Made by a program: the position numbers and the translations under genes | Virus record (IMG/VR): IMGVR_UViG_3300044701_002547 | Coordinates: 1-64,000 of that record | From: a virus | Strand: one strand, 5' to 3' | DNA length: 64,000 bases | Shown: in pieces, positions 1-64,000 of the stretch | Numbering within the stretch: position 1 is the first letter of the stretch | Layout: each line of letters starts with the position of its first letter | The notes under the pieces: generated by a model | Databases searched by the model: none | Told to the model about the DNA's origin: nothing | The model's input: the letters and a program-made list of their open reading frames with translations, nothing else

Positions 1-1049
1 CGCTCACACAACAACAAACACAAAGGGGGTGGTTCGATGTCTTGGATGACTGGGTTAAACGTGATCGCTTCATATTTGTGGGTTGGTCTGGATTACTTCT
101 TTTTCCCACTGCTTATTTGGCCCTTGGCGGCTGGCTTACTGGCACAACGTTTGTTACTAGCTGGTACACCCACGGGTTGGCGTCTTCTTACCTTGAGGGT
201 GCTAATTTCCTCACGGCAGCTGTGTCAACGCCTGCTGACGCTATGGGTCATTCTCTTCTTCTACTTTGGGGTCCTGAGTCTCAAGGGGATTTCGTCAGGT
301 GGTGCCAACTTGGGGGACTCTGGACTTTTGTGGCGCTCCACGGGGCTTTCGCTCTAATTGGATTTATGCTCAGGCAGTTTGAGATTGCTCGTCTTGTAGG
401 CATTCGTCCTTATAACGCAATCGCATTCTCAGGTCCTATTGCCGTATTCGTTTCTGTATTCCTGATGTATCCACTGGGTCAATCCAGTTGGTTCTTTGCT
501 CCATCCTTCGGGGTAGCAGCAATCTTCAGGTTCCTGCTGTTTCTTCAGGGTTTCCACAACTGGACCCTCAACCCCTTCCATATGATGGGAGTTGCTGGTA
601 TACTAGGAGGTGCCCTTCTATGTGCAATTCACGGTGCAACAGTCGAAAACACACTATTTGAAGATAGTGAACAAGCAAATACGTTCAAGGCATTTGAACC
701 AACACAAGAGGAAGAGACCTATTCGATGGTTACTGCTAACAGATTCTGGTCTCAGATTTTCGGTATTGCCTTTAGTAACAAGCGTTGGTTGCACTTTTTT
801 ATGCTTTTCGTTCCAGTTATGGGTCTCTGGACTTCTTCTATCGGCATCATCGGTCTTGCTCTTAACCTCCGTGCTTACGACTTTGTAAGTCAAGAGATTC
901 GTGCCGCTGAAGATCCAGAATTCGAGACGTTCTATACAAAGAACGTGCTTTTAAATGAAGGATTACGTGCTTGGATGGCTCCAGTAGATCAACCAGGAGA
1001 ACGTTTCGTATTTCCCGATGAGGTGCTTCCGAGAGGAAATGCTCTTTGA
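1..1049 (+). CDS. psbD: Photosystem II D2 protein, 5'-truncated by the window edge
   Basis: The frame is open from nt 3 ([30 protein letters not shown]...) and ends EVLPRGNAL. The track start at 42 is an internal TTG. Confidence 0.99.
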
Positions 1050-1055
1050 TTTCAT

Positions 1056-1077
1056 AAGACCCTTCGGGGTCTTTTTT
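1056..1077 (+). terminator. Rho-independent terminator after psbD
   Basis: AAGACCC-TTCG-GGGTCTT hairpin (cUUCGg loop) followed by a T run. Confidence 0.92.
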
Positions 1078-1110
1078 ATGGTATAATACCTTCGTTGAGA
1101 TAAATATTTT

Positions 1111-1118
1111 TATAAATA
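1111..1118 (+). promoter_or_regulatory. T4-type late promoter
   Basis: TATAAATA 21 nt upstream of the endonuclease ATG. Confidence 0.75.
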
Positions 1119-1139
1119 ATAATAGTTATAGAAGGTAAA

Positions 1140-1691
1140 ATGAAAAAGAGTAGAATTGGTGAAATCTTTGGTCGTCTCACAATAGAAAAAGAATATCAAT
1201 CTCCCTGTAAAAAATATGTTCTTTGCGAGTGTTCTTGTTCCTGTGGTCGCAACACTACTAAAACCAGAAGGCACGAAATAGTTTCTGGTAAAGTTCAATC
1301 TTGTGGTTGTCTTCGTAAAGAAAGGTCAATAGAGTTTAATAAGTCAAGATTTGACCCTAATGCAATATCAAAAACAACTGAATATAAGATGTATGCAAGG
1401 GCAAAGAGTAGGGCAAAGAAAAACAATTTACCCTTCAATATTGAACTTGATGATATTATTATTCCAGAAAGATGTCCATTGCTTGGTATAGAAATTGAAA
1501 GCACGGAAGTTAGAAACTCTCCAAACAATCCTTCATTAGATAAAATTATTCCAGAAAAAGGATACATAAAAGGTAATGTGTGGGTCATAAGCAATAGAGC
1601 AAACACTCTCAAAAACGACGCTTCCCTACAAGAACTTCAAATATTAGTAGAAAATCTTAAATCTTATTCACAAAAAGGAAACCCATTATGA
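1140..1691 (+). mobile_element. Free-standing HNH/His-Me-finger homing endonuclease gene downstream of psbD
   Basis: N-terminal FGRLT...CECSCSCG...SCGC Zn-binding motif; C-terminal CPLLG...SLDKIIPEKGYIKGNVWVISNRANTLK nuclease motif; has its own late promoter. Confidence 0.8.
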
Positions 1692-1822
1692 CCACACAGT
1701 ATCTTTTATACTTGGTTCTCTTTGTATTTGCTCTGATTGTGATTCTCAATGAGGATCACGATAATGATGATGATCAAGACGGGGGTATTTTACAACCCGT
1801 CTATTCCCAAGGACAAAGTTGA
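1688..1822 (+). CDS. 44-aa single-TM membrane peptide with acidic tail (not in ORF track)
   Basis: MTTQYLLYLVLFVFALIVILNEDHDNDDDQDGGILQPVYSQGQS; ATGA overlap with the upstream stop; DDD-GG-x-x-x-PV pattern recalled from cyanophage small proteins. Confidence 0.7.
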   Translation: MTTQYLLYLVLFVFALIVILNEDHDNDDDQDGGILQPVYSQGQS

Positions 1823-1830
1823 AAATAAAT

Positions 1831-1859
1831 AAAGGAGTTCCAAAAGAACTCCTTTTTTT
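1831..1859 (+). terminator. Rho-independent terminator
   Basis: AAAGGAGTTC-CAAAA-GAACTCCTTT plus T run. Confidence 0.88.
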
Positions 1860-1925
1860 ATGCTTACAATACTCGCAGCATTCATAGCATTCGGTATGTT
1901 CCTCTTCCTTCTATCCCTCATATGA
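1860..1925 (+). CDS. 21-aa hydrophobic micro-ORF
   Basis: MLTILAAFIAFGMFLFLLSLI; ATGA overlap with the next ORF. Confidence 0.4.
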   Translation: MLTILAAFIAFGMFLFLLSLI

Positions 1926-2062
1926 TAACTTCTACAACTCCAGACAAACTCGCAGAGATACTCAGAGACACTTGGCCTGGTCTTTACAGACCTATAAAAA
2001 TGGATTATAATAAGGAAAACAATAAAGATGATGAACGAATACTGGATCGTAACAGAGAATAA
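1922..2062 (+). CDS. 46-aa hypothetical protein
   Basis: MITSTTPDKLAEILRDTWPGLY...; resembles small cyanophage hypothetical proteins (from memory). Confidence 0.55.
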   Translation: MITSTTPDKLAEILRDTWPGLYRPIKMDYNKENNKDDERILDRNRE

Positions 2063-2303
2063 GACTGGGAGAGTAATTGCTCATTGTGGAGATATTAATG
2101 ATGCGATGATGATGGTTTCTTTTGATCCAGCAAATCGATCATATAAAAGAAACCGATTCATTATGGATCAGGTAATTGATGTATCTTCTACAACTGATAA
2201 ACAACTTCCTGGACAACAAGGGTTGCCTGCTGGTAAAGTAGAACAACTCAATCCTCATCGTGAAAGACTTCCAGAAGGACAACAAGAACCTATAGTAGTA
2301 TAA
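2028..2303 (+). CDS. Hypothetical protein
   Basis: 91-aa ORF in the co-directional run. Confidence 0.7.
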   Translation: MMNEYWIVTENKTGRVIAHCGDINDAMMMVSFDPANRSYKRNRFIMDQVIDVSSTTDKQLPGQQGLPAGKVEQLNPHRERLPEGQQEPIVV

Positions 2304-2405
2304 ATGGTGAAAAGAGACTCTGATATTACATTTTATGATGAGTGGCACTATGTCTATATCACTCTTAAAGAATTGATAGAAGTTATTATAACTCGAAATA
2401 AATAA
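2304..2405 (+). CDS. 33-aa micro-ORF
   Basis: MVKRDSDITFYDEWHYVYITLKELIEVIITRNK; TAAATG junction with the previous gene. Confidence 0.45.
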   Translation: MVKRDSDITFYDEWHYVYITLKELIEVIITRNK

Positions 2406-2424
2406 GTGTAAGTCGCAGTAATTT

Positions 2425-2796
2425 ATGGGACCTCTACATTCTCCAAAAGAATACTTGTTTAATTTATACACAACAAGTTCTGGGGAAGCGAAACGAATGT
2501 GGAGGCAGAAGATAAAAGAAGAATGGGGACATCAATGTGCTTATTGTGGATCTGATAAGAATCTTACAATTGATCATATTGTTCCTCAATCAAAAGGAGG
2601 ACTAGATAATACAAAGAATGTCGTGTGTTGCTGCCATTCTTGTAATCAATCTAAGGGGCACGAGCACTGGAAACTATGGTATGTCCAGCAAGATTTTTAT
2701 AGTGAAGAGAGATTTGATAAAATACAAGAATGGATGAAACCAGAAGCACCAACAAATCTATATTCTTATCGCCCAAGACGTAATAATATTTCTTGA
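2425..2796 (+). CDS. HNH endonuclease
   Basis: CAYCG...TIDHIVPQSKGG...NVVCCCHSCN...K motif. Confidence 0.92.
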   Translation: MGPLHSPKEYLFNLYTTSSGEAKRMWRQKIKEEWGHQCAYCGSDKNLTIDHIVPQSKGGLDNTKNVVCCCHSCNQSKGHEHWKLWYVQQDFYSEERFDKIQEWMKPEAPTNLYSYRPRRNNIS

Positions 2797-2851
2797 ATAA
2801 ATAAATCAAGGCAATATATATTGCTTTTTTGGTAAATACCGAATGTAATAA

Positions 2852-5221
2852 ATGGCAACTCCGATTCGTATTAAAAGGTCTGCTGTACCCGGTAAAAGAC
2901 CTGCGGTTTCTGATTTAAGAACTGGCGAATTAGCACTAAACACGTTTGATGTAGAACTCTATACCCTCAGAGATAGATTTTCGCAGACTGGTATTGCTAC
3001 GGAAGTTGTTAGACTCGGTGCGGGTGCAACAGTTACTAATATTTTATATGTCACAACAGACGGAAGCGACACAAATACAGGAAGAAAACTTGGAGACGCA
3101 AAAAGAACAGTCGGAGCAGCACTCTCAATCGCAACAGAAGGATCCGTTATTAGAGTTTCTGCTGGATCTTATATAGAAAATAATCCTTTAATAGTTTCAA
3201 AACAAGTTTCTATTGTTGGAGATAGTTTAAGAGAAGTATCAATATCTCCACAAAATCCAAACGAAGATTTATTTTACGTTTCGGAAGGAAATTATATTGC
3301 TGAAATGTCTTACACAGGATCTTTGAATCTTGGTAAGGCAATTTTTTCATTTAATCCAAATCAAGTTGGATTTTCAAGTCAATCACCTTATATTCAAAAC
3401 TGTACTAATTTTATTCCAAATAGTATCGGAATGAAAATTGATGGTTCTAAATGTATTGGACCTTTGAAATCAATGGTTCTTGATTCTTATACTCAATATA
3501 ATCAAGGTGGTATTGGAATTTCAATTACGAATGAGGGATATGCCCAATTAGTTTCTCTTTTCACTATCTGCAACGACATTGCAGTTTTCTGTGGAAGTGG
3601 TGGTGCTTGTGATCTTACAAACTCCAACTCTTCTTTTGGAAATTATGGTCTCATTGCTGATGGTGTAGGACCTAAAAAATATACTGGAATTGTTACAGCA
3701 TCTGCGGAAATAAATTCTGATACTTTTGTTGTTGATTTGAATGTTCCTACACTTAATGTAGTTGATGCATCTTATGATAACGTAAGTGGGATTTTGACAG
3801 TGACTACAGATAATCCTCATAAGTTTTCTGTTGGCATGGGGGTGAGTATTGCTGGTCTAGGATTTACTTGTCCGTCTGGTCCAGGTATTGTTACATATCC
3901 ATCTGGAAATAAGGGTTATATTTTTGAGACCATAACGGTTGCTCCTGGAAGATATGTTGATAGTTATAATTTAATTCAGGCAAATCGCCAAGAAATTATT
4001 GATAGTGCTTATAATGCAATTGGTATTGCATATCCTGGATTTGTAGATCCAAGTCCAACTAAGTGTAAAAGAGACATAGGACATATTGTTGATGCAGTAT
4101 CTAAAGACGTTCGTGATTTTACGAGTGAAAATACACTAGCAGCAACAAAAATATATTTTAACATTGATGGATCGGGATTAATTAGTAATGGAATTCAAGG
4201 TGAAGTTCCTCAGACAATTGTTGGATTTACTTCAGCAAGAGATTTAATGAAGTTGGCGATTACGAATAATCTAACAAATAAAGATTTGTCTATAACACCA
4301 GATCCTTTGACTGGATCTAATATTGATCTTAATTCTTGTGCGAATGTTCGATCCTTTATTGATAATCTGGTTGGAATTATAACAACCAGATTGAATGCAG
4401 GAAATATTATTGGTGCTAATGCTTTACCATCTGTTTCTATGGCAAGTACTACATTTAGTGCTTATGTAGGAACTTCTACATTACCTCATACGTATAATTC
4501 TAACGGAACTGTTAAAATTGATGTAGTTCGTCCTTTTGATGGTCAGACCATTTATTTTGAAGATTTATATTATACAATAGGTGGAATTTCTGTTGGATCT
4601 GGTGGAACTGGATATACTGGAAATGCTGAAGTAACTATTCAAGTTCCAGATACTGGATGGGGAATTCCTGCAACTGCTGTAGCGGAAGTTAAGAATGGTT
4701 CTGTTGTTGCAGTTGAAATGGTTTCGAGTGGAAGGGGATATAGCAGTGTACCACCAATTGTTACATTTAGTACTCCAGATATAGGAATAAATACAGCAAC
4801 AGGAACCGCAAATTTGATTCCAACTTATTATGCAATTATAAAATCAACTCCTGTTTCTGCTGGAATATGTACTATTACCTTAAGTGATAATGTTCCTTAT
4901 GTAGTCGGTGTTGGTACGCAAGTTCCGTTTTTTAAACAAAGTCGTGTTTTAGCTTCTGGTCATTCTCTTGAATATATTGGTTCTGGTACTAATATTAATG
5001 CTGCTCTTCCTAAAAATGGTGGAGTTCCAATTCAAGAAAATGAAACTGATTCTAGGAATGGTGGTCTAGTTGTATTCACCTCAACAGATCAATCTGGTAA
5101 CTTTAGAATTGGTGATGGTGTTATTATTAATCAGCAAACCGGAACAATTAGCGGAACTTTCTATTCTAAGAGTTTATTTTCAACACTTACACCATTCATT
5201 CTAGCACTAGGAGGGGAATAA
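2852..5221 (+). CDS. Virion structural / tail fibre-associated protein
   Basis: N-terminal IRIKRSAVPGKRP...GELALN fibre-type motif; YVTTDGSDTN...KRTVGAAL...GSYIE beta-helix-like start; GGTGY/SGRGY repeats; preceded by a TAAATA element. Confidence 0.75.
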   Translation: MATPIRIKRSAVPGKRPAVSDLRTGELALNTFDVELYTLRDRFSQTGIATEVVRLGAGATVTNILYVTTDGSDTNTGRKLGDAKRTVGAALSIATEGSVIRVSAGSYIENNPLIVSKQVSIVGDSLREVSISPQNPNEDLFYVSEGNYIAEMSYTGSLNLGKAIFSFNPNQVGFSSQSPYIQNCTNFIPNSIGMKIDGSKCIGPLKSMVLDSYTQYNQGGIGISITNEGYAQLVSLFTICNDIAVFCGSGGACDLTNSNSSFGNYGLIADGVGPKKYTGIVTASAEINSDTFVVDLNVPTLNVVDASYDNVSGILTVTTDNPHKFSVGMGVSIAGLGFTCPSGPGIVTYPSGNKGYIFETITVAPGRYVDSYNLIQANRQEIIDSAYNAIGIAYPGFVDPSPTKCKRDIGHIVDAVSKDVRDFTSENTLAATKIYFNIDGSGLISNGIQGEVPQTIVGFTSARDLMKLAITNNLTNKDLSITPDPLTGSNIDLNSCANVRSFIDNLVGIITTRLNAGNIIGANALPSVSMASTTFSAYVGTSTLPHTYNSNGTVKIDVVRPFDGQTIYFEDLYYTIGGISVGSGGTGYTGNAEVTIQVPDTGWGIPATAVAEVKNGSVVAVEMVSSGRGYSSVPPIVTFSTPDIGINTATGTANLIPTYYAIIKSTPVSAGICTITLSDNVPYVVGVGTQVPFFKQSRVLASGHSLEYIGSGTNINAALPKNGGVPIQENETDSRNGGLVVFTSTDQSGNFRIGDGVIINQQTGTISGTFYSKSLFSTLTPFILALGGE

Positions 5222-5224
5222 TAG

Positions 5225-5566
5225 ATGGCATTAGCACTTAATGTATTTAAAACGATTACAAAGGTCGCTGGAACAAGTCCAGTTGGAATTTATACTGCAC
5301 CTATTGGATATACTGGTGTTGTTCTTTTAGCACAAGCAGCAAATATTGGAAACATCACTCAGACTGTTTCTTTTTCTCATCAAAGAACATCTGCAGGAAT
5401 TGCAGTTACTACGGAAATTTTGAAGCAATTTCCAATTTCTTCAAATGATACTGCAAATCTTTTGGCAGGAAAATTAGTTCTTGAATCTGGTGATGTACTT
5501 GTATTATCTGCAAGTAGTGCGACTGATATTAAGTTTTTGGGAAGCATCTTAGAGACACTTAACTAA
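5225..5566 (+). CDS. Small virion structural protein
   Basis: IYTAP...KLVLESGDVL...SILE beta-sandwich pattern typical of fibre-associated small proteins. Confidence 0.65.
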   Translation: MALALNVFKTITKVAGTSPVGIYTAPIGYTGVVLLAQAANIGNITQTVSFSHQRTSAGIAVTTEILKQFPISSNDTANLLAGKLVLESGDVLVLSASSATDIKFLGSILETLN

Positions 5567-5568
5567 AA

Positions 5569-8500
5569 ATGGCAAAATACACCAGCGGCAGACAAAAAAA
5601 CCTTAAGGTTGGAATATCTTCATATAGTGAAGATCTTACTTCAATACAGGTTATTGGAAACGTTGGTATTGCCACGACAAATGCAACATCTAAACTTTGG
5701 GTGGAGGGAGATGGATATTTTAGTGGTGTCGTTACTTCTAAGAATTTTTATGTAGGAGATCAATTAGTTGGTGCGGGGGGATCATTTGCAGATTTAACTG
5801 TTTCTGGTGTATCAACTCTTGGTATTACTTCAATTAGTCAATTATATGTTTCTGGAATTACTACTCTTGCTGCTCTTGGTGGAATCACGACTACTGGTGG
5901 AGATTTATATGTAGGTGGTGATCTTTATGTGAGTGATGATGTATTTTTTGATGATATTACCGCAAGAAATCTTAAAATTACTGGAATTAGCACTCTTGGT
6001 GTTACTACAGTCACATATTTAACTGCACAGAATATTAATTCTTCGGGTATTGTAACTGGATCTACATTTAGACCTTCAACTGGATTTGTTCAGGCGGCGG
6101 ATGGAACAAATGCGTTTTATATTTACGATGGTACTGGAAACGTAGCATTTCAGGGAACTATTGGTGCAAGTCAAATTAATAATTCTCAAGGATATAAAGT
6201 AATTGGATTTGCTGGAACTGATATTACCTTTGAGAATAATGTTTATACTGCAGGAGTTACAACTTCTGTCGGTGGTTTTGAGGGAGATTTAACTGGAACT
6301 GCGACTACTGCCACAAAATTAGAAACTGCAAGAACATTTGAAATTACTGGTGATGTAGTTGCTTCTTCAATTAGTTTTGATGGTACAGGTAACGTATCAT
6401 TAGCGGCAACTATTCAACCAAATTCAGTTGAACTTGGAACTGATACATTTGGAAATTATGTTCAGTCTATTTCTGGAACAGCAAATCAAATATATGTTAC
6501 CTCCGGATCTGGTGAAGGATCCACCCCAGTTGTTTCAATCTCAACTAATCCTATTTTACCTGGAAATGTAACAATTCAAAATGATTTACAAGTTAATAAT
6601 AACTTAAATGTAACTGGTAATATTACAGTTGGTGGAACAACTGCGTTAATTTATGCTGAAGAACTTGTAATAACTGATAAAGAAATTATCTTAGGATTTA
6701 CTACTGATGGTTCTGGTAATGAGGTTTCAAATGATATTACTGCAACTGGTGGTGGTATTGCAATTGCTTCAACAGAAGGAAACCCACTCGTAAATTTATA
6801 TGTTGCGGGAATTCATACTCATCCTAATACCTATAAGGATATTGCCTGGTTTAGGGCAAATTCAATTACTGGACTTGCAACTGATGCTTGGTTATTTAAC
6901 TATGCAGTTGGTATTGGATCAACTCAGTTTCCAAGTGGAACTCGTTTAGCAGTTGGTAATGTCCAAGTAACTGATACTGAAATTGCAGCTTCTAGATTTA
7001 TTGGAACTGCAACAAGTCTTGATATTAATGCACTTACGACAATTGTAGATCCTCAAGCGACTGATTTTATTGCAATTTATGATGTAAGTGGAAGTGTTGT
7101 GGGTAAGGCAACAATTCAAGATGCTGCCTTACAAGGAATTCAAGGTATCCAAGGTATCCAAGGTACGCAAGGTACTCAAGGAATTCAAGGTATCCAAGGT
7201 ATCCAGGGTATTCAAGGTACTCAAGGTACTCAAGGCACTCAAGGTATCCAAGGAACTCAGGGTACGCAAGGTACTCAAGGAATCCAGGGTATTCAAGGTA
7301 TCCAAGGAACTCAGGGTACGCAAGGTACTCAAGGAATCCAGGGTATTCAAGGAATCCAGGGTATTCAAGGTACTCAAGGTACTCAAGGTACTCAGGGTAC
7401 TCAAGGTATTCAGGGCATTCAAGGAACACAGGGAACACAAGGTACTCAAGGAATTCAGGGTATCCAAGGTACTCAGGGAACACAAGGTACTCAAGGAACT
7501 CAAGGTATTCAAGGTATTCAGGGTATCCAAGGTACTCAAGGTACTCAAGGTATTCAGGGTATCCAAGGTACTCAGGGAACCCAGGGCACTCAGGGAACTC
7601 AGGGAATCCAGGGAATCCAGGGCATCCAAGGAACTCAAGGTACTCAGGGAACCCAGGGCATCCAAGGAACTCAAGGTACTCAAGGTACTCAAGGTACTCA
7701 GGGAACCCAGGGCATCCAAGGAACTCAAGGTACTCAAGGTATTCAGGGTATCCAAGGTACTCAGGGAACCCAGGGCACTCAGGGAACTCAGGGAATCCAG
7801 GGCATCCAAGGAACTCAAGGTACTCAGGGAACCCAGGGCATCCAAGGAACTCAAGGTACTCAAGGTATTCAGGGTATCCAAGGTACTCAGGGAATCCAGG
7901 GCATCCAAGGAACTCAAGGTACTCAGGGAACCCAGGGCACTCAGGGAACTCAAGGTACTCAAGGTATTCAGGGTATCCAAGGTACTCAGGGAACCCAGGG
8001 CACTCAGGGAACTCAGGGAATCCAGGGAACTCAAGGTATTCAGGGTATCCAAGGTACGCAAGGAACTCAAGGTATTCAGGGTATCCAAGGTACTCAGGGA
8101 ACTCAAGGTACTCAAGGTATTCAGGGTATCCAAGGTACTCAGGGAACTCAAGGAATCCAGGGCATCCAAGGAACACAGGGTACTCAAGGCACTCAGGGAA
8201 CTCAAGGAATCCAGGGCATCCAAGGAACACAGGGGACACAAGGCACTCAGGGAACTCAAGGAATCCAGGGCATCCAAGGAACACAGGGGACACAAGGCAC
8301 TCAAGGTATTCAGGGTATCCAAGGTACTCAGGGTACTCAGGGTACTCAAGGAATACAAGGAACGCAGGGCACTCAAGGTACTCAAGGTACTCAAGGAATC
8401 CAGGGAATCCAAGGAACTCAAGGAACTCAGGGTATTCAAGGTATCCAAGGTACTCAAGGTACTCAGGGAATCCAGGGCATCCAAGGAACTCAGGGAACTC

Positions 8501-11500
8501 AAGGAACTCAAGGTACTCAGGGAATCCAGGGCATCCAAGGAACTCAAGGTACTCAAGGAATCCAGGGCATCCAAGGTACTCAAGGAACTCAAGGAACTCA
8601 AGGTACTCAAGGAACTCAAGGAACACAGGGTATCCAAGGAACAGTAGGACCGATTGCTGGATCTAATACTCAGGTTATCTTTAATGATAATGGAGTTTCT
8701 GGAGCTTCTACTAACTTCACATTTGATAAAACAACTTCAACGGTTCAAATTGGTGGTTCTGCTGGAACTGGTATTGGAATTAATACTAATACAATTACTG
8801 GTCCTTCGCAGATTACAATTGATCCTGCCGCAATTGGGAATGATACTGGTGTAGTAAGAATTAGGGGTGATCTTTATGTAGATGGAACTACCACAACAAT
8901 TAATTCAACCACCGTTGAAATCGCTGATGCTCAAATCGGTATCGCAACCACCGTAGGTACTAATATACTTCTTGATGGAGCTGGAATTGGAATTGGTTCT
9001 ACAAGTATTCGTAAGACAATTACATGGAACAATACCGCAAGCGCATTGACTTCAAGCGAAGATTGGAATGTCGCCTCAGGTAAACAATATGAGATTGCGG
9101 GAACTTCAGTATTAACTTCCACAACTCTTGGAACAGGAGTTACAAACTCAAACATCAGAAACGCAAACCCTGGATTTATTAGTGATAGACCTGAAGTATC
9201 ACCAGTAGCAAATGATTATCTTCTTTATGTCACTAATGATGGAACTACTTTAAGAAAAGCAACAATTCAAAATGCTGCTCTTCAAGGTATTCAAGGTATT
9301 CAAGGTATTCAAGGAACCCAAGGTACTCAAGGAATTCAGGGTATTCAAGGTACTCAGGGAACCCAGGGCACTCAAGGAACACAGGGGACACAAGGCACTC
9401 AGGGAATTCAAGGAACTCAAGGAACTCAAGGTACTCAAGGTATCCAAGGTATCCAAGGTATCCAAGGTATCCAAGGTACTCAAGGTACTCAAGGTACTCA
9501 AGGAATCCAAGGAACACAAGGACTTCAAGGTACTCAAGGTACTCAGGGCACTCAAGGAACTCAAGGTACTCAAGGTATCCAAGGTATCCAAGGTATCCAA
9601 GGTACTCAAGGTACTCAAGGTACTCAAGGTACTCAGGGCACTCAAGGAACCCAAGGAACCCAAGGAACTCAAGGAATACAGGGAACACAAGGAACACAAG
9701 GAATTCAGGGTATCCAAGGTACTCAGGGTACTCAGGGAACACAAGGAACCCAGGGTATCCAAGGAATACAAGGAACGCAGGGCACTCAAGGTACTCAGGG
9801 AACTCAGGGAATCCAGGGCATCCAAGGAACTCAGGGAACTCAAGGTACTCAGGGAACTCAAGGTACTCAGGGAATCCAGGGTATCCAAGGAACTCAAGGA
9901 ACTCAAGGTACTCAGGGCACTCAAGGTATCCAAGGTACTCAAGGTACTCAGGGCACTCAAGGTATCCAAGGAACTCAAGGTACTCAGGGAATCCAGGGAA
10001 TCCAGGGCATCCAAGGAACTCAAGGAACTCAAGGAACACAGGGTATCCAAGGTATCCAAGGAACGCAAGGCACTCAAGGGACTCAAGGTATTCAGGGTAT
10101 CCAAGGTACTCAAGGTACTCAAGGTATTCAGGGCATCCAAGGAACTCAGGGAACTCAAGGAATCCAGGGTATCCAAGGTACTCAGGGAACCCAGGGCACT
10201 CAAGGAACACAGGGGACACAAGGCACTCAGGGAATTCAAGGAACTCAAGGTACTCAAGGTATTCAGGGCATCCAAGGAACTCAGGGAACTCAAGGAATCC
10301 AGGGTATCCAAGGTACTCAGGGAACCCAGGGCACTCAAGGAATCCAAGGAACTCAAGGAACTCAAGGAACTCAGGGTATTCAAGGAACACAGGGGACACA
10401 AGGCACTCAAGGAATTCAGGGTATCCAAGGAACTCAGGGTACTCAAGGTACTCAAGGAATTCAGGGTATCCAAGGAACTCAGGGAACTCAAGGTACTCAA
10501 GGAATCCAGGGTATTCAAGGTACTCAAGGAACTCAGGGAACTCAAGGTACTCAAGGCACTCAGGGAACTCAAGGCACTCAGGGAACTCAAGGTACTCAAG
10601 GAATCCAGGGTATTCAAGGTACTCAAGGAACTCAGGGAACTCAAGGTACTCAAGGTACTCAAGGAATCCAGGGTACTCAAGGAATCCAGGGTACTCAGGG
10701 AACTCAAGGTACTCAAGGTATTCAGGGTACTCAAGGAATCCAGGGTACTCAGGGAACTCAAGGTACTCAAGGTATTCAGGGTATCCAAGGTACTCAGGGT
10801 ACTCAAGGTATTCAAGGTCGTCAAGGAATTCAAGGTATTACTGGTCCTGTAGCAGGTTCTGCAAATCAAGTTGTTTATAAAGATGCTTCGAATAATCCTA
10901 CTGGTTCTAATAATCTGACCTTTGATGGTTCCAATCTTTATGTTGGTGGCAACATTACTGTTGGTGGTACTACTGCATTCCTGGCCGTTAATGAAATTAA
11001 AGTAAAGGATAAAGATATTGTACTTGGTATTACTACTGATGCTTTTGGTAATGATATTTCTACCGATATAACTGCAAATCACGGTGGTATTGCTATTGCC
11101 TCTACAGTAGGAACACCTTTAATTAATATTGATGTTGTTGGTATTGATAGTATTCCATCCACATATAAGCAAATTATGTGGATTAAAGGTGGTACTTTAG
11201 GTGCTGGTACTACTGATGCTTGGATATTTAATTATGGTGTTGGTATTGGTTCTACTCAAGTACCTAATGGAGTTAGACTTGCTGCTGGTGGAATTCAAGT
11301 TGAAGATAATATTACCCGAATTAATGCTATTGATGTAGATAAAATTTCACCAAATGGTACTGATTTTGGTGCAGCAACTTATGTTCCAATTGCGAATGGA
11401 GATGGAACTTGGGGATGGGGTGCAGTAAGTTCAGCAGGTGCCGCAACAACAAGTTCTATTACAATTAAAGATGAAGGTAATTTAAAGGGTAACGCAACAA

Positions 11501-13737
11501 TATTAGATTTTGTTGGCGCTGGAATAACTGCAACTGTTTCTGGTGGAACCGCGACTATTACTTTAGATATAAATTCTGTTCAGGGGGTACAGGGTATACA
11601 AGGATCTCAGGGTATCCAGGGTCGCCAGGGGATTCAGGGTATCCAAGGTACTCAAGGAACTCAAGGTATCCAAGGTACTCAAGGTATCCAAGGTACTCAA
11701 GGAACTCAAGGTATTCAGGGTACTCAAGGTACTCAAGGTACTCAAGGTATCCAAGGTACTCAAGGTACTCAGGGAACTCAAGGTATTCAGGGTATCCAAG
11801 GTACTCAGGGAACCCAAGGAACCCAAGGAACTCAAGGAACTCAAGGAACCCAGGGAATACAAGGAATTCAAGGCACTCAAGGCACTCAAGGTGCTCAGGG
11901 TATCCAGGGTACTCAAGGAACCCAGGGAACCCAGGGAATACAAGGAATTCAAGGAATCCAGGGAATTCAAGGCATTCAAGGTGCTCAGGGAACACAAGGA
12001 ACTCAAGGTATTCAGGGTATCCAAGGTACGCAAGGAACTCAGGGCACTCAGGGAACTCAAGGTATTCAGGGTATCCAAGGTACGCAAGGAACTCAGGGCA
12101 CTCAGGGAACTCAAGGTATTCAGGGTATCCAAGGTACGCAAGGAACTCAGGGCACTCAGGGAACTCAAGGTATTCAGGGTATCCAAGGTACTCAGGGAAC
12201 CCAGGGCACACAAGGTTTACAGGGTCTTCAGGGTAATAATAATGGTGGATTTACTGTTGTTAATGATGAATCGACAAATGCAGCACGATTTATTGTATTT
12301 GAAGATGTAACTTCTGGCATTTCTACGAATGTTGGTGTTTCTTCCACAAAGTTAGTATTCAATCCTTCAACTGGTAATCTTGGTGTTGGTAATACAAATC
12401 CAGGAGCAAAATTAGATGTTGCTGGTGATATAAGACTTTCTGCTGCTGACCCAGAAATTGAGTTAAATTCTGGTGGTCCAAGATTAAAAGTTCCAGTAGC
12501 AAATACTTTAACCATTCATACTGGGGGTGGATTAAATACAACTTCAAACGAAGCAGTAAGAATTAATACTATTGGTGTTGGTATAGGAACCACAAATCCA
12601 GTAGCAACTCTACAAGTCAAAGATGCTCTGGCATTTGAGACTACAAACACCACAACCACAAACACCAACCAAGTTGCAGTAGATACTTTCGCAACGGCAA
12701 CATTCCGTTCTGCAAAATATCACGTTCAATTAACTTGCCCAGGGCAGATTTCAGTATTAGGTGGTATTACAACTGGAGGAAGAGGGTACACTGCAGGAAC
12801 ATTTAATATAAACTTCACAACCTCTTCTGGTAATGGTTCTGCGGCACAAGGAACTCTTACAATTTCAAACGGAACTGTAGGACAATTGAGTGTAATTTCT
12901 GGGGGAACTGGATATACTACAAATGATGTCTTGACCGCATCAGGTGGTTCAGGACTTCAGGTTTCTGTTGCATCTACTGGTGCATCTGGTCAAATTCTTA
13001 CACTTGGTTCTATCACAAGTGCTGGTATTGGTTATACTGCTGGTGTTGGAGTTGGAACCACATCACTCACATTCTTGGGTGGAACTGGAACTGGTGCAGT
13101 AGGACTTGCAACTATCTTTGATGGAGTCATTACAAGTTCCCTATTACTTCAGCAACCAACTACAGGAACTGGTGGAACTGTTTATTATTCTGGTTCTAAC
13201 TACTCGACTGCATCAGTCCTTTCAGTTGATAGAACTACACTCACAAATACGATTACAACAATTACTGGTTCTGTAGGTGTTTCTACATTCACATCACTTA
13301 CAGCACACGGATTGTTTGTGAATGACATTATCCGTTCTTCTAGCACCTCTAATGGACTAACCGCTGGTACTGATTATTATGTTGTAAGCATTCCAACAAC
13401 AACAACATTTACTCTTGGAACTTCACTTGGAGTTGGCATAACATTTACTGCTGGTACTTCACTTGCAATTGGTTTCTATCGCAACAGTTCAAATGCTGGA
13501 GGACAGGTTGCTTATACAAATGCAATCACGGGAGTTTCAACAAATTATCAAGTCAGTGATATTTTAGTTCTTCAGGATGGAACTACTGCCGACTTTGTTG
13601 AATATGCTGGAATTGCAAATAATGATATTCTCGGAACCTTTAGTGCTGATATTTCTGGTGCAAATGCAAGATTACTACTTACTCCAACCTATCCAAACAA
13701 TAATGTGAAAGTTGTGAGGCAGGTAATTACGTTATGA
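5569..13737 (+). CDS. Giant collagen-like tail fibre protein 1 (2722 aa)
   Basis: Three uninterrupted G-[T/I]-Q blocks separated by fibre domains (GNVGIATT, TATKLETARTFEITGDV, C-terminal RSAKY...LVLQDGT). Confidence 0.9.
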   Translation: MAKYTSGRQKNLKVGISSYSEDLTSIQVIGNVGIATTNATSKLWVEGDGYFSGVVTSKNFYVGDQLVGAGGSFADLTVSGVSTLGITSISQLYVSGITTLAALGGITTTGGDLYVGGDLYVSDDVFFDDITARNLKITGISTLGVTTVTYLTAQNINSSGIVTGSTFRPSTGFVQAADGTNAFYIYDGTGNVAFQGTIGASQINNSQGYKVIGFAGTDITFENNVYTAGVTTSVGGFEGDLTGTATTATKLETARTFEITGDVVASSISFDGTGNVSLAATIQPNSVELGTDTFGNYVQSISGTANQIYVTSGSGEGSTPVVSISTNPILPGNVTIQNDLQVNNNLNVTGNITVGGTTALIYAEELVITDKEIILGFTTDGSGNEVSNDITATGGGIAIASTEGNPLVNLYVAGIHTHPNTYKDIAWFRANSITGLATDAWLFNYAVGIGSTQFPSGTRLAVGNVQVTDTEIAASRFIGTATSLDINALTTIVDPQATDFIAIYDVSGSVVGKATIQDAALQGIQGIQGIQGTQGTQGIQGIQGIQGIQGTQGTQGTQGIQGTQGTQGTQGIQGIQGIQGTQGTQGTQGIQGIQGIQGIQGTQGTQGTQGTQGIQGIQGTQGTQGTQGIQGIQGTQGTQGTQGTQGIQGIQGIQGTQGTQGIQGIQGTQGTQGTQGTQGIQGIQGIQGTQGTQGTQGIQGTQGTQGTQGTQGTQGIQGTQGTQGIQGIQGTQGTQGTQGTQGIQGIQGTQGTQGTQGIQGTQGTQGIQGIQGTQGIQGIQGTQGTQGTQGTQGTQGTQGIQGIQGTQGTQGTQGTQGIQGTQGIQGIQGTQGTQGIQGIQGTQGTQGTQGIQGIQGTQGTQGIQGIQGTQGTQGTQGTQGIQGIQGTQGTQGTQGTQGIQGIQGTQGTQGTQGIQGIQGTQGTQGTQGIQGTQGTQGTQGTQGIQGIQGTQGTQGIQGIQGTQGTQGIQGIQGTQGTQGTQGTQGIQGIQGTQGTQGIQGIQGTQGTQGTQGTQGTQGTQGIQGTVGPIAGSNTQVIFNDNGVSGASTNFTFDKTTSTVQIGGSAGTGIGINTNTITGPSQITIDPAAIGNDTGVVRIRGDLYVDGTTTTINSTTVEIADAQIGIATTVGTNILLDGAGIGIGSTSIRKTITWNNTASALTSSEDWNVASGKQYEIAGTSVLTSTTLGTGVTNSNIRNANPGFISDRPEVSPVANDYLLYVTNDGTTLRKATIQNAALQGIQGIQGIQGTQGTQGIQGIQGTQGTQGTQGTQGTQGTQGIQGTQGTQGTQGIQGIQGIQGIQGTQGTQGTQGIQGTQGLQGTQGTQGTQGTQGTQGIQGIQGIQGTQGTQGTQGTQGTQGTQGTQGTQGIQGTQGTQGIQGIQGTQGTQGTQGTQGIQGIQGTQGTQGTQGTQGIQGIQGTQGTQGTQGTQGTQGIQGIQGTQGTQGTQGTQGIQGTQGTQGTQGIQGTQGTQGIQGIQGIQGTQGTQGTQGIQGIQGTQGTQGTQGIQGIQGTQGTQGIQGIQGTQGTQGIQGIQGTQGTQGTQGTQGTQGTQGIQGTQGTQGIQGIQGTQGTQGIQGIQGTQGTQGTQGIQGTQGTQGTQGIQGTQGTQGTQGIQGIQGTQGTQGTQGIQGIQGTQGTQGTQGIQGIQGTQGTQGTQGTQGTQGTQGTQGTQGTQGIQGIQGTQGTQGTQGTQGTQGIQGTQGIQGTQGTQGTQGIQGTQGIQGTQGTQGTQGIQGIQGTQGTQGIQGRQGIQGITGPVAGSANQVVYKDASNNPTGSNNLTFDGSNLYVGGNITVGGTTAFLAVNEIKVKDKDIVLGITTDAFGNDISTDITANHGGIAIASTVGTPLINIDVVGIDSIPSTYKQIMWIKGGTLGAGTTDAWIFNYGVGIGSTQVPNGVRLAAGGIQVEDNITRINAIDVDKISPNGTDFGAATYVPIANGDGTWGWGAVSSAGAATTSSITIKDEGNLKGNATILDFVGAGITATVSGGTATITLDINSVQGVQGIQGSQGIQGRQGIQGIQGTQGTQGIQGTQGIQGTQGTQGIQGTQGTQGTQGIQGTQGTQGTQGIQGIQGTQGTQGTQGTQGTQGTQGIQGIQGTQGTQGAQGIQGTQGTQGTQGIQGIQGIQGIQGIQGAQGTQGTQGIQGIQGTQGTQGTQGTQGIQGIQGTQGTQGTQGTQGIQGIQGTQGTQGTQGTQGIQGIQGTQGTQGTQGLQGLQGNNNGGFTVVNDESTNAARFIVFEDVTSGISTNVGVSSTKLVFNPSTGNLGVGNTNPGAKLDVAGDIRLSAADPEIELNSGGPRLKVPVANTLTIHTGGGLNTTSNEAVRINTIGVGIGTTNPVATLQVKDALAFETTNTTTTNTNQVAVDTFATATFRSAKYHVQLTCPGQISVLGGITTGGRGYTAGTFNINFTTSSGNGSAAQGTLTISNGTVGQLSVISGGTGYTTNDVLTASGGSGLQVSVASTGASGQILTLGSITSAGIGYTAGVGVGTTSLTFLGGTGTGAVGLATIFDGVITSSLLLQQPTTGTGGTVYYSGSNYSTASVLSVDRTTLTNTITTITGSVGVSTFTSLTAHGLFVNDIIRSSSTSNGLTAGTDYYVVSIPTTTTFTLGTSLGVGITFTAGTSLAIGFYRNSSNAGGQVAYTNAITGVSTNYQVSDILVLQDGTTADFVEYAGIANNDILGTFSADISGANARLLLTPTYPNNNVKVVRQVITL
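7135..8637 (+). repeat. Collagen-like GXQ block, 167 triplets
   Basis: 1503 nt of 9-nt GGN-(ACN/ATH)-CAR units. Confidence 0.95.
9286..10833 (+). repeat. Collagen-like GXQ block, 172 triplets
   Basis: 1548 nt of 9-nt units. Confidence 0.95.
11584..12231 (+). repeat. Collagen-like GXQ block, 72 triplets
   Basis: 648 nt; includes about 3.5 exact copies of a 54-nt higher-order unit at 12001-12189. Confidence 0.95.
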
Positions 13738-15071
13738 GTATTATAAGAGATGGAATACAAAGTGCTGATTTAGATGTACCTGTAGTATCTCCAACGCTTA
13801 ATATAGACTTTGCAAACTCTCAAAGTTTAGACCCACGCATTACATTCACTCGGGGTTCGATTGGAACTTTTGTGAATAAGAATGGATTGATTGAGACAGC
13901 ACCAGCAAATCAACCAAGATTTGATTATGACCCGATTAGTGGTGAGTGTAGAGGACTTTTGATTGAGGAGAGTAGAAGTAATTATTTTCACGGAACTCAA
14001 CTTGGAAATGGTGGAAGTGTAAGTGATGGAACTGCTACGGGTGCTGATGGAGTGACTGCTAAAAAGTTTGTTCCTACTTTGGGAAATGCAGTTTTTCCTT
14101 CCATTTATAATTTTACAACTTATTCATTCACTGCTGCAAGTGGTGGAACAGTTGATGTTTCTTTTAGTGGTTATTTTACTGCAGTTGGAAATGGTTTGTA
14201 TGTTCCAGATATTGTAATTCAATTTGATACCGATGGAACATCAAATTACATTTTTGCAGAACTTTTACCTGATTTAACAAATGGAAATATTGTTTCCAAA
14301 TCTTTAAGTGGTGCATCTGGATTTTCTGAGTTGATTGCTCCACAAATTACATTAATGCCTTTTGGAATGTATAAAGTAGTTTGGAGTATAAGATATACTC
14401 AAGGAGCAACAATAAGAAATCGTGCTTCATTTTATATTCAGTGTCGTAGAAAAAATAGTCCGACAGGTGCAACAGGAACTTATTATGCTGATGGTATAAA
14501 TGGATTTCAGTTTTCTTGTCTTCAGTATGAGATTGGAGCATTTCCAACATCTTATATACCAACAACGACATCATCAGTCACAAGAAGTGCTGATGTTGCT
14601 TCTATAACTGGAACTAATTTTACGAGTTGGTTTGGTTCTCCAACAGATTTAAGTGTTTTCTTTTCTGGTGTTGCACCTTATGCTTCTAATAATGGTGCAT
14701 ACTATTGGCAACTTACAAATACGGCAATCACCGAAAGAATACTGTTTAGATATGCTGGACTTCCCCAAGTTATACCTTACTATAATAGTACAAGTATTGG
14801 TGGTGTTTTTGGAAATGCAAGTCAAGTTAGAGATATAAAAAGTGTTGCTATGATTGATAATAAAAGTGTAGCAATAGCAATTAATGATGGAAATATTAAA
14901 TATCAATTTGCAAGATTAAATATTCCAAGAATACCAACTACATCTACATTTTCTACATTAAATATAGGTTCTTCTCATAATGGATTTAATTATTTAAACG
15001 GAACTATAAGAAAACTTTCTTATTATCCAAAACGAATATTGGATAATCAAGCAGTATATCTAACACAATAA
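13734..15071 (+). CDS. Fibre/spike-associated putative carbohydrate-binding protein, paralog 1
   Basis: LDPRITFTRGS...PRFDYDP...GLLIEESR...FPTSYIPT...VTRSAD...YYPKR framework. Confidence 0.75.
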   Translation: MSIIRDGIQSADLDVPVVSPTLNIDFANSQSLDPRITFTRGSIGTFVNKNGLIETAPANQPRFDYDPISGECRGLLIEESRSNYFHGTQLGNGGSVSDGTATGADGVTAKKFVPTLGNAVFPSIYNFTTYSFTAASGGTVDVSFSGYFTAVGNGLYVPDIVIQFDTDGTSNYIFAELLPDLTNGNIVSKSLSGASGFSELIAPQITLMPFGMYKVVWSIRYTQGATIRNRASFYIQCRRKNSPTGATGTYYADGINGFQFSCLQYEIGAFPTSYIPTTTSSVTRSADVASITGTNFTSWFGSPTDLSVFFSGVAPYASNNGAYYWQLTNTAITERILFRYAGLPQVIPYYNSTSIGGVFGNASQVRDIKSVAMIDNKSVAIAINDGNIKYQFARLNIPRIPTTSTFSTLNIGSSHNGFNYLNGTIRKLSYYPKRILDNQAVYLTQ

Positions 15072-15075
15072 GAAG

Positions 15076-16413
15076 ATGTCTAAAATACTCATAGGTCGTG
15101 GTGATACTGATTTAGATTATCCAATCTGTCGTCCAAGTTTAGATTTGGATTTCACACAAGAAGAGTTAGACCCTCGCATTACATTCACCAGAGGAAGTAT
15201 TGGAACTCGGGTCAATCGTAATCGTTTGATTGAAACTGTTGATACAAATCAGCCAAGATTTGATTATGACCCTGTGACTGGTGAGTGTAAGGGATTATTG
15301 ATTGAGGAGAGTAGATATAATGATTGGTTATATTCGGGACAAAATGTAACTACCAGTTGGAGTACTGGAGGTACAGGTACTTTAAGTATAGATACAACAC
15401 AAATTGCTCCAGACGGAAGTACAAACACAATTAAATTTACTGAAAGTACTACAACTGCGAGTGGAAGAAGATTTAGTCAAAATATAACTGTAGCATCTGG
15501 AACTTCTTATACTGTTTCGGTATTTGCAAAGCAACCAACTGGTTCTGCTCCAAGATATTTTAGTATATTATTTTGGAATACTGCATTTACTACTTTTCAA
15601 ATTATAACTTTTGACCCACTAAATGGAAGAGTTTTATCTAATAGTTCTGGAAATACTACATTCGTAGAAAAATATCCAAATGGTTGGTGGAGATTTGGTG
15701 CAACAGCAACAGCAACAGCATCTGTAAATATTGGATTTGATTTTAGATTTACAAATAGTGTTAGTTCTGGTGGAAATAATGGTGGTCCTTATGGAAACTA
15801 TACTGGTGATGGAAATTCTTATTTGTATTTCTTTGGACCACAAGTTGAAAATGGTGCTTTTATGACTTCTTTTATACCTACTTCTGCTTCAAGGGTTACT
15901 CGTTCTGCTGACCTTGCTTCTATGACTGGAACTAACTTCTCAAGTTGGTATAATTCAAGTGAGGGAACCTTATACGCAGACCTCAATAACATCACTACTC
16001 GTTCTTCACTTACTTATGATGCATTTGTTTCACTTACAGGAACAGATGTAAATAGAAATGTAATGAGAATTTATACACAAACTGCATCTGGAGGAGCAGC
16101 GCAAAACCAATTTTTTGGTGCAGTTTCATACTCTCCTGATGGTTCTTATACATTTAATAGTTTTGATACTACTGTATCTGGAAGTCCTCAAAGAATTGGA
16201 AAAGCAATTCTTGCATATAAAAAAGATGATTTTGCATTTACTGTGAATGGATTAAAACCTGCAACTGATAGAAGTGGTGATATTCCTACTTGCAATCAGT
16301 TGTTGATTTATGGTGCCTCAAGATTTCAATCGGCACCATCAGGATACATAAAAAGACTTACTTATTATCCAAGAAGACTTAAAGATAATCAACTTCAATA
16401 TCTAACACAATAA
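15076..16413 (+). CDS. Fibre/spike-associated putative carbohydrate-binding protein, paralog 2
   Basis: Same framework; APDG and YPNGWWR motifs. Confidence 0.75.
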   Translation: MSKILIGRGDTDLDYPICRPSLDLDFTQEELDPRITFTRGSIGTRVNRNRLIETVDTNQPRFDYDPVTGECKGLLIEESRYNDWLYSGQNVTTSWSTGGTGTLSIDTTQIAPDGSTNTIKFTESTTTASGRRFSQNITVASGTSYTVSVFAKQPTGSAPRYFSILFWNTAFTTFQIITFDPLNGRVLSNSSGNTTFVEKYPNGWWRFGATATATASVNIGFDFRFTNSVSSGGNNGGPYGNYTGDGNSYLYFFGPQVENGAFMTSFIPTSASRVTRSADLASMTGTNFSSWYNSSEGTLYADLNNITTRSSLTYDAFVSLTGTDVNRNVMRIYTQTASGGAAQNQFFGAVSYSPDGSYTFNSFDTTVSGSPQRIGKAILAYKKDDFAFTVNGLKPATDRSGDIPTCNQLLIYGASRFQSAPSGYIKRLTYYPRRLKDNQLQYLTQ

Positions 16414-16414
16414 G

Positions 16415-17713
16415 ATGTCTATACTTTCTCTTCAAAAACAATCACAAAACACAGATTTTCCAAATCTTCGTCCTTCTTTGGATTTGAGATTTGCTCTTGC
16501 GAAAAAGTTAGACCCACGTATTACATTCACTCGTGGAAGTACAGGAACTTATTTTGGTCCTGATGGCCTTATGAAAACTGCTATTGCGAATGAACCAAGA
16601 TTCGACCACGACCCAATCACAGGACAAAGTTTGGGATTGTTGATTGAGGAGAGTAGGCAGAACTTATTGACTTATAGTCAAGATTTTAGTAATGCTATTT
16701 ACGGTCTTGGTAGTGGTGCAATATCTATAAATCTTATTACTGCACCTGATGGAAATACAACGGCAGATGCATTTATAGAAAATACAACATCAAATGCCTA
16801 CCATTATTTTAATCAATTTATAACAAAAGCAGCATCATCAATTACATATACTTTTTCTATTTTTGTAAAATCAAAAGGAAATAGAAGAGTTGGATTAAGA
16901 ATTGAGTCCGGTGGTTCTGGTGTTGTAGGAGAATTTAATGTAGTTTCTGGAACAGTTCATTCAAATCCCGGAACTTATGGAAGTGGTTTTTCCAGTGCGT
17001 CTTCATCAATAGTTAAGTATCCAAATGATTGGTATAGGGTAATACTAACTGTTACTTCAAATACCTCTACTTCTCTATTCATTCAACTTTATTTGGTTAA
17101 CAGTATTACAAATTCCTCAGTATATACAGGTGACGGAACATCAGGAATCTATATCTGGGGAGCACAATTAGAAGCAGGAGCATTTCCAACATCTTATATA
17201 CCAACAACTGCATCTACAGTCACAAGAAGTGCTGATAATGCTTCTATGGAGGGAATTAATTTCTCAAGTTGGTTTAATTCAAACGAAGGAAGTTTTATTT
17301 CAAGTCATATTCAAATAGATGTAGCAGATACAACTAAAAATCACGGTTTATTTTCTGTATCTCAATCTGGAACATCTAATTACATTCGTTTGTTTTCTGG
17401 TGGTGGAAGAACACCAGTTTTAAGTATAGTTAAGGACGGAACAACAAGTGTATATACACTTGGTTCAATCTTTTATTCTGCAAATAGATTAATGAAAACT
17501 GGATGTTCTTATTCATCAACTATAGCATCAAGAACTATTAATGGAAATACACCTATAACTGATAGTTCTGTTCTATTACCGACAAGTCCAAACAATATCA
17601 TAATAGGTAGTGCTCCTGGAACTGGCGTTACTTATTTAAACGGAACCATAAGTCGTCTCACCTATTATCCAATCCAACTCACCAATCAACAACTCATAAA
17701 TCTCACCTCATAA
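16415..17713 (+). CDS. Fibre/spike-associated putative carbohydrate-binding protein, paralog 3
   Basis: Same framework; YTGDGTSGIYIWGAQLEAGAFPTSYIPT. Confidence 0.75.
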   Translation: MSILSLQKQSQNTDFPNLRPSLDLRFALAKKLDPRITFTRGSTGTYFGPDGLMKTAIANEPRFDHDPITGQSLGLLIEESRQNLLTYSQDFSNAIYGLGSGAISINLITAPDGNTTADAFIENTTSNAYHYFNQFITKAASSITYTFSIFVKSKGNRRVGLRIESGGSGVVGEFNVVSGTVHSNPGTYGSGFSSASSSIVKYPNDWYRVILTVTSNTSTSLFIQLYLVNSITNSSVYTGDGTSGIYIWGAQLEAGAFPTSYIPTTASTVTRSADNASMEGINFSSWFNSNEGSFISSHIQIDVADTTKNHGLFSVSQSGTSNYIRLFSGGGRTPVLSIVKDGTTSVYTLGSIFYSANRLMKTGCSYSSTIASRTINGNTPITDSSVLLPTSPNNIIIGSAPGTGVTYLNGTISRLTYYPIQLTNQQLINLTS

Positions 17714-17731
17714 ATACTAATAAAACATATT

Positions 17732-18088
17732 ATGATTGATTACTACTTAAAGTTTTCATCAAAAGAAGAAGCATTATCGGCACTTAAAGTTGCTGGATAT
17801 ACGATGCCGAAAGAACAGATTTATGAGATTGATGAGAACTTAACAGCATATCAAGATGAAGATTATATCATTTCAGCAACTCATTCTTATTGTATAGATG
17901 AAGTTGGAACTATTTACAAAGGTGGTAAGTGGGAACCAAATGAAGCAGGTGAGATGATTACAATTGAAGATCCTATAAAACTTGATGGTTGGCATATTAA
18001 TGTAAGAATTTTAAGTGGTGATATTGCTGAAAACCTAAGACAATTTGTAATTGATAATCCTAAGACACCTTATAGAATATTCGGGTAA
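17732..18088 (+). CDS. Hypothetical protein, probable fibre chaperone/partner
   Basis: MIDYYLKF...GWHINVR...PKTPYRIF; ATAAATA late promoter at 17710-17716. Confidence 0.65.
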   Translation: MIDYYLKFSSKEEALSALKVAGYTMPKEQIYEIDENLTAYQDEDYIISATHSYCIDEVGTIYKGGKWEPNEAGEMITIEDPIKLDGWHINVRILSGDIAENLRQFVIDNPKTPYRIFG

Positions 18089-18091
18089 TAA

Positions 18092-21000
18092 ATGGCAAAC
18101 CTATACGGAACTGGACCAAATCAAGTCCCTCTAAACTGTATGCTTGGGAACCTTGCGTTCCAGGATAAGGCATATGTAAGTGTTGATAAGGTTGGTATAG
18201 GAACCACATTTGTAGATAGTGGAACATCAGGACAGATATTACAGGTTTATGGTGGTGGTGCTTTTATTAGTGGTTCTGTTGGTATTGGAACCACAAACCC
18301 ATCACAACTTTTGGATGTAAATGGAAATATAAGACTTCGTGCTGGACTTTATGACATTAATAATCAAGTTGGTACGGCAACATCAGTTCTTACATCAACT
18401 GGTGCTGGAGTTTCTTGGGTTCCAATTGCAACAGCAGCTCTTCAGGGTCTTCAAGGTATTCAAGGTATTCAAGGTCGTCAGGGAATTCAGGGTACGCAGG
18501 GAACTCAAGGAATTCAGGGTATCCAAGGTACTCAAGGTACTCAAGGAATCCAAGGAACACAGGGAACTCAAGGTACTCAAGGTATTCAGGGCATCCAAGG
18601 AACTCAGGGAACTCAGGGTACTCAAGGTACGCAGGGAACTCAAGGAATTCAGGGTATCCAAGGTACGCAAGGAACTCAGGGTATTCAAGGAACTCAAGGA
18701 ACTCAGGGTACTCAAGGAATCCAGGGTATTCAGGGAATCCAGGGAACACAAGGAACACAAGGAACACAAGGAATCCAAGGAACTCAGGGTATTCAAGGTA
18801 TCCAAGGAACTCGGGGAACTCAGGGAACTCAGGGAACTCAGGGAACTCAGGGTATCCAAGGTACGCAAGGAACCCAAGGTACGCAAGGAATTCAGGGCAT
18901 TCAAGGTACTCAGGGAACTCAAGGAACTCAGGGTACTCAAGGAATCCAGGGAACTCAAGGTACTCAGGGAACACAAGGAACACAAGGAATCCAAGGAACT
19001 CAAGGTACTCAAGGTATTCAGGGCATCCAAGGAACTCAAGGAACCCAAGGAACACAAGGTACTCAAGGAACACAGGGTATTCAGGGCATCCAAGGAACAC
19101 AAGGTACTCAAGGCACTCAGGGTACTCAAGGTACTCAAGGAATTCAGGGTATCCAAGGTACTCAAGGTACTCAAGGAATCCAGGGTATCCAAGGTACTCA
19201 GGGAACCCAAGGTACGCAAGGAATTCAGGGCATTCAAGGTCGCCAGGGAATCCAAGGAACCCAAGGAACTCAGGGTATTCAAGGAACTCAAGGAACTCAA
19301 GGAACTCAAGGAATCCAGGGTATTCAGGGAATTACTGGTCCCGTAGCAGGTTCTGCAAATCAAGTTGTTTATAAGGATGGGTCTAATAATCCAACGGGAT
19401 CTGCTAATTTAACTTTTGATGGAACTACTTTACAGCACGGTGGTCCTGCTGGAACTGGTATTGGAATTAACAGTAATACGATTACTGGTCCTTCTCAAAT
19501 TACAATTGATCCTGCCGCAATTGGGAATGATACTGGTGCAGTAAGAATTAAGGGTGATCTTTATGTAGATGGAACTCAGTTTGTTGTTAATTCCACTACT
19601 ATTGAACTTGCCGATGCTCAGGTTGGTATCGCAACCACCGTAGGTACTAATATACTTCTTGATGGAGCTGGAATTGGAATTGGATCTATTGGTATTCGTA
19701 AGACAATTACATGGAACAATACCGCAAGCGCATTAACTTCCAGTGAGGATTGGAATGTCGCCTCCGGTAAACAATATGAGATTGCAGGAACTTCAGTATT
19801 AAGCGAAACAACTCTTGGAACAGGAGTCACAATCTCCAATATTCGTTCTGCAAATCCAGGGTTAATTTTTGATAGATCGGAAGTATCTCCTACATCAAAC
19901 GATTATCTTCTTTATGTCACTAATGATGGAACTACTTTAAGAAAAGCAACAATTCAAAATGCTGCTCTTCAAGGAGTTCAGGGCATTCAAGGTCGCCAGG
20001 GTATTCAAGGAACCCAAGGATCTCAAGGAATTCAGGGTATCCAAGGTACTCAAGGCACTCAAGGAACTCAGGGAATCCAAGGTCGTCAAGGAATCCAAGG
20101 AACTCAGGGTACTCAGGGAATCCAAGGAACACAAGGAACACAAGGTACTCAAGGAATCCAAGGAACTCAGGGTACTCAGGGAACTCAGGGAATACAAGGA
20201 ACACAGGGAACTCAAGGTACTCAAGGTATTCAGGGCATCCAAGGAACACAAGGAACACAAGGAACACAAGGTACTCAAGGAACACAGGGTATTCAGGGCA
20301 TCCAAGGAACACAAGGTACTCAAGGCACTCAGGGTACTCAAGGTACTCAAGGAACACAAGGTACGCAAGGAATTCAGGGCATTCAAGGTACTCAGGGAAC
20401 TCAAGGAACTCAAGGAATCCAAGGAACACAAGGTACTCAAGGTACTCAAGGTATTCAGGGTATCCAGGGTATTCAAGGTCGTCAGGGAATTCAAGGTACT
20501 CAAGGCACTCAAGGTACGCAGGGAACTCAAGGTATTCAAGGTATTCAAGGTATTCAAGGTACTCAAGGTACTCAAGGAATCCAAGGAACTCAAGGTACTC
20601 AAGGAATTCAGGGTATCCAGGGTATTCAAGGTCGTCAGGGAATTCAAGGTACTCAAGGCACTCAAGGTACGCAGGGAACTCAAGGTATTCAAGGTACTCA
20701 AGGCACTCAAGGAATCCAGGGTATTCAAGGTATTCAAGGAATCCAAGGTATTCAAGGTGCTAATAATGGTGGATTTACTGTTACAAACACCACGACAAAT
20801 ACAACCGCATACATTGGATTTGTAACCGTAACTTCTGGAGTTTCTACAATTCTTGGAGTGGGGAATACACTACTTCAATTTAATCCTTCTACTGGTGCTC
20901 TTGGAATTGGAACTGTTATCGATATTGTTCCTTATGATACTTTAAATTCTGGAACTCTAAGTTGGGAAGGTTCTGCCGGACAACTCTTCAGTATTACAAA

Positions 21001-23053
21001 TAATTTAACTACTGGTTCTATCTTCTCAGTTAATGATGTTTCTGGTATTCCAAGTATTGATGTAAATGCTGATGGAACAATTCAACTTGCACCTTATAGT
21101 GGAAATACTGGAGTTGGAACCACAAACCCAACACAAAAATTAGATGTATCTGGAAACCTAAGACTTCGTGGAGCTCTTTATGATTTTAATAATCAGGTAG
21201 GTGCTGCTGGTTCAGTTCTCGTCTCAACTGGTGCTGGAGTGAGTTGGTCTTCTGCTGGGGCAGGATCACAAGGAATCCAGGGTATTCAAGGAATTCAGGG
21301 TATCCAAGGAACTCAGGGTACTCAAGGAATTCAGGGCATTCAAGGTCGCCAGGGAATCCAAGGAACACAGGGTACTCAAGGCACTCAGGGAACTCAAGGA
21401 ATCCAGGGTATTCAGGGAACACAAGGTACTCAAGGTACTCAAGGAATCCAGGGTACTCAGGGAACTCAAGGAATCCAAGGAACTCAGGGTACTCAGGGAA
21501 CTCAAGGAATCCAAGGAATCCAGGGTATTCAAGGTCGTCAAGGAATCCAAGGAACTCAGGGAACTCAAGGAATCCAGGGTATTCAGGGAACACAAGGTAC
21601 TCAAGGTACTCAAGGAATCCAGGGTACTCAGGGAACTCAAGGAATCCAAGGAACTCAGGGTACTCAGGGAACTCAAGGAATCCAAGGAATCCAGGGTATT
21701 CAAGGTCGTCAAGGAATCCAAGGAACTCAGGGAACTCAAGGAATCCAGGGCATCCAAGGAACTCAGGGAACTCAAGGAATCCAGGGCATCCAAGGAACTC
21801 AGGGAACTCAGGGAATACAAGGTACTCAGGGAACTCAAGGTACTCAAGGTATTCAGGGCATCCAAGGAACACAAGGAACACAAGGAACACAAGGTACTCA
21901 AGGAATCCAGGGCATCCAAGGTATTCAGGGATCTAGTAATACATCATCTTGGAGTAAAAAGACAACAACTTATACTGCTGTAACTGGCGATCAACTGATT
22001 GCTGATACTTCTGGTGGTGCATTTACAATCACTCTTCCAGCATCACCAACAACAGGAAACTCTGTAAGAATTGCTGATGGTGCTGATTGGGAAACAAATA
22101 ATCTCACAATTGGTCGTAACAGTTCCACGATTGAAGGTGGAACAGAAGACTTTGTACTTGACATCAAAGGTATTACAGTTGATTTCATTTATGATGGAAC
22201 AACTTGGGAAGTTTATGCAAATGTTGGACCAAAAGGACAAACAGGAGCAGCCGCAGTATATAATACTGGAATTACAACATCCATTTATGTTTCAGTAACC
22301 TCAGGTATTGCGACTGGTATTGGCGGTGCTGGTATTTCAACAGCAGATTCTCAAAGAAATAGAAATAATGACATCTTTATTGGACCAGGAATTGCTTATT
22401 CATTCCCATCAACTGCTGGTAAAAAATATATCGTTGAGTCAATTCACTTCACAAACGTCTTTAGTAATGAACTTTATCTGTCCGCAAGACAAGACTTCTT
22501 TCAATCCTCAAATAACTGGTTGAACGTTCCAATGGCACAAAGAGTGATTGTTCCTTATCAAGGCGCAACAGAGTTATTATTCAATCAACCAATTATTGCC
22601 AATCCATCAGACATTCTTCGTTTCCAAGCACTTGCAGGAGTAGGAACAACTGCTGCTGGTGTTGATGGTGGATTAGATGCGTTTATTGTTTATTCGGAGA
22701 AATTTGATACAAACTATGTTGGTGTCGGTTCAACAGTTACGTCTTCAAGTGGAACTGAGATTTATACTTCAACAACTTATCCAACTACAGTTCAATCAGT
22801 TCGTATTATCAATTACAATTTGAATATTGATATTGATGCTTCAGTATCCATTTATCGTGGAGGAACTGTAGGAGGTATTGTAACCACGGGTGTTCGTCAA
22901 GGATACTTAGCATATAATATGACTATACCTAAAAATAGTGTGGTTGAAATACTTGATAAGGCAAAATACCTTGCGACAAACGATAGTATTGTTGCAGTTG
23001 CTTCTACAATTAATTCAATTGCCGTTTGTGTTTCTGGTAAAAAGATAGTATAA
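18092..23053 (+). CDS. Collagen-like tail fibre protein 2 (1653 aa)
   Basis: N-terminal GTGPNQVPLNCMLGNLAFQD; three GXQ blocks; VGIGTTNP repeats; DTSGGAFTITLPASPTTG domain. Confidence 0.9.
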   Translation: MANLYGTGPNQVPLNCMLGNLAFQDKAYVSVDKVGIGTTFVDSGTSGQILQVYGGGAFISGSVGIGTTNPSQLLDVNGNIRLRAGLYDINNQVGTATSVLTSTGAGVSWVPIATAALQGLQGIQGIQGRQGIQGTQGTQGIQGIQGTQGTQGIQGTQGTQGTQGIQGIQGTQGTQGTQGTQGTQGIQGIQGTQGTQGIQGTQGTQGTQGIQGIQGIQGTQGTQGTQGIQGTQGIQGIQGTRGTQGTQGTQGTQGIQGTQGTQGTQGIQGIQGTQGTQGTQGTQGIQGTQGTQGTQGTQGIQGTQGTQGIQGIQGTQGTQGTQGTQGTQGIQGIQGTQGTQGTQGTQGTQGIQGIQGTQGTQGIQGIQGTQGTQGTQGIQGIQGRQGIQGTQGTQGIQGTQGTQGTQGIQGIQGITGPVAGSANQVVYKDGSNNPTGSANLTFDGTTLQHGGPAGTGIGINSNTITGPSQITIDPAAIGNDTGAVRIKGDLYVDGTQFVVNSTTIELADAQVGIATTVGTNILLDGAGIGIGSIGIRKTITWNNTASALTSSEDWNVASGKQYEIAGTSVLSETTLGTGVTISNIRSANPGLIFDRSEVSPTSNDYLLYVTNDGTTLRKATIQNAALQGVQGIQGRQGIQGTQGSQGIQGIQGTQGTQGTQGIQGRQGIQGTQGTQGIQGTQGTQGTQGIQGTQGTQGTQGIQGTQGTQGTQGIQGIQGTQGTQGTQGTQGTQGIQGIQGTQGTQGTQGTQGTQGTQGTQGIQGIQGTQGTQGTQGIQGTQGTQGTQGIQGIQGIQGRQGIQGTQGTQGTQGTQGIQGIQGIQGTQGTQGIQGTQGTQGIQGIQGIQGRQGIQGTQGTQGTQGTQGIQGTQGTQGIQGIQGIQGIQGIQGANNGGFTVTNTTTNTTAYIGFVTVTSGVSTILGVGNTLLQFNPSTGALGIGTVIDIVPYDTLNSGTLSWEGSAGQLFSITNNLTTGSIFSVNDVSGIPSIDVNADGTIQLAPYSGNTGVGTTNPTQKLDVSGNLRLRGALYDFNNQVGAAGSVLVSTGAGVSWSSAGAGSQGIQGIQGIQGIQGTQGTQGIQGIQGRQGIQGTQGTQGTQGTQGIQGIQGTQGTQGTQGIQGTQGTQGIQGTQGTQGTQGIQGIQGIQGRQGIQGTQGTQGIQGIQGTQGTQGTQGIQGTQGTQGIQGTQGTQGTQGIQGIQGIQGRQGIQGTQGTQGIQGIQGTQGTQGIQGIQGTQGTQGIQGTQGTQGTQGIQGIQGTQGTQGTQGTQGIQGIQGIQGSSNTSSWSKKTTTYTAVTGDQLIADTSGGAFTITLPASPTTGNSVRIADGADWETNNLTIGRNSSTIEGGTEDFVLDIKGITVDFIYDGTTWEVYANVGPKGQTGAAAVYNTGITTSIYVSVTSGIATGIGGAGISTADSQRNRNNDIFIGPGIAYSFPSTAGKKYIVESIHFTNVFSNELYLSARQDFFQSSNNWLNVPMAQRVIVPYQGATELLFNQPIIANPSDILRFQALAGVGTTAAGVDGGLDAFIVYSEKFDTNYVGVGSTVTSSSGTEIYTSTTYPTTVQSVRIINYNLNIDIDASVSIYRGGTVGGIVTTGVRQGYLAYNMTIPKNSVVEILDKAKYLATNDSIVAVASTINSIAVCVSGKKIV
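18446..19327 (+). repeat. Collagen-like GXQ block, 98 triplets
   Basis: 882 nt; contains one GTR variant. Confidence 0.95.
19973..20755 (+). repeat. Collagen-like GXQ block, 87 triplets
   Basis: 783 nt. Confidence 0.95.
21263..21928 (+). repeat. Collagen-like GXQ block, 74 triplets
   Basis: 666 nt; contains a long internal near-exact duplication. Confidence 0.95.
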
Positions 23054-23076
23054 TAACCTAAAAGACTGAAGATATT

Positions 23077-23736
23077 ATGTCTGTATTGATTGCAATGCCT
23101 TGTTATGGTGGAATGGTAAGTGATAAAACTGCTAAAGGTCTATTCAATCTTGGAAAAGAATTGAGAACTGCAGGAGTAGATCACGGACTTTTGACGATGG
23201 CAAATGAAAGTCTTGTAACGAAAGCAAGGTCCAGAATTGCAAACTTTTTTATGAATAACACAGAGTATGAGTATATTCTGTTTATTGATGCTGATGTTGG
23301 ATTTACACCTGAAGATGTCTTCAGGTTATTTGAGAGTCGCAAAGATATTGTATGTGGTGCATATCCAATGAAAGGAATTCCACTTCGCTATAATTATAAT
23401 ATCTCACAACCAGAAGTCAAAGAAGGAGACTTAGTAAAAATTGAAAATATTGGATTTGGTTTTGCTTTGATTCATCGCAAAGTGTTTGAGAGTATTTCTC
23501 ATAAATATGGTGAAGAGTTGAAATATTATCCCGCAACGAATAATAGTTCTTATCCACCAACGGAAAAAGAGTTTCATAATTCCTATCACTACTTTCTGGA
23601 ACTGAAAAAAGATATGAGTTACTTACCAGAAGATTTTTCTTTTTTTGAAAGGGCAAAGAGTGTAGGTTATGAAACTTGGTTGAATACTTCTATAAAATTA
23701 GCACACGTCGGTTCTCACGTTTATCAAGAAGAGTAA
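23077..23736 (+). CDS. GT-A fold glycosyltransferase
   Basis: IAMPCYGG...ILFIDAD (DxD)...GFGFALIHRKVF...LPEDFSF...LAHVG. Confidence 0.85.
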   Translation: MSVLIAMPCYGGMVSDKTAKGLFNLGKELRTAGVDHGLLTMANESLVTKARSRIANFFMNNTEYEYILFIDADVGFTPEDVFRLFESRKDIVCGAYPMKGIPLRYNYNISQPEVKEGDLVKIENIGFGFALIHRKVFESISHKYGEELKYYPATNNSSYPPTEKEFHNSYHYFLELKKDMSYLPEDFSFFERAKSVGYETWLNTSIKLAHVGSHVYQEE

Positions 23737-23739
23737 GAA

Positions 23740-25602
23740 ATGACACAAGGAGTTTTTGGTCTCAAAAAGGTTTATAAGAAACAGTATGAGAATGTAACGA
23801 ACAAAAACTTCGCAAGTTGGCCCGAGAGTGCGACTTATGGATACTTTGGTGGTGGTATTATTGCATCTCCACCACCATCATCTAATTTTTGGATAAGCAC
23901 CATCAGTCGTCTTGATTTTTCTAATGAAACCGTTAGTAATCCAGGAAAGAACTTACCTTCAATAAGATCTGGTTTAGCAGCAGTCTTAAGTAGTTTTTAT
24001 GGTTACTTTGGTGGTGGTTCTACTCCTACTCTCATAAGCACCATCAGTCGTCTTGATTTCTCTAATGAAATCGTCAGTGATCCAGGAAATAATTTACCTT
24101 CAGGAAGAAGTAATTTAGCAGCGATCTCAAGTAGTTCTTATGGTTACTTTGGTGGTGGTGGTATAAACACAATAACCCGTCTTGATTTTTCAAATGAAAC
24201 CGTCAGTGATCCTGGTAAGAACTTACCAAGTACAAGAAGTGGATTAGCAGCAGTCTTAAGTAGTTCTTATGGTTATTTTGGTGGAGGTACTAATCCTACT
24301 CCTGCTCTTATAAACACCATCAGTCGTCTTGATTTCTCAAATGAAACCGTTAGTGATCTAGGAAACAATTTACCTTCATCAATAAGTGAGTTAGCAGGAA
24401 CCTCAAGTAGTTCTTATGGTTACTTTGGTGGAGGTAGTAATCCTGGATCCACGAACAATATCAGTCGTCTTGATTTCTCTAATGAAACCAATAGTCTTCC
24501 AGGAAACAATTTACCTTCAGCAAGACCTAGATTAACAGCAACCTCAAGTAGTTCTTATGGTTACTTTGGTGGCGGTGGTATTCCTCCTACTAGTGGTCTA
24601 GTAAGCACCATCAGTCGTCTTGATTTCTCTAACGAAACCAATAGTCTTCCAGGAAACAATTTACCTTCAGCAAGATATAGTTTAGCAGCAGTCTCAAATA
24701 CCGCAAAGTTTCCCAGAGTGGGCAATAAGACTTATGGGTATTTTGGTGGTGGAAGATTAGGTATTGTTGGTGGAACATATGTTTCTACTATCAATAAACT
24801 TGATTTTTCTACAGAGTCTTCAACTGATATTCCCGAAAGATTACCCACAGATTTAAGTTTTGTTGCAGTTGTAAGTGATTCAAATAATGCATATTTTGGT
24901 GGTGGATTTACTGGTGCTGTGATTATTTCTAATATAACACGGTTTAGTTTTTCTAATGATACTGACTCGTCTATTTCAAATTTACCTGCAGCAAGAAGTG
25001 CTTTAGCAGCAGTCTCAAGTAGTTCTTATGGTTATTTTTGTGGGGGTGCTTCTCCTTCCCCTCCTATTGTAAATACCATTACTCGTCTTGATTTTTCCAG
25101 TGAAACCGTCAGTAATCCAGGAAACAATTTACCTTCATCAAGATCAGAATTAACTGCAACTGAAAGTAGTACTTATGGTTATATTGTTGGTGGGGATCCT
25201 GGAAATCAAACTACAATAAGTAGATTAGACTTTTCTACAGAAGTAAATAGTCTTCCTACAAATAATTTGATAGGAGGAAGAGCAAGATTTAGTTCGGTTT
25301 CAAATGGTCTATACGGGTATTTTGGTGGTGGTGATTCTCCTCCAGGTGCTATAGTTAATACCATACAAAGACTTGACTTTACAACAGAAGTTACAAGTAA
25401 TCCTCCAGCAAATTTACCGAGTGTTAGACGATCTACATCATCTGCTTCAGGTACTTCTTATGGATATTTTGCTGGAGGTTTTACTCCACCCTTTAGAGAT
25501 ATTATTACTCGTTTTGATTTTTCAAATGAAGTTTGTAGCAATCCTCCTGTGGTATTACCTTTTGATAGATCTGCTATGGGTGGAACTGCAAACTCAAACT
25601 AA
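23740..25602 (+). CDS. Kelch-like double beta-propeller protein K1 (12 blades)
   Basis: 12 x YGYFGGG-loop-I(S/T)RLDFSNET...LPSxR; ends ANSN. Confidence 0.88.
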   Translation: MTQGVFGLKKVYKKQYENVTNKNFASWPESATYGYFGGGIIASPPPSSNFWISTISRLDFSNETVSNPGKNLPSIRSGLAAVLSSFYGYFGGGSTPTLISTISRLDFSNEIVSDPGNNLPSGRSNLAAISSSSYGYFGGGGINTITRLDFSNETVSDPGKNLPSTRSGLAAVLSSSYGYFGGGTNPTPALINTISRLDFSNETVSDLGNNLPSSISELAGTSSSSYGYFGGGSNPGSTNNISRLDFSNETNSLPGNNLPSARPRLTATSSSSYGYFGGGGIPPTSGLVSTISRLDFSNETNSLPGNNLPSARYSLAAVSNTAKFPRVGNKTYGYFGGGRLGIVGGTYVSTINKLDFSTESSTDIPERLPTDLSFVAVVSDSNNAYFGGGFTGAVIISNITRFSFSNDTDSSISNLPAARSALAAVSSSSYGYFCGGASPSPPIVNTITRLDFSSETVSNPGNNLPSSRSELTATESSTYGYIVGGDPGNQTTISRLDFSTEVNSLPTNNLIGGRARFSSVSNGLYGYFGGGDSPPGAIVNTIQRLDFTTEVTSNPPANLPSVRRSTSSASGTSYGYFAGGFTPPFRDIITRFDFSNEVCSNPPVVLPFDRSAMGGTANSN

Positions 25603-25626
25603 ATAAGACATCTACATTATTCTTAT

Positions 25627-27204
25627 ATGAAATCTGGAGCAACTGAAAGTTCTTTTTATTATCTCAATCAATATTATACAATTCCAAATAATGTTGAAAT
25701 CTCAAGAAGTATAGAAGAATTAGCACAATCAAAGAAGCAATATAAAATTCTGTGGGCCCACGATAACTGCGATCAACCACAACTCTTAAGACTTCCAGAG
25801 TTAGTATCGCAGATTGATCGTATTGTTTGTGTCTCTAACTGGGAAAGAGAGCAATACATCAAGTATAACCGAGCACCAGCAGAAAAAATCACAGTCATCC
25901 CAAATGGTGTGGATGAGATGTTCCGTCCATCAGGAAAACCAAAATCAAAGACCTGTATCTTCTTTTCTGCTCCTCATAAGGGTATCACACCATTAGTACC
26001 CATCTGGAAAGAAGTCATCAAACATCATCCAGATGCAAAACTCAAGGTGTTTTCTTCAATGTCTCTTTATGGTGCAATTCAACCAGGAGAAGGAGAAAAT
26101 GAGACCATCACAACTGAGAATGGACTAGAGCCTTCACCATTCATTTCCATCTACAAGGAACTCCAGGCACTTCCAGGTGTGGAGTATTCACCTTGTATTG
26201 ACCGTGAAGATTTACTACCTCATATTCAGGATGCTGCATTTTATATTCACCCAAATGTATGGGAAGAAACCTTCTGTGTCTCATTAGCGGAGGCAATGAG
26301 TTGTGGTTGCTTCCCTATCACAACCGATATGGGAGCACTTCCAGAGACATCATTTGGAAGAGGGAAGTATATTCCGATGTCGGGGCAGAATACTCCAAGA
26401 GGTTGGTTGCCTGATGATACATTTCACCAAAACTTTGCGAAAGAAATTATTCAGGCACTTTCATTTTTTGATAAAGAACCAGAGACTTTTTATGCTGCGA
26501 CAAATGACCTAGCATCTCTAGCAATTCATCATTACAACTGGAAAACAATCGCTAGAGATTGGAGTGAATTGATTGAGGTTGTTACAAAACGAGCAGTTTA
26601 TATTGATGATGAATATATCTTCAACGAAGTTTATCATAAGAATGAATATGGTATTGAAACCTTTGCTCCTGATGATATTGTAATTGATATTGGAGCACAT
26701 AAAGGATACTTCACGAAGTTGTGTATGGATATGGGATGTAAGAACATTCATTCCTTTGAACCAGAACCAAATAACTTTGAGTCACTCATTCACAATCTCA
26801 AGGACTATAAACACTTTCAACCTTATAATCTAGCAGTCTCTGATAAGAAGGGGCAAAAAAATCTTACGGTCGTGAAAGGATGTAACACAGGTCTTCATTC
26901 ATTTTATCAACCAAGAGGTATTCCAGTCACAGTTTCAACCATAGGGTTGGATGATATACTCGCACATTTTTCTAAAGTATCTCTAATCAAGATTGATACT
27001 GAAGGTTCAGAGTTTGAAATTCTTTTCAATTCAAAGTTACTTAGCAAAGTCAATAAAATCGTTGGTGAATATCACAACAATATTACCTCACATAATCTTG
27101 AAGACTTGAAAAAATATCTGGAAGAAAAAAACTTTGAAGTTAGTATTACAAGAAAGTTCAATGAGAATAGCGGCATTTTTGTTGCGATAAATAATAAAAA
27201 ATGA
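25627..27204 (+). CDS. GT-B (GT4-like) glycosyltransferase fused to FkbM-family methyltransferase
   Basis: VIPNGVD...EETFCVSLAEAMSCG (E-x7-E); C-terminal VIDIGAHKG...FEPEP...IKIDTEGSEFEIL. Confidence 0.9.
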   Translation: MKSGATESSFYYLNQYYTIPNNVEISRSIEELAQSKKQYKILWAHDNCDQPQLLRLPELVSQIDRIVCVSNWEREQYIKYNRAPAEKITVIPNGVDEMFRPSGKPKSKTCIFFSAPHKGITPLVPIWKEVIKHHPDAKLKVFSSMSLYGAIQPGEGENETITTENGLEPSPFISIYKELQALPGVEYSPCIDREDLLPHIQDAAFYIHPNVWEETFCVSLAEAMSCGCFPITTDMGALPETSFGRGKYIPMSGQNTPRGWLPDDTFHQNFAKEIIQALSFFDKEPETFYAATNDLASLAIHHYNWKTIARDWSELIEVVTKRAVYIDDEYIFNEVYHKNEYGIETFAPDDIVIDIGAHKGYFTKLCMDMGCKNIHSFEPEPNNFESLIHNLKDYKHFQPYNLAVSDKKGQKNLTVVKGCNTGLHSFYQPRGIPVTVSTIGLDDILAHFSKVSLIKIDTEGSEFEILFNSKLLSKVNKIVGEYHNNITSHNLEDLKKYLEEKNFEVSITRKFNENSGIFVAINNKK

Positions 27205-28061
27205 AACTGAAGAATACTATGTCTAATAACTATGAAGCAATTGCTCTTGCGACTTCTAAGGAAGTTCTAGATGACAGTAATGAGTTTATGCTGAAAGTTC
27301 TCAACGAAGCAAATCGTTGGACTGAAAGTGAAACAGAACTCGCACAAGGACGCTCTGATTTTCAGATTGAAAAGTTTATCATTCACGATAACTTTACACT
27401 TCCTTCCGCATTCAAGGCAGCAATTATCAATCGTAGAAGCGTAGCAGAAGGACTACTCCAACAAATCATTGAAGCAAAAAGAGCAGCAAGAGAGTTTTAT
27501 TATAAGTGGGAAGGAAAGGATAAGACTCAACCAATCTGGTGGAAAAATCGTCAAGGTGGTGAAGAACTCACTTGGTATGATATTGATGAATTTCATTTTC
27601 ACAGAATGCTTGAAGGACTCAATCGTGGTTTCAAGTCTTCAGTAGAAGAACTTGAATGCTTTGATAAACTTATCAATCGTCTTGTTGAATTGAATGGTGG
27701 TCAGTTAGTTTCTCGTGACCAATATAATGCAGACCAACCAAACTACTGGGAACGCAGACTTGCAAATCAATCTCTTGATGACCTACTTGCTGCAAAGACT
27801 GGCGTAAATGCTGGTAATATTCGTTCTATGAGACGCGCAAGTGCCCCTACGGTTCTTCCTGATGATGTGAATAGAACCAAAGGAACTTTTGGAGATCCTA
27901 ACAATCCTCTTGATTTCCTGAACGCACTTCAGCAAAATGTTGCTGCTGGTATTGAAGAGATTACTGGTATGGATAAAGCACTTCTTTCGGGTATTGAAGA
28001 GAAAGAAGAAGCAAAACAAATCACAAGTTCGTTATTCAATCAAGACCTCAAACTAGAGTAA
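27201..28061 (+). CDS. Hypothetical helical/coiled-coil protein
   Basis: 286-aa ORF, GRSDFQIEKF...YWERRLANQ; start may be the ATG at 27219. Confidence 0.75.
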   Translation: MKLKNTMSNNYEAIALATSKEVLDDSNEFMLKVLNEANRWTESETELAQGRSDFQIEKFIIHDNFTLPSAFKAAIINRRSVAEGLLQQIIEAKRAAREFYYKWEGKDKTQPIWWKNRQGGEELTWYDIDEFHFHRMLEGLNRGFKSSVEELECFDKLINRLVELNGGQLVSRDQYNADQPNYWERRLANQSLDDLLAAKTGVNAGNIRSMRRASAPTVLPDDVNRTKGTFGDPNNPLDFLNALQQNVAAGIEEITGMDKALLSGIEEKEEAKQITSSLFNQDLKLE

Positions 28062-28062
28062 A

Positions 28063-29931
28063 ATGCCAAAGTTCGTAGGGGATGTTTTTGGACTGAATAA
28101 TGTTTATGATAAACAGATTCTCAATGTAGAACAGAAGAACTTTGCGAACTGGAGCGAGAGTGCGACTTATGGATACTTTGGAGGAGGTGGTACTCCTACT
28201 ATCACAGCCCTCATCAGTCGTCTTGATTTTTCTAATGAAACCAACAGTCTCCCAGGAAACAATTTACCTTCAGTAAGACTTGATTTGGCAGCAACCTCAA
28301 GTAGTTCTTATGGTTACTTTGGTGGTGGTGCTCCAACTCCTACTTCACAAATGAGCACTATCAGTCGTCTTGATTTCTCCAATGAAACCGTCAGTAATCC
28401 CGGTAATAACTTATCTCCAGCAAGAAGAAATTCAGCAGCAATCTCAAGTGGTTCTTATGGTTACTTTGGTGGTGGTTATTCTTTTCCCGCTACTTTTATA
28501 TGCACCATCACTCGTCTTGATTTCTCTAATGAAACAGTTAGTGATCCGGGAAAAAATTTACCTACAGTAAGAAGAGATTTATCAGCAACCTCAGATAATT
28601 CTTATGGATACTTTGCTGGTGGTGCTGTTCCTCCTGGTCCTACTTTTATATGCACCATCACTCGTCTTGATTTTTCCAATGAAACCGTCAGTAATCCTGG
28701 TAAGAACTTACCAACAATAAGATATATTTTAGCGGCGACTTCAAGTAATTCTTATGGTTACTTTGGTGGTGGTGCCATTGGTGCTGCTGGTCCTATTATA
28801 AACACCATCAGTCGTCTTGATTATTCTAATGAAACTGTCAGTAATCCTGGTAAGAACTTACCTGCAACAAGAGCATCATTAGCAGCAACCTCAAGTAGTT
28901 CTTTCGGTTACTTTGGTGGTGGTCTTACTCCTGCTATTATAAACACCATCAGTCGTCTTGATTTCTCTAATGAAACCAATAGTCTTCCAGGAAACAATTT
29001 ACCTTCAACAAGAGAATCTTTATCAGCAGTCTCAGGAGGTCAATCAGTTCTCAGAGGCAATAAGACTTATGGTTACTTTGGTGGTGGTTTTGGTCTTTCC
29101 ACCATAGACCGTTTAGATTTCTCTACAGAAACCGTCACAACTCCAACACCTAAGTTATCTCAAGCAAAAGTTGATCCAGGAACAACTTCAAGTAGTTTTT
29201 ATGGTTACTTTGGTGGTGGAGAACTTCCTACTCCTGCTCCTGTAAGCACCATTGATCGTCTTGATTTCTCTAATGAAACAGTCACAACTCCAAGTCCAAA
29301 GTTATCAATCGCAAGAGAAGCAAGTGCTGGAGTTTCAAATAGTTCTTATGGTTACTTTGGTGCTGGTAATTTTAGTTCTCTTATAGATCGTTTAGATTTT
29401 ACTACAGAAATCACAACAGTCGTAACACAAAGACTATCTCAATTGGGTGGTAGGTCAGCATCAGTCTCAAGTAGTTTTTATGGGTACTTTGGTGGGGGTA
29501 GTAATTCTGGTAATGCTACTGTTACCACCATAGAACGTTTAGATTTTTCTAATGAAATTATATCAACTCCAAGTTCTAAGTTATCTATAGACAGACGTGC
29601 TCTAACAGCAACTTCTAGTAGTTCTTTCGGGTACTTTGGTGGTGGTTATGCTCTTCCTACTGTTCCTACTAGAATTAATCGTTCTACTATAGATCGTTTA
29701 GATTTCTCCACAGAAACTGTATCAACTCCAAGTCCTAAGTTATCCCAATCAAAGTCATTTTTAGCGGCAACCTCAAGTAGTTCTTTCGGATACTTTGGTG
29801 GTGGTAATACTCCTACTGCTTCTGTTTCCACCAGAGATCGTTTAGATTTTTCTACAGAAACAGTATCAACTCCAAGTCCTAAATTATCTACAGCAAAATT
29901 ACAGTTATCAGCACTCTCAAACTCAAACTAA
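28063..29931 (+). CDS. Kelch-like double beta-propeller protein K2 (12 blades)
   Basis: 12 repeats as in K1; ends SNSN. Confidence 0.88.
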   Translation: MPKFVGDVFGLNNVYDKQILNVEQKNFANWSESATYGYFGGGGTPTITALISRLDFSNETNSLPGNNLPSVRLDLAATSSSSYGYFGGGAPTPTSQMSTISRLDFSNETVSNPGNNLSPARRNSAAISSGSYGYFGGGYSFPATFICTITRLDFSNETVSDPGKNLPTVRRDLSATSDNSYGYFAGGAVPPGPTFICTITRLDFSNETVSNPGKNLPTIRYILAATSSNSYGYFGGGAIGAAGPIINTISRLDYSNETVSNPGKNLPATRASLAATSSSSFGYFGGGLTPAIINTISRLDFSNETNSLPGNNLPSTRESLSAVSGGQSVLRGNKTYGYFGGGFGLSTIDRLDFSTETVTTPTPKLSQAKVDPGTTSSSFYGYFGGGELPTPAPVSTIDRLDFSNETVTTPSPKLSIAREASAGVSNSSYGYFGAGNFSSLIDRLDFTTEITTVVTQRLSQLGGRSASVSSSFYGYFGGGSNSGNATVTTIERLDFSNEIISTPSSKLSIDRRALTATSSSSFGYFGGGYALPTVPTRINRSTIDRLDFSTETVSTPSPKLSQSKSFLAATSSSSFGYFGGGNTPTASVSTRDRLDFSTETVSTPSPKLSTAKLQLSALSNSN

Positions 29932-29935
29932 TATT

Positions 29936-30766
29936 ATGAAAACCTTTTACTTTATGTCTGGACTTCCACGTTCAGGTTCCACACTCTTGACGGCACTACT
30001 CAATCAAAATTCAGAGATACACGCATCCACAAACTCTCCACTTCTGGATACGATACACTATACACAAGAATACCTTTTACATAACTCAGAACAATATAAG
30101 GCAACTCCAAATCCACAAGGAGCACATAAGGTTTTATCGTCCATACCTCATAACTATTATTTCAATACTCCACAGAATATTATTATTGATAAGTCAAGAG
30201 GTTGGGTCAATCAAATCCAACACATTACAGATTACATTACAAAAGATCCAAAGATTATTTGTCCCGTAAGGTCTATTCAGGATATTCTTTCATCGTTTCT
30301 TTTACTCATTCATAAAACTTCAAGAGTTTCTTTTATTGATGAAGCACTTCTTAGAAACAATCTTGAAATCACAAATGATAATCGTTGTGATTACCTAATG
30401 TCTCCTCAAGGTATTATCGGACAATCTTATCACGCACTTCAACAAGCATTCTCTAAAGGATATAGAAACAATATTCTGTTAGTGGAATATGATGACCTTA
30501 CAAGAAATCCACAACAAGAACTCAATCGTATCTATGAGTTTCTGGAATTACCTTCTTATTCTCATAGTTTTGGGAATGTCATTCCGAAGTGTGATGAGAA
30601 CGATGAGGTTTATAAGTTAGACAATATGCATACGGTAAGAAATAAGGTAGAGAAGATACATCGTGATAACTCAAAGTATCTTAGTGACTATGTTATGAAT
30701 AAATACAATCATATGGAGTTCTGGCGGCAAACAAGAACTTCTCAGTATTCTGTGTTCGGTTTATAA
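29936..30766 (+). CDS. Sulfotransferase
   Basis: GLPRSGSTLL 5'-PSB PAPS-binding loop; DKSRGW; CPVRS; YDDLTRNPQQELNRIYEFL. Confidence 0.92.
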   Translation: MKTFYFMSGLPRSGSTLLTALLNQNSEIHASTNSPLLDTIHYTQEYLLHNSEQYKATPNPQGAHKVLSSIPHNYYFNTPQNIIIDKSRGWVNQIQHITDYITKDPKIICPVRSIQDILSSFLLLIHKTSRVSFIDEALLRNNLEITNDNRCDYLMSPQGIIGQSYHALQQAFSKGYRNNILLVEYDDLTRNPQQELNRIYEFLELPSYSHSFGNVIPKCDENDEVYKLDNMHTVRNKVEKIHRDNSKYLSDYVMNKYNHMEFWRQTRTSQYSVFGL

Positions 30767-32608
30767 ATGCCTACCTTTTCACTTCAGGACGCAAGAACAG
30801 AACAAGTCAAAAATGTAGCATACGGAAACTTTGCATATTGGCCTGAGAGTGCGACTTATGGGTATTATGGTGGTGGGTTTGCTCCTCCTTTTATAAGCAC
30901 CATCAGTCGTCTTGATTTCTCTAATGAAACCGTCAGTGATCCAGGAAACAATTTACCTTCAGTAAGACATCAATTAGCAGCAACCTCAAGTAGTTCTTAT
31001 GGTTACTTTGGTGGTGGTGATACTACTCCTGGTGCTATAAACACCATCAGTCGTCTTGATTTCTCTAATGAAACCGTCAGTAATCCAGGAAATAATTTAC
31101 CTTCACCAAGAATTAATTTCGCAGCAACCTCAAGTAGTTCTTATGGATACTTTGGTGGGGGTTATACTCCAGGTGCTCCAGGTACTCTTCTATGTACTAT
31201 CAGTCGTCTTGATTTCTCTAATGAAACCGTCAGTGATCCAGGAAAGAATTTACCTACAGCAAGAGCAGAATTGACAGCAACTTCAAGTAGTTCTTATGGT
31301 TACTTTGGTGGTGGGTTTGCTCCTCCTGTTATAAGCACCATCAGTCGTCTTGATTTCTCTAATGAAACCGTCAGTGATCCAGGAAACAATTTACCTACAG
31401 CAAGAAGATTTTCATCAGCAACCTCAAGTAGTTCTTATGGATACTTTGGTGGGGGTTATATTCCAGGTCCTCCAGGTATTTTTCTATGTACTATCAGTCG
31501 TCTAGATTTCTCTAATGAAACTGTAAGTAATCCAGGAAAAAATTTACCTTCAGCAAGAGCAGAATTGCCAGCAACTTCAAGTAGTTCTTATGGTTATTTT
31601 GGTGGTGGTTTTAATGGTGCTTACTTAAACACCATCAGTCGTCTTGATTTCTCTAATGAAACCGTCAGTAATTCAGGAAACAATTTACCTACAGCAAGAA
31701 GATATTTATCAGCAGTCTCAAATACCGCAAAGTTTCCCAGAGTGGGTAATAAGACTTATGGTTACTTTGGTGGTGGTGTTACTGTTTCCACCATTGACCT
31801 TCTTGATTTCTCTACAGAAACAGTAACAAGACTAACACCTAAGTTATCTAGAGCAAGAAGTTCTTTAGCAGCAACCTCAAGTAGTTCTTATGGTTACTTT
31901 GGTGGTGGTTATTCTTTTCTCGATACTGCTGATTTTTCTACTATCGACCGTCTAGATTTTTCCAATGAAACCGTCACAGTTCCAACACCTAAGTTATCTC
32001 AAGCAAGAAGTTCTTTAGCAGCAACCTCAAGTAGTTCTTATGGTTACTTTGTTGGTGGTTATGGTTCTTTTACCTATGTTTGCACCATTGACCGTCTAGA
32101 TTTCTCCACAGAAACCGTAACAACACCAGGACCTAAATTATCTCAAGCAAGAGGTGCTTTAGCAGCAGTCTCAAATAGTTCTTATGGTTATTTTGGTGGT
32201 GGTGCTTTTCTTCCCGCTTATGTTTGTACCATTGACCGTCTAGATTTTTCCACAGAAACCGTCACAGTCCCAACACCTAAGTTATCTCAAGCAAGAACTA
32301 CTTCAGCAACCTCAAGTAGTTCTTATGGTTACTTTGGTGGTGGTAATACTGGTATTGCTATTTCCACCATAGACCGTTTAGATTTTTCTACCGAAACCGT
32401 AACAGTACCAACACCTAAGTTATCTCAGGCAAGAGATGCTTTAGCAGCAACCTCAAGTAGTTCTTATGGTTACTTTGGTGGTGGTTTTGCTCCTCCTTCT
32501 GTTTGTACCATTGACCGTCTAGATTTCTCCACAGAAACCGTAACAACATCAATACCTCAATTACCTCAATCAAGAAGTTTTTTAGCAGCAACCTCAAACT
32601 CAAACTAA
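30767..32608 (+). CDS. Kelch-like double beta-propeller protein K3 (12 blades)
   Basis: 12 repeats; ends SNSN. Confidence 0.88.
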   Translation: MPTFSLQDARTEQVKNVAYGNFAYWPESATYGYYGGGFAPPFISTISRLDFSNETVSDPGNNLPSVRHQLAATSSSSYGYFGGGDTTPGAINTISRLDFSNETVSNPGNNLPSPRINFAATSSSSYGYFGGGYTPGAPGTLLCTISRLDFSNETVSDPGKNLPTARAELTATSSSSYGYFGGGFAPPVISTISRLDFSNETVSDPGNNLPTARRFSSATSSSSYGYFGGGYIPGPPGIFLCTISRLDFSNETVSNPGKNLPSARAELPATSSSSYGYFGGGFNGAYLNTISRLDFSNETVSNSGNNLPTARRYLSAVSNTAKFPRVGNKTYGYFGGGVTVSTIDLLDFSTETVTRLTPKLSRARSSLAATSSSSYGYFGGGYSFLDTADFSTIDRLDFSNETVTVPTPKLSQARSSLAATSSSSYGYFVGGYGSFTYVCTIDRLDFSTETVTTPGPKLSQARGALAAVSNSSYGYFGGGAFLPAYVCTIDRLDFSTETVTVPTPKLSQARTTSATSSSSYGYFGGGNTGIAISTIDRLDFSTETVTVPTPKLSQARDALAATSSSSYGYFGGGFAPPSVCTIDRLDFSTETVTTSIPQLPQSRSFLAATSNSN

Positions 32609-32632
32609 ATAAGATACTTACATCATTTTGAT

Positions 32633-33295
32633 ATGAATGATTTACTTTCTAATGTTCTAATTCAACCAAAGGTTCTTACACCAGAGGCAATTGAGTTTCT
32701 TATTCATCACGCAAAGAATTCTCATCAGGAACAGATGGGAGTTTTTGACCCAGACAAAGCAAATCAAACTGGAGAAGATCATCCGGGAAAAATTGATTTA
32801 AAATCAAGAAATGTAAAGGCAGCAGATATTGAAACTATCATTCCTCAAATCAAAGAACTCTATGATAATATAGTTCATCACGTAATCAATCCTTTTTATG
32901 GATTCAAAATCAAAGATAGTGAAATGCCGCAACTATTGGTCTATAATCCAGGAGGACACTACCAGGCACACTATGATGCCGTAGCAAAATGGAAGTGTCC
33001 TGATGGAAATATCATCTGGAAGAAGTCTATAGACCGTGATGTATCTACAGTTCTTTTTCTCAACGATGACTTTGAGGGTGGAAACTTTGTATTCCCAGAT
33101 CTCCGAGTAACCATTCGTCCAGAACCAGGACTTCTAGTTGCCTTTCCATCTTCTCAGTTCTTTGCTCATAAAGTAGAACCAGTCATCTCAGGAACTCGTT
33201 ATACGATGGTCAATTGGATGACCGTTCAAGGATTTAAGACGAAAGCAGAGCAAGACAAAGAATTACAAGATAAATATGGAGTAAAGGTATCTTAG
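32633..33295 (+). CDS. 2OG-Fe(II) oxygenase, prolyl-4-hydroxylase-like
   Basis: YNPGGHYQAHYD (HxD)...FLNDDFEGG...FPS...HKVEPVISGTRY. Confidence 0.92.
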   Translation: MNDLLSNVLIQPKVLTPEAIEFLIHHAKNSHQEQMGVFDPDKANQTGEDHPGKIDLKSRNVKAADIETIIPQIKELYDNIVHHVINPFYGFKIKDSEMPQLLVYNPGGHYQAHYDAVAKWKCPDGNIIWKKSIDRDVSTVLFLNDDFEGGNFVFPDLRVTIRPEPGLLVAFPSSQFFAHKVEPVISGTRYTMVNWMTVQGFKTKAEQDKELQDKYGVKVS

Positions 33296-33870
33296 TTGGT
33301 AAGTAAGGTATAGCACTTATCATTTCGGTCATAAGCATAGTCAGCATACTGACCATTTTTTCTAACAAAGTGTAGGAACAACTGCATAAAGCGGTCATTC
33401 TCGTGAGTTCTCAAAGGACTTCTCCAGTGAGGTACAATCGTTCCAAGATAAGCAAGACCATCTCCAACTGGTGTGACGACTTCTCTTCTTTTACCAGTCA
33501 GGTCTTTGAGTTTGATAGGCCACGCAGCATCACCACAAATATTCATCGTGACTGAAATTTCACAAGATGGGCGGTCAGTATGACAGTTCATCCATCCACC
33601 TTTATGATAAGTTGTAGAGAACCAATAAGATGGGATGAGTTCTTCTCCAAGTAGTTCTTCTAGAATTGGTTGAACTCTTTTCATTACAAAAGCACAAGAA
33701 GGTGGAGCATAACAAGTCAATACTCTACCTCTCTCTGGATCCCAGTGTCCTTCAAGAGAACCTAAGTCACTCATCGCACCACAGAGATTTTGATACTTGA
33801 TACTAATTGCTTCTTCTGGTGTAATAATTTTAGGAAGATAATACCAACCTTTTCTTACAAACTCACTCAT
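33292..33870 (-). CDS. 2OG-Fe(II) oxygenase-like protein
   Basis: HTDRPSCEISVT (HxD)...GDGLAYLG...HWR...QLFLHFV. Confidence 0.85.
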   Translation of the reverse strand: MSEFVRKGWYYLPKIITPEEAISIKYQNLCGAMSDLGSLEGHWDPERGRVLTCYAPPSCAFVMKRVQPILEELLGEELIPSYWFSTTYHKGGWMNCHTDRPSCEISVTMNICGDAAWPIKLKDLTGKRREVVTPVGDGLAYLGTIVPHWRSPLRTHENDRFMQLFLHFVRKNGQYADYAYDRNDKCYTLLTN

Positions 33871-33948
33871 ACTTATAATTACTTTATAGTATGTATTCTA
33901 CCATAAATACATAAAAGTTTGTTGTAGTATAATTTTTGGAATTATAAA

Positions 33949-34830
33949 ATGCCAACCAATCTTTCTACATTTTTAAGTTCTAATTTTGATGGTGCTCAAG
34001 GTACTCAAGGTATTCAGGGAACACAAGGCACGCAAGGAATTCAAGGAACTCAAGGTATTACTGGTTCTCAAGGTACTCAAGGAATCCAGGGCATTCAAGG
34101 AATCCAGGGCATTCAAGGTACTCAAGGAATCCAGGGCATTCAAGGTCTTGGTCCAACAGTAAATGTTGTTGTTTATGATACAGGTTCCAACGCAACTTAT
34201 ACTGCTCCCGCAGGATTGATACAGGCTTTGGTTCATGTAACTGGAGGCGGTGGAGGAGGTGGTGGTGCTGACGGGGCTGATACTGCCTCTGGTTCTGGTG
34301 GCGGTGGTGGTGGAGCAGGAGGAACTGCAATCAAATTATACACTGCCGCAGAAGTAGGGGCAACTGCAACTTATACTGTAGGCGCTGCTGGTGGTGCTGG
34401 TGCTGCAGCAGGCGGAACATCAGGAACCGCAGGAGGAAACAGTTTCTTTATTCCTGTTGGTGCTGGTTCTTCAATTACAGGACTTGGTGGTGCGTTAGGA
34501 TCTGGTGGAGGTGCTCCTGGTGTTGGTGCCGCTGGTCTTGGAGGACTTGGAGGTAGTGCTACGGGTGGAGATATAAATATTCCTGGTGGTGGTGGTGGTT
34601 CTGGGGCGGGTGATGATGTTGCCGAAATTGCTGTTGGTGGAGTTGGGGGGGGATCTTATTGGGGAGGAGGTGGTAGAGGAGGAGCAGCTCAAGGTGGTGC
34701 AGTTTCTGCAGGCACTGCATCTGTAACTTATGGTGCTGGTGGAGGAGGTGCTGCGAATATAGATAGTACAACTGGTGCTGCTGGAGGTGTTGGAGATACT
34801 GGTGTCATTTATATTGTAGAATATACATAA
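33949..34830 (+). CDS. Short GXQ collagen plus glycine-rich domain protein (adhesin-like), paralog A
   Basis: MPTNLSTFL, short GXQ run, then YTAP...[10 protein letters not shown]...YGAGGGG...GVIYIVEY. Confidence 0.75.
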
Positions 34831-34831
34831 A

Positions 34832-35719
34832 ATGCCGACAAATCTTTCTAATTTTTTAAGTTCTAATTTTCAGGGAACTCAAGGTGTTCAAGGTATTCAA
34901 GGTACTTTGGGAACTCAAGGTATTATGGGTATTCAGGGGATTTCTGTAGTAACTCAAGGTATTCAAGGTATTCAAGGTATTCAAGGTATTCAAGGTATTC
35001 AAGGTATTCAAGGTATTCAAGGAATCAAAGGGGATCATTTATTAGGACTTCAAGTTTATACCACAGGATCTGGTGCAACCTATACTGCGCCGACAGGATT
35101 GAAGAAAGCAATAGTTTATGTAACAGGCGGTGGAGCAGGTGGAGGTGGCGCTGATGGTGCTGCTGCAGACACATCCAATGGAACTGGAGGTGGTGGCGGT
35201 GGTGCTGGTGGAACTGTAATTAAAGTTTATACCGCAGCAGAAATGGGAGCAACTGCCACTTATACTGTAGGATCAAATGGTACTGGCGGATCTGAAACAG
35301 GAGGTACTGATGGAACTGCAGGAGGAAATACTACCTTTGATCCCGCCGGAACAGGTGCAACTCTAACTGCAAATGGTGGTGCGTTAGGATCTGGTGGGGG
35401 AGCACCGTCAACTGGTGGTACTGGTCTTGGAGGACTTGGAGGTAGTGCTACGGGTGGAGATATAAACATTCCGGGTGGTGACGGTGGTTCGGGAGTAGGT
35501 AATGATGTTGCCGAAATTGCTATAGGAGGTATGGGAGGTTCATCATATTGGGGAGGAGGTGGTAGAGGAGGAGCAGCTCAAGGTGGTGCAGTTTCTGCAG
35601 GCACTGCATCTGTAACTTATGGTGCTGGTGGAGGAGGTGCTGCTAATATAGATACTAGTGCAGGATCTGCCGGTGGTGATGGAATTGGTGGTGTTATTTA
35701 CATACTAGAATACTTATAG
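34832..35719 (+). CDS. Short GXQ collagen plus glycine-rich domain protein, paralog B
   Basis: Colinear with paralog A; 7 perfect CAAGGTATT copies at 34955-35017. Confidence 0.75.
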   Translation: MPTNLSNFLSSNFQGTQGVQGIQGTLGTQGIMGIQGISVVTQGIQGIQGIQGIQGIQGIQGIQGIKGDHLLGLQVYTTGSGATYTAPTGLKKAIVYVTGGGAGGGGADGAAADTSNGTGGGGGGAGGTVIKVYTAAEMGATATYTVGSNGTGGSETGGTDGTAGGNTTFDPAGTGATLTANGGALGSGGGAPSTGGTGLGGLGGSATGGDINIPGGDGGSGVGNDVAEIAIGGMGGSSYWGGGGRGGAAQGGAVSAGTASVTYGAGGGGAANIDTSAGSAGGDGIGGVIYILEYL

Positions 35720-35723
35720 AAAA

Positions 35724-36104
35724 ATGAGAGTTTGTCTTTTAGATACAGTTACAAAAAAAGTTATCAATGTTGTTTCTCTGAATAGTCCAGAGGAACATAA
35801 TCCAACACCAGGAATTGAAGTTGCTCCACAGCACGATGGAGATATTGGTTGGACTTGGACTGAATCTGGATGGGTTTATCCACAACCACCAGAACCAACA
35901 TTAGAAGAACTTGCAGAAAAACAGAGAGAACTTAGAGATAAGTGGTTAAGAATTTATGTGGATAAAATTAATGCAATACGATGGGAAGCATTTACTCAAC
36001 AACAAAAAAATGATTGGATTGCTTATCGCCAAGCACTCTTAGATGTTCCACAACAGGAAGAGTTCCCCAATACTATTAATTGGCCTATTCCACCTGAACT
36101 ATAA
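35724..36104 (+). CDS. Tail fibre assembly chaperone
   Basis: R..RDKWL...W..YRQALLDVPQQEEFPNTINWP motif. Confidence 0.85.
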   Translation: MRVCLLDTVTKKVINVVSLNSPEEHNPTPGIEVAPQHDGDIGWTWTESGWVYPQPPEPTLEELAEKQRELRDKWLRIYVDKINAIRWEAFTQQQKNDWIAYRQALLDVPQQEEFPNTINWPIPPEL

Positions 36105-36123
36105 ATATTAAAAAAACACGAGA

Positions 36124-37749
36124 ATGAATAACTATTCTAAAATTCTACATCATACTAGTCCATCCAAAAAGAAAACAACTCCTAAAAGTTCTTCAAGTAA
36201 GAAAAGAACTTTTGAGGAGTATGAAGCAGATCAGAAAAAAACAGAAGTAGATAAATTACAGGAAAAAACAGAAGAACTTCAAAGAAATGTTCAGTTTCTT
36301 GAAAATTATATTGTAAATCATCACGACGAAGTTTATGAACTTCGCCAAGAACTCAAAAATCAAGTAATACCTATACCAAAACAACAATTAAATGAAGGTT
36401 TGCTCAATGAACCTCCAGAAATAAAAAACAGTGATCCACTTACACCCCTAGATCAACAATTTGTAACTGTTCAACAACTTAACGATCATTATCAACTTTT
36501 CATTAATCGTATCCAACAGCAGATGGCAACGATTGGTGGAGGTGGTGAAACTCAGTTCAAGTTTCTTGATGACGTTGTAAATTTTATTTTCGTCGGGACT
36601 ATAAATGATCTCCCAAGTCCAGTAAATGGTGTAATCAATCTTAAAGATAACTACACTTATTTCTTCACAACAACTGTAGATTTAAATGGTAATCGTTTAG
36701 TTGCTGGAGATAACACAACTATTCTTGGTGGATCATCTGAGAACTGTAGAATTAAATCTACTGGTATTGCTACTGATGTCGCTTTGTTGAGTAGTGTTTA
36801 TTCTCTTCCAATCAGAAACATTACTCTTGAAGCACCTTATGCAATCAATCTTCAAGCATCTATTCCTTCAGTTCATGCACTTGATTGGTTCGGAGTTAAT
36901 TTTACCAACTGTGCAAAGGTAGGTATTATTTCTTCCTATAACAACTTCATTATGCTTGATGGTGCATTTCTTAACTCTCAAGACTTAACTTTTGATGGGA
37001 CAACTGGTACAGTAGGATTTAATCAGTGTCTTTTCACTGGAAACTTTGGATTAGGTGGTTCAAAATCTATTCTCAATTTTCCAAATACTTTTAGTTGCAC
37101 TCGTCGTATTCGCGCAACAACTTGCTCTTTTGTTGTTCCATCTGGATATACTGGCATTACAGTTCAAGATGGAGTAAATTTTGCTATTGCAGAAAGTTTT
37201 ATTCTTCAAACTTGTAACTTCTCAGGTCCAGGAACAAAACTTGGAATTAGTACTCATACCAACATAGATGGTAGAGATGCCTTTTTTGATTCGAACAGAG
37301 GTATTGATAATAGTTTTGTAATCGGGCAGTATTATATGAAGGATAATGCCACTCAAACTTCTTTTGCATCTACAGATACCTATACTAAGATTGCTGGTAT
37401 TACAACAACTGCAGGTGCAAGAAACTCAAAATTTACTCATACAGATAATCGTTTAACTTGCATTGCTGGAGTTGAAAGAGAATATCTTACTCAGGTCACT
37501 TTAACATTAGTTCCAAGCGAATATACGAATTTTAAAGTTGCTATCTATGATAGTTCTAATGGTGGGGAATATTTGACAGCATCGGAAGTTACAATGGAAG
37601 GAACACAAGGAGATACAAGATCTGTTACTCTTACTGATGTCCATAAACATAATCTAAATGATTATGTTGAGATTCATATATCAAATCTTGAGGATACGAA
37701 CCCAATCACAGTAACAGATTTAAATGTTTTAGTCACTCAGTTAGGATAA
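36124..37749 (+). CDS. Virion-associated protein with coiled-coil N-terminus
   Basis: EGLLNEPP...DPLTPLDQQFVT...RIQQQMATIGGGGE motif recalled from cyanophages; beta-rich C-terminus; TATAAATA at 36100-36107. Confidence 0.6.
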   Translation: MNNYSKILHHTSPSKKKTTPKSSSSKKRTFEEYEADQKKTEVDKLQEKTEELQRNVQFLENYIVNHHDEVYELRQELKNQVIPIPKQQLNEGLLNEPPEIKNSDPLTPLDQQFVTVQQLNDHYQLFINRIQQQMATIGGGGETQFKFLDDVVNFIFVGTINDLPSPVNGVINLKDNYTYFFTTTVDLNGNRLVAGDNTTILGGSSENCRIKSTGIATDVALLSSVYSLPIRNITLEAPYAINLQASIPSVHALDWFGVNFTNCAKVGIISSYNNFIMLDGAFLNSQDLTFDGTTGTVGFNQCLFTGNFGLGGSKSILNFPNTFSCTRRIRATTCSFVVPSGYTGITVQDGVNFAIAESFILQTCNFSGPGTKLGISTHTNIDGRDAFFDSNRGIDNSFVIGQYYMKDNATQTSFASTDTYTKIAGITTTAGARNSKFTHTDNRLTCIAGVEREYLTQVTLTLVPSEYTNFKVAIYDSSNGGEYLTASEVTMEGTQGDTRSVTLTDVHKHNLNDYVEIHISNLEDTNPITVTDLNVLVTQLG

Positions 37750-37779
37750 TAAATACTCTCAAGAACTCATTATGTTTTT

Positions 37780-38757
37780 ATGAACTTCGTAAAACTTGCC
37801 TTAGATAATGGTGGTTCAATTCACCCACTCATAATTCCAGCAGAATATACTAATGGAACTGGAATTATGAATCCTTCCATCTTTGTAGATGGAGATAAGA
37901 TAAGAGTAATCATTCGCCACGTTAATTATACCTTCTATCATTCTGAAAAAAAATTATTTCAACATCAATGGGGTCCTTTGACTTATGTGCATCCTGAGAA
38001 TGATATGCACTTAAGAACTCATAATTATTATTGCGAACTGGATGATAATTACTCTATCACTAGGTTCAATAAAATTGATACCTCAAAATTTCCTGATAAA
38101 GAACTTTGGGATTTTGTTGGTTTAGAGGATGCAAGAATTTTTAAATGGAACGAGAAACTTTATATCTCAGGTGTGAGGAGAGACTTAGATACAATTGGAA
38201 CGGGGAGAATGGAACTCTGTGAAATTGTTGTCTCTGAAAATACTGTGGAGGAAGTAGATAGATTCCGCATTCCACCACCAAATGATCCGAATTCTTACTG
38301 TGAAAAGAATTGGATGCCAATTCTTGATATGCCATTTCATTATGTGAAGTGGTCCAATCCAACAGAAGTGGTTAAAGTGGATCCTGAAACACAAACTTCG
38401 ACTACAGTTCATATGGCAGATATGATTCCTCTTCCTAGAGATTTGCGTGGGGGATCACAGGTTCTTACTGTTGGAGACCATTATATAACTTGTACTCATG
38501 AAGTTGATTTATTCAATAGTGAGGTTGGAAGAAAGGATGCAAGATACTATCATCGTTTTATAGTCTGGGACAAGAATTGGAATATTACTCTTCATACTAA
38601 AGAATTTAATTTTATGGATGGTGATGTTGAGTTCTGTGTAGGAATGGCAAAACATAATGGAAATTTTTTAATGACCTTTGGATTTCAGGATAACGCTGCT
38701 TATCTACTTAAAGTTCCTGAAGATTTTATGGAGAAGTTTATAAATGAGAATAGTTGA
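37780..38757 (+). CDS. Five-bladed propeller, GH130-like glycoside phosphorylase/hydrolase or beta-mannosyltransferase-like protein
   Basis: NPSI...GLEDARIF...EKNWMP...LRGGSQ...VEFCVG...FGFQD. Confidence 0.65.
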   Translation: MNFVKLALDNGGSIHPLIIPAEYTNGTGIMNPSIFVDGDKIRVIIRHVNYTFYHSEKKLFQHQWGPLTYVHPENDMHLRTHNYYCELDDNYSITRFNKIDTSKFPDKELWDFVGLEDARIFKWNEKLYISGVRRDLDTIGTGRMELCEIVVSENTVEEVDRFRIPPPNDPNSYCEKNWMPILDMPFHYVKWSNPTEVVKVDPETQTSTTVHMADMIPLPRDLRGGSQVLTVGDHYITCTHEVDLFNSEVGRKDARYYHRFIVWDKNWNITLHTKEFNFMDGDVEFCVGMAKHNGNFLMTFGFQDNAAYLLKVPEDFMEKFINENS

Positions 38758-39610
38758 TTGTTTTCCTTATTTCAACGAGAAAGAATTATTAGAACTTCGA
38801 ATTAATCTACTTTATGATAAGGTAGATCAGTTTATTATTTGTGATGCGAATAAAACTCATAAAGGAGATTCGAAATCTTTTACTTGTAAAGAGACTCTTG
38901 AAAACCTTGGCCTATTATCGGATAAAATTCAAGTCCTGGAATTGGATTTACCTTCTTATGAGAAGGAACCAAATGCTTGGGTAAGAGAAAGAATGCAGAG
39001 AAATGTTGCAGCAAACCTTATACAAGATGATGATATTTTTATCGTAGGGGACTGTGATGAAATCATCAATCCAGATTTTGTTGAGTATTACGCAAATGTG
39101 GCAAAACAAAATCCAAATAATATTTTAAGAATTCCTATGATATTCTTAAATGGTAGAGCAGACCTAAGAGTTTATGGACCTAATAATCAACCTGTTCCCT
39201 GGGGAGCTGCTTTTTTGTGTATGAAACATCATTTGCAAAGATATACTCTCTCTGATATTCGTGAGTCTTATGCTCTGTGTAAAAATGATATTGTGTATTC
39301 TGATGTCTTTACATATGATAATGGAATCGTAGAAGATGCTGGTTGGCATTTTAGTTGGATGGGAGATTTAAATAGATTAAAAATCAAACAGGAATCTTTC
39401 CTTCACTGGGATGAAGTATCGCTCCAAAATAATTTTGAAGCAAAAGAAAACTCTACAGATTGTTTGGGGAGAAAAGATCATATCTTAAAAAAATATTCAG
39501 TTAATCTCTTGCCTCAAAAAATATTTGAACTTAAGACAGTTCAAGAGTTTTTATTTCAGTCAAGTTCAAATCAAGTAAAGGAAAAGTATTCGCATTTGTT
39601 TATATCATGA
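38744..39610 (+). CDS. GT17-family (MGAT3-like) glycosyltransferase
   Basis: DCFPYFNEKELLELRI...RERMQRN...GDCDEI...AGWHFSW. Confidence 0.88.
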   Translation: MRIVDCFPYFNEKELLELRINLLYDKVDQFIICDANKTHKGDSKSFTCKETLENLGLLSDKIQVLELDLPSYEKEPNAWVRERMQRNVAANLIQDDDIFIVGDCDEIINPDFVEYYANVAKQNPNNILRIPMIFLNGRADLRVYGPNNQPVPWGAAFLCMKHHLQRYTLSDIRESYALCKNDIVYSDVFTYDNGIVEDAGWHFSWMGDLNRLKIKQESFLHWDEVSLQNNFEAKENSTDCLGRKDHILKKYSVNLLPQKIFELKTVQEFLFQSSSNQVKEKYSHLFIS

Positions 39611-40596
39611 GAGTAGGATTTCATAGTTTTCAAATGGGTCAACGGGGGACAGAGATATGTCTTCATAAGTATGCGAAGTACAATAGAGAAATCTTAGGAA
39701 ATGAATCTGTAATCATTTCTTCAATCGCACATCCAACATATTGTTTAGATAGATTCAAAGACTTTGATGTTATTTTATATCCAGAGTATTGGATCAACGA
39801 CGGAAGAAATGATGCTCTTCGACAAAAGTTAGAATTGATTTGTGATCGAAATAAGATTGATGCATTTTATGCCATTAAGATGGGAGAGAATGATGGAATT
39901 ATGCCAACGAACGTGAAGACTTTAACTCATTGTGTCTTCAGAATGGATGATCCACACGGTACAGTTTATGCTGGAGTTTGTAAGTATATGTCAGATAAAC
40001 ACGGTGGAGTACATCCATACGTTCATCATATTTTGGAAAAAGATGCCCCACATATTGAAGATGATTTGAGAGAAGAACTTGGAATTCCAAAGGGAGATTT
40101 AGTTCTCGGAAGACACGGTGGATATGAAACTTTTAATCTTGACTTTACTTATGGTGCTATTTCCAGAGCACTCAGTTCTAGAAAAGATCTTTGGTTTGTT
40201 TTTCTGAATACCAAAGAGTTCATTCAGCACGAAAGAGTCATCTATCTTCCTTGGACTATGGATGTAGAATACAAGTCTAGATTTGTGAATACTTGCGATG
40301 CTATGATGCACGGAAGACTTGATGGTGAAGTTTTTAGTTTGTCTCTTGCCGAATTTTCATTTCGGAATAAACCGATTATCACTTGGAATCCTGTAGAAGT
40401 TCCTTGGTATTATGATGTCGGACACATATATTTGATGAAAGATAGCGCAATATATTACCAGGATGAGAACGAACTATATACAATACTTACTAACTTAGAT
40501 CAGAACAAAATTAAAGATTACGATTGGGGTGAGTATTGTTATTCTTATACTAAGGAAAGTGTTATGGAAGAATTTAATGAGGTATTTTTAAAATGA
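39607..40596 (+). CDS. GT-B fold glycosyltransferase-like protein
   Basis: RGTE...LREELGIP...GRHGGYETF...FVNTCDAMMHGRLDGEVFSLSLAEF...KPIIT. Confidence 0.75.
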   Translation: MRVGFHSFQMGQRGTEICLHKYAKYNREILGNESVIISSIAHPTYCLDRFKDFDVILYPEYWINDGRNDALRQKLELICDRNKIDAFYAIKMGENDGIMPTNVKTLTHCVFRMDDPHGTVYAGVCKYMSDKHGGVHPYVHHILEKDAPHIEDDLREELGIPKGDLVLGRHGGYETFNLDFTYGAISRALSSRKDLWFVFLNTKEFIQHERVIYLPWTMDVEYKSRFVNTCDAMMHGRLDGEVFSLSLAEFSFRNKPIITWNPVEVPWYYDVGHIYLMKDSAIYYQDENELYTILTNLDQNKIKDYDWGEYCYSYTKESVMEEFNEVFLK

Positions 40597-41288
40597 TTTT
40601 GGCAAAAAACTTATCACACATCAATACAAATCATAATTTAGCATTTAATTATCTTCAATCTCTCTTTGATATTAATGATCATAAACATAGAGTTCTTGAT
40701 ATTGGGGCAGGAGCAAATCCTTGGGCAATTGAATGGATTACTCACGTTGTAGATAATTTTTTAGAACCTAAAGATATTAGTAATGTATCTAAAAATGAGA
40801 TTAAAATTTTCAAAGTAGATATTGATGATCCAAGAGAATGGAATGTTGTATTAGAAGATGTTGAAAAGAACGGTAAGTTTGATTTTGTAATCTGTAGTCA
40901 TACTCTTGAGGATGTTAATAATCCAAAAATAACTTGTGAAATGATTAATCATATTGGCAAGGCTGGATTTATTAGTATGCCTTCAAAATATACTGAACTA
41001 GTTACATTTGAATATAAATCAAATTGTGGATTACCTTACAAAGGATACCATCATCATAGATGGATATATCAACTTAATAATGACACCTTGATTGGATTTC
41101 CTAAAATGAATTTTCATGATTATATTCAATTTGATTTTGATAAACAGAAGGCAATTGCTTCTGAAATTGCTTTTTTGTGGAAAGATAGTTTCAATTATGA
41201 ATTCGTAATTCCACATCAAATGCTTGATAATAGAATAGGACCAAACAAACTTTTAGATCTTTTTGAAGACGACGATCTTGTACTTTGA
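40593..41288 (+). CDS. Class I SAM-dependent methyltransferase-like protein
   Basis: VLDIGAGANP...FDFVICSHTLEDVNNP. Confidence 0.85.
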   Translation: MILAKNLSHINTNHNLAFNYLQSLFDINDHKHRVLDIGAGANPWAIEWITHVVDNFLEPKDISNVSKNEIKIFKVDIDDPREWNVVLEDVEKNGKFDFVICSHTLEDVNNPKITCEMINHIGKAGFISMPSKYTELVTFEYKSNCGLPYKGYHHHRWIYQLNNDTLIGFPKMNFHDYIQFDFDKQKAIASEIAFLWKDSFNYEFVIPHQMLDNRIGPNKLLDLFEDDDLVL

Positions 41289-41297
41289 GGTATTGAA

Positions 41298-44123
41298 ATG
41301 ACTTTTAAATTAGATGCAAAAAAAGAAGTAGCATTAGATTCTCCAGATCATCTTTGTCCCGTTGGGTGTGTGAATGATAATTTTAGTTCGATTGGATTAA
41401 TATCTGAAGTTATACAATATTTTGGTGGAAAAAAAATTTCTGTTCTTGATTTGGGTTGTTCTGGTGGAAAGTTTGTAGTTGATTTTATTGAAAGAGGGCA
41501 TGATGCAATCGGATTGGAGGGAAGTTCTAATTGTTTAACTGGAAGCGGAAAATACAACTGGGACAAATACCACAATACCAATTTGTTTCTTTGTGACATT
41601 ACAGAAGAATATCAGTTGTATGAGAACGATGAGCCTTTAAAATTTGATTACATTCATTCGGAGGAAGTTTTCGAACATATCTCTGTGGATAAGATTGATA
41701 ATATGCTGAAACAGATTAAAAAGCATCTAAAAGAAGATGGAATCTGTTCCTTTGGTATATCTAAAATTCCTCATGAAGTTGTAATTGATGACCAATTATA
41801 CATTCTTCATCAATCAGTTTTTCCTCCAATCTGGTGGAAGAATAAACTTATTCAAAATGGATTTGAAATTTTAGATAATGGGCGCAATGATGAAAATTAT
41901 TTTGGTTATATTTTTAATAATGTAATTAGAACAGATTGTCAGGAAAGTTCTTGTTATTTTTGTTGTAGAATACAAAAAACTCAACAAAAATATAATTCTT
42001 CTGATTTGACTGAACTTCTTCATAATTACATTAATCAACCAGAGAACGCAGAACACAACTTTGATTTAGCAGTTTATTATCATGACATCGGACAGACTGC
42101 TACAGCAGTTTCTTATTATCTCCGTGCGGCAGAAAGAACAGATGATGACCTTCTTAAGTATGAGTGTCTGATTCGTGGTGCTATGTGCTTTGATTCGCAG
42201 GGTACTCGCAACTTTACTGTGAAAGGTTTTCTTCTACACGCTCTTGCGATTTGTCCCAAAAGACCAGAAGCTTATTATCTGATGAGTAAGTTTTATGAAA
42301 AGGAAAATAAAGATGGAAGTTGGAATGAATCTTTCACAATTTCTTCTATAGGATTGAAAGTTGCTGATTTAAATCCATCACCACTGAGAACAGTCGTGAA
42401 TTATCCTGGGGAATATGCGCTTCTTTTTCAGAAAGCAATCAGCAGTTGGTGGTGTGGGTTGTGTGAAGAATCAAGAGATTTACTTTTAGATCTTCTTAAG
42501 AATTATCAGATGGCAGATACTTTCCAACAAAAAGCTATTGATAATCTTAAAAAAATGAATGTTGAAATAGATTTAAATCAGTTATTTAAAAACAAACTTC
42601 CTATGAACATCAATAATAAAAAAATCTCAACTGAAGATTTTGATTGGGGAGTATTATCTGATGAGGAAAAAAATATCATTGGGAAAGAAATATTTCAAGA
42701 TCATATCTATGATAGATTTTTTTCAGTAAAAGAAAATGACATTGTAATGGACATTGGTGCAAATGTTGGAGCATTTTCTTATTCAGTATTAAATAAAAAT
42801 CCAAAACATATTTACTGTATAGAACCTTCTGTCAATTTAATTGACACTATCAAAAATAATTTAAGTGGATTTCCCGTAACTATTATTGATTCTTCAGTTT
42901 CTAGTGAAACTTGTGATTTCAAAGAACCTACTGAAAATGATTACATTCATTTTCATCAAGGATTTTATAAATCAAAAACCTTTAAAGACATTCTTAGGGA
43001 AAATAATATTAATCACATAGATTTTCTAAAAATTGACTGTGAAGGTGGAGAATATGATGTATTTACTGAAGAAAATAAAAATTTTCTCTTGAATAATGTT
43101 AAGTACATCGCAGGTGAGTGGCATTTTACCAGTAATGGTAATTCTATGGAAAAATTTAGAAATTTTATAAATCTTTATTTAAAGGATCATAATAATTATA
43201 AAGTGTTTGAACTGAGTGGTAGAGAAATAACTGATATAATCTTCAATGAAGACTTTCTTGTACCATTTGAACAATGGTATAATGAATATGGTCATGCACA
43301 GTTTATGATTTATATTGAAAATAATATCGAAGATAAAAAAAAAAGTATTCCGGTGATTGGAACGGCGGTTGTAAATAATTGTTATTGGATAAAACGTCTT
43401 TTAGAAAGCGTTGATTATCCAGTTGATAATTTTGTTATTATTAATAATAATGGAAGAGGTCAGCTTGATGAAGAATTAAATAACTTAACCAAGATCACCC
43501 ACAAATATATTAAAAATATTAAAGTTTGTCATATGCCAGCAAACATTGGATGTGGTGGTGCTTGGAATTTAATTATTAAATCTTATATGATGGCACCTTA
43601 TTGGATTATTGTGAGTGATGATGTTGCTTTTTGCCCTGGATTCTTAGAGGAAATGGTTTCCGTTGCCGAATCTGATTCTGAGATTGGAATAATTCACGGA
43701 CACGCTGGAGACTTTGGTGTGGGTAGTTGGGATGTATTCTTAATGAGGGATCATGTCGTTCAAAAGTTTGGATTGTTTGATGAGAATTTATATCCTGCTT
43801 ATTGTGAAGACTCTGATTACATAATGAGATTTCAACATCATTCCATTAAAAAAGTAATGTCCCTGAACTCAAATTATTATCACGGGCACGGGGATAAGAC
43901 TGAATATTATAAAGAGGGATGTCAAACACAAAAAAGTGAACCAGAACTTAAAGAAAAATTAGATCATTCAAATAATTTAAATATAGAATATCTGACAGAA
44001 AAATGGGGACCTGGTTGGAGAATGTGTAGCCCTGAAGATTTACCATTTAAAGGAAAGGAACATTCAATTTCAGAAACAACATATGATTTAAGTTTTGTAA
44101 GAAGAAAACATCTAGGATTTTAA
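41298..44123 (+). CDS. Four-domain fusion: methyltransferase, TPR-like, FkbM methyltransferase, GT-A (GT2-like)
   Basis: VLDLGCSGG...EVFEHI; AVSYYLRAAE...PKRPEAYY; MDIGANVG...LKIDCEGGEY; NIGCGGAWN...SDDV...GLFDENLYPAYCEDSDY. Confidence 0.85.
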   Translation: MTFKLDAKKEVALDSPDHLCPVGCVNDNFSSIGLISEVIQYFGGKKISVLDLGCSGGKFVVDFIERGHDAIGLEGSSNCLTGSGKYNWDKYHNTNLFLCDITEEYQLYENDEPLKFDYIHSEEVFEHISVDKIDNMLKQIKKHLKEDGICSFGISKIPHEVVIDDQLYILHQSVFPPIWWKNKLIQNGFEILDNGRNDENYFGYIFNNVIRTDCQESSCYFCCRIQKTQQKYNSSDLTELLHNYINQPENAEHNFDLAVYYHDIGQTATAVSYYLRAAERTDDDLLKYECLIRGAMCFDSQGTRNFTVKGFLLHALAICPKRPEAYYLMSKFYEKENKDGSWNESFTISSIGLKVADLNPSPLRTVVNYPGEYALLFQKAISSWWCGLCEESRDLLLDLLKNYQMADTFQQKAIDNLKKMNVEIDLNQLFKNKLPMNINNKKISTEDFDWGVLSDEEKNIIGKEIFQDHIYDRFFSVKENDIVMDIGANVGAFSYSVLNKNPKHIYCIEPSVNLIDTIKNNLSGFPVTIIDSSVSSETCDFKEPTENDYIHFHQGFYKSKTFKDILRENNINHIDFLKIDCEGGEYDVFTEENKNFLLNNVKYIAGEWHFTSNGNSMEKFRNFINLYLKDHNNYKVFELSGREITDIIFNEDFLVPFEQWYNEYGHAQFMIYIENNIEDKKKSIPVIGTAVVNNCYWIKRLLESVDYPVDNFVIINNNGRGQLDEELNNLTKITHKYIKNIKVCHMPANIGCGGAWNLIIKSYMMAPYWIIVSDDVAFCPGFLEEMVSVAESDSEIGIIHGHAGDFGVGSWDVFLMRDHVVQKFGLFDENLYPAYCEDSDYIMRFQHHSIKKVMSLNSNYYHGHGDKTEYYKEGCQTQKSEPELKEKLDHSNNLNIEYLTEKWGPGWRMCSPEDLPFKGKEHSISETTYDLSFVRRKHLGF

Positions 44124-44124
44124 A

Positions 44125-45543
44125 ATGAATAATTTAATTAATTTTCCTGTCATAAATTGTGTGACACTAGAACAATCTAGTCATAGGCATCAAATTATTT
44201 CACAACAAGTTGAAAAATATAATTTAAATATTAAATTTTGCTATGCTTATGATGGTGTAAATAATTCTTTAAGTGATATCTCTGATGTTTCTAGTCCTTT
44301 TTTGGGTGAGATGAATCGAGGTGAAATCTGTGCGGTTATATCTCACCTTAGGGCTATATCTGAATGGTATACAAATACGGATGAGGAGTATGGATTTTTT
44401 TGTGAGGATGATGTTTTACTAGAACTAAATGAAAAATGGAATTTCACATGGGATGATTTTATTAATCATTTACCTTCTAATTGGGGAATCATACAACTTT
44501 CTTTAATCAGAAACTTTGAAACCGAAACTTCTGATAGTGCAGATAGGTTTATGAAGTTTCATTCGTATGTATGGGATAATTGGTCAGCTTGTTCTTACAT
44601 TGTTTCAAGAAGATATGCAAAACAACTTATTGATTTTCACTGTAAAGGGGAAAATATATTTGATTTAAATCTACCATATTATCCTAATACAGTTCCTTTT
44701 ATTGAAAATGTTTTGTTTAATGCAGACAATAAAGAAACAGTATATACTCTTCCATTGTTTGTAGAAAATACGGAGATTGCGTCCTCTTTTTATCCTAAGT
44801 TTATTGAATCAAATCTTAAGGATAATCAGAAATATTCTTCACATTTAGTTCGTGATTGGTGGGAAAAATATGGAAAATCTAAATCGGTAGAATGGTTTTT
44901 CAGTGAAGATTCGGAAGATCAAGAAGAAACAAACTTTTTATTAGTCAATCCTGGATATGTAAAAACCAGAGGGACTTGTTGGATTGTTGATAATTTTTAT
45001 GAGAATCCAGATCAGATGAGAGAATTTGCTTTAAAACAAGACTATCTTGAAGGTGGTCTTGGAAGAGGATTCATTGGTAGAAGAACTCACCAGCAATTTT
45101 TATTTCCAGGTTTAAAGGAAAGATTTGAAGAAATAATGGGTAAAAAAGTTACGGGATGGGAAGGATATGATATGAATGGTAGATTCCAGGTTGCTTGGGC
45201 TGGAGAACCTTTAGTATGGCATTGTGATAATCAACAATGGGGTGGAATGTTATATCTAACTCCAAATGCTCCTTATCAATGTGGAACAACTTTATATGCT
45301 CATAAACAAACTAGAGCAAGAACTTTTCATGATGAAGGATGGGATGCTGCTTGGAAAGATATTCCTGGAGATCCACATTTAGATGGAACTCCTTGGGAAC
45401 CTGTAGATGTTCTTGGAAATGTCTATAATCGTCTTGTTATTTTTGATGCTAGTGCCATTCATTCTGCTTCAGAGTATTTTGGTACGGTGATGGAGAATGC
45501 GAGATTGTGGCAGATGTTCTTTTTTGATGCTGAACCCGATTGA
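44125..45543 (+). CDS. GT25-like glycosyltransferase fused to a 2OG-Fe(II)-type domain
   Basis: GEICAVISHLRAI...FCEDDV...WGIIQL; C-terminal VDNFYENPD...WHCD...NVYNRLVIFDASAIHSA...RLWQMFFF. Confidence 0.8.
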   Translation: MNNLINFPVINCVTLEQSSHRHQIISQQVEKYNLNIKFCYAYDGVNNSLSDISDVSSPFLGEMNRGEICAVISHLRAISEWYTNTDEEYGFFCEDDVLLELNEKWNFTWDDFINHLPSNWGIIQLSLIRNFETETSDSADRFMKFHSYVWDNWSACSYIVSRRYAKQLIDFHCKGENIFDLNLPYYPNTVPFIENVLFNADNKETVYTLPLFVENTEIASSFYPKFIESNLKDNQKYSSHLVRDWWEKYGKSKSVEWFFSEDSEDQEETNFLLVNPGYVKTRGTCWIVDNFYENPDQMREFALKQDYLEGGLGRGFIGRRTHQQFLFPGLKERFEEIMGKKVTGWEGYDMNGRFQVAWAGEPLVWHCDNQQWGGMLYLTPNAPYQCGTTLYAHKQTRARTFHDEGWDAAWKDIPGDPHLDGTPWEPVDVLGNVYNRLVIFDASAIHSASEYFGTVMENARLWQMFFFDAEPD

Positions 45544-45568
45544 CAGAATCATATAATTCTCTTATAAT
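45540..45568 (+). promoter_or_regulatory. Consensus sigma70 (early) promoter
   Basis: TTGACA-17 nt-TATAAT. Confidence 0.9.
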
Positions 45569-45574
45569 ATCAAA

Positions 45575-45672
45575 GTCTTCAACTTCTTTGTATCTTTGAG
45601 AATGAAGACCTTCTCTGTGGTGGGAGAAGTGAAATGGTGGTATAATAAGGGGAGAGAAATCTCCTCTTTTTT
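45575..45672 (+). ncRNA. Candidate ~98-nt small RNA
   Basis: Lies between a perfect promoter and a terminator; two adjacent hairpins; no credible contained ORF. Confidence 0.6.
45647..45672 (+). terminator. Rho-independent terminator
   Basis: AAGGGGAGA-GAAA-TCTCCTCTT plus T run. Confidence 0.85.
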
Positions 45673-45704
45673 CTTATATAAATTAATATAAAATAACATA
45701 AACT

Positions 45705-45941
45705 ATGAACTTTACTGTATATTCAAAATCAGAGTGCCCTTATTGCTATAAAGTCAAACAAGTATTGGAATTGACAGGAAGCAACTTTGTGGTGTATAAT
45801 TTAGGAGAAGATTTTACTAGAGAAGAATTCACAACAGAATTCGGACCTAACGCAACATTTCCTCAAGTTCTTTGTGAAGACAAGAAACTTGGGGGTTGTA
45901 TAGATACAATTAAATTTTTGAAAGAAAAACAAATTGTCTAA
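45705..45941 (+). CDS. nrdC: Glutaredoxin
   Basis: CPYC active site; TFPQV; LGGC. Confidence 0.93.
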   Translation: MNFTVYSKSECPYCYKVKQVLELTGSNFVVYNLGEDFTREEFTTEFGPNATFPQVLCEDKKLGGCIDTIKFLKEKQIV

Positions 45942-46146
45942 AGTAAAGATAAATAATAATGACCACAGAAATCGTGGCATTGAAGTTCTATTATATGGAG
46001 GAAACAGAAAGCAAACCTATCCTTTCCATATCATTTTTGAGAAGATGGTATGCTTTCTAAATCGGGAAGTTACCATTTATTTTGAATTTTCTTTTTCATT
46101 AAGGAAAAAAATAGTTTCCCGGAGAAAAAAAGATGTTAGCAGTTAG
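45934..46146 (+). CDS. Hypothetical protein
   Basis: 70-aa ORF overlapping both neighbours; start uncertain. Confidence 0.55.
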   Translation: MSKVKINNNDHRNRGIEVLLYGGNRKQTYPFHIIFEKMVCFLNREVTIYFEFSFSLRKKIVSRRKKDVSS

Positions 46147-46363
46147 TTTAGTTTTCGGTTCATTTTTAATTGTTTTATTTTTTATTCTTGGGATTGTGCT
46201 TGGATGGGTTTCTAGAGAATATATGATGGAGCATCAAGACAAACCAAAACTACACCCAGAGTTTTTTGATCAACATGGTAATGTAATTCCTGATGAAGTG
46301 GTTGCCGTAACCTTTCAAGAAGGATTGTTTGACGATTATGATGATGAAGATGAAGAAGAATAA
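46133..46363 (+). CDS. Small membrane protein
   Basis: N-terminal TM helix; HPEFFDQHGNVIPDEV; acidic tail. Confidence 0.8.
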   Translation: MLAVSLVFGSFLIVLFFILGIVLGWVSREYMMEHQDKPKLHPEFFDQHGNVIPDEVVAVTFQEGLFDDYDDEDEEE

Positions 46364-46404
46364 TATTATAAATTAACTTATAGAAAACTTTATTTTTAAT
46401 TTTT

Positions 46405-47028
46405 ATGACTACAAAACCGACTGTGACTAAAAAATCACCAACTACGAAGATTTTAAAAACAACTACACCAAAAACAAAGGCAGCAGTTGAAACAATTCCA
46501 GATCTCCCCACAAATCCTTTTGTGTTTGAAATTTTGAACGCTGTCTGTAAGCAAAGAAGCAATGCTAAAAAAGTAGAGGCTCTCAGAAAATATGACCATC
46601 CTTGTCTAAAAACACTTTTTATTTGGAATTTTGATGAAAGTATTATTTCTATGCTTCCAGTAGGGGATGTTCCTTATGCAAGCGTTGGGGAACAAAATTC
46701 TTTCAGTGGAACTGTTAGTGAGAAGATTACTGATGCCGTTTCTAAAATGGAAGAAATAGGTAGCAATTCTCTTGGATCTCAGGATCAGGGACGTTCTTCA
46801 ATTCGTAAAGAGTATCAAAAATTTTATAATTTTGTAAAAGGTGGCAATGATGGTCTGAGTTCTCTTCGTAGAGAAACAATGTTCATTAATATTCTACAAG
46901 GACTTCATCCACTTGAAGCAGAAATTCTAATTCTTGTTAAAGACAAGAAACTGCAAACAAAATATAAGATTACAAAAGAAATTATTGTTGAAGCATACCC
47001 TGACGTTCAGTGGGGGGGACGATCATAA
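46405..47028 (+). CDS. Conserved T4-like phage hypothetical protein
   Basis: KKVEALRKY...LPVGDVPY...RRETMFINILQGLHPLEAEIL. Confidence 0.8.
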   Translation: MTTKPTVTKKSPTTKILKTTTPKTKAAVETIPDLPTNPFVFEILNAVCKQRSNAKKVEALRKYDHPCLKTLFIWNFDESIISMLPVGDVPYASVGEQNSFSGTVSEKITDAVSKMEEIGSNSLGSQDQGRSSIRKEYQKFYNFVKGGNDGLSSLRRETMFINILQGLHPLEAEILILVKDKKLQTKYKITKEIIVEAYPDVQWGGRS

Positions 47029-47049
47029 CTATAGTTTGGAGTTTAGATA

Positions 47050-47406
47050 ATGAGAAATAAAACACAAGAAACGTCTGAAAAGACTTTAAAAGAAGAAAAC
47101 CATATGGAATTTTGGACACCAGCGGAAAAAGAATCCTGTAAGTCACGCTACGGTTGTGAAATAATGGTTGAAAATGGTTCTTATGCTGAAGTCTGTACCA
47201 AAGAAGCTCCAAATGATGCTTACATTATCAAATACATGGTAGATGATAAGATTTGTTTTGATCTTACAAGAGGAACAAGAACTCGTTTGTTTGATATGTA
47301 CTGGGATAAGTTTCGTGATAATCTGAAGAGTATTAGTTGGGGTTATGGTAAGCATAATCCTAAGACTTGGGGATATAAATCTCCCGAAAAGAAAAAGCGA
47401 AAGTGA
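47050..47406 (+). CDS. Conserved cyanophage hypothetical protein
   Basis: 118-aa ORF, FDMYWDKF...GYGKHNPKTWG. Confidence 0.75.
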   Translation: MRNKTQETSEKTLKEENHMEFWTPAEKESCKSRYGCEIMVENGSYAEVCTKEAPNDAYIIKYMVDDKICFDLTRGTRTRLFDMYWDKFRDNLKSISWGYGKHNPKTWGYKSPEKKKRK

Positions 47407-47488
47407 TTTCCCATATGGGGTAAAAAATTTTCGGGGTAAAAATTCCCTATTAAGATTTTTCAAAAAAGTAGCGAGATGATACAATTTA

Positions 47489-47524
47489 GTATCTATTGCT
47501 ACTTTTTTTATGTTGTGATAGAAT
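47489..47524 (+). promoter_or_regulatory. NtcA box overlapping the -35 element of a sigma70 promoter
   Basis: GTA-TCTATTGC-TAC (47489-47502); TTGCTA (47496-47501)-17 nt-TAGAAT (47519-47524) with TG extension. Confidence 0.65.
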
Positions 47525-47533
47525 ATATACTAT

Positions 47534-47575
47534 AACGTTCATCCTACGGGACGGAAGTAAGCCGACGCGGAACGG
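47534..47575 (+). ncRNA. Glutamine riboswitch (glnA-type) aptamer 1, compact
   Basis: CGTTCA-TCC-TACG-GGA-CGGAAGTA...GGAACG; P1 is CGTTC/GAACG. Confidence 0.75.
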
Positions 47576-47630
47576 ATCGTTCATTCGCTATTCGCAAATA
47601 GCGAACGCAAACGCCGACTGAAGGAACGCT
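47576..47630 (+). ncRNA. Glutamine riboswitch (glnA-type) aptamer 2
   Basis: ATCGTTCA-TTCGCTATT-CGCA-AATAGCGAA-CGCAA...CCGACTGAAGGAACG. Confidence 0.85.
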
Positions 47631-47659
47631 CTTTAACCTAAAAACTAAGGAGAACCCTA

Positions 47660-47791
47660 ATGTCACAAGTCGTATATCGTGGTGTTTCTTATGACACCGA
47701 AGTTCGTCGCCAGCAACAGCAGGCACAACAGCAACCCCAACAGTATAATGAGACTTATCGTGGGGTTAAGTTTGTAAAGGAGGTGAAGTGA
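47660..47791 (+). CDS. DUF4278-like YRG peptide, Gln-rich (43 aa, not in ORF track)
   Basis: MSQVVYRGVSYDTEVRRQQQQAQQQPQQYNETYRGVKFVKEVK; AAGGAG Shine-Dalgarno; two YRGV motifs. Confidence 0.88.
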   Translation: MSQVVYRGVSYDTEVRRQQQQAQQQPQQYNETYRGVKFVKEVK

Positions 47792-47889
47792 TGAAAAAAC
47801 TCAACTTCCTGCAACTTATCAAAGAACAAAAACAAAAAGAAGAGCGTCGTCATTTAGCACAATTAGCACAACTAATCGGAGCAAAATAA
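47791..47889 (+). CDS. 32-aa basic helical peptide
   Basis: MKKLNFLQLIKEQKQKEERRHLAQLAQLIGAK; AGGAGGTG Shine-Dalgarno; TGATG coupling. Confidence 0.75.
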   Translation: MKKLNFLQLIKEQKQKEERRHLAQLAQLIGAK

Positions 47890-47975
47890 TGGCAAATCTC
47901 ATAGTCTCAATGAGTGCTGGAATCGCTCTTTTGACTATTATTTTATCAATGTATATTCAGTGGCTTTATAAGTGA
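47889..47975 (+). CDS. 28-aa hydrophobic peptide
   Basis: MANLIVSMSAGIALLTIILSMYIQWLYK; GGAG Shine-Dalgarno; TAATG coupling. Confidence 0.6.
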   Translation: MANLIVSMSAGIALLTIILSMYIQWLYK

Positions 47976-47985
47976 TATTTTTTCC

Positions 47986-48017
47986 AAAGAGAGGATTGAC
48001 AAGTCCTCTCTTTTTTT
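47986..48017 (+). terminator. Rho-independent terminator closing the peptide operon
   Basis: AAAGAGAGGA-TTGACAAG-TCCTCTCTTT plus T run. Confidence 0.85.
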
Positions 48018-48024
48018 GTATAAT
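47996..48024 (+). promoter_or_regulatory. Consensus sigma70 promoter
   Basis: TTGACA-17 nt-TATAAT. Confidence 0.9.
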
Positions 48025-48045
48025 CAAAACAGAATATTAATCTAA

Positions 48046-48192
48046 ATGGATAAGGACAAACTTAAATTAATTATTCGGAATATGGAACTGCTCTTGGACG
48101 CACTCAAGGCAGAAGTATATCCAGATACTCAGCAATATAAGTATGATGATATTCGTCCAGAAGAAGTTGATTATGATGAGGTTTTTAACTAA
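48046..48192 (+). CDS. 48-aa hypothetical protein
   Basis: MDKDKLKLIIRNMELLLDALKAEVY...DYDEVFN; directly downstream of the promoter. Confidence 0.75.
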   Translation: MDKDKLKLIIRNMELLLDALKAEVYPDTQQYKYDDIRPEEVDYDEVFN

Positions 48193-48359
48193 TGTCGGTA
48201 AGAGCAAAAAAACTTATAAAATTGCTTGGAAGATTAATTAAGCAAGATCACTTATATTCCGATGAACAATTAAAGGAAATGAAATCACAGTTGCGAATTA
48301 TTAAGGAAGAATTTGCAGAACTAGAAGTAAAAACATCAAAAGGATTTGGTAAAAAATGA
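48192..48359 (+). CDS. 55-aa hypothetical protein
   Basis: MSVRAKKLIKLL...HLYSDEQLKEMK...SKGFGKK; coupled on both sides. Confidence 0.75.
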   Translation: MSVRAKKLIKLLGRLIKQDHLYSDEQLKEMKSQLRIIKEEFAELEVKTSKGFGKK

Positions 48360-49111
48360 AACCAATTAAAGCAAAAGACCTTCTTGAACTGGATCGTCAT
48401 ATGAAAGTTGTAATGATTCGTCAGACACAACTTCCTCAGACTCTTGTTTATCAGGCGGGTAAGAACGATTATTCGGAAGATCCCATTCACACCAAAATGA
48501 CTCCTGGTGAAAAAGATTGTGGTAAATGGGTAATTGAACAACTTCTCGCAAATGAAAGAGGTCATTGGGGACCGCTGGAGCATCCTGCCATCTCTCTGGA
48601 CTGTGTTGGATTCGTTCATAATGTGATTGTTCAGGCAAGAACTCACCGTGTTGGAGTATCCTTTGATGTTCAGTCTCAGCGTTATACTGGTCGTCGCGTA
48701 TTGAAGGTTGCTAAGGGAGAACTGAAACCAGAAGAGGTTTATTATGTGCGCCCAGAAGGTCTCTACCTGGACCGTAAAGGGCACAAGTACGAATGGACAA
48801 GGGAAGATTATGAAAGGCAGTTAAAGTTCTGTCTGGCGGCATCTGAGAGGTATGCTGAGGGTTACGAACAGCGTGGTATGGCAGAGGAACATCTTCGTGA
48901 CTACCTTCCTCAGAACATTCGTCAAAACTTTGTGGTCTCATTCTCTCTTCGTGCCGCACTGCACTTCTTAGACCTGAGAGCAAAACTGGATGCTCAAGTA
49001 GAGATTCAGGCACTTTGCGAAGGTATGGTCCCTGTAATGAAAGAATGGGTTCCTGAAATCTTCAGTTACTATGAAGAAAAGCGTCTGCACAAGGCACGTC
49101 TGAGTCCCTGA
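48356..49111 (+). CDS. thyX: Flavin-dependent thymidylate synthase
   Basis: GHWGPLEH; QARTHRVGVSFDVQSQRY; HFLDLR. Confidence 0.95.
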   Translation: MKPIKAKDLLELDRHMKVVMIRQTQLPQTLVYQAGKNDYSEDPIHTKMTPGEKDCGKWVIEQLLANERGHWGPLEHPAISLDCVGFVHNVIVQARTHRVGVSFDVQSQRYTGRRVLKVAKGELKPEEVYYVRPEGLYLDRKGHKYEWTREDYERQLKFCLAASERYAEGYEQRGMAEEHLRDYLPQNIRQNFVVSFSLRAALHFLDLRAKLDAQVEIQALCEGMVPVMKEWVPEIFSYYEEKRLHKARLSP

Positions 49112-49141
49112 TCTAAATAATCTTACATATTATTAAAACTT

Positions 49142-49384
49142 ATGGCAATATATCCAATTATTCATAAAGAAACTGGCGAAAAGAAAGTCGTTGAAATGAG
49201 TGTTAACGACATTATGCAGTGGTATAAAGACAATCCTGAATGGAAAAGAGATTGGTCTGAGGGGTGTGCTACTCCCGGTGAAGTGGGAGATTGGCGCAAT
49301 AAATTAATTTCTAAGCATCCTTCATGGAATCAGGTATTGGACAATGCAAGTAAAGCACCAAAATCAACTGTAAAAAAACTCTAA
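49142..49384 (+). CDS. Conserved cyanophage hypothetical protein
   Basis: 80 aa; upstream of phoH; CTAAATA at 49113. Confidence 0.8.
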   Translation: MAIYPIIHKETGEKKVVEMSVNDIMQWYKDNPEWKRDWSEGCATPGEVGDWRNKLISKHPSWNQVLDNASKAPKSTVKKL

Positions 49385-49385
49385 T

Positions 49386-50138
49386 ATGGCAAGAAGAAAA
49401 AGAGCAGAGCAACCAATCGGGGTTGGTCTTACAACTCGTCAAATGAAGCGTAAAAAACCGTTAAGTGCTGAATATCTAGTAGATATTGACCCACTTACCG
49501 AAAATCAAAAGAAACTTTTTAATTCTTATGCCGCCCAAAAGCACTTGGTTGCCTATGGGTGTGCCGGTACGGGTAAAACTTTTATCACTCTTTATAATGC
49601 TCTTCGTGAGGTTTTGGATGAAAGAACACCCTACGAAAAAATCTATCTTGTTCGTTCTTTAGTTGCCACAAGAGAAATTGGATTTCTTCCCGGTTCTTAT
49701 GATGATAAGTCGGACATTTACCAGATTCCTTATAAGAATATGGTGAAGTATATGTTCCAACTTTCAAGTGATGCCGAATTTGAGATGCTTTATGGCAATC
49801 TCAAGGCACAGGAAACCATTAAGTTCTGGAGCACTTCATTCCTCAGAGGAACCACTCTCGATAATTCTATTATTATTGTGGATGAGTTTCAAAATATGTC
49901 ATATCACGAACTAGATTCTATTATCACTCGTGTTGGTGAGAACTCAAAGATTATGTTCTGTGGAGATGCGTCTCAGAGCGACCTTCAGAAAACAAATGAG
50001 CGTAATGGAATCGTTGATTTTATGACCGTATTGCGTAAAATGCCATCATTTGATATAATCGAATTTGGTGTAGATGATATTGTTCGTTCTGGACTTGTCA
50101 AAGAATACATTATTGCAAAACTAGAAGCAGGTTTTTAA
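49386..50138 (+). CDS. phoH: PhoH-family ATPase
   Basis: GCAGTGKT; EIGFLPG; FLRGTT; DEFQN; GDASQSD; IVRSGLV. Confidence 0.97.
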   Translation: MARRKRAEQPIGVGLTTRQMKRKKPLSAEYLVDIDPLTENQKKLFNSYAAQKHLVAYGCAGTGKTFITLYNALREVLDERTPYEKIYLVRSLVATREIGFLPGSYDDKSDIYQIPYKNMVKYMFQLSSDAEFEMLYGNLKAQETIKFWSTSFLRGTTLDNSIIIVDEFQNMSYHELDSIITRVGENSKIMFCGDASQSDLQKTNERNGIVDFMTVLRKMPSFDIIEFGVDDIVRSGLVKEYIIAKLEAGF

Positions 50139-50815
50139 TGTTTAATCATCTTGATAATGTACTTCCTCAACTTGAAAGAGAAACAATTGATGGAGTCCGA
50201 TATTATTCCGTACCCGATGAAGACCAACTACTCAAGTTGGTCTCTATCACTTCCGTAACCAGTCATTTTAATAAGGAAATCTTTGTTAAGTGGAGAAAAA
50301 AGGTCGGCACAGAAGAGGCTGACCGTATCACCAAAGCAGCAACAAGTCGTGGAACAGACCTACATACTTTAGTTGAGAACTATCTTTATAATAGGGACCT
50401 TCCTCCTGTTCAACCCATATCAGATTTTCTTTTTAAGATTGCTAAATCTAATCTGAATAGGATTGATAATATCTACTGTCTGGAAGGAGCTCTATATAGT
50501 AAACAACTTGGTGTTGCCGGTACTACTGACTGTATTGCCGAGTTTGATGGAGAACTTGCCATCATAGACTTTAAGACTTCTAAAAAACCAAAACCAAGAG
50601 ATTGGATTGAGAATTATTTCGTTCAGGCTATGTTCTATGGAATGGCACTTTACGAGATGACAGATATTAAAGTTAAAAAACTTGTAATTATTATGGCGTG
50701 TGAAAATGGTGAATGTGTTGTTTATGAAGAAAGAGACCTGAACAAATATATGAAGCTTGTTGTGGAATATATTAAAAAGTTTGTGAATGATAAACTTGAA
50801 CTAATGTCTGCTTGA
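50138..50815 (+). CDS. PD-(D/E)XK Cas4-like exonuclease
   Basis: SITSV...RGTDLH...AGTTDCIAEFDGELAIIDFKTS...YFVQ. Confidence 0.9.
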   Translation: MFNHLDNVLPQLERETIDGVRYYSVPDEDQLLKLVSITSVTSHFNKEIFVKWRKKVGTEEADRITKAATSRGTDLHTLVENYLYNRDLPPVQPISDFLFKIAKSNLNRIDNIYCLEGALYSKQLGVAGTTDCIAEFDGELAIIDFKTSKKPKPRDWIENYFVQAMFYGMALYEMTDIKVKKLVIIMACENGECVVYEERDLNKYMKLVVEYIKKFVNDKLELMSA

Positions 50816-50840
50816 CTAAACTATTATTTTATCTTATAAT
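50812..50840 (+). promoter_or_regulatory. Sigma70 promoter
   Basis: TTGACT-17 nt-TATAAT. Confidence 0.85.
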
Positions 50841-50861
50841 ACATATTATTAATGTTAAATT

Positions 50862-51176
50862 ATGGCAAATATATTAGAGACATTTCTAGAAATTAATATA
50901 GAATCTATGGAACAAACGGAAACGAACAAAGAATTAGAAAAAGCAATAGAAGATAAGTTTCTTACTCCTTCCAAGTTTGCTTTAGAAATTGAAAAAATAG
51001 TTGCGGAAGAAAACTGCAATTATATTGATGCTATTTGTCATTATTGTGAAATCAACGGTATTGATGTAGAATCGGTTACTAAACTAGTCTCCAAACCTCT
51101 CAAAGAAAGATTAAAGTATGATGCGATTAGTCTTAACTTTATGAAGAAAACTTCCCGTGCTCGTTTGCCTATCTGA
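50862..51176 (+). CDS. 33: Late transcription coactivator gp33
   Basis: FALEIEKIV...NYIDAICHYCE...LKERLKYDA..LNF; start may be the ATG at 50907. Confidence 0.9.
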   Translation: MANILETFLEINIESMEQTETNKELEKAIEDKFLTPSKFALEIEKIVAEENCNYIDAICHYCEINGIDVESVTKLVSKPLKERLKYDAISLNFMKKTSRARLPI

Positions 51177-51763
51177 TGTCACCTTTTGAAACTTATCAAG
51201 CATATTTGGGAATTAAGAATCATTTCACCAATCCCAAATATGATTACTTTAAATATAAAAAAACAAGAGCAACACTTACATCATTTAACAAACGCAAAGA
51301 CCGATATTTTTTCGAGAAAACCAGTCGTAAGTATTCCGATAAAGAAATAGTAGATTTTTTAGTATCAAACTTTATAGTAGCAGATAATCCCCAAAGCATA
51401 TGGATTGGCGAAATTATCAATTCTGGAGAAAGAAACTACCAGGAATGGATGAAAAGACAGCAGAGTTTGAGTTACTTGTTCAAGGAGCAATCAACCGAAT
51501 TGTTCTCGGAAGTAAAATTAGAAGATGCTCTGAACTGCTCCAAAGGGCATCCACCAATTCTAAAAAAATTCCTGAGCGGGAAGATTTGTATTGAAACTTT
51601 GGTAATTTATGATATAATATTCCTGTTCGGGAATAAGTTTGACAGGAAACTTCTGGACCCGGTGTGGGAAACCGTAAGTTTAAAAATTAAAAAGTATATG
51701 CCGTTTCTAAATATTGATGTGTTTCAGTACAAGCGAATTTTGAGGGATATTGTAAATGAGTAG
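51176..51763 (+). CDS. 59: Helicase loader gp59
   Basis: YLGIKNHF...YDYFKY...KRKDRYFFEK; synteny. Confidence 0.92.
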   Translation: MSPFETYQAYLGIKNHFTNPKYDYFKYKKTRATLTSFNKRKDRYFFEKTSRKYSDKEIVDFLVSNFIVADNPQSIWIGEIINSGERNYQEWMKRQQSLSYLFKEQSTELFSEVKLEDALNCSKGHPPILKKFLSGKICIETLVIYDIIFLFGNKFDRKLLDPVWETVSLKIKKYMPFLNIDVFQYKRILRDIVNE

Positions 51764-52085
51764 TTTTTTTGATTCTGAACTTATTCAGGAAGAACTAAAA
51801 GAAATTCACGAACTTCAGGAGTTTATATACAAAAGTATTTTAACTTTTGGTATGATGCCCCGAGAAGACAAACTGGAACACATTGAAAAAATGACACGAC
51901 TGCTTGAAAAGCAGCGAATTATGTACACCAGACTTTCTCTTTCTGACGACCCAGAAGCGGTAGAAATGAAAGAAAACCTAAGAAAGTCAGTTGCTCTGAT
52001 GGGATTTCCACCAGAGACTGATATGAGCATTCTTTTTGGTAGTATGACAAAAACTATTGAATCACTTAAAAAGTATCTTGACTGA
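51756..52085 (+). CDS. DUF1825-like hypothetical protein
   Basis: FFDSELIQEE...EKQRIMYTRLSLSDDPEA. Confidence 0.8.
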   Translation: MSSFFDSELIQEELKEIHELQEFIYKSILTFGMMPREDKLEHIEKMTRLLEKQRIMYTRLSLSDDPEAVEMKENLRKSVALMGFPPETDMSILFGSMTKTIESLKKYLD

Positions 52086-52106
52086 TAAGTGATTTTTTGT
52101 TATAAT
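52078..52106 (+). promoter_or_regulatory. Sigma70 promoter for gp32
   Basis: TTGACT-17 nt-TATAAT. Confidence 0.85.
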
Positions 52107-52150
52107 ATCTAAGTAAATCTCCCGAATCCAAACTATCCGAGGTATCTAAA

Positions 52151-53068
52151 ATGGGTTTTGCCGACCTTAAAAAACAATCTAAACTTGGTTCTCTCACCGA
52201 AAAACTGGTGAAAGAAGTTGAAAAAATGAATAATAATACATCATCTGGCGATGATCGTGTGTGGAAACTTGATTGCGACAAATCTGGTAATGGTTACGCA
52301 GTCATTCGCTTTCTGCCTGCTCCCGATGGTGAAGATCTGCCCTTTGTGAAACTTTATAGCCACGCCTTTCAAGGTCCTGGCGGTTGGTATATTGAAAATT
52401 CTTTGACCACTATGGGGCAAAAAGATCCCGTTTCGGAAATGAATACCGAACTGTGGAACAATGGAACTGATGCAGGTAAAGAACTGGCACGTAAGCAGAA
52501 GCGCAAACTGACTTACATTAGCAATATTTACGTTGTGAAGGATCCTGCTAATCCTGAGAACGAAGGTAAAGTCTTCTTGTTCAAGTTTGGTAAAAAAATC
52601 TTTGATAAACTCACTGCTGCAATGCAACCTGAGTTTGAAGATGAGGAAGCAATTGACCCCTTTGACTTCTGGAAGGGTGCTAACTTCAAACTGAAGGCAA
52701 AGAATGTTGCTGGTTATCGTAACTATGATTCCAGCGAGTTTGCGAATCCTTCTGCTCTCCTAGACAACGATGATGAACTGGAATCAGTCTGGAAAAAGCA
52801 ATATTCTCTTGCTGAACTCGTCGCTGCCGATCAGTTCAAAACCTATGACGAACTGAAAAAGCGTCTTGGTTATGTTCTGGGTTCTAAAGGTTCTTCCCGT
52901 GTGGATGAAGAAGTTGAGAGTGAGGACAACACCCGTGGTTCTGCTCCCGACCTTGATGACGAACTCCGCAGCGAACTTAATAATTTGAAACCGACTCGTC
53001 GTGCTCCCGTTGAGGATGATGATGACGATGCGCTTTCATACTTCGCAAAGTTGGCATCTGACGACTGA
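52151..53068 (+). CDS. 32: Single-stranded DNA-binding protein gp32
   Basis: GNGYAVIRFLPA...WYIENS...FGKKIFDK...GANFKLK...NYDSSEF; acidic tail. Confidence 0.97.
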   Translation: MGFADLKKQSKLGSLTEKLVKEVEKMNNNTSSGDDRVWKLDCDKSGNGYAVIRFLPAPDGEDLPFVKLYSHAFQGPGGWYIENSLTTMGQKDPVSEMNTELWNNGTDAGKELARKQKRKLTYISNIYVVKDPANPENEGKVFLFKFGKKIFDKLTAAMQPEFEDEEAIDPFDFWKGANFKLKAKNVAGYRNYDSSEFANPSALLDNDDELESVWKKQYSLAELVAADQFKTYDELKKRLGYVLGSKGSSRVDEEVESEDNTRGSAPDLDDELRSELNNLKPTRRAPVEDDDDDALSYFAKLASDD

Positions 53069-53084
53069 TTCTGTGCTATAATAC

Positions 53085-53113
53085 GGGGGAGGTCAAGGGT
53101 CTCCCCTTTTTTT
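53085..53113 (+). terminator. Rho-independent terminator after gp32
   Basis: GGGGAG...CTCCCC plus T7. Confidence 0.75.
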
Positions 53114-53701
53114 ATGAAATCTGATTACTACATTGACCGAATTACAAAAAAACAGGCAGAAGAACTTCTACTGACCTATCACTATCTCAAAGATATTTCA
53201 AAGGATTTTAAGTCTGGGTATAATTATGGACTTTTTAAGAAGAATGATTTCTCTCCTTTAAATATTGGACAATTGCTTGGGGCAATAATTTTCACGGGTC
53301 TCCCTGTTCCAGAAATTGCCAAAGGCGCTTTTGGTCTAGAACGAAATGAACAACAAGGACTTTTTGAACTTTCGCGTCTCTGCATCCACCCAGACATACA
53401 ATCTGGTGAGCATAATATCACTTCTTGGTTTGTTTCAAGAGCGATTAGACAGTTACGGAAGGATACTGAAGTTAAAGCAATTATCTCTTACGCTGATAGT
53501 GATTTTCATTCTGGCACAATCTATCGCGCTTGTAATTTCCAATATTGCGGACTCTCAGACCCAAAAAAAGACTTCTACTTTGCAGACGGAACTAAACACT
53601 CTAGAGGCAAAGTTAAAGGTGCTGCAGGAGAATGGAAAGAACGCTCCCGCAAACACCGATATGTAATGGTCTTTGATAAGTCTTTAAATCTCTTATGGTG
53701 A
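53114..53701 (+). CDS. Mom-like (GNAT-fold) putative DNA modification protein
   Basis: HYL...FELSRLC...SWFVSRAIRQL...ISYADSDFHSGTIYRACNF.YCG...KHRY. Confidence 0.75.
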   Translation: MKSDYYIDRITKKQAEELLLTYHYLKDISKDFKSGYNYGLFKKNDFSPLNIGQLLGAIIFTGLPVPEIAKGAFGLERNEQQGLFELSRLCIHPDIQSGEHNITSWFVSRAIRQLRKDTEVKAIISYADSDFHSGTIYRACNFQYCGLSDPKKDFYFADGTKHSRGKVKGAAGEWKERSRKHRYVMVFDKSLNLLW

Positions 53702-54340
53702 GGTAACTCTGGTATTCTCGGTCTTAATAGTCTTATTATCTACATATTGCGATGACTTACCATAAGTCATTTCTCTTCTAGTATCAAGAAGAACTTGTTG
53801 TAAATATCTTGGTTTTAGGACGTAAATACCTCTTTTTTCATTGTTCTTACGAACTTCATATTCGTAATTAGTTATTCCATTAACAGGATTGAGTGTAGTA
53901 ATAATATTATCTGGATTTGGAATTGTAAAATCAGAATCCACAACTTTACCAGCGGGAAGAATTAAACGATCTTGCGAATCTTTGACTTCTGTAGTTTCAT
54001 AATGGTGAATTGCATTCAAATCTTCACCATAAATTTCTTCCGCATAATCATAAATTTGTCTATCAGAAAGGGGCCATTGATCTCTTACATTTGTAATTCC
54101 AGCAGTTACTAATACAACCCAATCATACTGAACACTTCCGTAAAGTTCTTCTGCAACAAGTTCTGGACGTGATCCATCGGGAATTTGATACTTATCAAAG
54201 ATAGTGAATACATTTTGTAAGTCATCACGAAGTTTAACTCTACGAAATAGATTTTTTACAAGTAAATAATCACTTGAAGACTTTCTATTCGATAAGAATG
54301 ATTGATACTCTAAGTTTGGAAGTTCTCTGAAATAGCTCAT
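53693..54340 (-). CDS. 53: Baseplate wedge subunit gp53
   Basis: YFRELP...RPELVAEELYG...WVVL...WPLS...NYEYE..KNNEKR. Confidence 0.93.
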   Translation of the reverse strand: MSYFRELPNLEYQSFLSNRKSSSDYLLVKNLFRRVKLRDDLQNVFTIFDKYQIPDGSRPELVAEELYGSVQYDWVVLVTAGITNVRDQWPLSDRQIYDYAEEIYGEDLNAIHHYETTEVKDSQDRLILPAGKVVDSDFTIPNPDNIITTLNPVNGITNYEYEVRKNNEKRGIYVLKPRYLQQVLLDTRREMTYGKSSQYVDNKTIKTENTRVTSP

Positions 54341-55221
54341 TAGAATCCTGTTCCCTCTGCGCCTATTCCTGTATCGTAATCCTCAGCATATATTGGGCTG
54401 AGTTCTTTAAAAGTAAGACTTAAAACTATATTTACTGGTGCTCCATCAGAATAAGTTGCGTAAGTTCCAGAACCAGTATAATTAACTCCTACTCCAGTAA
54501 GAGCACAAATTTTAAATCTATTTAGATATGGATGACGATTTCCTCCACTCATATATTCAAGTCGGAATACATCAGGTGCCTTTAAGAATAATCCACTACC
54601 AGTTCCTACTCCTTGTCTTTTTGCAGCACTATATTTTTTAAATTTTCTAATGATTTGTTTGACTACTTGTGCTTCTTTTTGTGAGCGAGGGACCATATCA
54701 AATGCAAATGAAAATGGCTGTCTTAAAGAAACACCTGAAAAAATTAATTCAATATTCGAGTTAGTGACTGCTCCTGCGTATCTTGAAAGAGTTTTATCAA
54801 TAGATGTATTTCCTCCAAATAATATGTTAGTTCCTAGTTTTATTCCTAAAGCAGTATAAAATTTTTGAGCTGATCCACCAGTAAGTTCATCAAGTGCTGT
54901 GTTTGCAGTGTTTTTTATTGCGTTTATATCTAAACTTCCTAAATTTTGTAATAAACCTGCTGTTCCTGCTTCTAATGGATTTAAAGAACTTTCTCCCCAT
55001 CCAGTAGCATTCGTATCCTTTATGTCTTCAGGAATAGGAAGTATAAAATAATCCAATTCTTTCTTTACATCTCTAGGATCTCCTGCTGTTGGTGCTGCAA
55101 GAGGAGTGGGACTATTTTGGACAGGTGAAAATCCTGGAGCTTTATATTCAAGCGCAGTAATCTTTAAATAATCATCAGAAGAATCAAGCTTAGTAAGTGG
55201 ATATCTTAACAGTTCTGCCAT
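54340..55221 (-). CDS. 48: Baseplate tail tube cap gp48
   Basis: LRYP...ELIFSGVSLR.PFSFAFDMVPRSQKEA...CALTGVGVNY...LTFKEL. Confidence 0.9.
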   Translation of the reverse strand: MAELLRYPLTKLDSSDDYLKITALEYKAPGFSPVQNSPTPLAAPTAGDPRDVKKELDYFILPIPEDIKDTNATGWGESSLNPLEAGTAGLLQNLGSLDINAIKNTANTALDELTGGSAQKFYTALGIKLGTNILFGGNTSIDKTLSRYAGAVTNSNIELIFSGVSLRQPFSFAFDMVPRSQKEAQVVKQIIRKFKKYSAAKRQGVGTGSGLFLKAPDVFRLEYMSGGNRHPYLNRFKICALTGVGVNYTGSGTYATYSDGAPVNIVLSLTFKELSPIYAEDYDTGIGAEGTGF

Positions 55222-55229
55222 TTACTTTT

Positions 55230-55610
55230 TTAACTATTTAGACGAATATTTCCAAAAGGTAGTTTTCTTAAATCGCTGAGCTCTTCTTGATAAACCTCAT
55301 ACATTCCTCCAGCAACTTCATCCCAAGTATATTGCCTTTCTTCTCCCCAATGATAATTAAATCCTCTAAATCCCCACTTATATACATTCGTAACGGCAAC
55401 TAGGGGGTTTTGATCGTATCTTGTATTTGGAGTCTTAGCATTATAAACAAAAATGTAAAATGCTCCTGCTCTTGGGGGGTCTTTAGTTTCTCTAAGAATG
55501 CCCATTAGTTCAAGCATTATATCATCCGCTCTTTCAGTTCCATTCAGTTCTTTTACGAGTCTTGCTACTCGATTTCTTTTTGATTTTTGTTGAAGAGTCT
55601 TTCTTGGCAT
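55230..55610 (-). CDS. 2: DNA end protector gp2-like protein
   Basis: FVYNAKT...YDQNPLV...GFRGFNYHW; synteny. Confidence 0.75.
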   Translation of the reverse strand: MPRKTLQQKSKRNRVARLVKELNGTERADDIMLELMGILRETKDPPRAGAFYIFVYNAKTPNTRYDQNPLVAVTNVYKWGFRGFNYHWGEERQYTWDEVAGGMYEVYQEELSDLRKLPFGNIRLNS

Positions 55611-56053
55611 TACTTGATACCGAGTTCGTTTTCCGTAATTACCTTAAATTCGTATCCACGATCAGCACACCACTCTCTTGCTGCTTCCCACTTGGATTGA
55701 TTTTTGGCATATTCATAGACCTCACTGATATATTGCTTAGTTTGTCTCTTTGGTTTTGGTGGAGGAATTGTTTGTCTTTTTGGTTTAATCTCAATCATAT
55801 ACTTTTTAATTGCTCCACTACTTTCTTTCACCTTAATTAGAAAGTCGGGAAAATAACGATGAGGTTTTCCGTCTAGTGGAGATTTATACCAAACAAACAT
55901 TTCTTCATTGGACCATTCTAAAATGTTTTCATTTGTATCACAATATTTCATAAATTTACGTTCCCAACTTGATCTATAGTATATTTCACAGGGATTTCCT
56001 TTATATTTTTTTGGAAATTTTGGTGAGTATTTCCCTTGCAAAAATTTTTTCAT
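55610..56053 (-). CDS. 4: Head completion nuclease gp4
   Basis: KYKGNP..IYYRSSWERKFM.YCD...RYFPDF...IEIKP...NQSKWEAA. Confidence 0.93.
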   Translation of the reverse strand: MKKFLQGKYSPKFPKKYKGNPCEIYYRSSWERKFMKYCDTNENILEWSNEEMFVWYKSPLDGKPHRYFPDFLIKVKESSGAIKKYMIEIKPKRQTIPPPKPKRQTKQYISEVYEYAKNQSKWEAAREWCADRGYEFKVITENELGIK

Positions 56054-56709
56054 TTATTTTTATCCCATTTCCATTGCCCCTTTATTCTTCCAAGCACAAA
56101 ATCTTGTCCCGGACTTTCAATAGATCTTTTATTAATTTTTCCATTATTCCACCACTTTGTTCCTTTTGATAAACCCAATTTATCATTTGGGGGCCTTATT
56201 CCTTTTTCTTTTAAAGTTTGTGATATTTGTTTGCGTTGTTTTTGTCCTTCTTCTGTTTGATAGTAATTTAATCTATCTATTGATTTTAATTTTTTATATT
56301 CTTCTGTATGTTTTTTTCCAGTCCAAAAATTTCCGTATAATTTTTTATACTCTTTTAATCTTTCACCTTTTGGATCAGGTGCAGATTTTCCTTTATTTTT
56401 TAAACTTATTTTATTTTTAGTTTCTTCCGTATGATTAAATCCCAGTAAGCCTTCTCCACCTAATGTTTGATTATATTCTGGGTTAATTTTGCTAATCCAA
56501 AATTTTTCTCTTTCTAATAAATTATCCCAATCTTTACATTCTTCTATTTTTTCAATATAAAAATTTTCTTCTCCATATTTTACTATTGCTTTTGCTATTC
56601 CACAATTTAAATGTTTTTTATGTTCATTAAATCTTTTATTTAATGATCTAGATGTTATTCCTATATATTTTTTATTATTGATTTTATTAATTATTTGATA
56701 TACAAACAT
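56050..56709 (-). mobile_element. GIY-YIG homing endonuclease with NUMOD3-type repeats
   Basis: FVYQIINKINNKKYIGIT...RFNEH...E...YN; HTEETKNKIS and GKKHTEE repeats; WWNNG; AT-rich. Confidence 0.92.
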
Positions 56710-56714
56710 TATTT

Positions 56715-56768
56715 TTATGTTAGGTCTCCCTTATATTTATAATTTAACTTTCCGTTGTAAGAAGACAT
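56715..56768 (-). pseudogene. Relic 5' end of gene 4 (17 codons) containing a TATAAATA late promoter
   Basis: Translates MSSYNGKLNYKYKGDLT*, matching the gp4 N-terminal pattern Y.GK...KYKG(D/N)P. Confidence 0.6.
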
Positions 56769-56808
56769 CTAAATAACTGTAGCATAATACTCATATAAGG
56801 TATTTAGA

Positions 56809-57624
56809 GTGTCGACAATAAGACCCAGAAAAATATCTACTTTCAGATCACTCTTTGGAAATCTAGCACAAACATCTCATTATCAAGTAATTTTTGGAGG
56901 ACTACCTGTTCCCTTGACAAATTATTTGATACGCAGGTCAGTAACTTTACCATTTGTTGCTGAAAATGCGGGTCTGCTTTGTTTCAATGCATCTCTTCCA
57001 ACAGCATCCTTTGCCACTAAAAATGTTGATGGAAACTTCACTGGAGTTAGTGAAAAATTTGCTACTGCCAGAATGTATGATGAAATTGGATTGGATTTTT
57101 ATGTTGATAGTAATTATCAACAAATGAAGTTTTTAGAATCTTGGATGGAATTCATTGCAAGTGGTTCTCATAATCCACTTGGAAGTAGTTTGCCGCCAGT
57201 CAATCAGGCAAATGCAAACTACTTTATGAGAATGCAATATCCAGAAACTTATAAGTGTAGTTTCACTAGAATTTTAAAATTTGATAGAGATTATAATCAA
57301 GAAATAGAATACAGGTTTATAGGTCTTTGGCCTTATGCTATGAGCGCACCTACAATTTCTTATCAATCATCTGAGATTATGAAAGTTTCTGCGACATTTA
57401 AATTTGATCGTTACATTGCAGGAAGAGCACTCAGCATCAACACTTTTATAGGTGATGATAATAACAAGCAATCAACTCAAACTGGAGATGTAACAACATC
57501 TAGACTGATTCCAGTTCGTGGTAACAGTGGTGTTGTTTTTTATGACGCTAATATAGATACGAGAACAACTGCTGAAGTTAATAGAAGATTCTTTGATGCT
57601 CAAGGACGCCCAGTTATCAACTAA
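56809..57624 (+). CDS. Tail tube-like / baseplate tube initiator (gp19/gp54-like) protein
   Basis: LLCFNASLP...FYVD...FLESWMEFI...WPYAM...VSATFKF; GTG start; CTAAATA at 56769. Confidence 0.75.
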   Translation: MSTIRPRKISTFRSLFGNLAQTSHYQVIFGGLPVPLTNYLIRRSVTLPFVAENAGLLCFNASLPTASFATKNVDGNFTGVSEKFATARMYDEIGLDFYVDSNYQQMKFLESWMEFIASGSHNPLGSSLPPVNQANANYFMRMQYPETYKCSFTRILKFDRDYNQEIEYRFIGLWPYAMSAPTISYQSSEIMKVSATFKFDRYIAGRALSINTFIGDDNNKQSTQTGDVTTSRLIPVRGNSGVVFYDANIDTRTTAEVNRRFFDAQGRPVIN

Positions 57625-57652
57625 ATAAATTTACTGAAGTTTTTAGGTTATT

Positions 57653-58372
57653 ATGCCTTTACCAACAATTGCAACACCAACTTATGAGTTGGAAATTCCT
57701 TCATTAAAGAAGAAAATTAAATACAGACCTTTTCTAGTTAAAGAAGAAAAGATTCTGATTATTGCGATGGAGAGTGAAGATCCAAAGCAAATTGCAGACG
57801 CATTAAAAACTGTAATTGGAAATTGCATTCTAACTCGCGGAATTAAAGTTGATCAATTATCAATCTTTGATATTGAATATCTCTTTCTAAACATTCGTGG
57901 AAAATCAGTCGGTGAAGATGTTGATGTTCTTTTAACTTGTCCAGACGATGGAACAACACAAGTTCCTGCAACAATTAATCTAGATGAGATTAAAGTAGTT
58001 GTAAAATCAGAACATTCGAGAGATATTAAACTTGATGAAAGTTTAACTTTAAGAATGAAATATCCTTCAATGCAAGAATTCGTTAAGAATAATTTCTCAA
58101 ACGAAGATAATAGTGGAATTCAAGATACTTTTAATATGATTGCTTCTTGTATTGAACAAATTTATAGTGAAGAAGAATCTTGGGCGGCGGCAGATTCTAC
58201 CAAAAAAGAATTAAATGAGTTTCTAGAACAACTGACTTCTCAACAATTTAAAGAAGTTGAAAAGTTCTTTGAAACGATGCCTAAACTTTCTCATACTGTT
58301 AAAGTTAAGAATCCAAATACTGGCGTCGAAAGTGAAGTTGTACTTGAGGGTTTAACATCTTTTTTCGCCTAG
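57653..58372 (+). CDS. 26: Baseplate hub assembly protein gp26-like
   Basis: MPLP...PTYELEIPS...YRPFLVKEEKIL...FDIEYLFLNIRGKSVGE...EGLTSFF. Confidence 0.9.
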   Translation: MPLPTIATPTYELEIPSLKKKIKYRPFLVKEEKILIIAMESEDPKQIADALKTVIGNCILTRGIKVDQLSIFDIEYLFLNIRGKSVGEDVDVLLTCPDDGTTQVPATINLDEIKVVVKSEHSRDIKLDESLTLRMKYPSMQEFVKNNFSNEDNSGIQDTFNMIASCIEQIYSEEESWAAADSTKKELNEFLEQLTSQQFKEVEKFFETMPKLSHTVKVKNPNTGVESEVVLEGLTSFFA

Positions 58373-58374
58373 GA

Positions 58375-58548
58375 ATGGCGCACGAAGATCTTGCGTCATA
58401 TTATAAAACTAACTTTGCTCTCATTCAGCATCATAAATATTCATTAACAGAGTTAGAAAATATGATCCCTTGGGAGCGCGAAATTTATATTACTTTACTC
58501 CAACAGTATATCGAAGAAGAAAACCTGAAGAATTCACCGAATGGCTAA
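58375..58548 (+). CDS. 51: Baseplate hub assembly catalyst gp51-like (not in ORF track)
   Basis: MAHEDLASYYKTNFALIQHHKYSLTELENMIPWEREIY... Confidence 0.88.
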   Translation: MAHEDLASYYKTNFALIQHHKYSLTELENMIPWEREIYITLLQQYIEEENLKNSPNG

Positions 58549-59818
58549 CGGAACTCCTACAAGTAGTATTGAACTGATAGGTCTTCAAAGTCAGGTAGAA
58601 GGAGTTCGTTCGGAACTTGTTTCAACTAATAACGGTCTTATAGGAATTGCAAATTTAATTCGCACTGACGGTGCCCAAGATCAGCAAAGACTTTTAGATG
58701 AAAGAAGAGATCAACAACTTTTATCTGAAAGAAAAATTAGAATGGGTCAAGAAGAAGCACTTGAAAGGCAAGTATCTGCTTCTTTTGTAGAACCTGTAAA
58801 TAAATTAGAAAGAAATTTAAGTTCTACTTTTGGTAATATTCAAAAAGCTTTAAATTTTTTGTTTGTTGGTGCTGTTAGTGGAGTATTCTTAAAAGGTTTA
58901 GGTAAAGCAGTTGATTTAGGTAAAAGTACTCTTGCTGGAGTTGGAAGTCTTTTAACAAATATTTTTGGTGCGATAGGATCTGGACTAGGAACTATTAAAA
59001 ATGGTTTTGGGTCAGTTTTAAAGTCTATTGGTGGGGTTGTGGATGATATATCAAAGGGAATATTATCTCTTGCTAAATCTCCATTTAAAGCTATTGCTGA
59101 TGCTTTTAGTAAATTATTAGGAAAAGGAACCCCAACGCCAACACCTACTCCAACTCCGAGACCAACAACTACTTCACCTGGAGGTGGTGGTGCTTTAAGG
59201 TCTCTACAAAGATTTTTGGGACCAATAACACGACTTGCTTCTGGATTTGGTGCAGTTTCTTCTGCTATGGAGGGGGATTATGTTGGTGCTGGAGTATATG
59301 GCGCTGCTGCATTATTACCAAATCCACTTACAGGTTCGGCAGCTTTAGCATATAGTTTTTTTGGAGATCAAATAAAAGAAGGGTTGTCTAATATTACAAA
59401 TCAATTTGGAAATTTTGATTTTCAAGGTTTATCTATTCCAAATCTTTTTGGAATGAATGATGGAGAAACTAATTTAGATGCCTCAAGTGCTTCTGCAGGT
59501 TCTGCAGGAGAAGTGGCAGCTCCTGTTACAAGCACAACAACTTCTGCAGCACAACCAGCAGGACCACAACGACTTCAAGTAATTCCATTTAGATCCGACC
59601 AATCTCAAGTTCAAACTCCACCAGCACAGCAAAGGAACTTACAACCTCCCGCAGAACCTGCTCCAGATGTTGTCTATCTTCAAAGTGGCAATCAACAAGA
59701 ATCTACAGTTGCTTCTAGTGGAGGTGGAACTTTAACTGATGTTCCATTAATTCCTTCTGCAAATCCTGATAATTTTTACACATTATATGCTCAACTAAAT
59801 TATAATGTGGTGATATAA
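58541..59818 (+). CDS. Tape-measure-like / baseplate hub protein
   Basis: Coiled coil followed by amphipathic G/A/L-rich helices; PT-rich linker; position after gp26/gp51. Confidence 0.55.
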   Translation: MANGTPTSSIELIGLQSQVEGVRSELVSTNNGLIGIANLIRTDGAQDQQRLLDERRDQQLLSERKIRMGQEEALERQVSASFVEPVNKLERNLSSTFGNIQKALNFLFVGAVSGVFLKGLGKAVDLGKSTLAGVGSLLTNIFGAIGSGLGTIKNGFGSVLKSIGGVVDDISKGILSLAKSPFKAIADAFSKLLGKGTPTPTPTPTPRPTTTSPGGGGALRSLQRFLGPITRLASGFGAVSSAMEGDYVGAGVYGAAALLPNPLTGSAALAYSFFGDQIKEGLSNITNQFGNFDFQGLSIPNLFGMNDGETNLDASSASAGSAGEVAAPVTSTTTSAAQPAGPQRLQVIPFRSDQSQVQTPPAQQRNLQPPAEPAPDVVYLQSGNQQESTVASSGGGTLTDVPLIPSANPDNFYTLYAQLNYNVVI

Positions 59819-59819
59819 A

Positions 59820-61844
59820 ATGGCAATAAAACCTACAATTTCTCTCAAAGGTTTAAGATCTTCAGCAGCACAGACAGGGAAAACTGCTAAATCAATACAG
59901 TCTTCTTTAACTTCCAATATAAAGCAAAAAACAAATTTATATTCAAGTATTAAAACTATTAAAAAAAGAAGAGAAGAGAGAGATCGAAGAAATATTTTAC
60001 AAACTCAATTACTAGCACCCACTCTTGTCAGAGCAAGAAGGGGTCCAAAATCTTTAGCGACAACAACTCAACAAGGATTGAGTATTGGTGATAGATTGAT
60101 GGGATTTTTAAAGTATGCAACTGCAGGATGGCTTTTGAGTAATATACCAACCTGGTCTGCACTAGGAAATCAACTTGTTAGAAGACTTAAAACTGCTGGA
60201 AGTATTTTAAGTAATTATGGTGATGAGACTCTAAAAGTATTAACGGGAATTACCAATGTTTTTGGCGCAGCTCTTACTAATATTTCGAGTTTTGATTTCT
60301 TAGATAGTTCTTCAAGATTAAAAAATTCATTTGAAAATTTAATGACAAATGTTGATGATTTGGGAAAAGGAATTATAGATGCATTTAATGTAATTCTTCA
60401 ACCTTTTACTGATATTCCTCCACTTGGTTCAGATCAATTAGAAAGAGAAAGACAACAACAAGAACAGGATAGTGGAACAGGACAACCCCAACCACCATCT
60501 GGAACTCGTGGAGGAAATTCTGATTTTTGGACTTTGGTTGCAGTTGTCTCTAGGGAAGATAGTGATCCTCAAGGGCAAGCAGACGTAGCACAATCAATTT
60601 ATAATCGTGTAGCATCTGGTGCTTATGGATCTAAAAATATTCGACAACTTATTTTAAGAGAAAGTCAATATCAACCAACTTGGGAACGTCCAAAACCAAG
60701 AAGTGATAGAAAACAAATACCAAATCCAGAATGGTATGAAATTACTGACGCAGAATCTGCAGCAAAAGCAACTGGATTTTCTGTCTCAACTATAAAGGGA
60801 GTTGCTAACAATATTACAAATCCAACATTACAAAAAGAAGCAGTAAAATTTGTTGGTGGAAGGACAGATTTTAAAGCTTCAAATAATCGATTTTCTGGAT
60901 CAATTCAAAGAAAAGCAGGTGATAATAATTTTGGATGGCAGTATGGATATAGTGGAACAACAGTTGGGCAAATTCCAAATTTAGGTTTAACACCGCCATC
61001 AACATCTCCACCTCCAGCAAGACCTGTCCCATCATCTAATTTTGCTCCAGTTTCTGGAGATAGCGGTTCTTCTATGGGAAGAAGACCTGCAAGAGTTCCT
61101 TTTAGTCCATTTAAACCTAATTCAGGTGCTGTTATAACTTCTGTTATGGGATTGAGGAAGGGAAAGCCTCACACCGGATATGATTTAGCATCCCCTTCAG
61201 GAACTCCACTTTATGCATATTTTTCTGGTATTGTTACACATGAAAATCGTGCTCCTGGAAGAGGTCCCGATCACGGAGCTGGGTATGGGTATTGGATTAT
61301 ATGGAAAGATGATGTTTATGGATCATATCATTTCTTTGGTCACATGTTAAAGCCTGCTGAAGTTAAAAAAGGTCAAAGATTTAATCAGGGAGCATTGTTA
61401 GGATATGTTGGAAGTACTGGAAGATCTACTGGACCTCATTTACACTGGGAGATCTCAAAAGATGCTCCAGATTCAATGGGAAATTTTAAAACTCGTGAAG
61501 ATATTCCAACCTGGTTAAAAAATCACCCAATTAAGAAAACTCCAACCCAAGTAACACCTCAATCAAGACCATCAGTTCCATTAGTTCCTACTCCAGCAGC
61601 AACTACTACTCAAGAAGAACAGCAAGCACAAATAGATAGTTCTTATAGAGAAGGTCTTGCGGAAGGAATAACGCAAGAAAGACAAGGAAGAAAAGTAGTT
61701 GTAATTGATGATAGAAGTTCTCCCATCATACAACAAGTTGTGTCAGGTGGCGGTGGTGATGGCATTACATTTTCAATTAATGAATCTGCCTTGTTAAATA
61801 ATTTTATAAAAAATAAACTTCTCTTAGATTTAAATTACGTCTAA
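59820..61844 (+). CDS. Tail-associated protein with SleB-like cell-wall hydrolase and M23 peptidase domains
   Basis: LVAVVSRED...ADVAQSIYNRV...QYQP; HTGYD...GYG...FGHM...GSTGRSTGPHLHWE. Confidence 0.85.
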   Translation: MAIKPTISLKGLRSSAAQTGKTAKSIQSSLTSNIKQKTNLYSSIKTIKKRREERDRRNILQTQLLAPTLVRARRGPKSLATTTQQGLSIGDRLMGFLKYATAGWLLSNIPTWSALGNQLVRRLKTAGSILSNYGDETLKVLTGITNVFGAALTNISSFDFLDSSSRLKNSFENLMTNVDDLGKGIIDAFNVILQPFTDIPPLGSDQLERERQQQEQDSGTGQPQPPSGTRGGNSDFWTLVAVVSREDSDPQGQADVAQSIYNRVASGAYGSKNIRQLILRESQYQPTWERPKPRSDRKQIPNPEWYEITDAESAAKATGFSVSTIKGVANNITNPTLQKEAVKFVGGRTDFKASNNRFSGSIQRKAGDNNFGWQYGYSGTTVGQIPNLGLTPPSTSPPPARPVPSSNFAPVSGDSGSSMGRRPARVPFSPFKPNSGAVITSVMGLRKGKPHTGYDLASPSGTPLYAYFSGIVTHENRAPGRGPDHGAGYGYWIIWKDDVYGSYHFFGHMLKPAEVKKGQRFNQGALLGYVGSTGRSTGPHLHWEISKDAPDSMGNFKTREDIPTWLKNHPIKKTPTQVTPQSRPSVPLVPTPAATTTQEEQQAQIDSSYREGLAEGITQERQGRKVVVIDDRSSPIIQQVVSGGGGDGITFSINESALLNNFIKNKLLLDLNYV

Positions 61845-63169
61845 TGTCAATTAAACAGTCAATATTTGAAGAAATTACGATTGAATCAAATGATCAGTCA
61901 AGAACTGTAGATATTACATCAGGTTCTGTGATGATTGATTATTATGAGGATATATTCTCACCAACCATCACTGCAAAAATCAGAGTTATTAATACGGGTA
62001 ATACAGTTGTCGGTGCAGATAGTAAAGATAATCAATTACAAGCAATTTACACTGGTCTTCCTTTAAGAGGAGGAGAGAGAGTTGGAATGAAAATTGCTGG
62101 AAATAGAGAGGGAAATCCAGGACTAGATTTTTCATTTGATCCTAAGACTTATTTGTATGTTTCTAGCATAAGTGATGTAATTGCCGAGAACAACAAAGAA
62201 AGTTTTACTCTTCATTTAGTGTCTAGGGAAGCAATCACAAATGAGACAACTAGAGTTGCTAAAAAATATGCAAACTTACCAATTAATGAATCCGTAAATA
62301 AAATTCTTACAGATGTATTGAGAGCAAATAAAATTGGTACATTAGATCAAACATCAAATAATTATTCTTTCATTGGTAATCTTAGAAAACCATTTACTGT
62401 TCTAACTTGGTTAGCTTCAAAAGGTGTTCCAGAAAAATCGGGAAGTGGCACGGCGGGGTTTTTCTTTTATCAGACAGTTGATGGATTTCAATTTAGATCA
62501 ATTGATTTATTAACTCAACAACCAAAAAAAGAGACCTTTACATATAGTGAAGCAACTGAAACTTATGATGCTGAAGGTCAGAGAACGAATAATGACTTTA
62601 AAATTTTAAATTATACGATACAAAAAAATCAAAATTTAATTGAAAAACTAAGATTAGGAACATATTCAAATGTCAGATATTTTTTCAATCCATTAACAGG
62701 ATCTATTACTGAACCAGGCAAAGTTACATTCAAGTATAGTGATTATGCAGACAATACAAACAATCTTGGAAAAGAATTAATTAATTTACCTAAAATTTCT
62801 GATAATGCTGGGAAAACTTTAGGAGATTGTCCGACGAGAATTATTACAGGAGTTCTTGATGTTGGAACAATGCAACCGGGAATTTCTACAAGCACAAATG
62901 CAGATCCAACAGAATACCAATCGCAAGTATTGATGAGATACAATAATATGTTTATGCAAACTTTGAATGTGATGGTTCCTTCAAATACAAATCTGAGAGC
63001 TGGTGATGTAATTGAATGTCTATTTCCTAAGATTTCAAGAGCATCTGCTAGAGAATATGATGAGGATCAAAGTGGTCTATATATGATTAAAGAGTTATGT
63101 CATCATTTTGATGCTACTCGTTCTTATACCTCTTTAAAATTAATTAGAGATACTTTTGGTAGAAAATAA
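61844..63169 (+). CDS. Baseplate hub protein (gp27-like by position)
   Basis: YYEDIFSPTITA...FFFYQT.DGFQFRSID...SGLYMIKELCHHF; precedes gp5. Confidence 0.6.
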   Translation: MSIKQSIFEEITIESNDQSRTVDITSGSVMIDYYEDIFSPTITAKIRVINTGNTVVGADSKDNQLQAIYTGLPLRGGERVGMKIAGNREGNPGLDFSFDPKTYLYVSSISDVIAENNKESFTLHLVSREAITNETTRVAKKYANLPINESVNKILTDVLRANKIGTLDQTSNNYSFIGNLRKPFTVLTWLASKGVPEKSGSGTAGFFFYQTVDGFQFRSIDLLTQQPKKETFTYSEATETYDAEGQRTNNDFKILNYTIQKNQNLIEKLRLGTYSNVRYFFNPLTGSITEPGKVTFKYSDYADNTNNLGKELINLPKISDNAGKTLGDCPTRIITGVLDVGTMQPGISTSTNADPTEYQSQVLMRYNNMFMQTLNVMVPSNTNLRAGDVIECLFPKISRASAREYDEDQSGLYMIKELCHHFDATRSYTSLKLIRDTFGRK

Positions 63170-63175
63170 ACAAAT

Positions 63176-64000
63176 ATGTTAGACCAATCATTACTTCAAA
63201 GTCATTTTATAGGTAGGGATGGTTTCCGTTGGTGGTTGGGGCAAATTCCTCCTGTTGAAGTGTGGCAAGAACAAGCAGATAAAAATGGTTGGGGTCTTAG
63301 AGTTAAGGTTAGAATTCTTGGTTATCATTCTCTTGACCCTAATGATTTGAGTGATGAAGAATTACCTTGGGCTCAGGTAATGTTGCCAACAACTGCTGGA
63401 TCTGGTGGTGCTTTTTATGGCACAAATCCAAAAGTAAGACAAGGTGATATGGTAATTGGGTTCTTTATGGATGGTGATAATGCCCAAATTCCTGTCATTA
63501 TGGGTGTATTGGGAAAGACGGATACTTGGGGAGATTTAAATTATCAAAATCCATTTACACCTTTTACTGGATATACTAAAAATATACCAAAACCAGATTT
63601 ATCTATGAGAGGATTACCTACAGGGACTCCTACAAATGAAGGTACTATCACTTCAGGAGGAGTACCTCCGGCAATTGATCCTAATAAAGGACAAACAGCA
63701 TCGAGTGCAGTAGGAACAAAAGTTGTATTGGCAAATACTTGTGAGAACACAACTCAACCAGTAATTAAATCGGAAATTGATAATTTACTTAAATGGATTC
63801 AAGATAAACAGGCAAAAATTGGCGAATATAATTTAAAAGTTAGAAATACTGCTGAAGTTATTAAAGGTGCTTTGGGTTGGGTAATCAATGAGATGTTTAA
63901 AAGGTTAGAATTATTTCTAGTGGGTGATGAAAAAAAACCTGGAATCATACCAAGAGGAATACAAGCTTTATATATTGCAGTTTATGGAGCAACATACGCT
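63176..64000 (+). CDS. 5: Baseplate hub/spike gp5, 3'-truncated by the window edge
   Basis: GRDGFRWWLGQ...RVKVRILGYH...LPWAQVMLPTT...VIGFFMDGDNAQIPVIMG OB-fold. Confidence 0.92.
   Translation, partial: MLDQSLLQSHFIGRDGFRWWLGQIPPVEVWQEQADKNGWGLRVKVRILGYHSLDPNDLSDEELPWAQVMLPTTAGSGGAFYGTNPKVRQGDMVIGFFMDGDNAQIPVIMGVLGKTDTWGDLNYQNPFTPFTGYTKNIPKPDLSMRGLPTGTPTNEGTITSGGVPPAIDPNKGQTASSAVGTKVVLANTCENTTQPVIKSEIDNLLKWIQDKQAKIGEYNLKVRNTAEVIKGALGWVINEMFKRLELFLVGDEKKPGIIPRGIQALYIAVYGATYA

What the first reader, a model, noticed from the sequence alone, without database searches (positions are those of the whole stretch)
23077..33870. Propeller-plus-enzyme cassette array: candidate phage protein-decoration system
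Seen: gene order GT-A, K1, GT-B/FkbM methyltransferase, helical protein, K2, sulfotransferase, K3, prolyl-hydroxylase-like oxygenase, second oxygenase. Every propeller gene is immediately followed by a different modifying enzyme. All three end in identical AAACTCAAACTAA (..NSN*). After K1 and K3 the similarity continues through a late promoter to the next start codon (ctaaataagacatctacattattcttatATGAA versus ctaaataagatacttacatcattttgatATGAA). The variable blade loops are Pro/Thr-rich (SPPPSS, TNPTPA, VPPGPT, FAPP, PGAPG, PGPPG), whereas the neighbouring collagens contain no Pro. Knowledge: proline hydroxylation followed by glycosylation is used on plant extensins and Dictyostelium Skp1. Inference: a late-expressed pathway that hydroxylates, glycosylates, methylates and sulfates displayed propeller loops or fibre Thr. 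Alternatively, the propellers are substrate adaptors for their downstream enzymes. I know of no description of such a system in phages.
Basis: partly seen in the sequence, partly recalled or inferred. Interest (0 to 1): 0.85.

Follow-up and report, generated by a model that had tools for sequence, protein, structure and literature searches.

The report
Phage Kelch-propeller fibre module with tailoring enzymes
An uncultured relative of the Synechococcus phage S-SKS1 carries, just behind a giant collagen-like fibre gene, three fast-evolving double-propeller proteins interleaved with slowly evolving hydroxylase-, sugar-, methyl- and sulfate-transferring enzymes; this set recurs in many uncultured phages and probably builds and decorates the phage's host-binding appendages, though no chemistry has been shown.

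Summary
Window 23077-33870 encodes GT-A, K1, GT-B/FkbM, a helical protein, K2, a sulfotransferase, K3, a prolyl-hydroxylase-type 2OG oxygenase and, on the minus strand, a conserved protein that I could not confirm as an oxygenase.

K1-K3 each consist of an N-terminal helix plus two six-bladed Kelch propellers. Variation is concentrated in the Pro-rich B-C loop and the end of the D-A loop, which is the usual Kelch ligand-binding face.

In 28 related viral contigs that span the module I found 10 gene orders, always with exactly three K genes. The helical protein, the P4H-like gene and the minus-strand gene are constant. GT-A and GT-B/FkbM are present or absent together, and the sulfotransferase varies independently. 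So the K-enzyme alternation is conserved only loosely, and no propeller is tied to one enzyme.

The K genes evolve fastest (median 54% identity to the window's copies, against 76-82% for four of the six companion genes). Relatives carry a tail-fibre assembly chaperone right after the P4H-like gene.

Best reading: the K proteins are variable binding units of the fibre apparatus, and the enzymes tailor the phage's own fibre proteins. Modification of the host surface remains a real rival.

This scan has noted the same module on other DNA several times.

The parts
18092..23053 (+). col2: 1653-aa collagen-like fibre protein with (G-T/I-Q)n runs; it heads the tightly packed gene string
   Evidence: Pfam Collagen E 7e-121. 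Triplet composition: X = T or I, Y = Q. A sigma-70-like site lies at 18051-18078, just upstream. A col2 homologue precedes the K module in relatives.
23077..23736 (+). GT-A-type glycosyltransferase (219 aa), an accessory part present or absent together with GT-B/FkbM
   Evidence: Pfam GT2 at 19.6 bits, below the cut-off. phrog_1574 and phrog_34859. Invariant D71-x-D73. Profile match to STIV A197 (2c0n), E 9.9e-6. Co-occurrence with GT-B/FkbM.
23740..25602 (+). K1: N-terminal helix plus two six-bladed Kelch propellers (620 aa)
   Evidence: Pfam PF24681 at 86.4 bits. Alignment of the three paralogues. Fold inferred from the K3 model.
25599..25626 (+). Conserved K 3' junction element CTAAATAAG..TACAT.ATT, 21 nt before the next ATG; a candidate promoter-like site
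25627..27204 (+). GT-B (GT4-type) glycosyltransferase fused to an FkbM methyltransferase (525 aa)
   Evidence: Pfam PF05050, PF13439 and PF00534, all above cut-off. TIGR01444.
27201..28061 (+). Conserved helical protein (286 aa; conservation begins at Met7); always lies directly upstream of a K gene; function unknown
   Evidence: 29 orthologues are 65-89% identical to it. AF2 pLDDT is 66.6, showing a long helical hairpin with a beta-hairpin tip. No significant fold match. Position relative to K.
28063..29931 (+). K2: double Kelch propeller (622 aa)
29936..30766 (+). PAPS-type sulfotransferase (276 aa); acceptor unknown; an accessory part
   Evidence: Pfam PF13469 and PF00685. Invariant 5'-PSB loop PRSGST and a conserved Arg/Ser pair in the expected 3'-PB region. 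Profile matches to TPST1/2 and the CurM sulfotransferase.
30767..32608 (+). K3: double Kelch propeller (613 aa); this is the modelled paralogue
   Evidence: AF2 pLDDT 90.7. Foldseek target-normalised TM about 0.9 to Keap1, KLHL and designed Kelch domains. Entropy map of the repeats.
32605..32632 (+). Second copy of the conserved K 3' junction element
32633..33295 (+). Prolyl-hydroxylase-type 2OG-Fe(II) oxygenase (220 aa); a core part that always follows the last K
   Evidence: Pfam PF13640 at 59.6 bits. Invariant H113-x-D115, H179 and R189. PDB matches to P3H1, Bacillus anthracis P4H and PKHD/PiuC-type hydroxylases. Single copy in complete relatives.
33292..33870 (-). Conserved 192-aa protein ('Oxy2'), convergent with the P4H-like gene; identity as an oxygenase is unconfirmed
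   Evidence: phrog_2954 E 6e-54. Invariant H97-x-D99 and H148. No Pfam or PDB hit, and hhalign against the P4H-like profile gives 0.8% probability. Nearest Pfam-bearing Atlas clusters are longer PF13640 proteins.
33949..36104 (+). Context: two short collagen-like/Gly-rich fibre proteins and a tail-fibre assembly chaperone
37780..45543 (+). Context: a further glycan-enzyme island (GT17, methyltransferases, a 941-aa MT-TPR-FkbM-GT2 protein, GT25-DUF6445)
   Evidence: Relatives carry GT17-FkbM, GT25-FkbM and FkbM-DUF6445 fusions.

Best explanation
This is a conserved fibre and host-recognition module of S-SKS1-like cyanophages.

K1-K3 are strings of six-bladed Kelch propellers. Their scaffold is constant, and the loops on the usual Kelch ligand-binding face are hypervariable. 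They most likely serve as binding (adhesin or receptor-binding) units attached to, or working with, the collagen-like fibres, probably through their shared N-terminal helix.

The interleaved genes are tailoring enzymes, apparently co-transcribed with them. The core set is the 2OG oxygenases and the unknown helical protein. The accessory set is a glycan-building pair (GT-A with GT-B/FkbM, which would make a methylated sugar unit) and a sulfotransferase. These most likely act in the cytoplasm on the phage's own fibre proteins (the K proteins and/or the Thr-rich collagen-like fibres) before assembly.

Shown: the anatomy, the fold, the pattern of variation, the conservation and the enzyme families. 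Inferred: that the K proteins are in the virion, that they bind the host, and what the enzymes act on.
For: Fold and variation:
- Each K is two six-bladed Kelch propellers.
- Entropy peaks in the B-C loop and in the two residues after the conserved Arg of the D-A loop. In Keap1-type Kelch domains these loops form the ligand face (combined with established knowledge).
- K is the fastest-evolving part: median 54% identity to the window's copies, against 81% (helical), 82% (GT-A), 82% (Oxy2) and 76% (sulfotransferase); P4H-like (66%) and GT-B/FkbM (65%) lie in between.
- K lengths come in propeller-sized steps: about 620, 930 and 1240 aa.

Structural context:
- A collagen-like fibre gene lies directly upstream, and further fibre genes and a tail-fibre chaperone lie downstream.
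- In relatives a Phage_tail_APC chaperone directly follows the P4H-like gene.
- Gene gaps are 0-24 nt and no terminator excess is seen.

Conservation:
- 68 IMG/VR loci carry the module, always with three K genes.
- At least 858 protein clusters in metagenomes are homologous to K.
- The divergent contig L076 keeps K, GT-B, sulfotransferase, P4H-like and GT25 genes together.

Precedents:
- A Kelch protein (CBB_552) was identified by mass spectrometry in virions of phage CBB (PMC5259590).
- Some lower-ranked structural matches in BFVD are annotated as virion structural proteins of phiKZ-like phages.
- A five-bladed propeller platform holds the receptor-binding sites in siphophage receptor-binding proteins (PMC12917162).

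Evidence bearing on a protein rather than a lipid-linked glycan target:
- No phosphoglycosyl transferase or Wzx flippase was found in five related records, two of them complete.
- The P4H-like gene is single-copy and sits next to K.
- Its nearest solved relatives include protein prolyl hydroxylases.
- The GT-A profile's only clear PDB match is a viral glycosyltransferase, STIV A197.
- GT-methyltransferase fusions recall chlorovirus A064R, which builds a capsid glycan (from memory, not checked here).
- Iyer et al. 2010 predicted that 2OG oxygenases plus sulfotransferases modify co-encoded collagen-like or tail-fibre-like proteins (PMC2938197).
Against: - There is no proteomic or chemical evidence that the K proteins are in virions or that any phage protein is modified.
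- All but one of the supporting loci belong to one phage lineage with general synteny, so repeated co-occurrence is not independent evidence of coupling.
- GT-A, GT-B/FkbM and the sulfotransferase are dispensable. Three contigs lack all three and three more lack the two glycosyltransferases, yet all keep three K genes.
- Some relatives encode nucleotide-sugar epimerases or dehydratases, as polysaccharide pathways do.
- The sulfotransferase's similarity to TPST is confined to the PAPS-binding core, and the TPST catalytic Glu is not aligned.
- The published view of fibre-plus-glycosyltransferase islands is that they modify the host O-chain (PMC7029224).
Confidence: 0.45

Rival explanations
1. 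Host-surface remodelling. The K proteins are fibre or receptor-binding parts, but the glycosyl-, methyl- and sulfotransferases (and perhaps the oxygenases) act on host envelope glycans during infection. This could block superinfection or stop progeny adsorbing to lysed cells. They would sit among the fibre genes only because this is the phage's hypervariable 'host recognition cluster'.
For: - Zaragoza-Solas et al. 2020 describe a host recognition cluster in pelagimyophages and cyanomyophages. It is a hypervariable island of tail fibres plus many glycosyltransferases, which they read as O-chain modification (PMC7029224).
- The glycosyl, methyl and sulfo genes here are accessory and change position.
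- Some relatives carry nucleotide-sugar enzymes.
- GT25 and GT4 families are common in lipopolysaccharide synthesis.
Against: - No lipid-carrier initiating transferase or flippase was found in two complete relatives, although host enzymes could serve.
- The enzymes appear co-transcribed with fibre genes, which are usually late. That leaves little time to remodel a surface.
- The core oxygenases and the enzyme-K interleaving are not explained by this reading.
Confidence: 0.25
2. The semi-conserved prolines at the start of each variable blade loop are hydroxylated by the P4H-like enzyme. The hydroxyproline (or nearby Thr/Ser) is then glycosylated, the sugar methylated and sulfated. The propeller faces would then display a modified, extensin- or Skp1-like surface.
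For: - The loops are enriched in Pro at fixed positions 3-4, in a [T/A/S]-P-[P/T] pattern.
- The P4H-like gene always follows the last K and is single-copy.
- The catalytic triad is intact.
- Its nearest solved relatives include prolyl 3- and 4-hydroxylases.
Against: - Apart from the Pro, the loops are the most variable part of the protein, which is unusual for an enzyme recognition site.
- Glycosyltransferase- and sulfotransferase-free relatives have similar or higher loop Pro content.
- The K-like propeller of L075 has Pro in 4 of 6 loops with no P4H-like gene within the fetched 8-kb flanks.
- Pro at the start of a B-C loop may simply be structural.
Confidence: 0.12
3. The propellers act as adaptors. 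As Kelch domains do in BTB-Kelch ligases, each K would bind a target (a host or phage protein or glycan) and present it to the neighbouring enzyme. On this reading the K proteins are not virion parts.
For: - Kelch domains are classical protein-binding modules with a variable top face.
- Enzyme genes flank every K in the window.
Against: - No K-enzyme fusions appeared among the near-length homologues listed, and no pairing is fixed. Gene orders permute and K-K adjacency occurs.
- Neighbour labels do not define K clades.
- The setting is structural: fibre genes and a chaperone surround the module.
Confidence: 0.06
4. The enzymes act on something other than protein or envelope glycan, such as phage DNA hypermodification or a small secondary metabolite. 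Their linkage to K would then be incidental.
For: - Phage glycosyltransferases often glycosylate DNA.
- Iyer et al. 2010 suggested that cyanophage dioxygenase arrays serve metabolite synthesis (PMC2938197).
Against: - The oxygenase is of the PF13640 type, not Tet/JBP.
- FkbM and sulfotransferase activities have no known role on DNA (from knowledge, not tested here).
- The genes are embedded in the fibre gene string.
Confidence: 0.05

Closest known systems
Kelch six-bladed beta-propellers (Keap1, KLHL12/17/20; Pfam PF24681/PF13415) and Kelch proteins of jumbo phages (vB_PcaM_CBB CBB_552, PhiPA3 gp360, PS119XW)
   Same: - The repeat is about 47 aa with a GG doublet and a conserved Arg.
- The fold is six blades of four strands, with target-normalised TM about 0.9 to Keap1.
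- Double-Kelch proteins exist in jumbo phages, and one Kelch protein is a proven virion component (PMC5259590).
   Different: - Here there are always three paralogues, each with 2-4 propellers in a row and a private conserved N-terminal helix.
- The blade scaffold is extremely uniform, with hypervariable Pro-rich loops.
- The genes are interleaved with modifying enzymes.
- Sequence identity to any solved Kelch domain is only 15-22%.
Predicted bacterial 'hydroxylate then sulfate' operons (Iyer, Abhiman, de Souza, Aravind 2010, PMC2938197)
   Same: 2OG-Fe(II) oxygenases are co-encoded with sulfotransferases and methyltransferases, next to collagen-like Gly-rich proteins or phage tail-fibre-like proteins that are proposed as the substrates.
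   Different: - Those are bacterial operons, often with a PAPS synthetase. None was found here.
- They have no Kelch propellers and no glycosyltransferases.
- Like this module, they remain untested predictions.
Host recognition cluster of pelagimyophages and cyanomyophages (Zaragoza-Solas et al. 2020, PMC7029224)
   Same: It is a hypervariable island within the structural genes that mixes tail fibres, collagen-repeat and lectin-like proteins with glycosyltransferases.
   Different: - It was described for T4-like myophages, between VrlC and gp14.
- The authors interpret it as host O-chain modification.
- No Kelch triplet, constant oxygenase set or sulfotransferase is described.
Mycobacteriophage virion glycosylation (Freeman et al. 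2023, Cell Host Microbe; seen here only as a citation in PMC12619734 and PMC12801897)
   Same: Phage-encoded glycosyltransferases glycosylate the phage's own virion proteins in the cytoplasm.
   Different: - The acceptors there are the C-termini of capsid and tail-tube subunits, and the enzyme set is glycosyltransferases only.
- Here the targets are unknown, and hydroxylase, methyltransferase and sulfotransferase are added.
- I did not read the paper itself.
Chlorovirus PBCV-1 A064R and Mimivirus collagen/fibril modification enzymes
   Same: - Viruses encode GT-GT-methyltransferase fusions that build methylated glycans on structural proteins.
- Mimivirus hydroxylates and glycosylates its collagen-like proteins.
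   Different: - Those are eukaryotic giant viruses.
- The collagen here has no Pro or Lys in its triplets, so classical collagen hydroxylation cannot apply to it.

Membership tests
Kelch-repeat six-bladed beta-propeller | Pfam Kelch models matched above the curated cut-off | tested here: met
   PF24681 scores 86.4, 67.4 and 94.6 bits for K1, K2 and K3 against a cut-off of 50. PF13415 scores 71.3 bits for K3.
Kelch-repeat six-bladed beta-propeller | Repeat of 44-56 aa with four strands, a GG doublet after strand B and a conserved Arg before strand A | tested here: met
   12 repeats per protein of the YGYFGGG...R..LAAT type. DSSP on the model shows four strands per repeat.
Kelch-repeat six-bladed beta-propeller | Closed six-bladed fold superposable on solved Kelch domains | tested here: met
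   AF2 pLDDT 90.7. Foldseek gives target-normalised TM 0.90-0.94 and rmsd 1.7-1.9 A to Keap1 and the designed SAKe6 proteins, for each half of K3.
Prolyl-hydroxylase-type 2OG-Fe(II) oxygenase (PF13640) | HxD...H iron triad and a basic 2OG-binding residue; Pfam above cut-off | tested here: met
   59.6 bits against a cut-off of 27. H113, D115, H179 and R189 are invariant in 36 orthologues.
Prolyl-hydroxylase-type 2OG-Fe(II) oxygenase (PF13640) | Peptidyl-proline as substrate | not testable with these tools
   Only homology is available: P3H1, Bacillus anthracis P4H and PKHD/PiuC hydroxylases, E 2e-6 to 2e-4.
2OG-Fe(II) oxygenase (the gene at 33292-33870) | Detectable homology to a DSBH oxygenase family | tested here: inconclusive
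   - No Pfam or PDB match.
- hhalign against the P4H-like profile gives 0.8% probability.
- An invariant HxD...H-like motif is present.
- PHROG and Atlas neighbours suggest fusion to PF13640 domains in other phages.
PAPS-dependent sulfotransferase (PF13469/PF00685) | 5'-PSB loop and 3'-PB motif; Pfam above cut-off | tested here: met
   59.4 and 56.3 bits. The PRSGST loop is invariant and R112/S120 are conserved.
Protein tyrosine sulfotransferase (TPST) | Catalytic Glu after the PSB loop, and Tyr-peptide acceptor specificity | tested here: inconclusive
   The profile aligns to TPST1 over residues 4-207 at E 4e-8. The TPST 'GEET' Glu aligns to Ser/Thr/Asn, and the similarity lies mostly in the PAPS-binding core.
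GT-A fold glycosyltransferase | Family profile match and a DxD motif | tested here: inconclusive
   - Pfam GT2 scores 19.6 bits, below the 23.3 cut-off.
- D71-x-D73 is invariant.
- The profile matches STIV A197 (2c0n) at E 9.9e-6.
GT4 glycosyltransferase + FkbM methyltransferase fusion | Both domains matched above cut-off in one polypeptide | tested here: met
   PF13439 36.5 bits, PF00534 35 bits, PF05050 62.8 bits and TIGR01444 89.4 bits.
Phage virion glycosylation system (mycobacteriophage type) | Glycans demonstrated on virion proteins and dependent on phage glycosyltransferases | not testable with these tools
   This needs virion mass spectrometry or glycoprotein staining.
'Hydroxylate then sulfate' neighbourhood (Iyer et al. 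2010) | 2OG oxygenase plus sulfotransferase co-encoded with a collagen-like or tail-fibre-like protein | tested here: met
   The P4H-like gene, the sulfotransferase, col2 and G1/G2 lie within 18 kb on one strand. The paper was read.
'Hydroxylate then sulfate' neighbourhood (Iyer et al. 2010) | PAPS synthetase in the neighbourhood (present in several, not all, of the published operons) | tested here: not met
   No APS kinase was found in five related records, two of them complete.
Host recognition cluster (Zaragoza-Solas et al. 2020) | Hypervariable island of fibre genes plus glycosyltransferases, located between VrlC and gp14 of a T4-like genome | tested here: inconclusive
   The content matches. 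The flanking markers VrlC and gp14, and T4-like status, were not examined for this record.

The most novel reading that the evidence does not exclude
A bacteriophage runs an extracellular-matrix-like, multi-step protein modification pathway on its own host-binding appendages. The steps would be prolyl (or other residue) hydroxylation, O-glycosylation with methylated sugars, and sulfation. The targets would be the hypervariable faces of 36 Kelch blades and/or the Thr-rich collagen-like fibres. Host specificity would then be set jointly by the loop sequence and by a swappable enzyme set.
Probability: 0.13. Interest if true: 0.85.

Novelty: new variant of a known kind. Interest (0 to 1): 0.6.

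Why it matters
If the enzymes do tailor the fibre proteins, this would extend phage self-glycosylation, so far shown in mycobacteriophages, to abundant marine and freshwater cyanophages. It would also add hydroxylation, sugar methylation and sulfation to the repertoire.

It could give a function to at least one of the many unexplained 2OG-Fe(II) oxygenases of cyanophages.

The always-three Kelch paralogues, with a constant scaffold and free-varying loops, look like a natural binder library for host recognition. That bears on host range in Synechococcus phages.

The module is directly testable because Synechococcus phage S-SKS1, an isolated phage, carries it (host recorded as Synechococcus sp. 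WH7803).

Tried and rejected
- **Complex prediction:** helical protein plus full-length K2, both given as alignments, returned 'no answer' (score 0.00, controls not run). This is no evidence either way.
- **Fold of the helical protein:** confidence was middling (pLDDT 66.6). VIA-align gave at best Z 6.3 to generic helical hairpins (SMC hinge, prefoldin). Foldseek on BFVD found only the S-SKS1 orthologue. No family could be assigned. The Atlas search also gave nothing usable.
- **Oxy2 as an oxygenase:** not confirmable by Pfam, PDB or hhalign.
- **Glycosyltransferases versus fibre Thr content:** I tried to relate GT presence to the Thr content of collagen triplets or to loop composition across relatives. 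Most fetched fibre fragments had no triplet runs, and loop Pro content did not track GT presence, so nothing can be concluded.
- **K clades by neighbour:** neighbour labels are only weakly clustered, needing 37 (upstream) and 43 (downstream) changes. Paralogues of one contig often group together, which suggests concerted evolution. I therefore dropped the idea of co-moving K-plus-downstream-enzyme cassettes.
- **NxT sequon idea for the conserved FSNET turn:** dropped, because whole lineages have STET there instead.
- **Literature:** the searches for S-SKS1 and for Kelch, phage and tail-fibre terms surfaced no description of this module. The CTAAATA search gave no useful paper.

Full report
**Source.** The window is the first 64 kb of a 105,675-bp IMG/VR viral record that CheckV estimates to be 49% complete. 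Its only relative among isolated phages is Synechococcus phage S-SKS1 (Llyrvirus; host recorded as WH7803). S-SKS1 carries the same genes, but its annotated K ORFs are short fragments at the end of the linear record.

**Observation.**

| Coordinates | Gene |
|---|---|
| 23077-23736 | GT-A |
| 23740-25602 | K1 |
| 25627-27204 | GT4-type GT-B fused to FkbM methyltransferase |
| 27201-28061 | helical protein |
| 28063-29931 | K2 |
| 29936-30766 | sulfotransferase |
| 30767-32608 | K3 |
| 32633-33295 | PF13640 2OG oxygenase |
| 33292-33870, minus strand | conserved 192-aa protein ('Oxy2') |

- Gene gaps are 0-24 nt, and the string follows the 1653-aa collagen-like gene col2 after 23 nt.
- The three K genes share the 3' end AAACTCAAACTAA, and the spacers after K1 and K3 are alike.
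- The collagen-like proteins are (G-T/I-Q)n with no Pro in the triplets.

**What the K proteins are.**
- The paralogues are 56-67% identical in the protein alignments.
- Each has a conserved N-terminal segment (VFGL..VY..Q..NV.N.NF.SWPES) followed by 12 repeats of about 47 aa.
- AF2 on a 65-sequence alignment gave pLDDT 90.7. The model shows a poorly packed N-terminal helix (pLDDT 54-64) and two six-bladed propellers at about 31-330 and 331-613.
- Foldseek places each half on Keap1, KLHL and designed SAKe6 Kelch domains, with target-normalised TM about 0.9 and rmsd 1.7-1.9 A. A profile search of PDB sequences agrees.
- Among viral models, the nearest are S-SKS1 and double-Kelch proteins of the jumbo phages PhiPA3 and PS119XW.
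- Per-column entropy shows a nearly fixed scaffold. Variation sits in the loop after YGYFGGG (B-C loop, mostly 5-10 aa) and in the two residues after the conserved Arg at the end of the D-A loop.
- In Keap1-type Kelch domains these two loop sets form the ligand-binding face. This is established knowledge; I could not measure it on coordinates.
- The B-C loops are Pro-rich (18.7% against 5.9% overall), with Pro favoured at positions 3-4.

**Conservation.**
- A scan of IMG/VR gave 173 confirmed stretches, kept as 68 loci. The protein database holds at least 858 homologous clusters at E <= 1e-5, none with an informative name.
- I annotated the loci by BLAST against the window's proteins. Of these, 28 span from the fibre gene to the P4H-like gene, and they show 10 gene orders.
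- Constant features: exactly three K genes; the helical gene directly before a K; the P4H-like gene after the last K; and then the minus-strand gene.
- Variable features:
  - GT-A and GT-B/FkbM are present together or absent together.
  - The sulfotransferase comes and goes independently and can sit after the first or second K, or elsewhere.
  - K-K adjacency occurs.
  - Extra GT17-FkbM or FkbM genes can be inserted.
- In relatives, the 193-aa gene between fibre and GT-A is a PF13759 2OG oxygenase. The 181-242-aa gene after the P4H-like gene carries a tail-fibre assembly chaperone domain. The window lacks both at these positions but has such a chaperone at 35724-36104.
- K lengths fall at about 620, 930 and 1220-1246 aa among complete ORFs, that is 2, 3 or 4 propellers.
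- Median identity to the window's proteins:

| Protein | Median identity |
|---|---|
| K | 54% |
| GT-B/FkbM | 65% |
| P4H-like | 66% |
| sulfotransferase | 76% |
| helical | 81% |
| GT-A | 82% |
| Oxy2 | 82% |

- A tree of the first 330 residues of 92 K proteins shows that paralogues from one contig often group together (for example L017, L035, L031). Neighbour labels are only weakly clustered, and slightly better for the upstream gene than the downstream one. So there is concerted evolution among paralogues, and no stable pairing of a propeller with 'its' enzyme.

**Outside the lineage.**
- A scan of one genome per prokaryote species found three loci.
- L076 is a 6.7-kb contig binned with a Paceibacterota MAG. 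It is far more divergent (K 39%, sulfotransferase 37%, P4H-like 43% identity) yet keeps K, GT-B, sulfotransferase, P4H-like and GT25 genes together. This is the one partly independent sign of functional linkage.
- L075 has a single K-like propeller behind an unrelated N-terminal domain, among ParA, integrase and Cap4-nuclease genes. None of the enzymes lies within 8 kb. Its loops still carry Pro in 4 of 6 blades.

**The enzymes.**
- *P4H-like gene.* The iron triad and the basic residue are invariant. The nearest solved relatives are prolyl 3- and 4-hydroxylases and PKHD/PiuC hydroxylases. It is the only PF13640 gene in two complete relatives.
- *Sulfotransferase.* It has the PAPS-binding motifs. 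Its profile aligns best to a polyketide-synthase (CurM-type) sulfotransferase and to TPST1/2, but only through the cofactor core, and the TPST catalytic Glu is not aligned. The acceptor stays unknown.
- *GT-A.* It has an invariant DxD. Its only clear PDB match is the STIV A197 glycosyltransferase.
- *GT-methyltransferase fusions.* FkbM domains fused to GT4, GT17 and GT25 domains, here and in relatives, point to methylated sugars.
- *Pathway genes looked for.* No phosphoglycosyl transferase, Wzx flippase or APS kinase was found in five related records, two of them complete. Some relatives have nucleotide-sugar epimerases or dehydratases.
- *Oxy2.* It could not be confirmed as an oxygenase. PHROG and Atlas neighbours hint that similar domains are fused to PF13640 domains in other phages.
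- *Helical protein.* It is highly conserved but has no recognisable fold.

**The junction element.**
- CTAAATA(A) lies 21 nt before the ATG after K1 and after K3.
- It is kept at K-to-P4H, K-to-GT-B and K-to-K junctions across relatives, even where the K stop codon lies upstream of it.
- In the whole record, 7 of its 12 copies lie within 45 nt upstream of a start codon on the same strand, against 2.8% of all positions and 5.4% for same-composition words.
- This fits a promoter-like element. Calling it 'late' rests only on its likeness to T4-type late promoters (TATAAATA), which I recall from memory. No sigma-70-type site lies there.

**Interpretation.**
- The anatomy fits variable binding modules of the fibre apparatus:
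  - Scaffold and binding face: the scaffold is fixed and the canonical binding face is hypervariable.
  - Rate and length: K evolves fastest in the module, and its length changes in propeller-sized steps.
  - Attachment: all K paralogues share a docking-like N-terminus.
  - Position: the genes sit between the fibre genes and a fibre chaperone.
- Precedents exist. One Kelch protein is a proven virion part of phage CBB (PMC5259590). Propeller platforms carry receptor-binding sites in siphophage receptor-binding proteins (PMC12917162).
- The target of the enzymes is the open question. I favour the phage's own fibre proteins for these reasons:
  - Genomic setting: the enzymes are embedded in the fibre gene string, and no lipid-carrier machinery was found.
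  - The P4H-like enzyme: it is single-copy, bound in position to K, and among its nearest solved relatives are protein hydroxylases.
  - Published prediction: Iyer et al. 2010 predicted that oxygenase-plus-sulfotransferase sets modify co-encoded collagen-like or tail-fibre-like proteins (PMC2938197).
- The main rival is the published reading of fibre-plus-glycosyltransferase islands as host O-chain modification (PMC7029224). It fits the accessory, mobile behaviour of the glycosyl and sulfo genes.
Only the Pro is semi-conserved, and Pro persists in a K-like protein with no P4H-like gene within the fetched flanks.

**Earlier notes of this scan.** The same module has been noted, and followed up, on other genomes with similar verdicts. 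Those notes led me to the two papers above, which I then read myself. One note claims that the loop Pro occurs only where P4H-like genes sit beside the propellers. My single counter-example, L075, does not support that claim, but it is too thin to refute it.

**Verdict.** The feature is real, well conserved and widespread. In kind it combines known things: Kelch virion proteins, fibre islands with glycosyltransferases, and predicted hydroxylate/sulfate tailoring of fibre-like proteins. The combination is undescribed and experimentally untested. The isolated phage S-SKS1 offers a direct test.

Noticed in passing
window 25599-25605, 32605-32611, 49113, 51707, 55235(-), 57621; whole record G000: CTAAATA is strongly positioned. 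7 of its 12 copies in the 105.7-kb record lie within 45 nt upstream of a start codon on the same strand (background 2.8%), the best of 105 same-composition words. It is a candidate phage promoter element.
   Followed up: partly
window 13734-15071, 15076-16413, 16415-17713: Three paralogous proteins of about 440 aa (33-37% identical) directly follow the first giant collagen-like gene, col1. One has a weak CBM_4_9 hit. This mirrors the three K genes that follow col2, so each fibre gene is followed by a triplet of candidate binding proteins.
   Followed up: partly
window 33949-34830, 34832-35719, 35724-36104: Two short proteins with an N-terminal (G-T/I-Q)n run and a Gly/Ala-rich C-terminal part are followed by a Phage_tail_APC chaperone. 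They are probably further small fibres.
   Followed up: partly
window 41298-44123 and 44125-45543: A 941-aa protein combines a class I methyltransferase, TPR, FkbM methyltransferase and GT2 domains. A 472-aa protein combines GT25 with DUF6445. The GT25 family includes collagen galactosyltransferases (from memory). Together they extend the glycan-enzyme island.
   Followed up: no
L001 (S-SKS1 HQ633071, 196907-208007): In the isolate's record the K genes are annotated as short fragments (169-466 aa) and lie at the very end of the linear record. This suggests assembly or frameshift problems in this repetitive region.
   Followed up: no
L075:7524-8858 (MAG contig JBFWVC010000016.1): A single K-like six-blade propeller follows an unrelated 147-aa N-terminal domain in a bacterial MAG contig. 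It lies next to ParA, an integrase-like gene and a Cap4-type nuclease. This looks like a mobile-element or prophage setting without the tailoring enzymes.
   Followed up: partly
window 33292-33870(-) and 32633-33295(+): Both proteins hit phrog_3531, which is labelled 'ferrochelatase'. Oxy2 matches profile positions 59-187 and the P4H-like protein matches positions 259-361. In some phages the two domains may therefore be one fused protein, and the PHROG label looks doubtful.
   Followed up: partly
L015:2129-8434: The 2101-aa homologue of col2 in some relatives has no Gly-X-Y runs and no Pfam Collagen match. The collagen-like segments are therefore a variable insert in an otherwise conserved fibre protein.
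   Followed up: no
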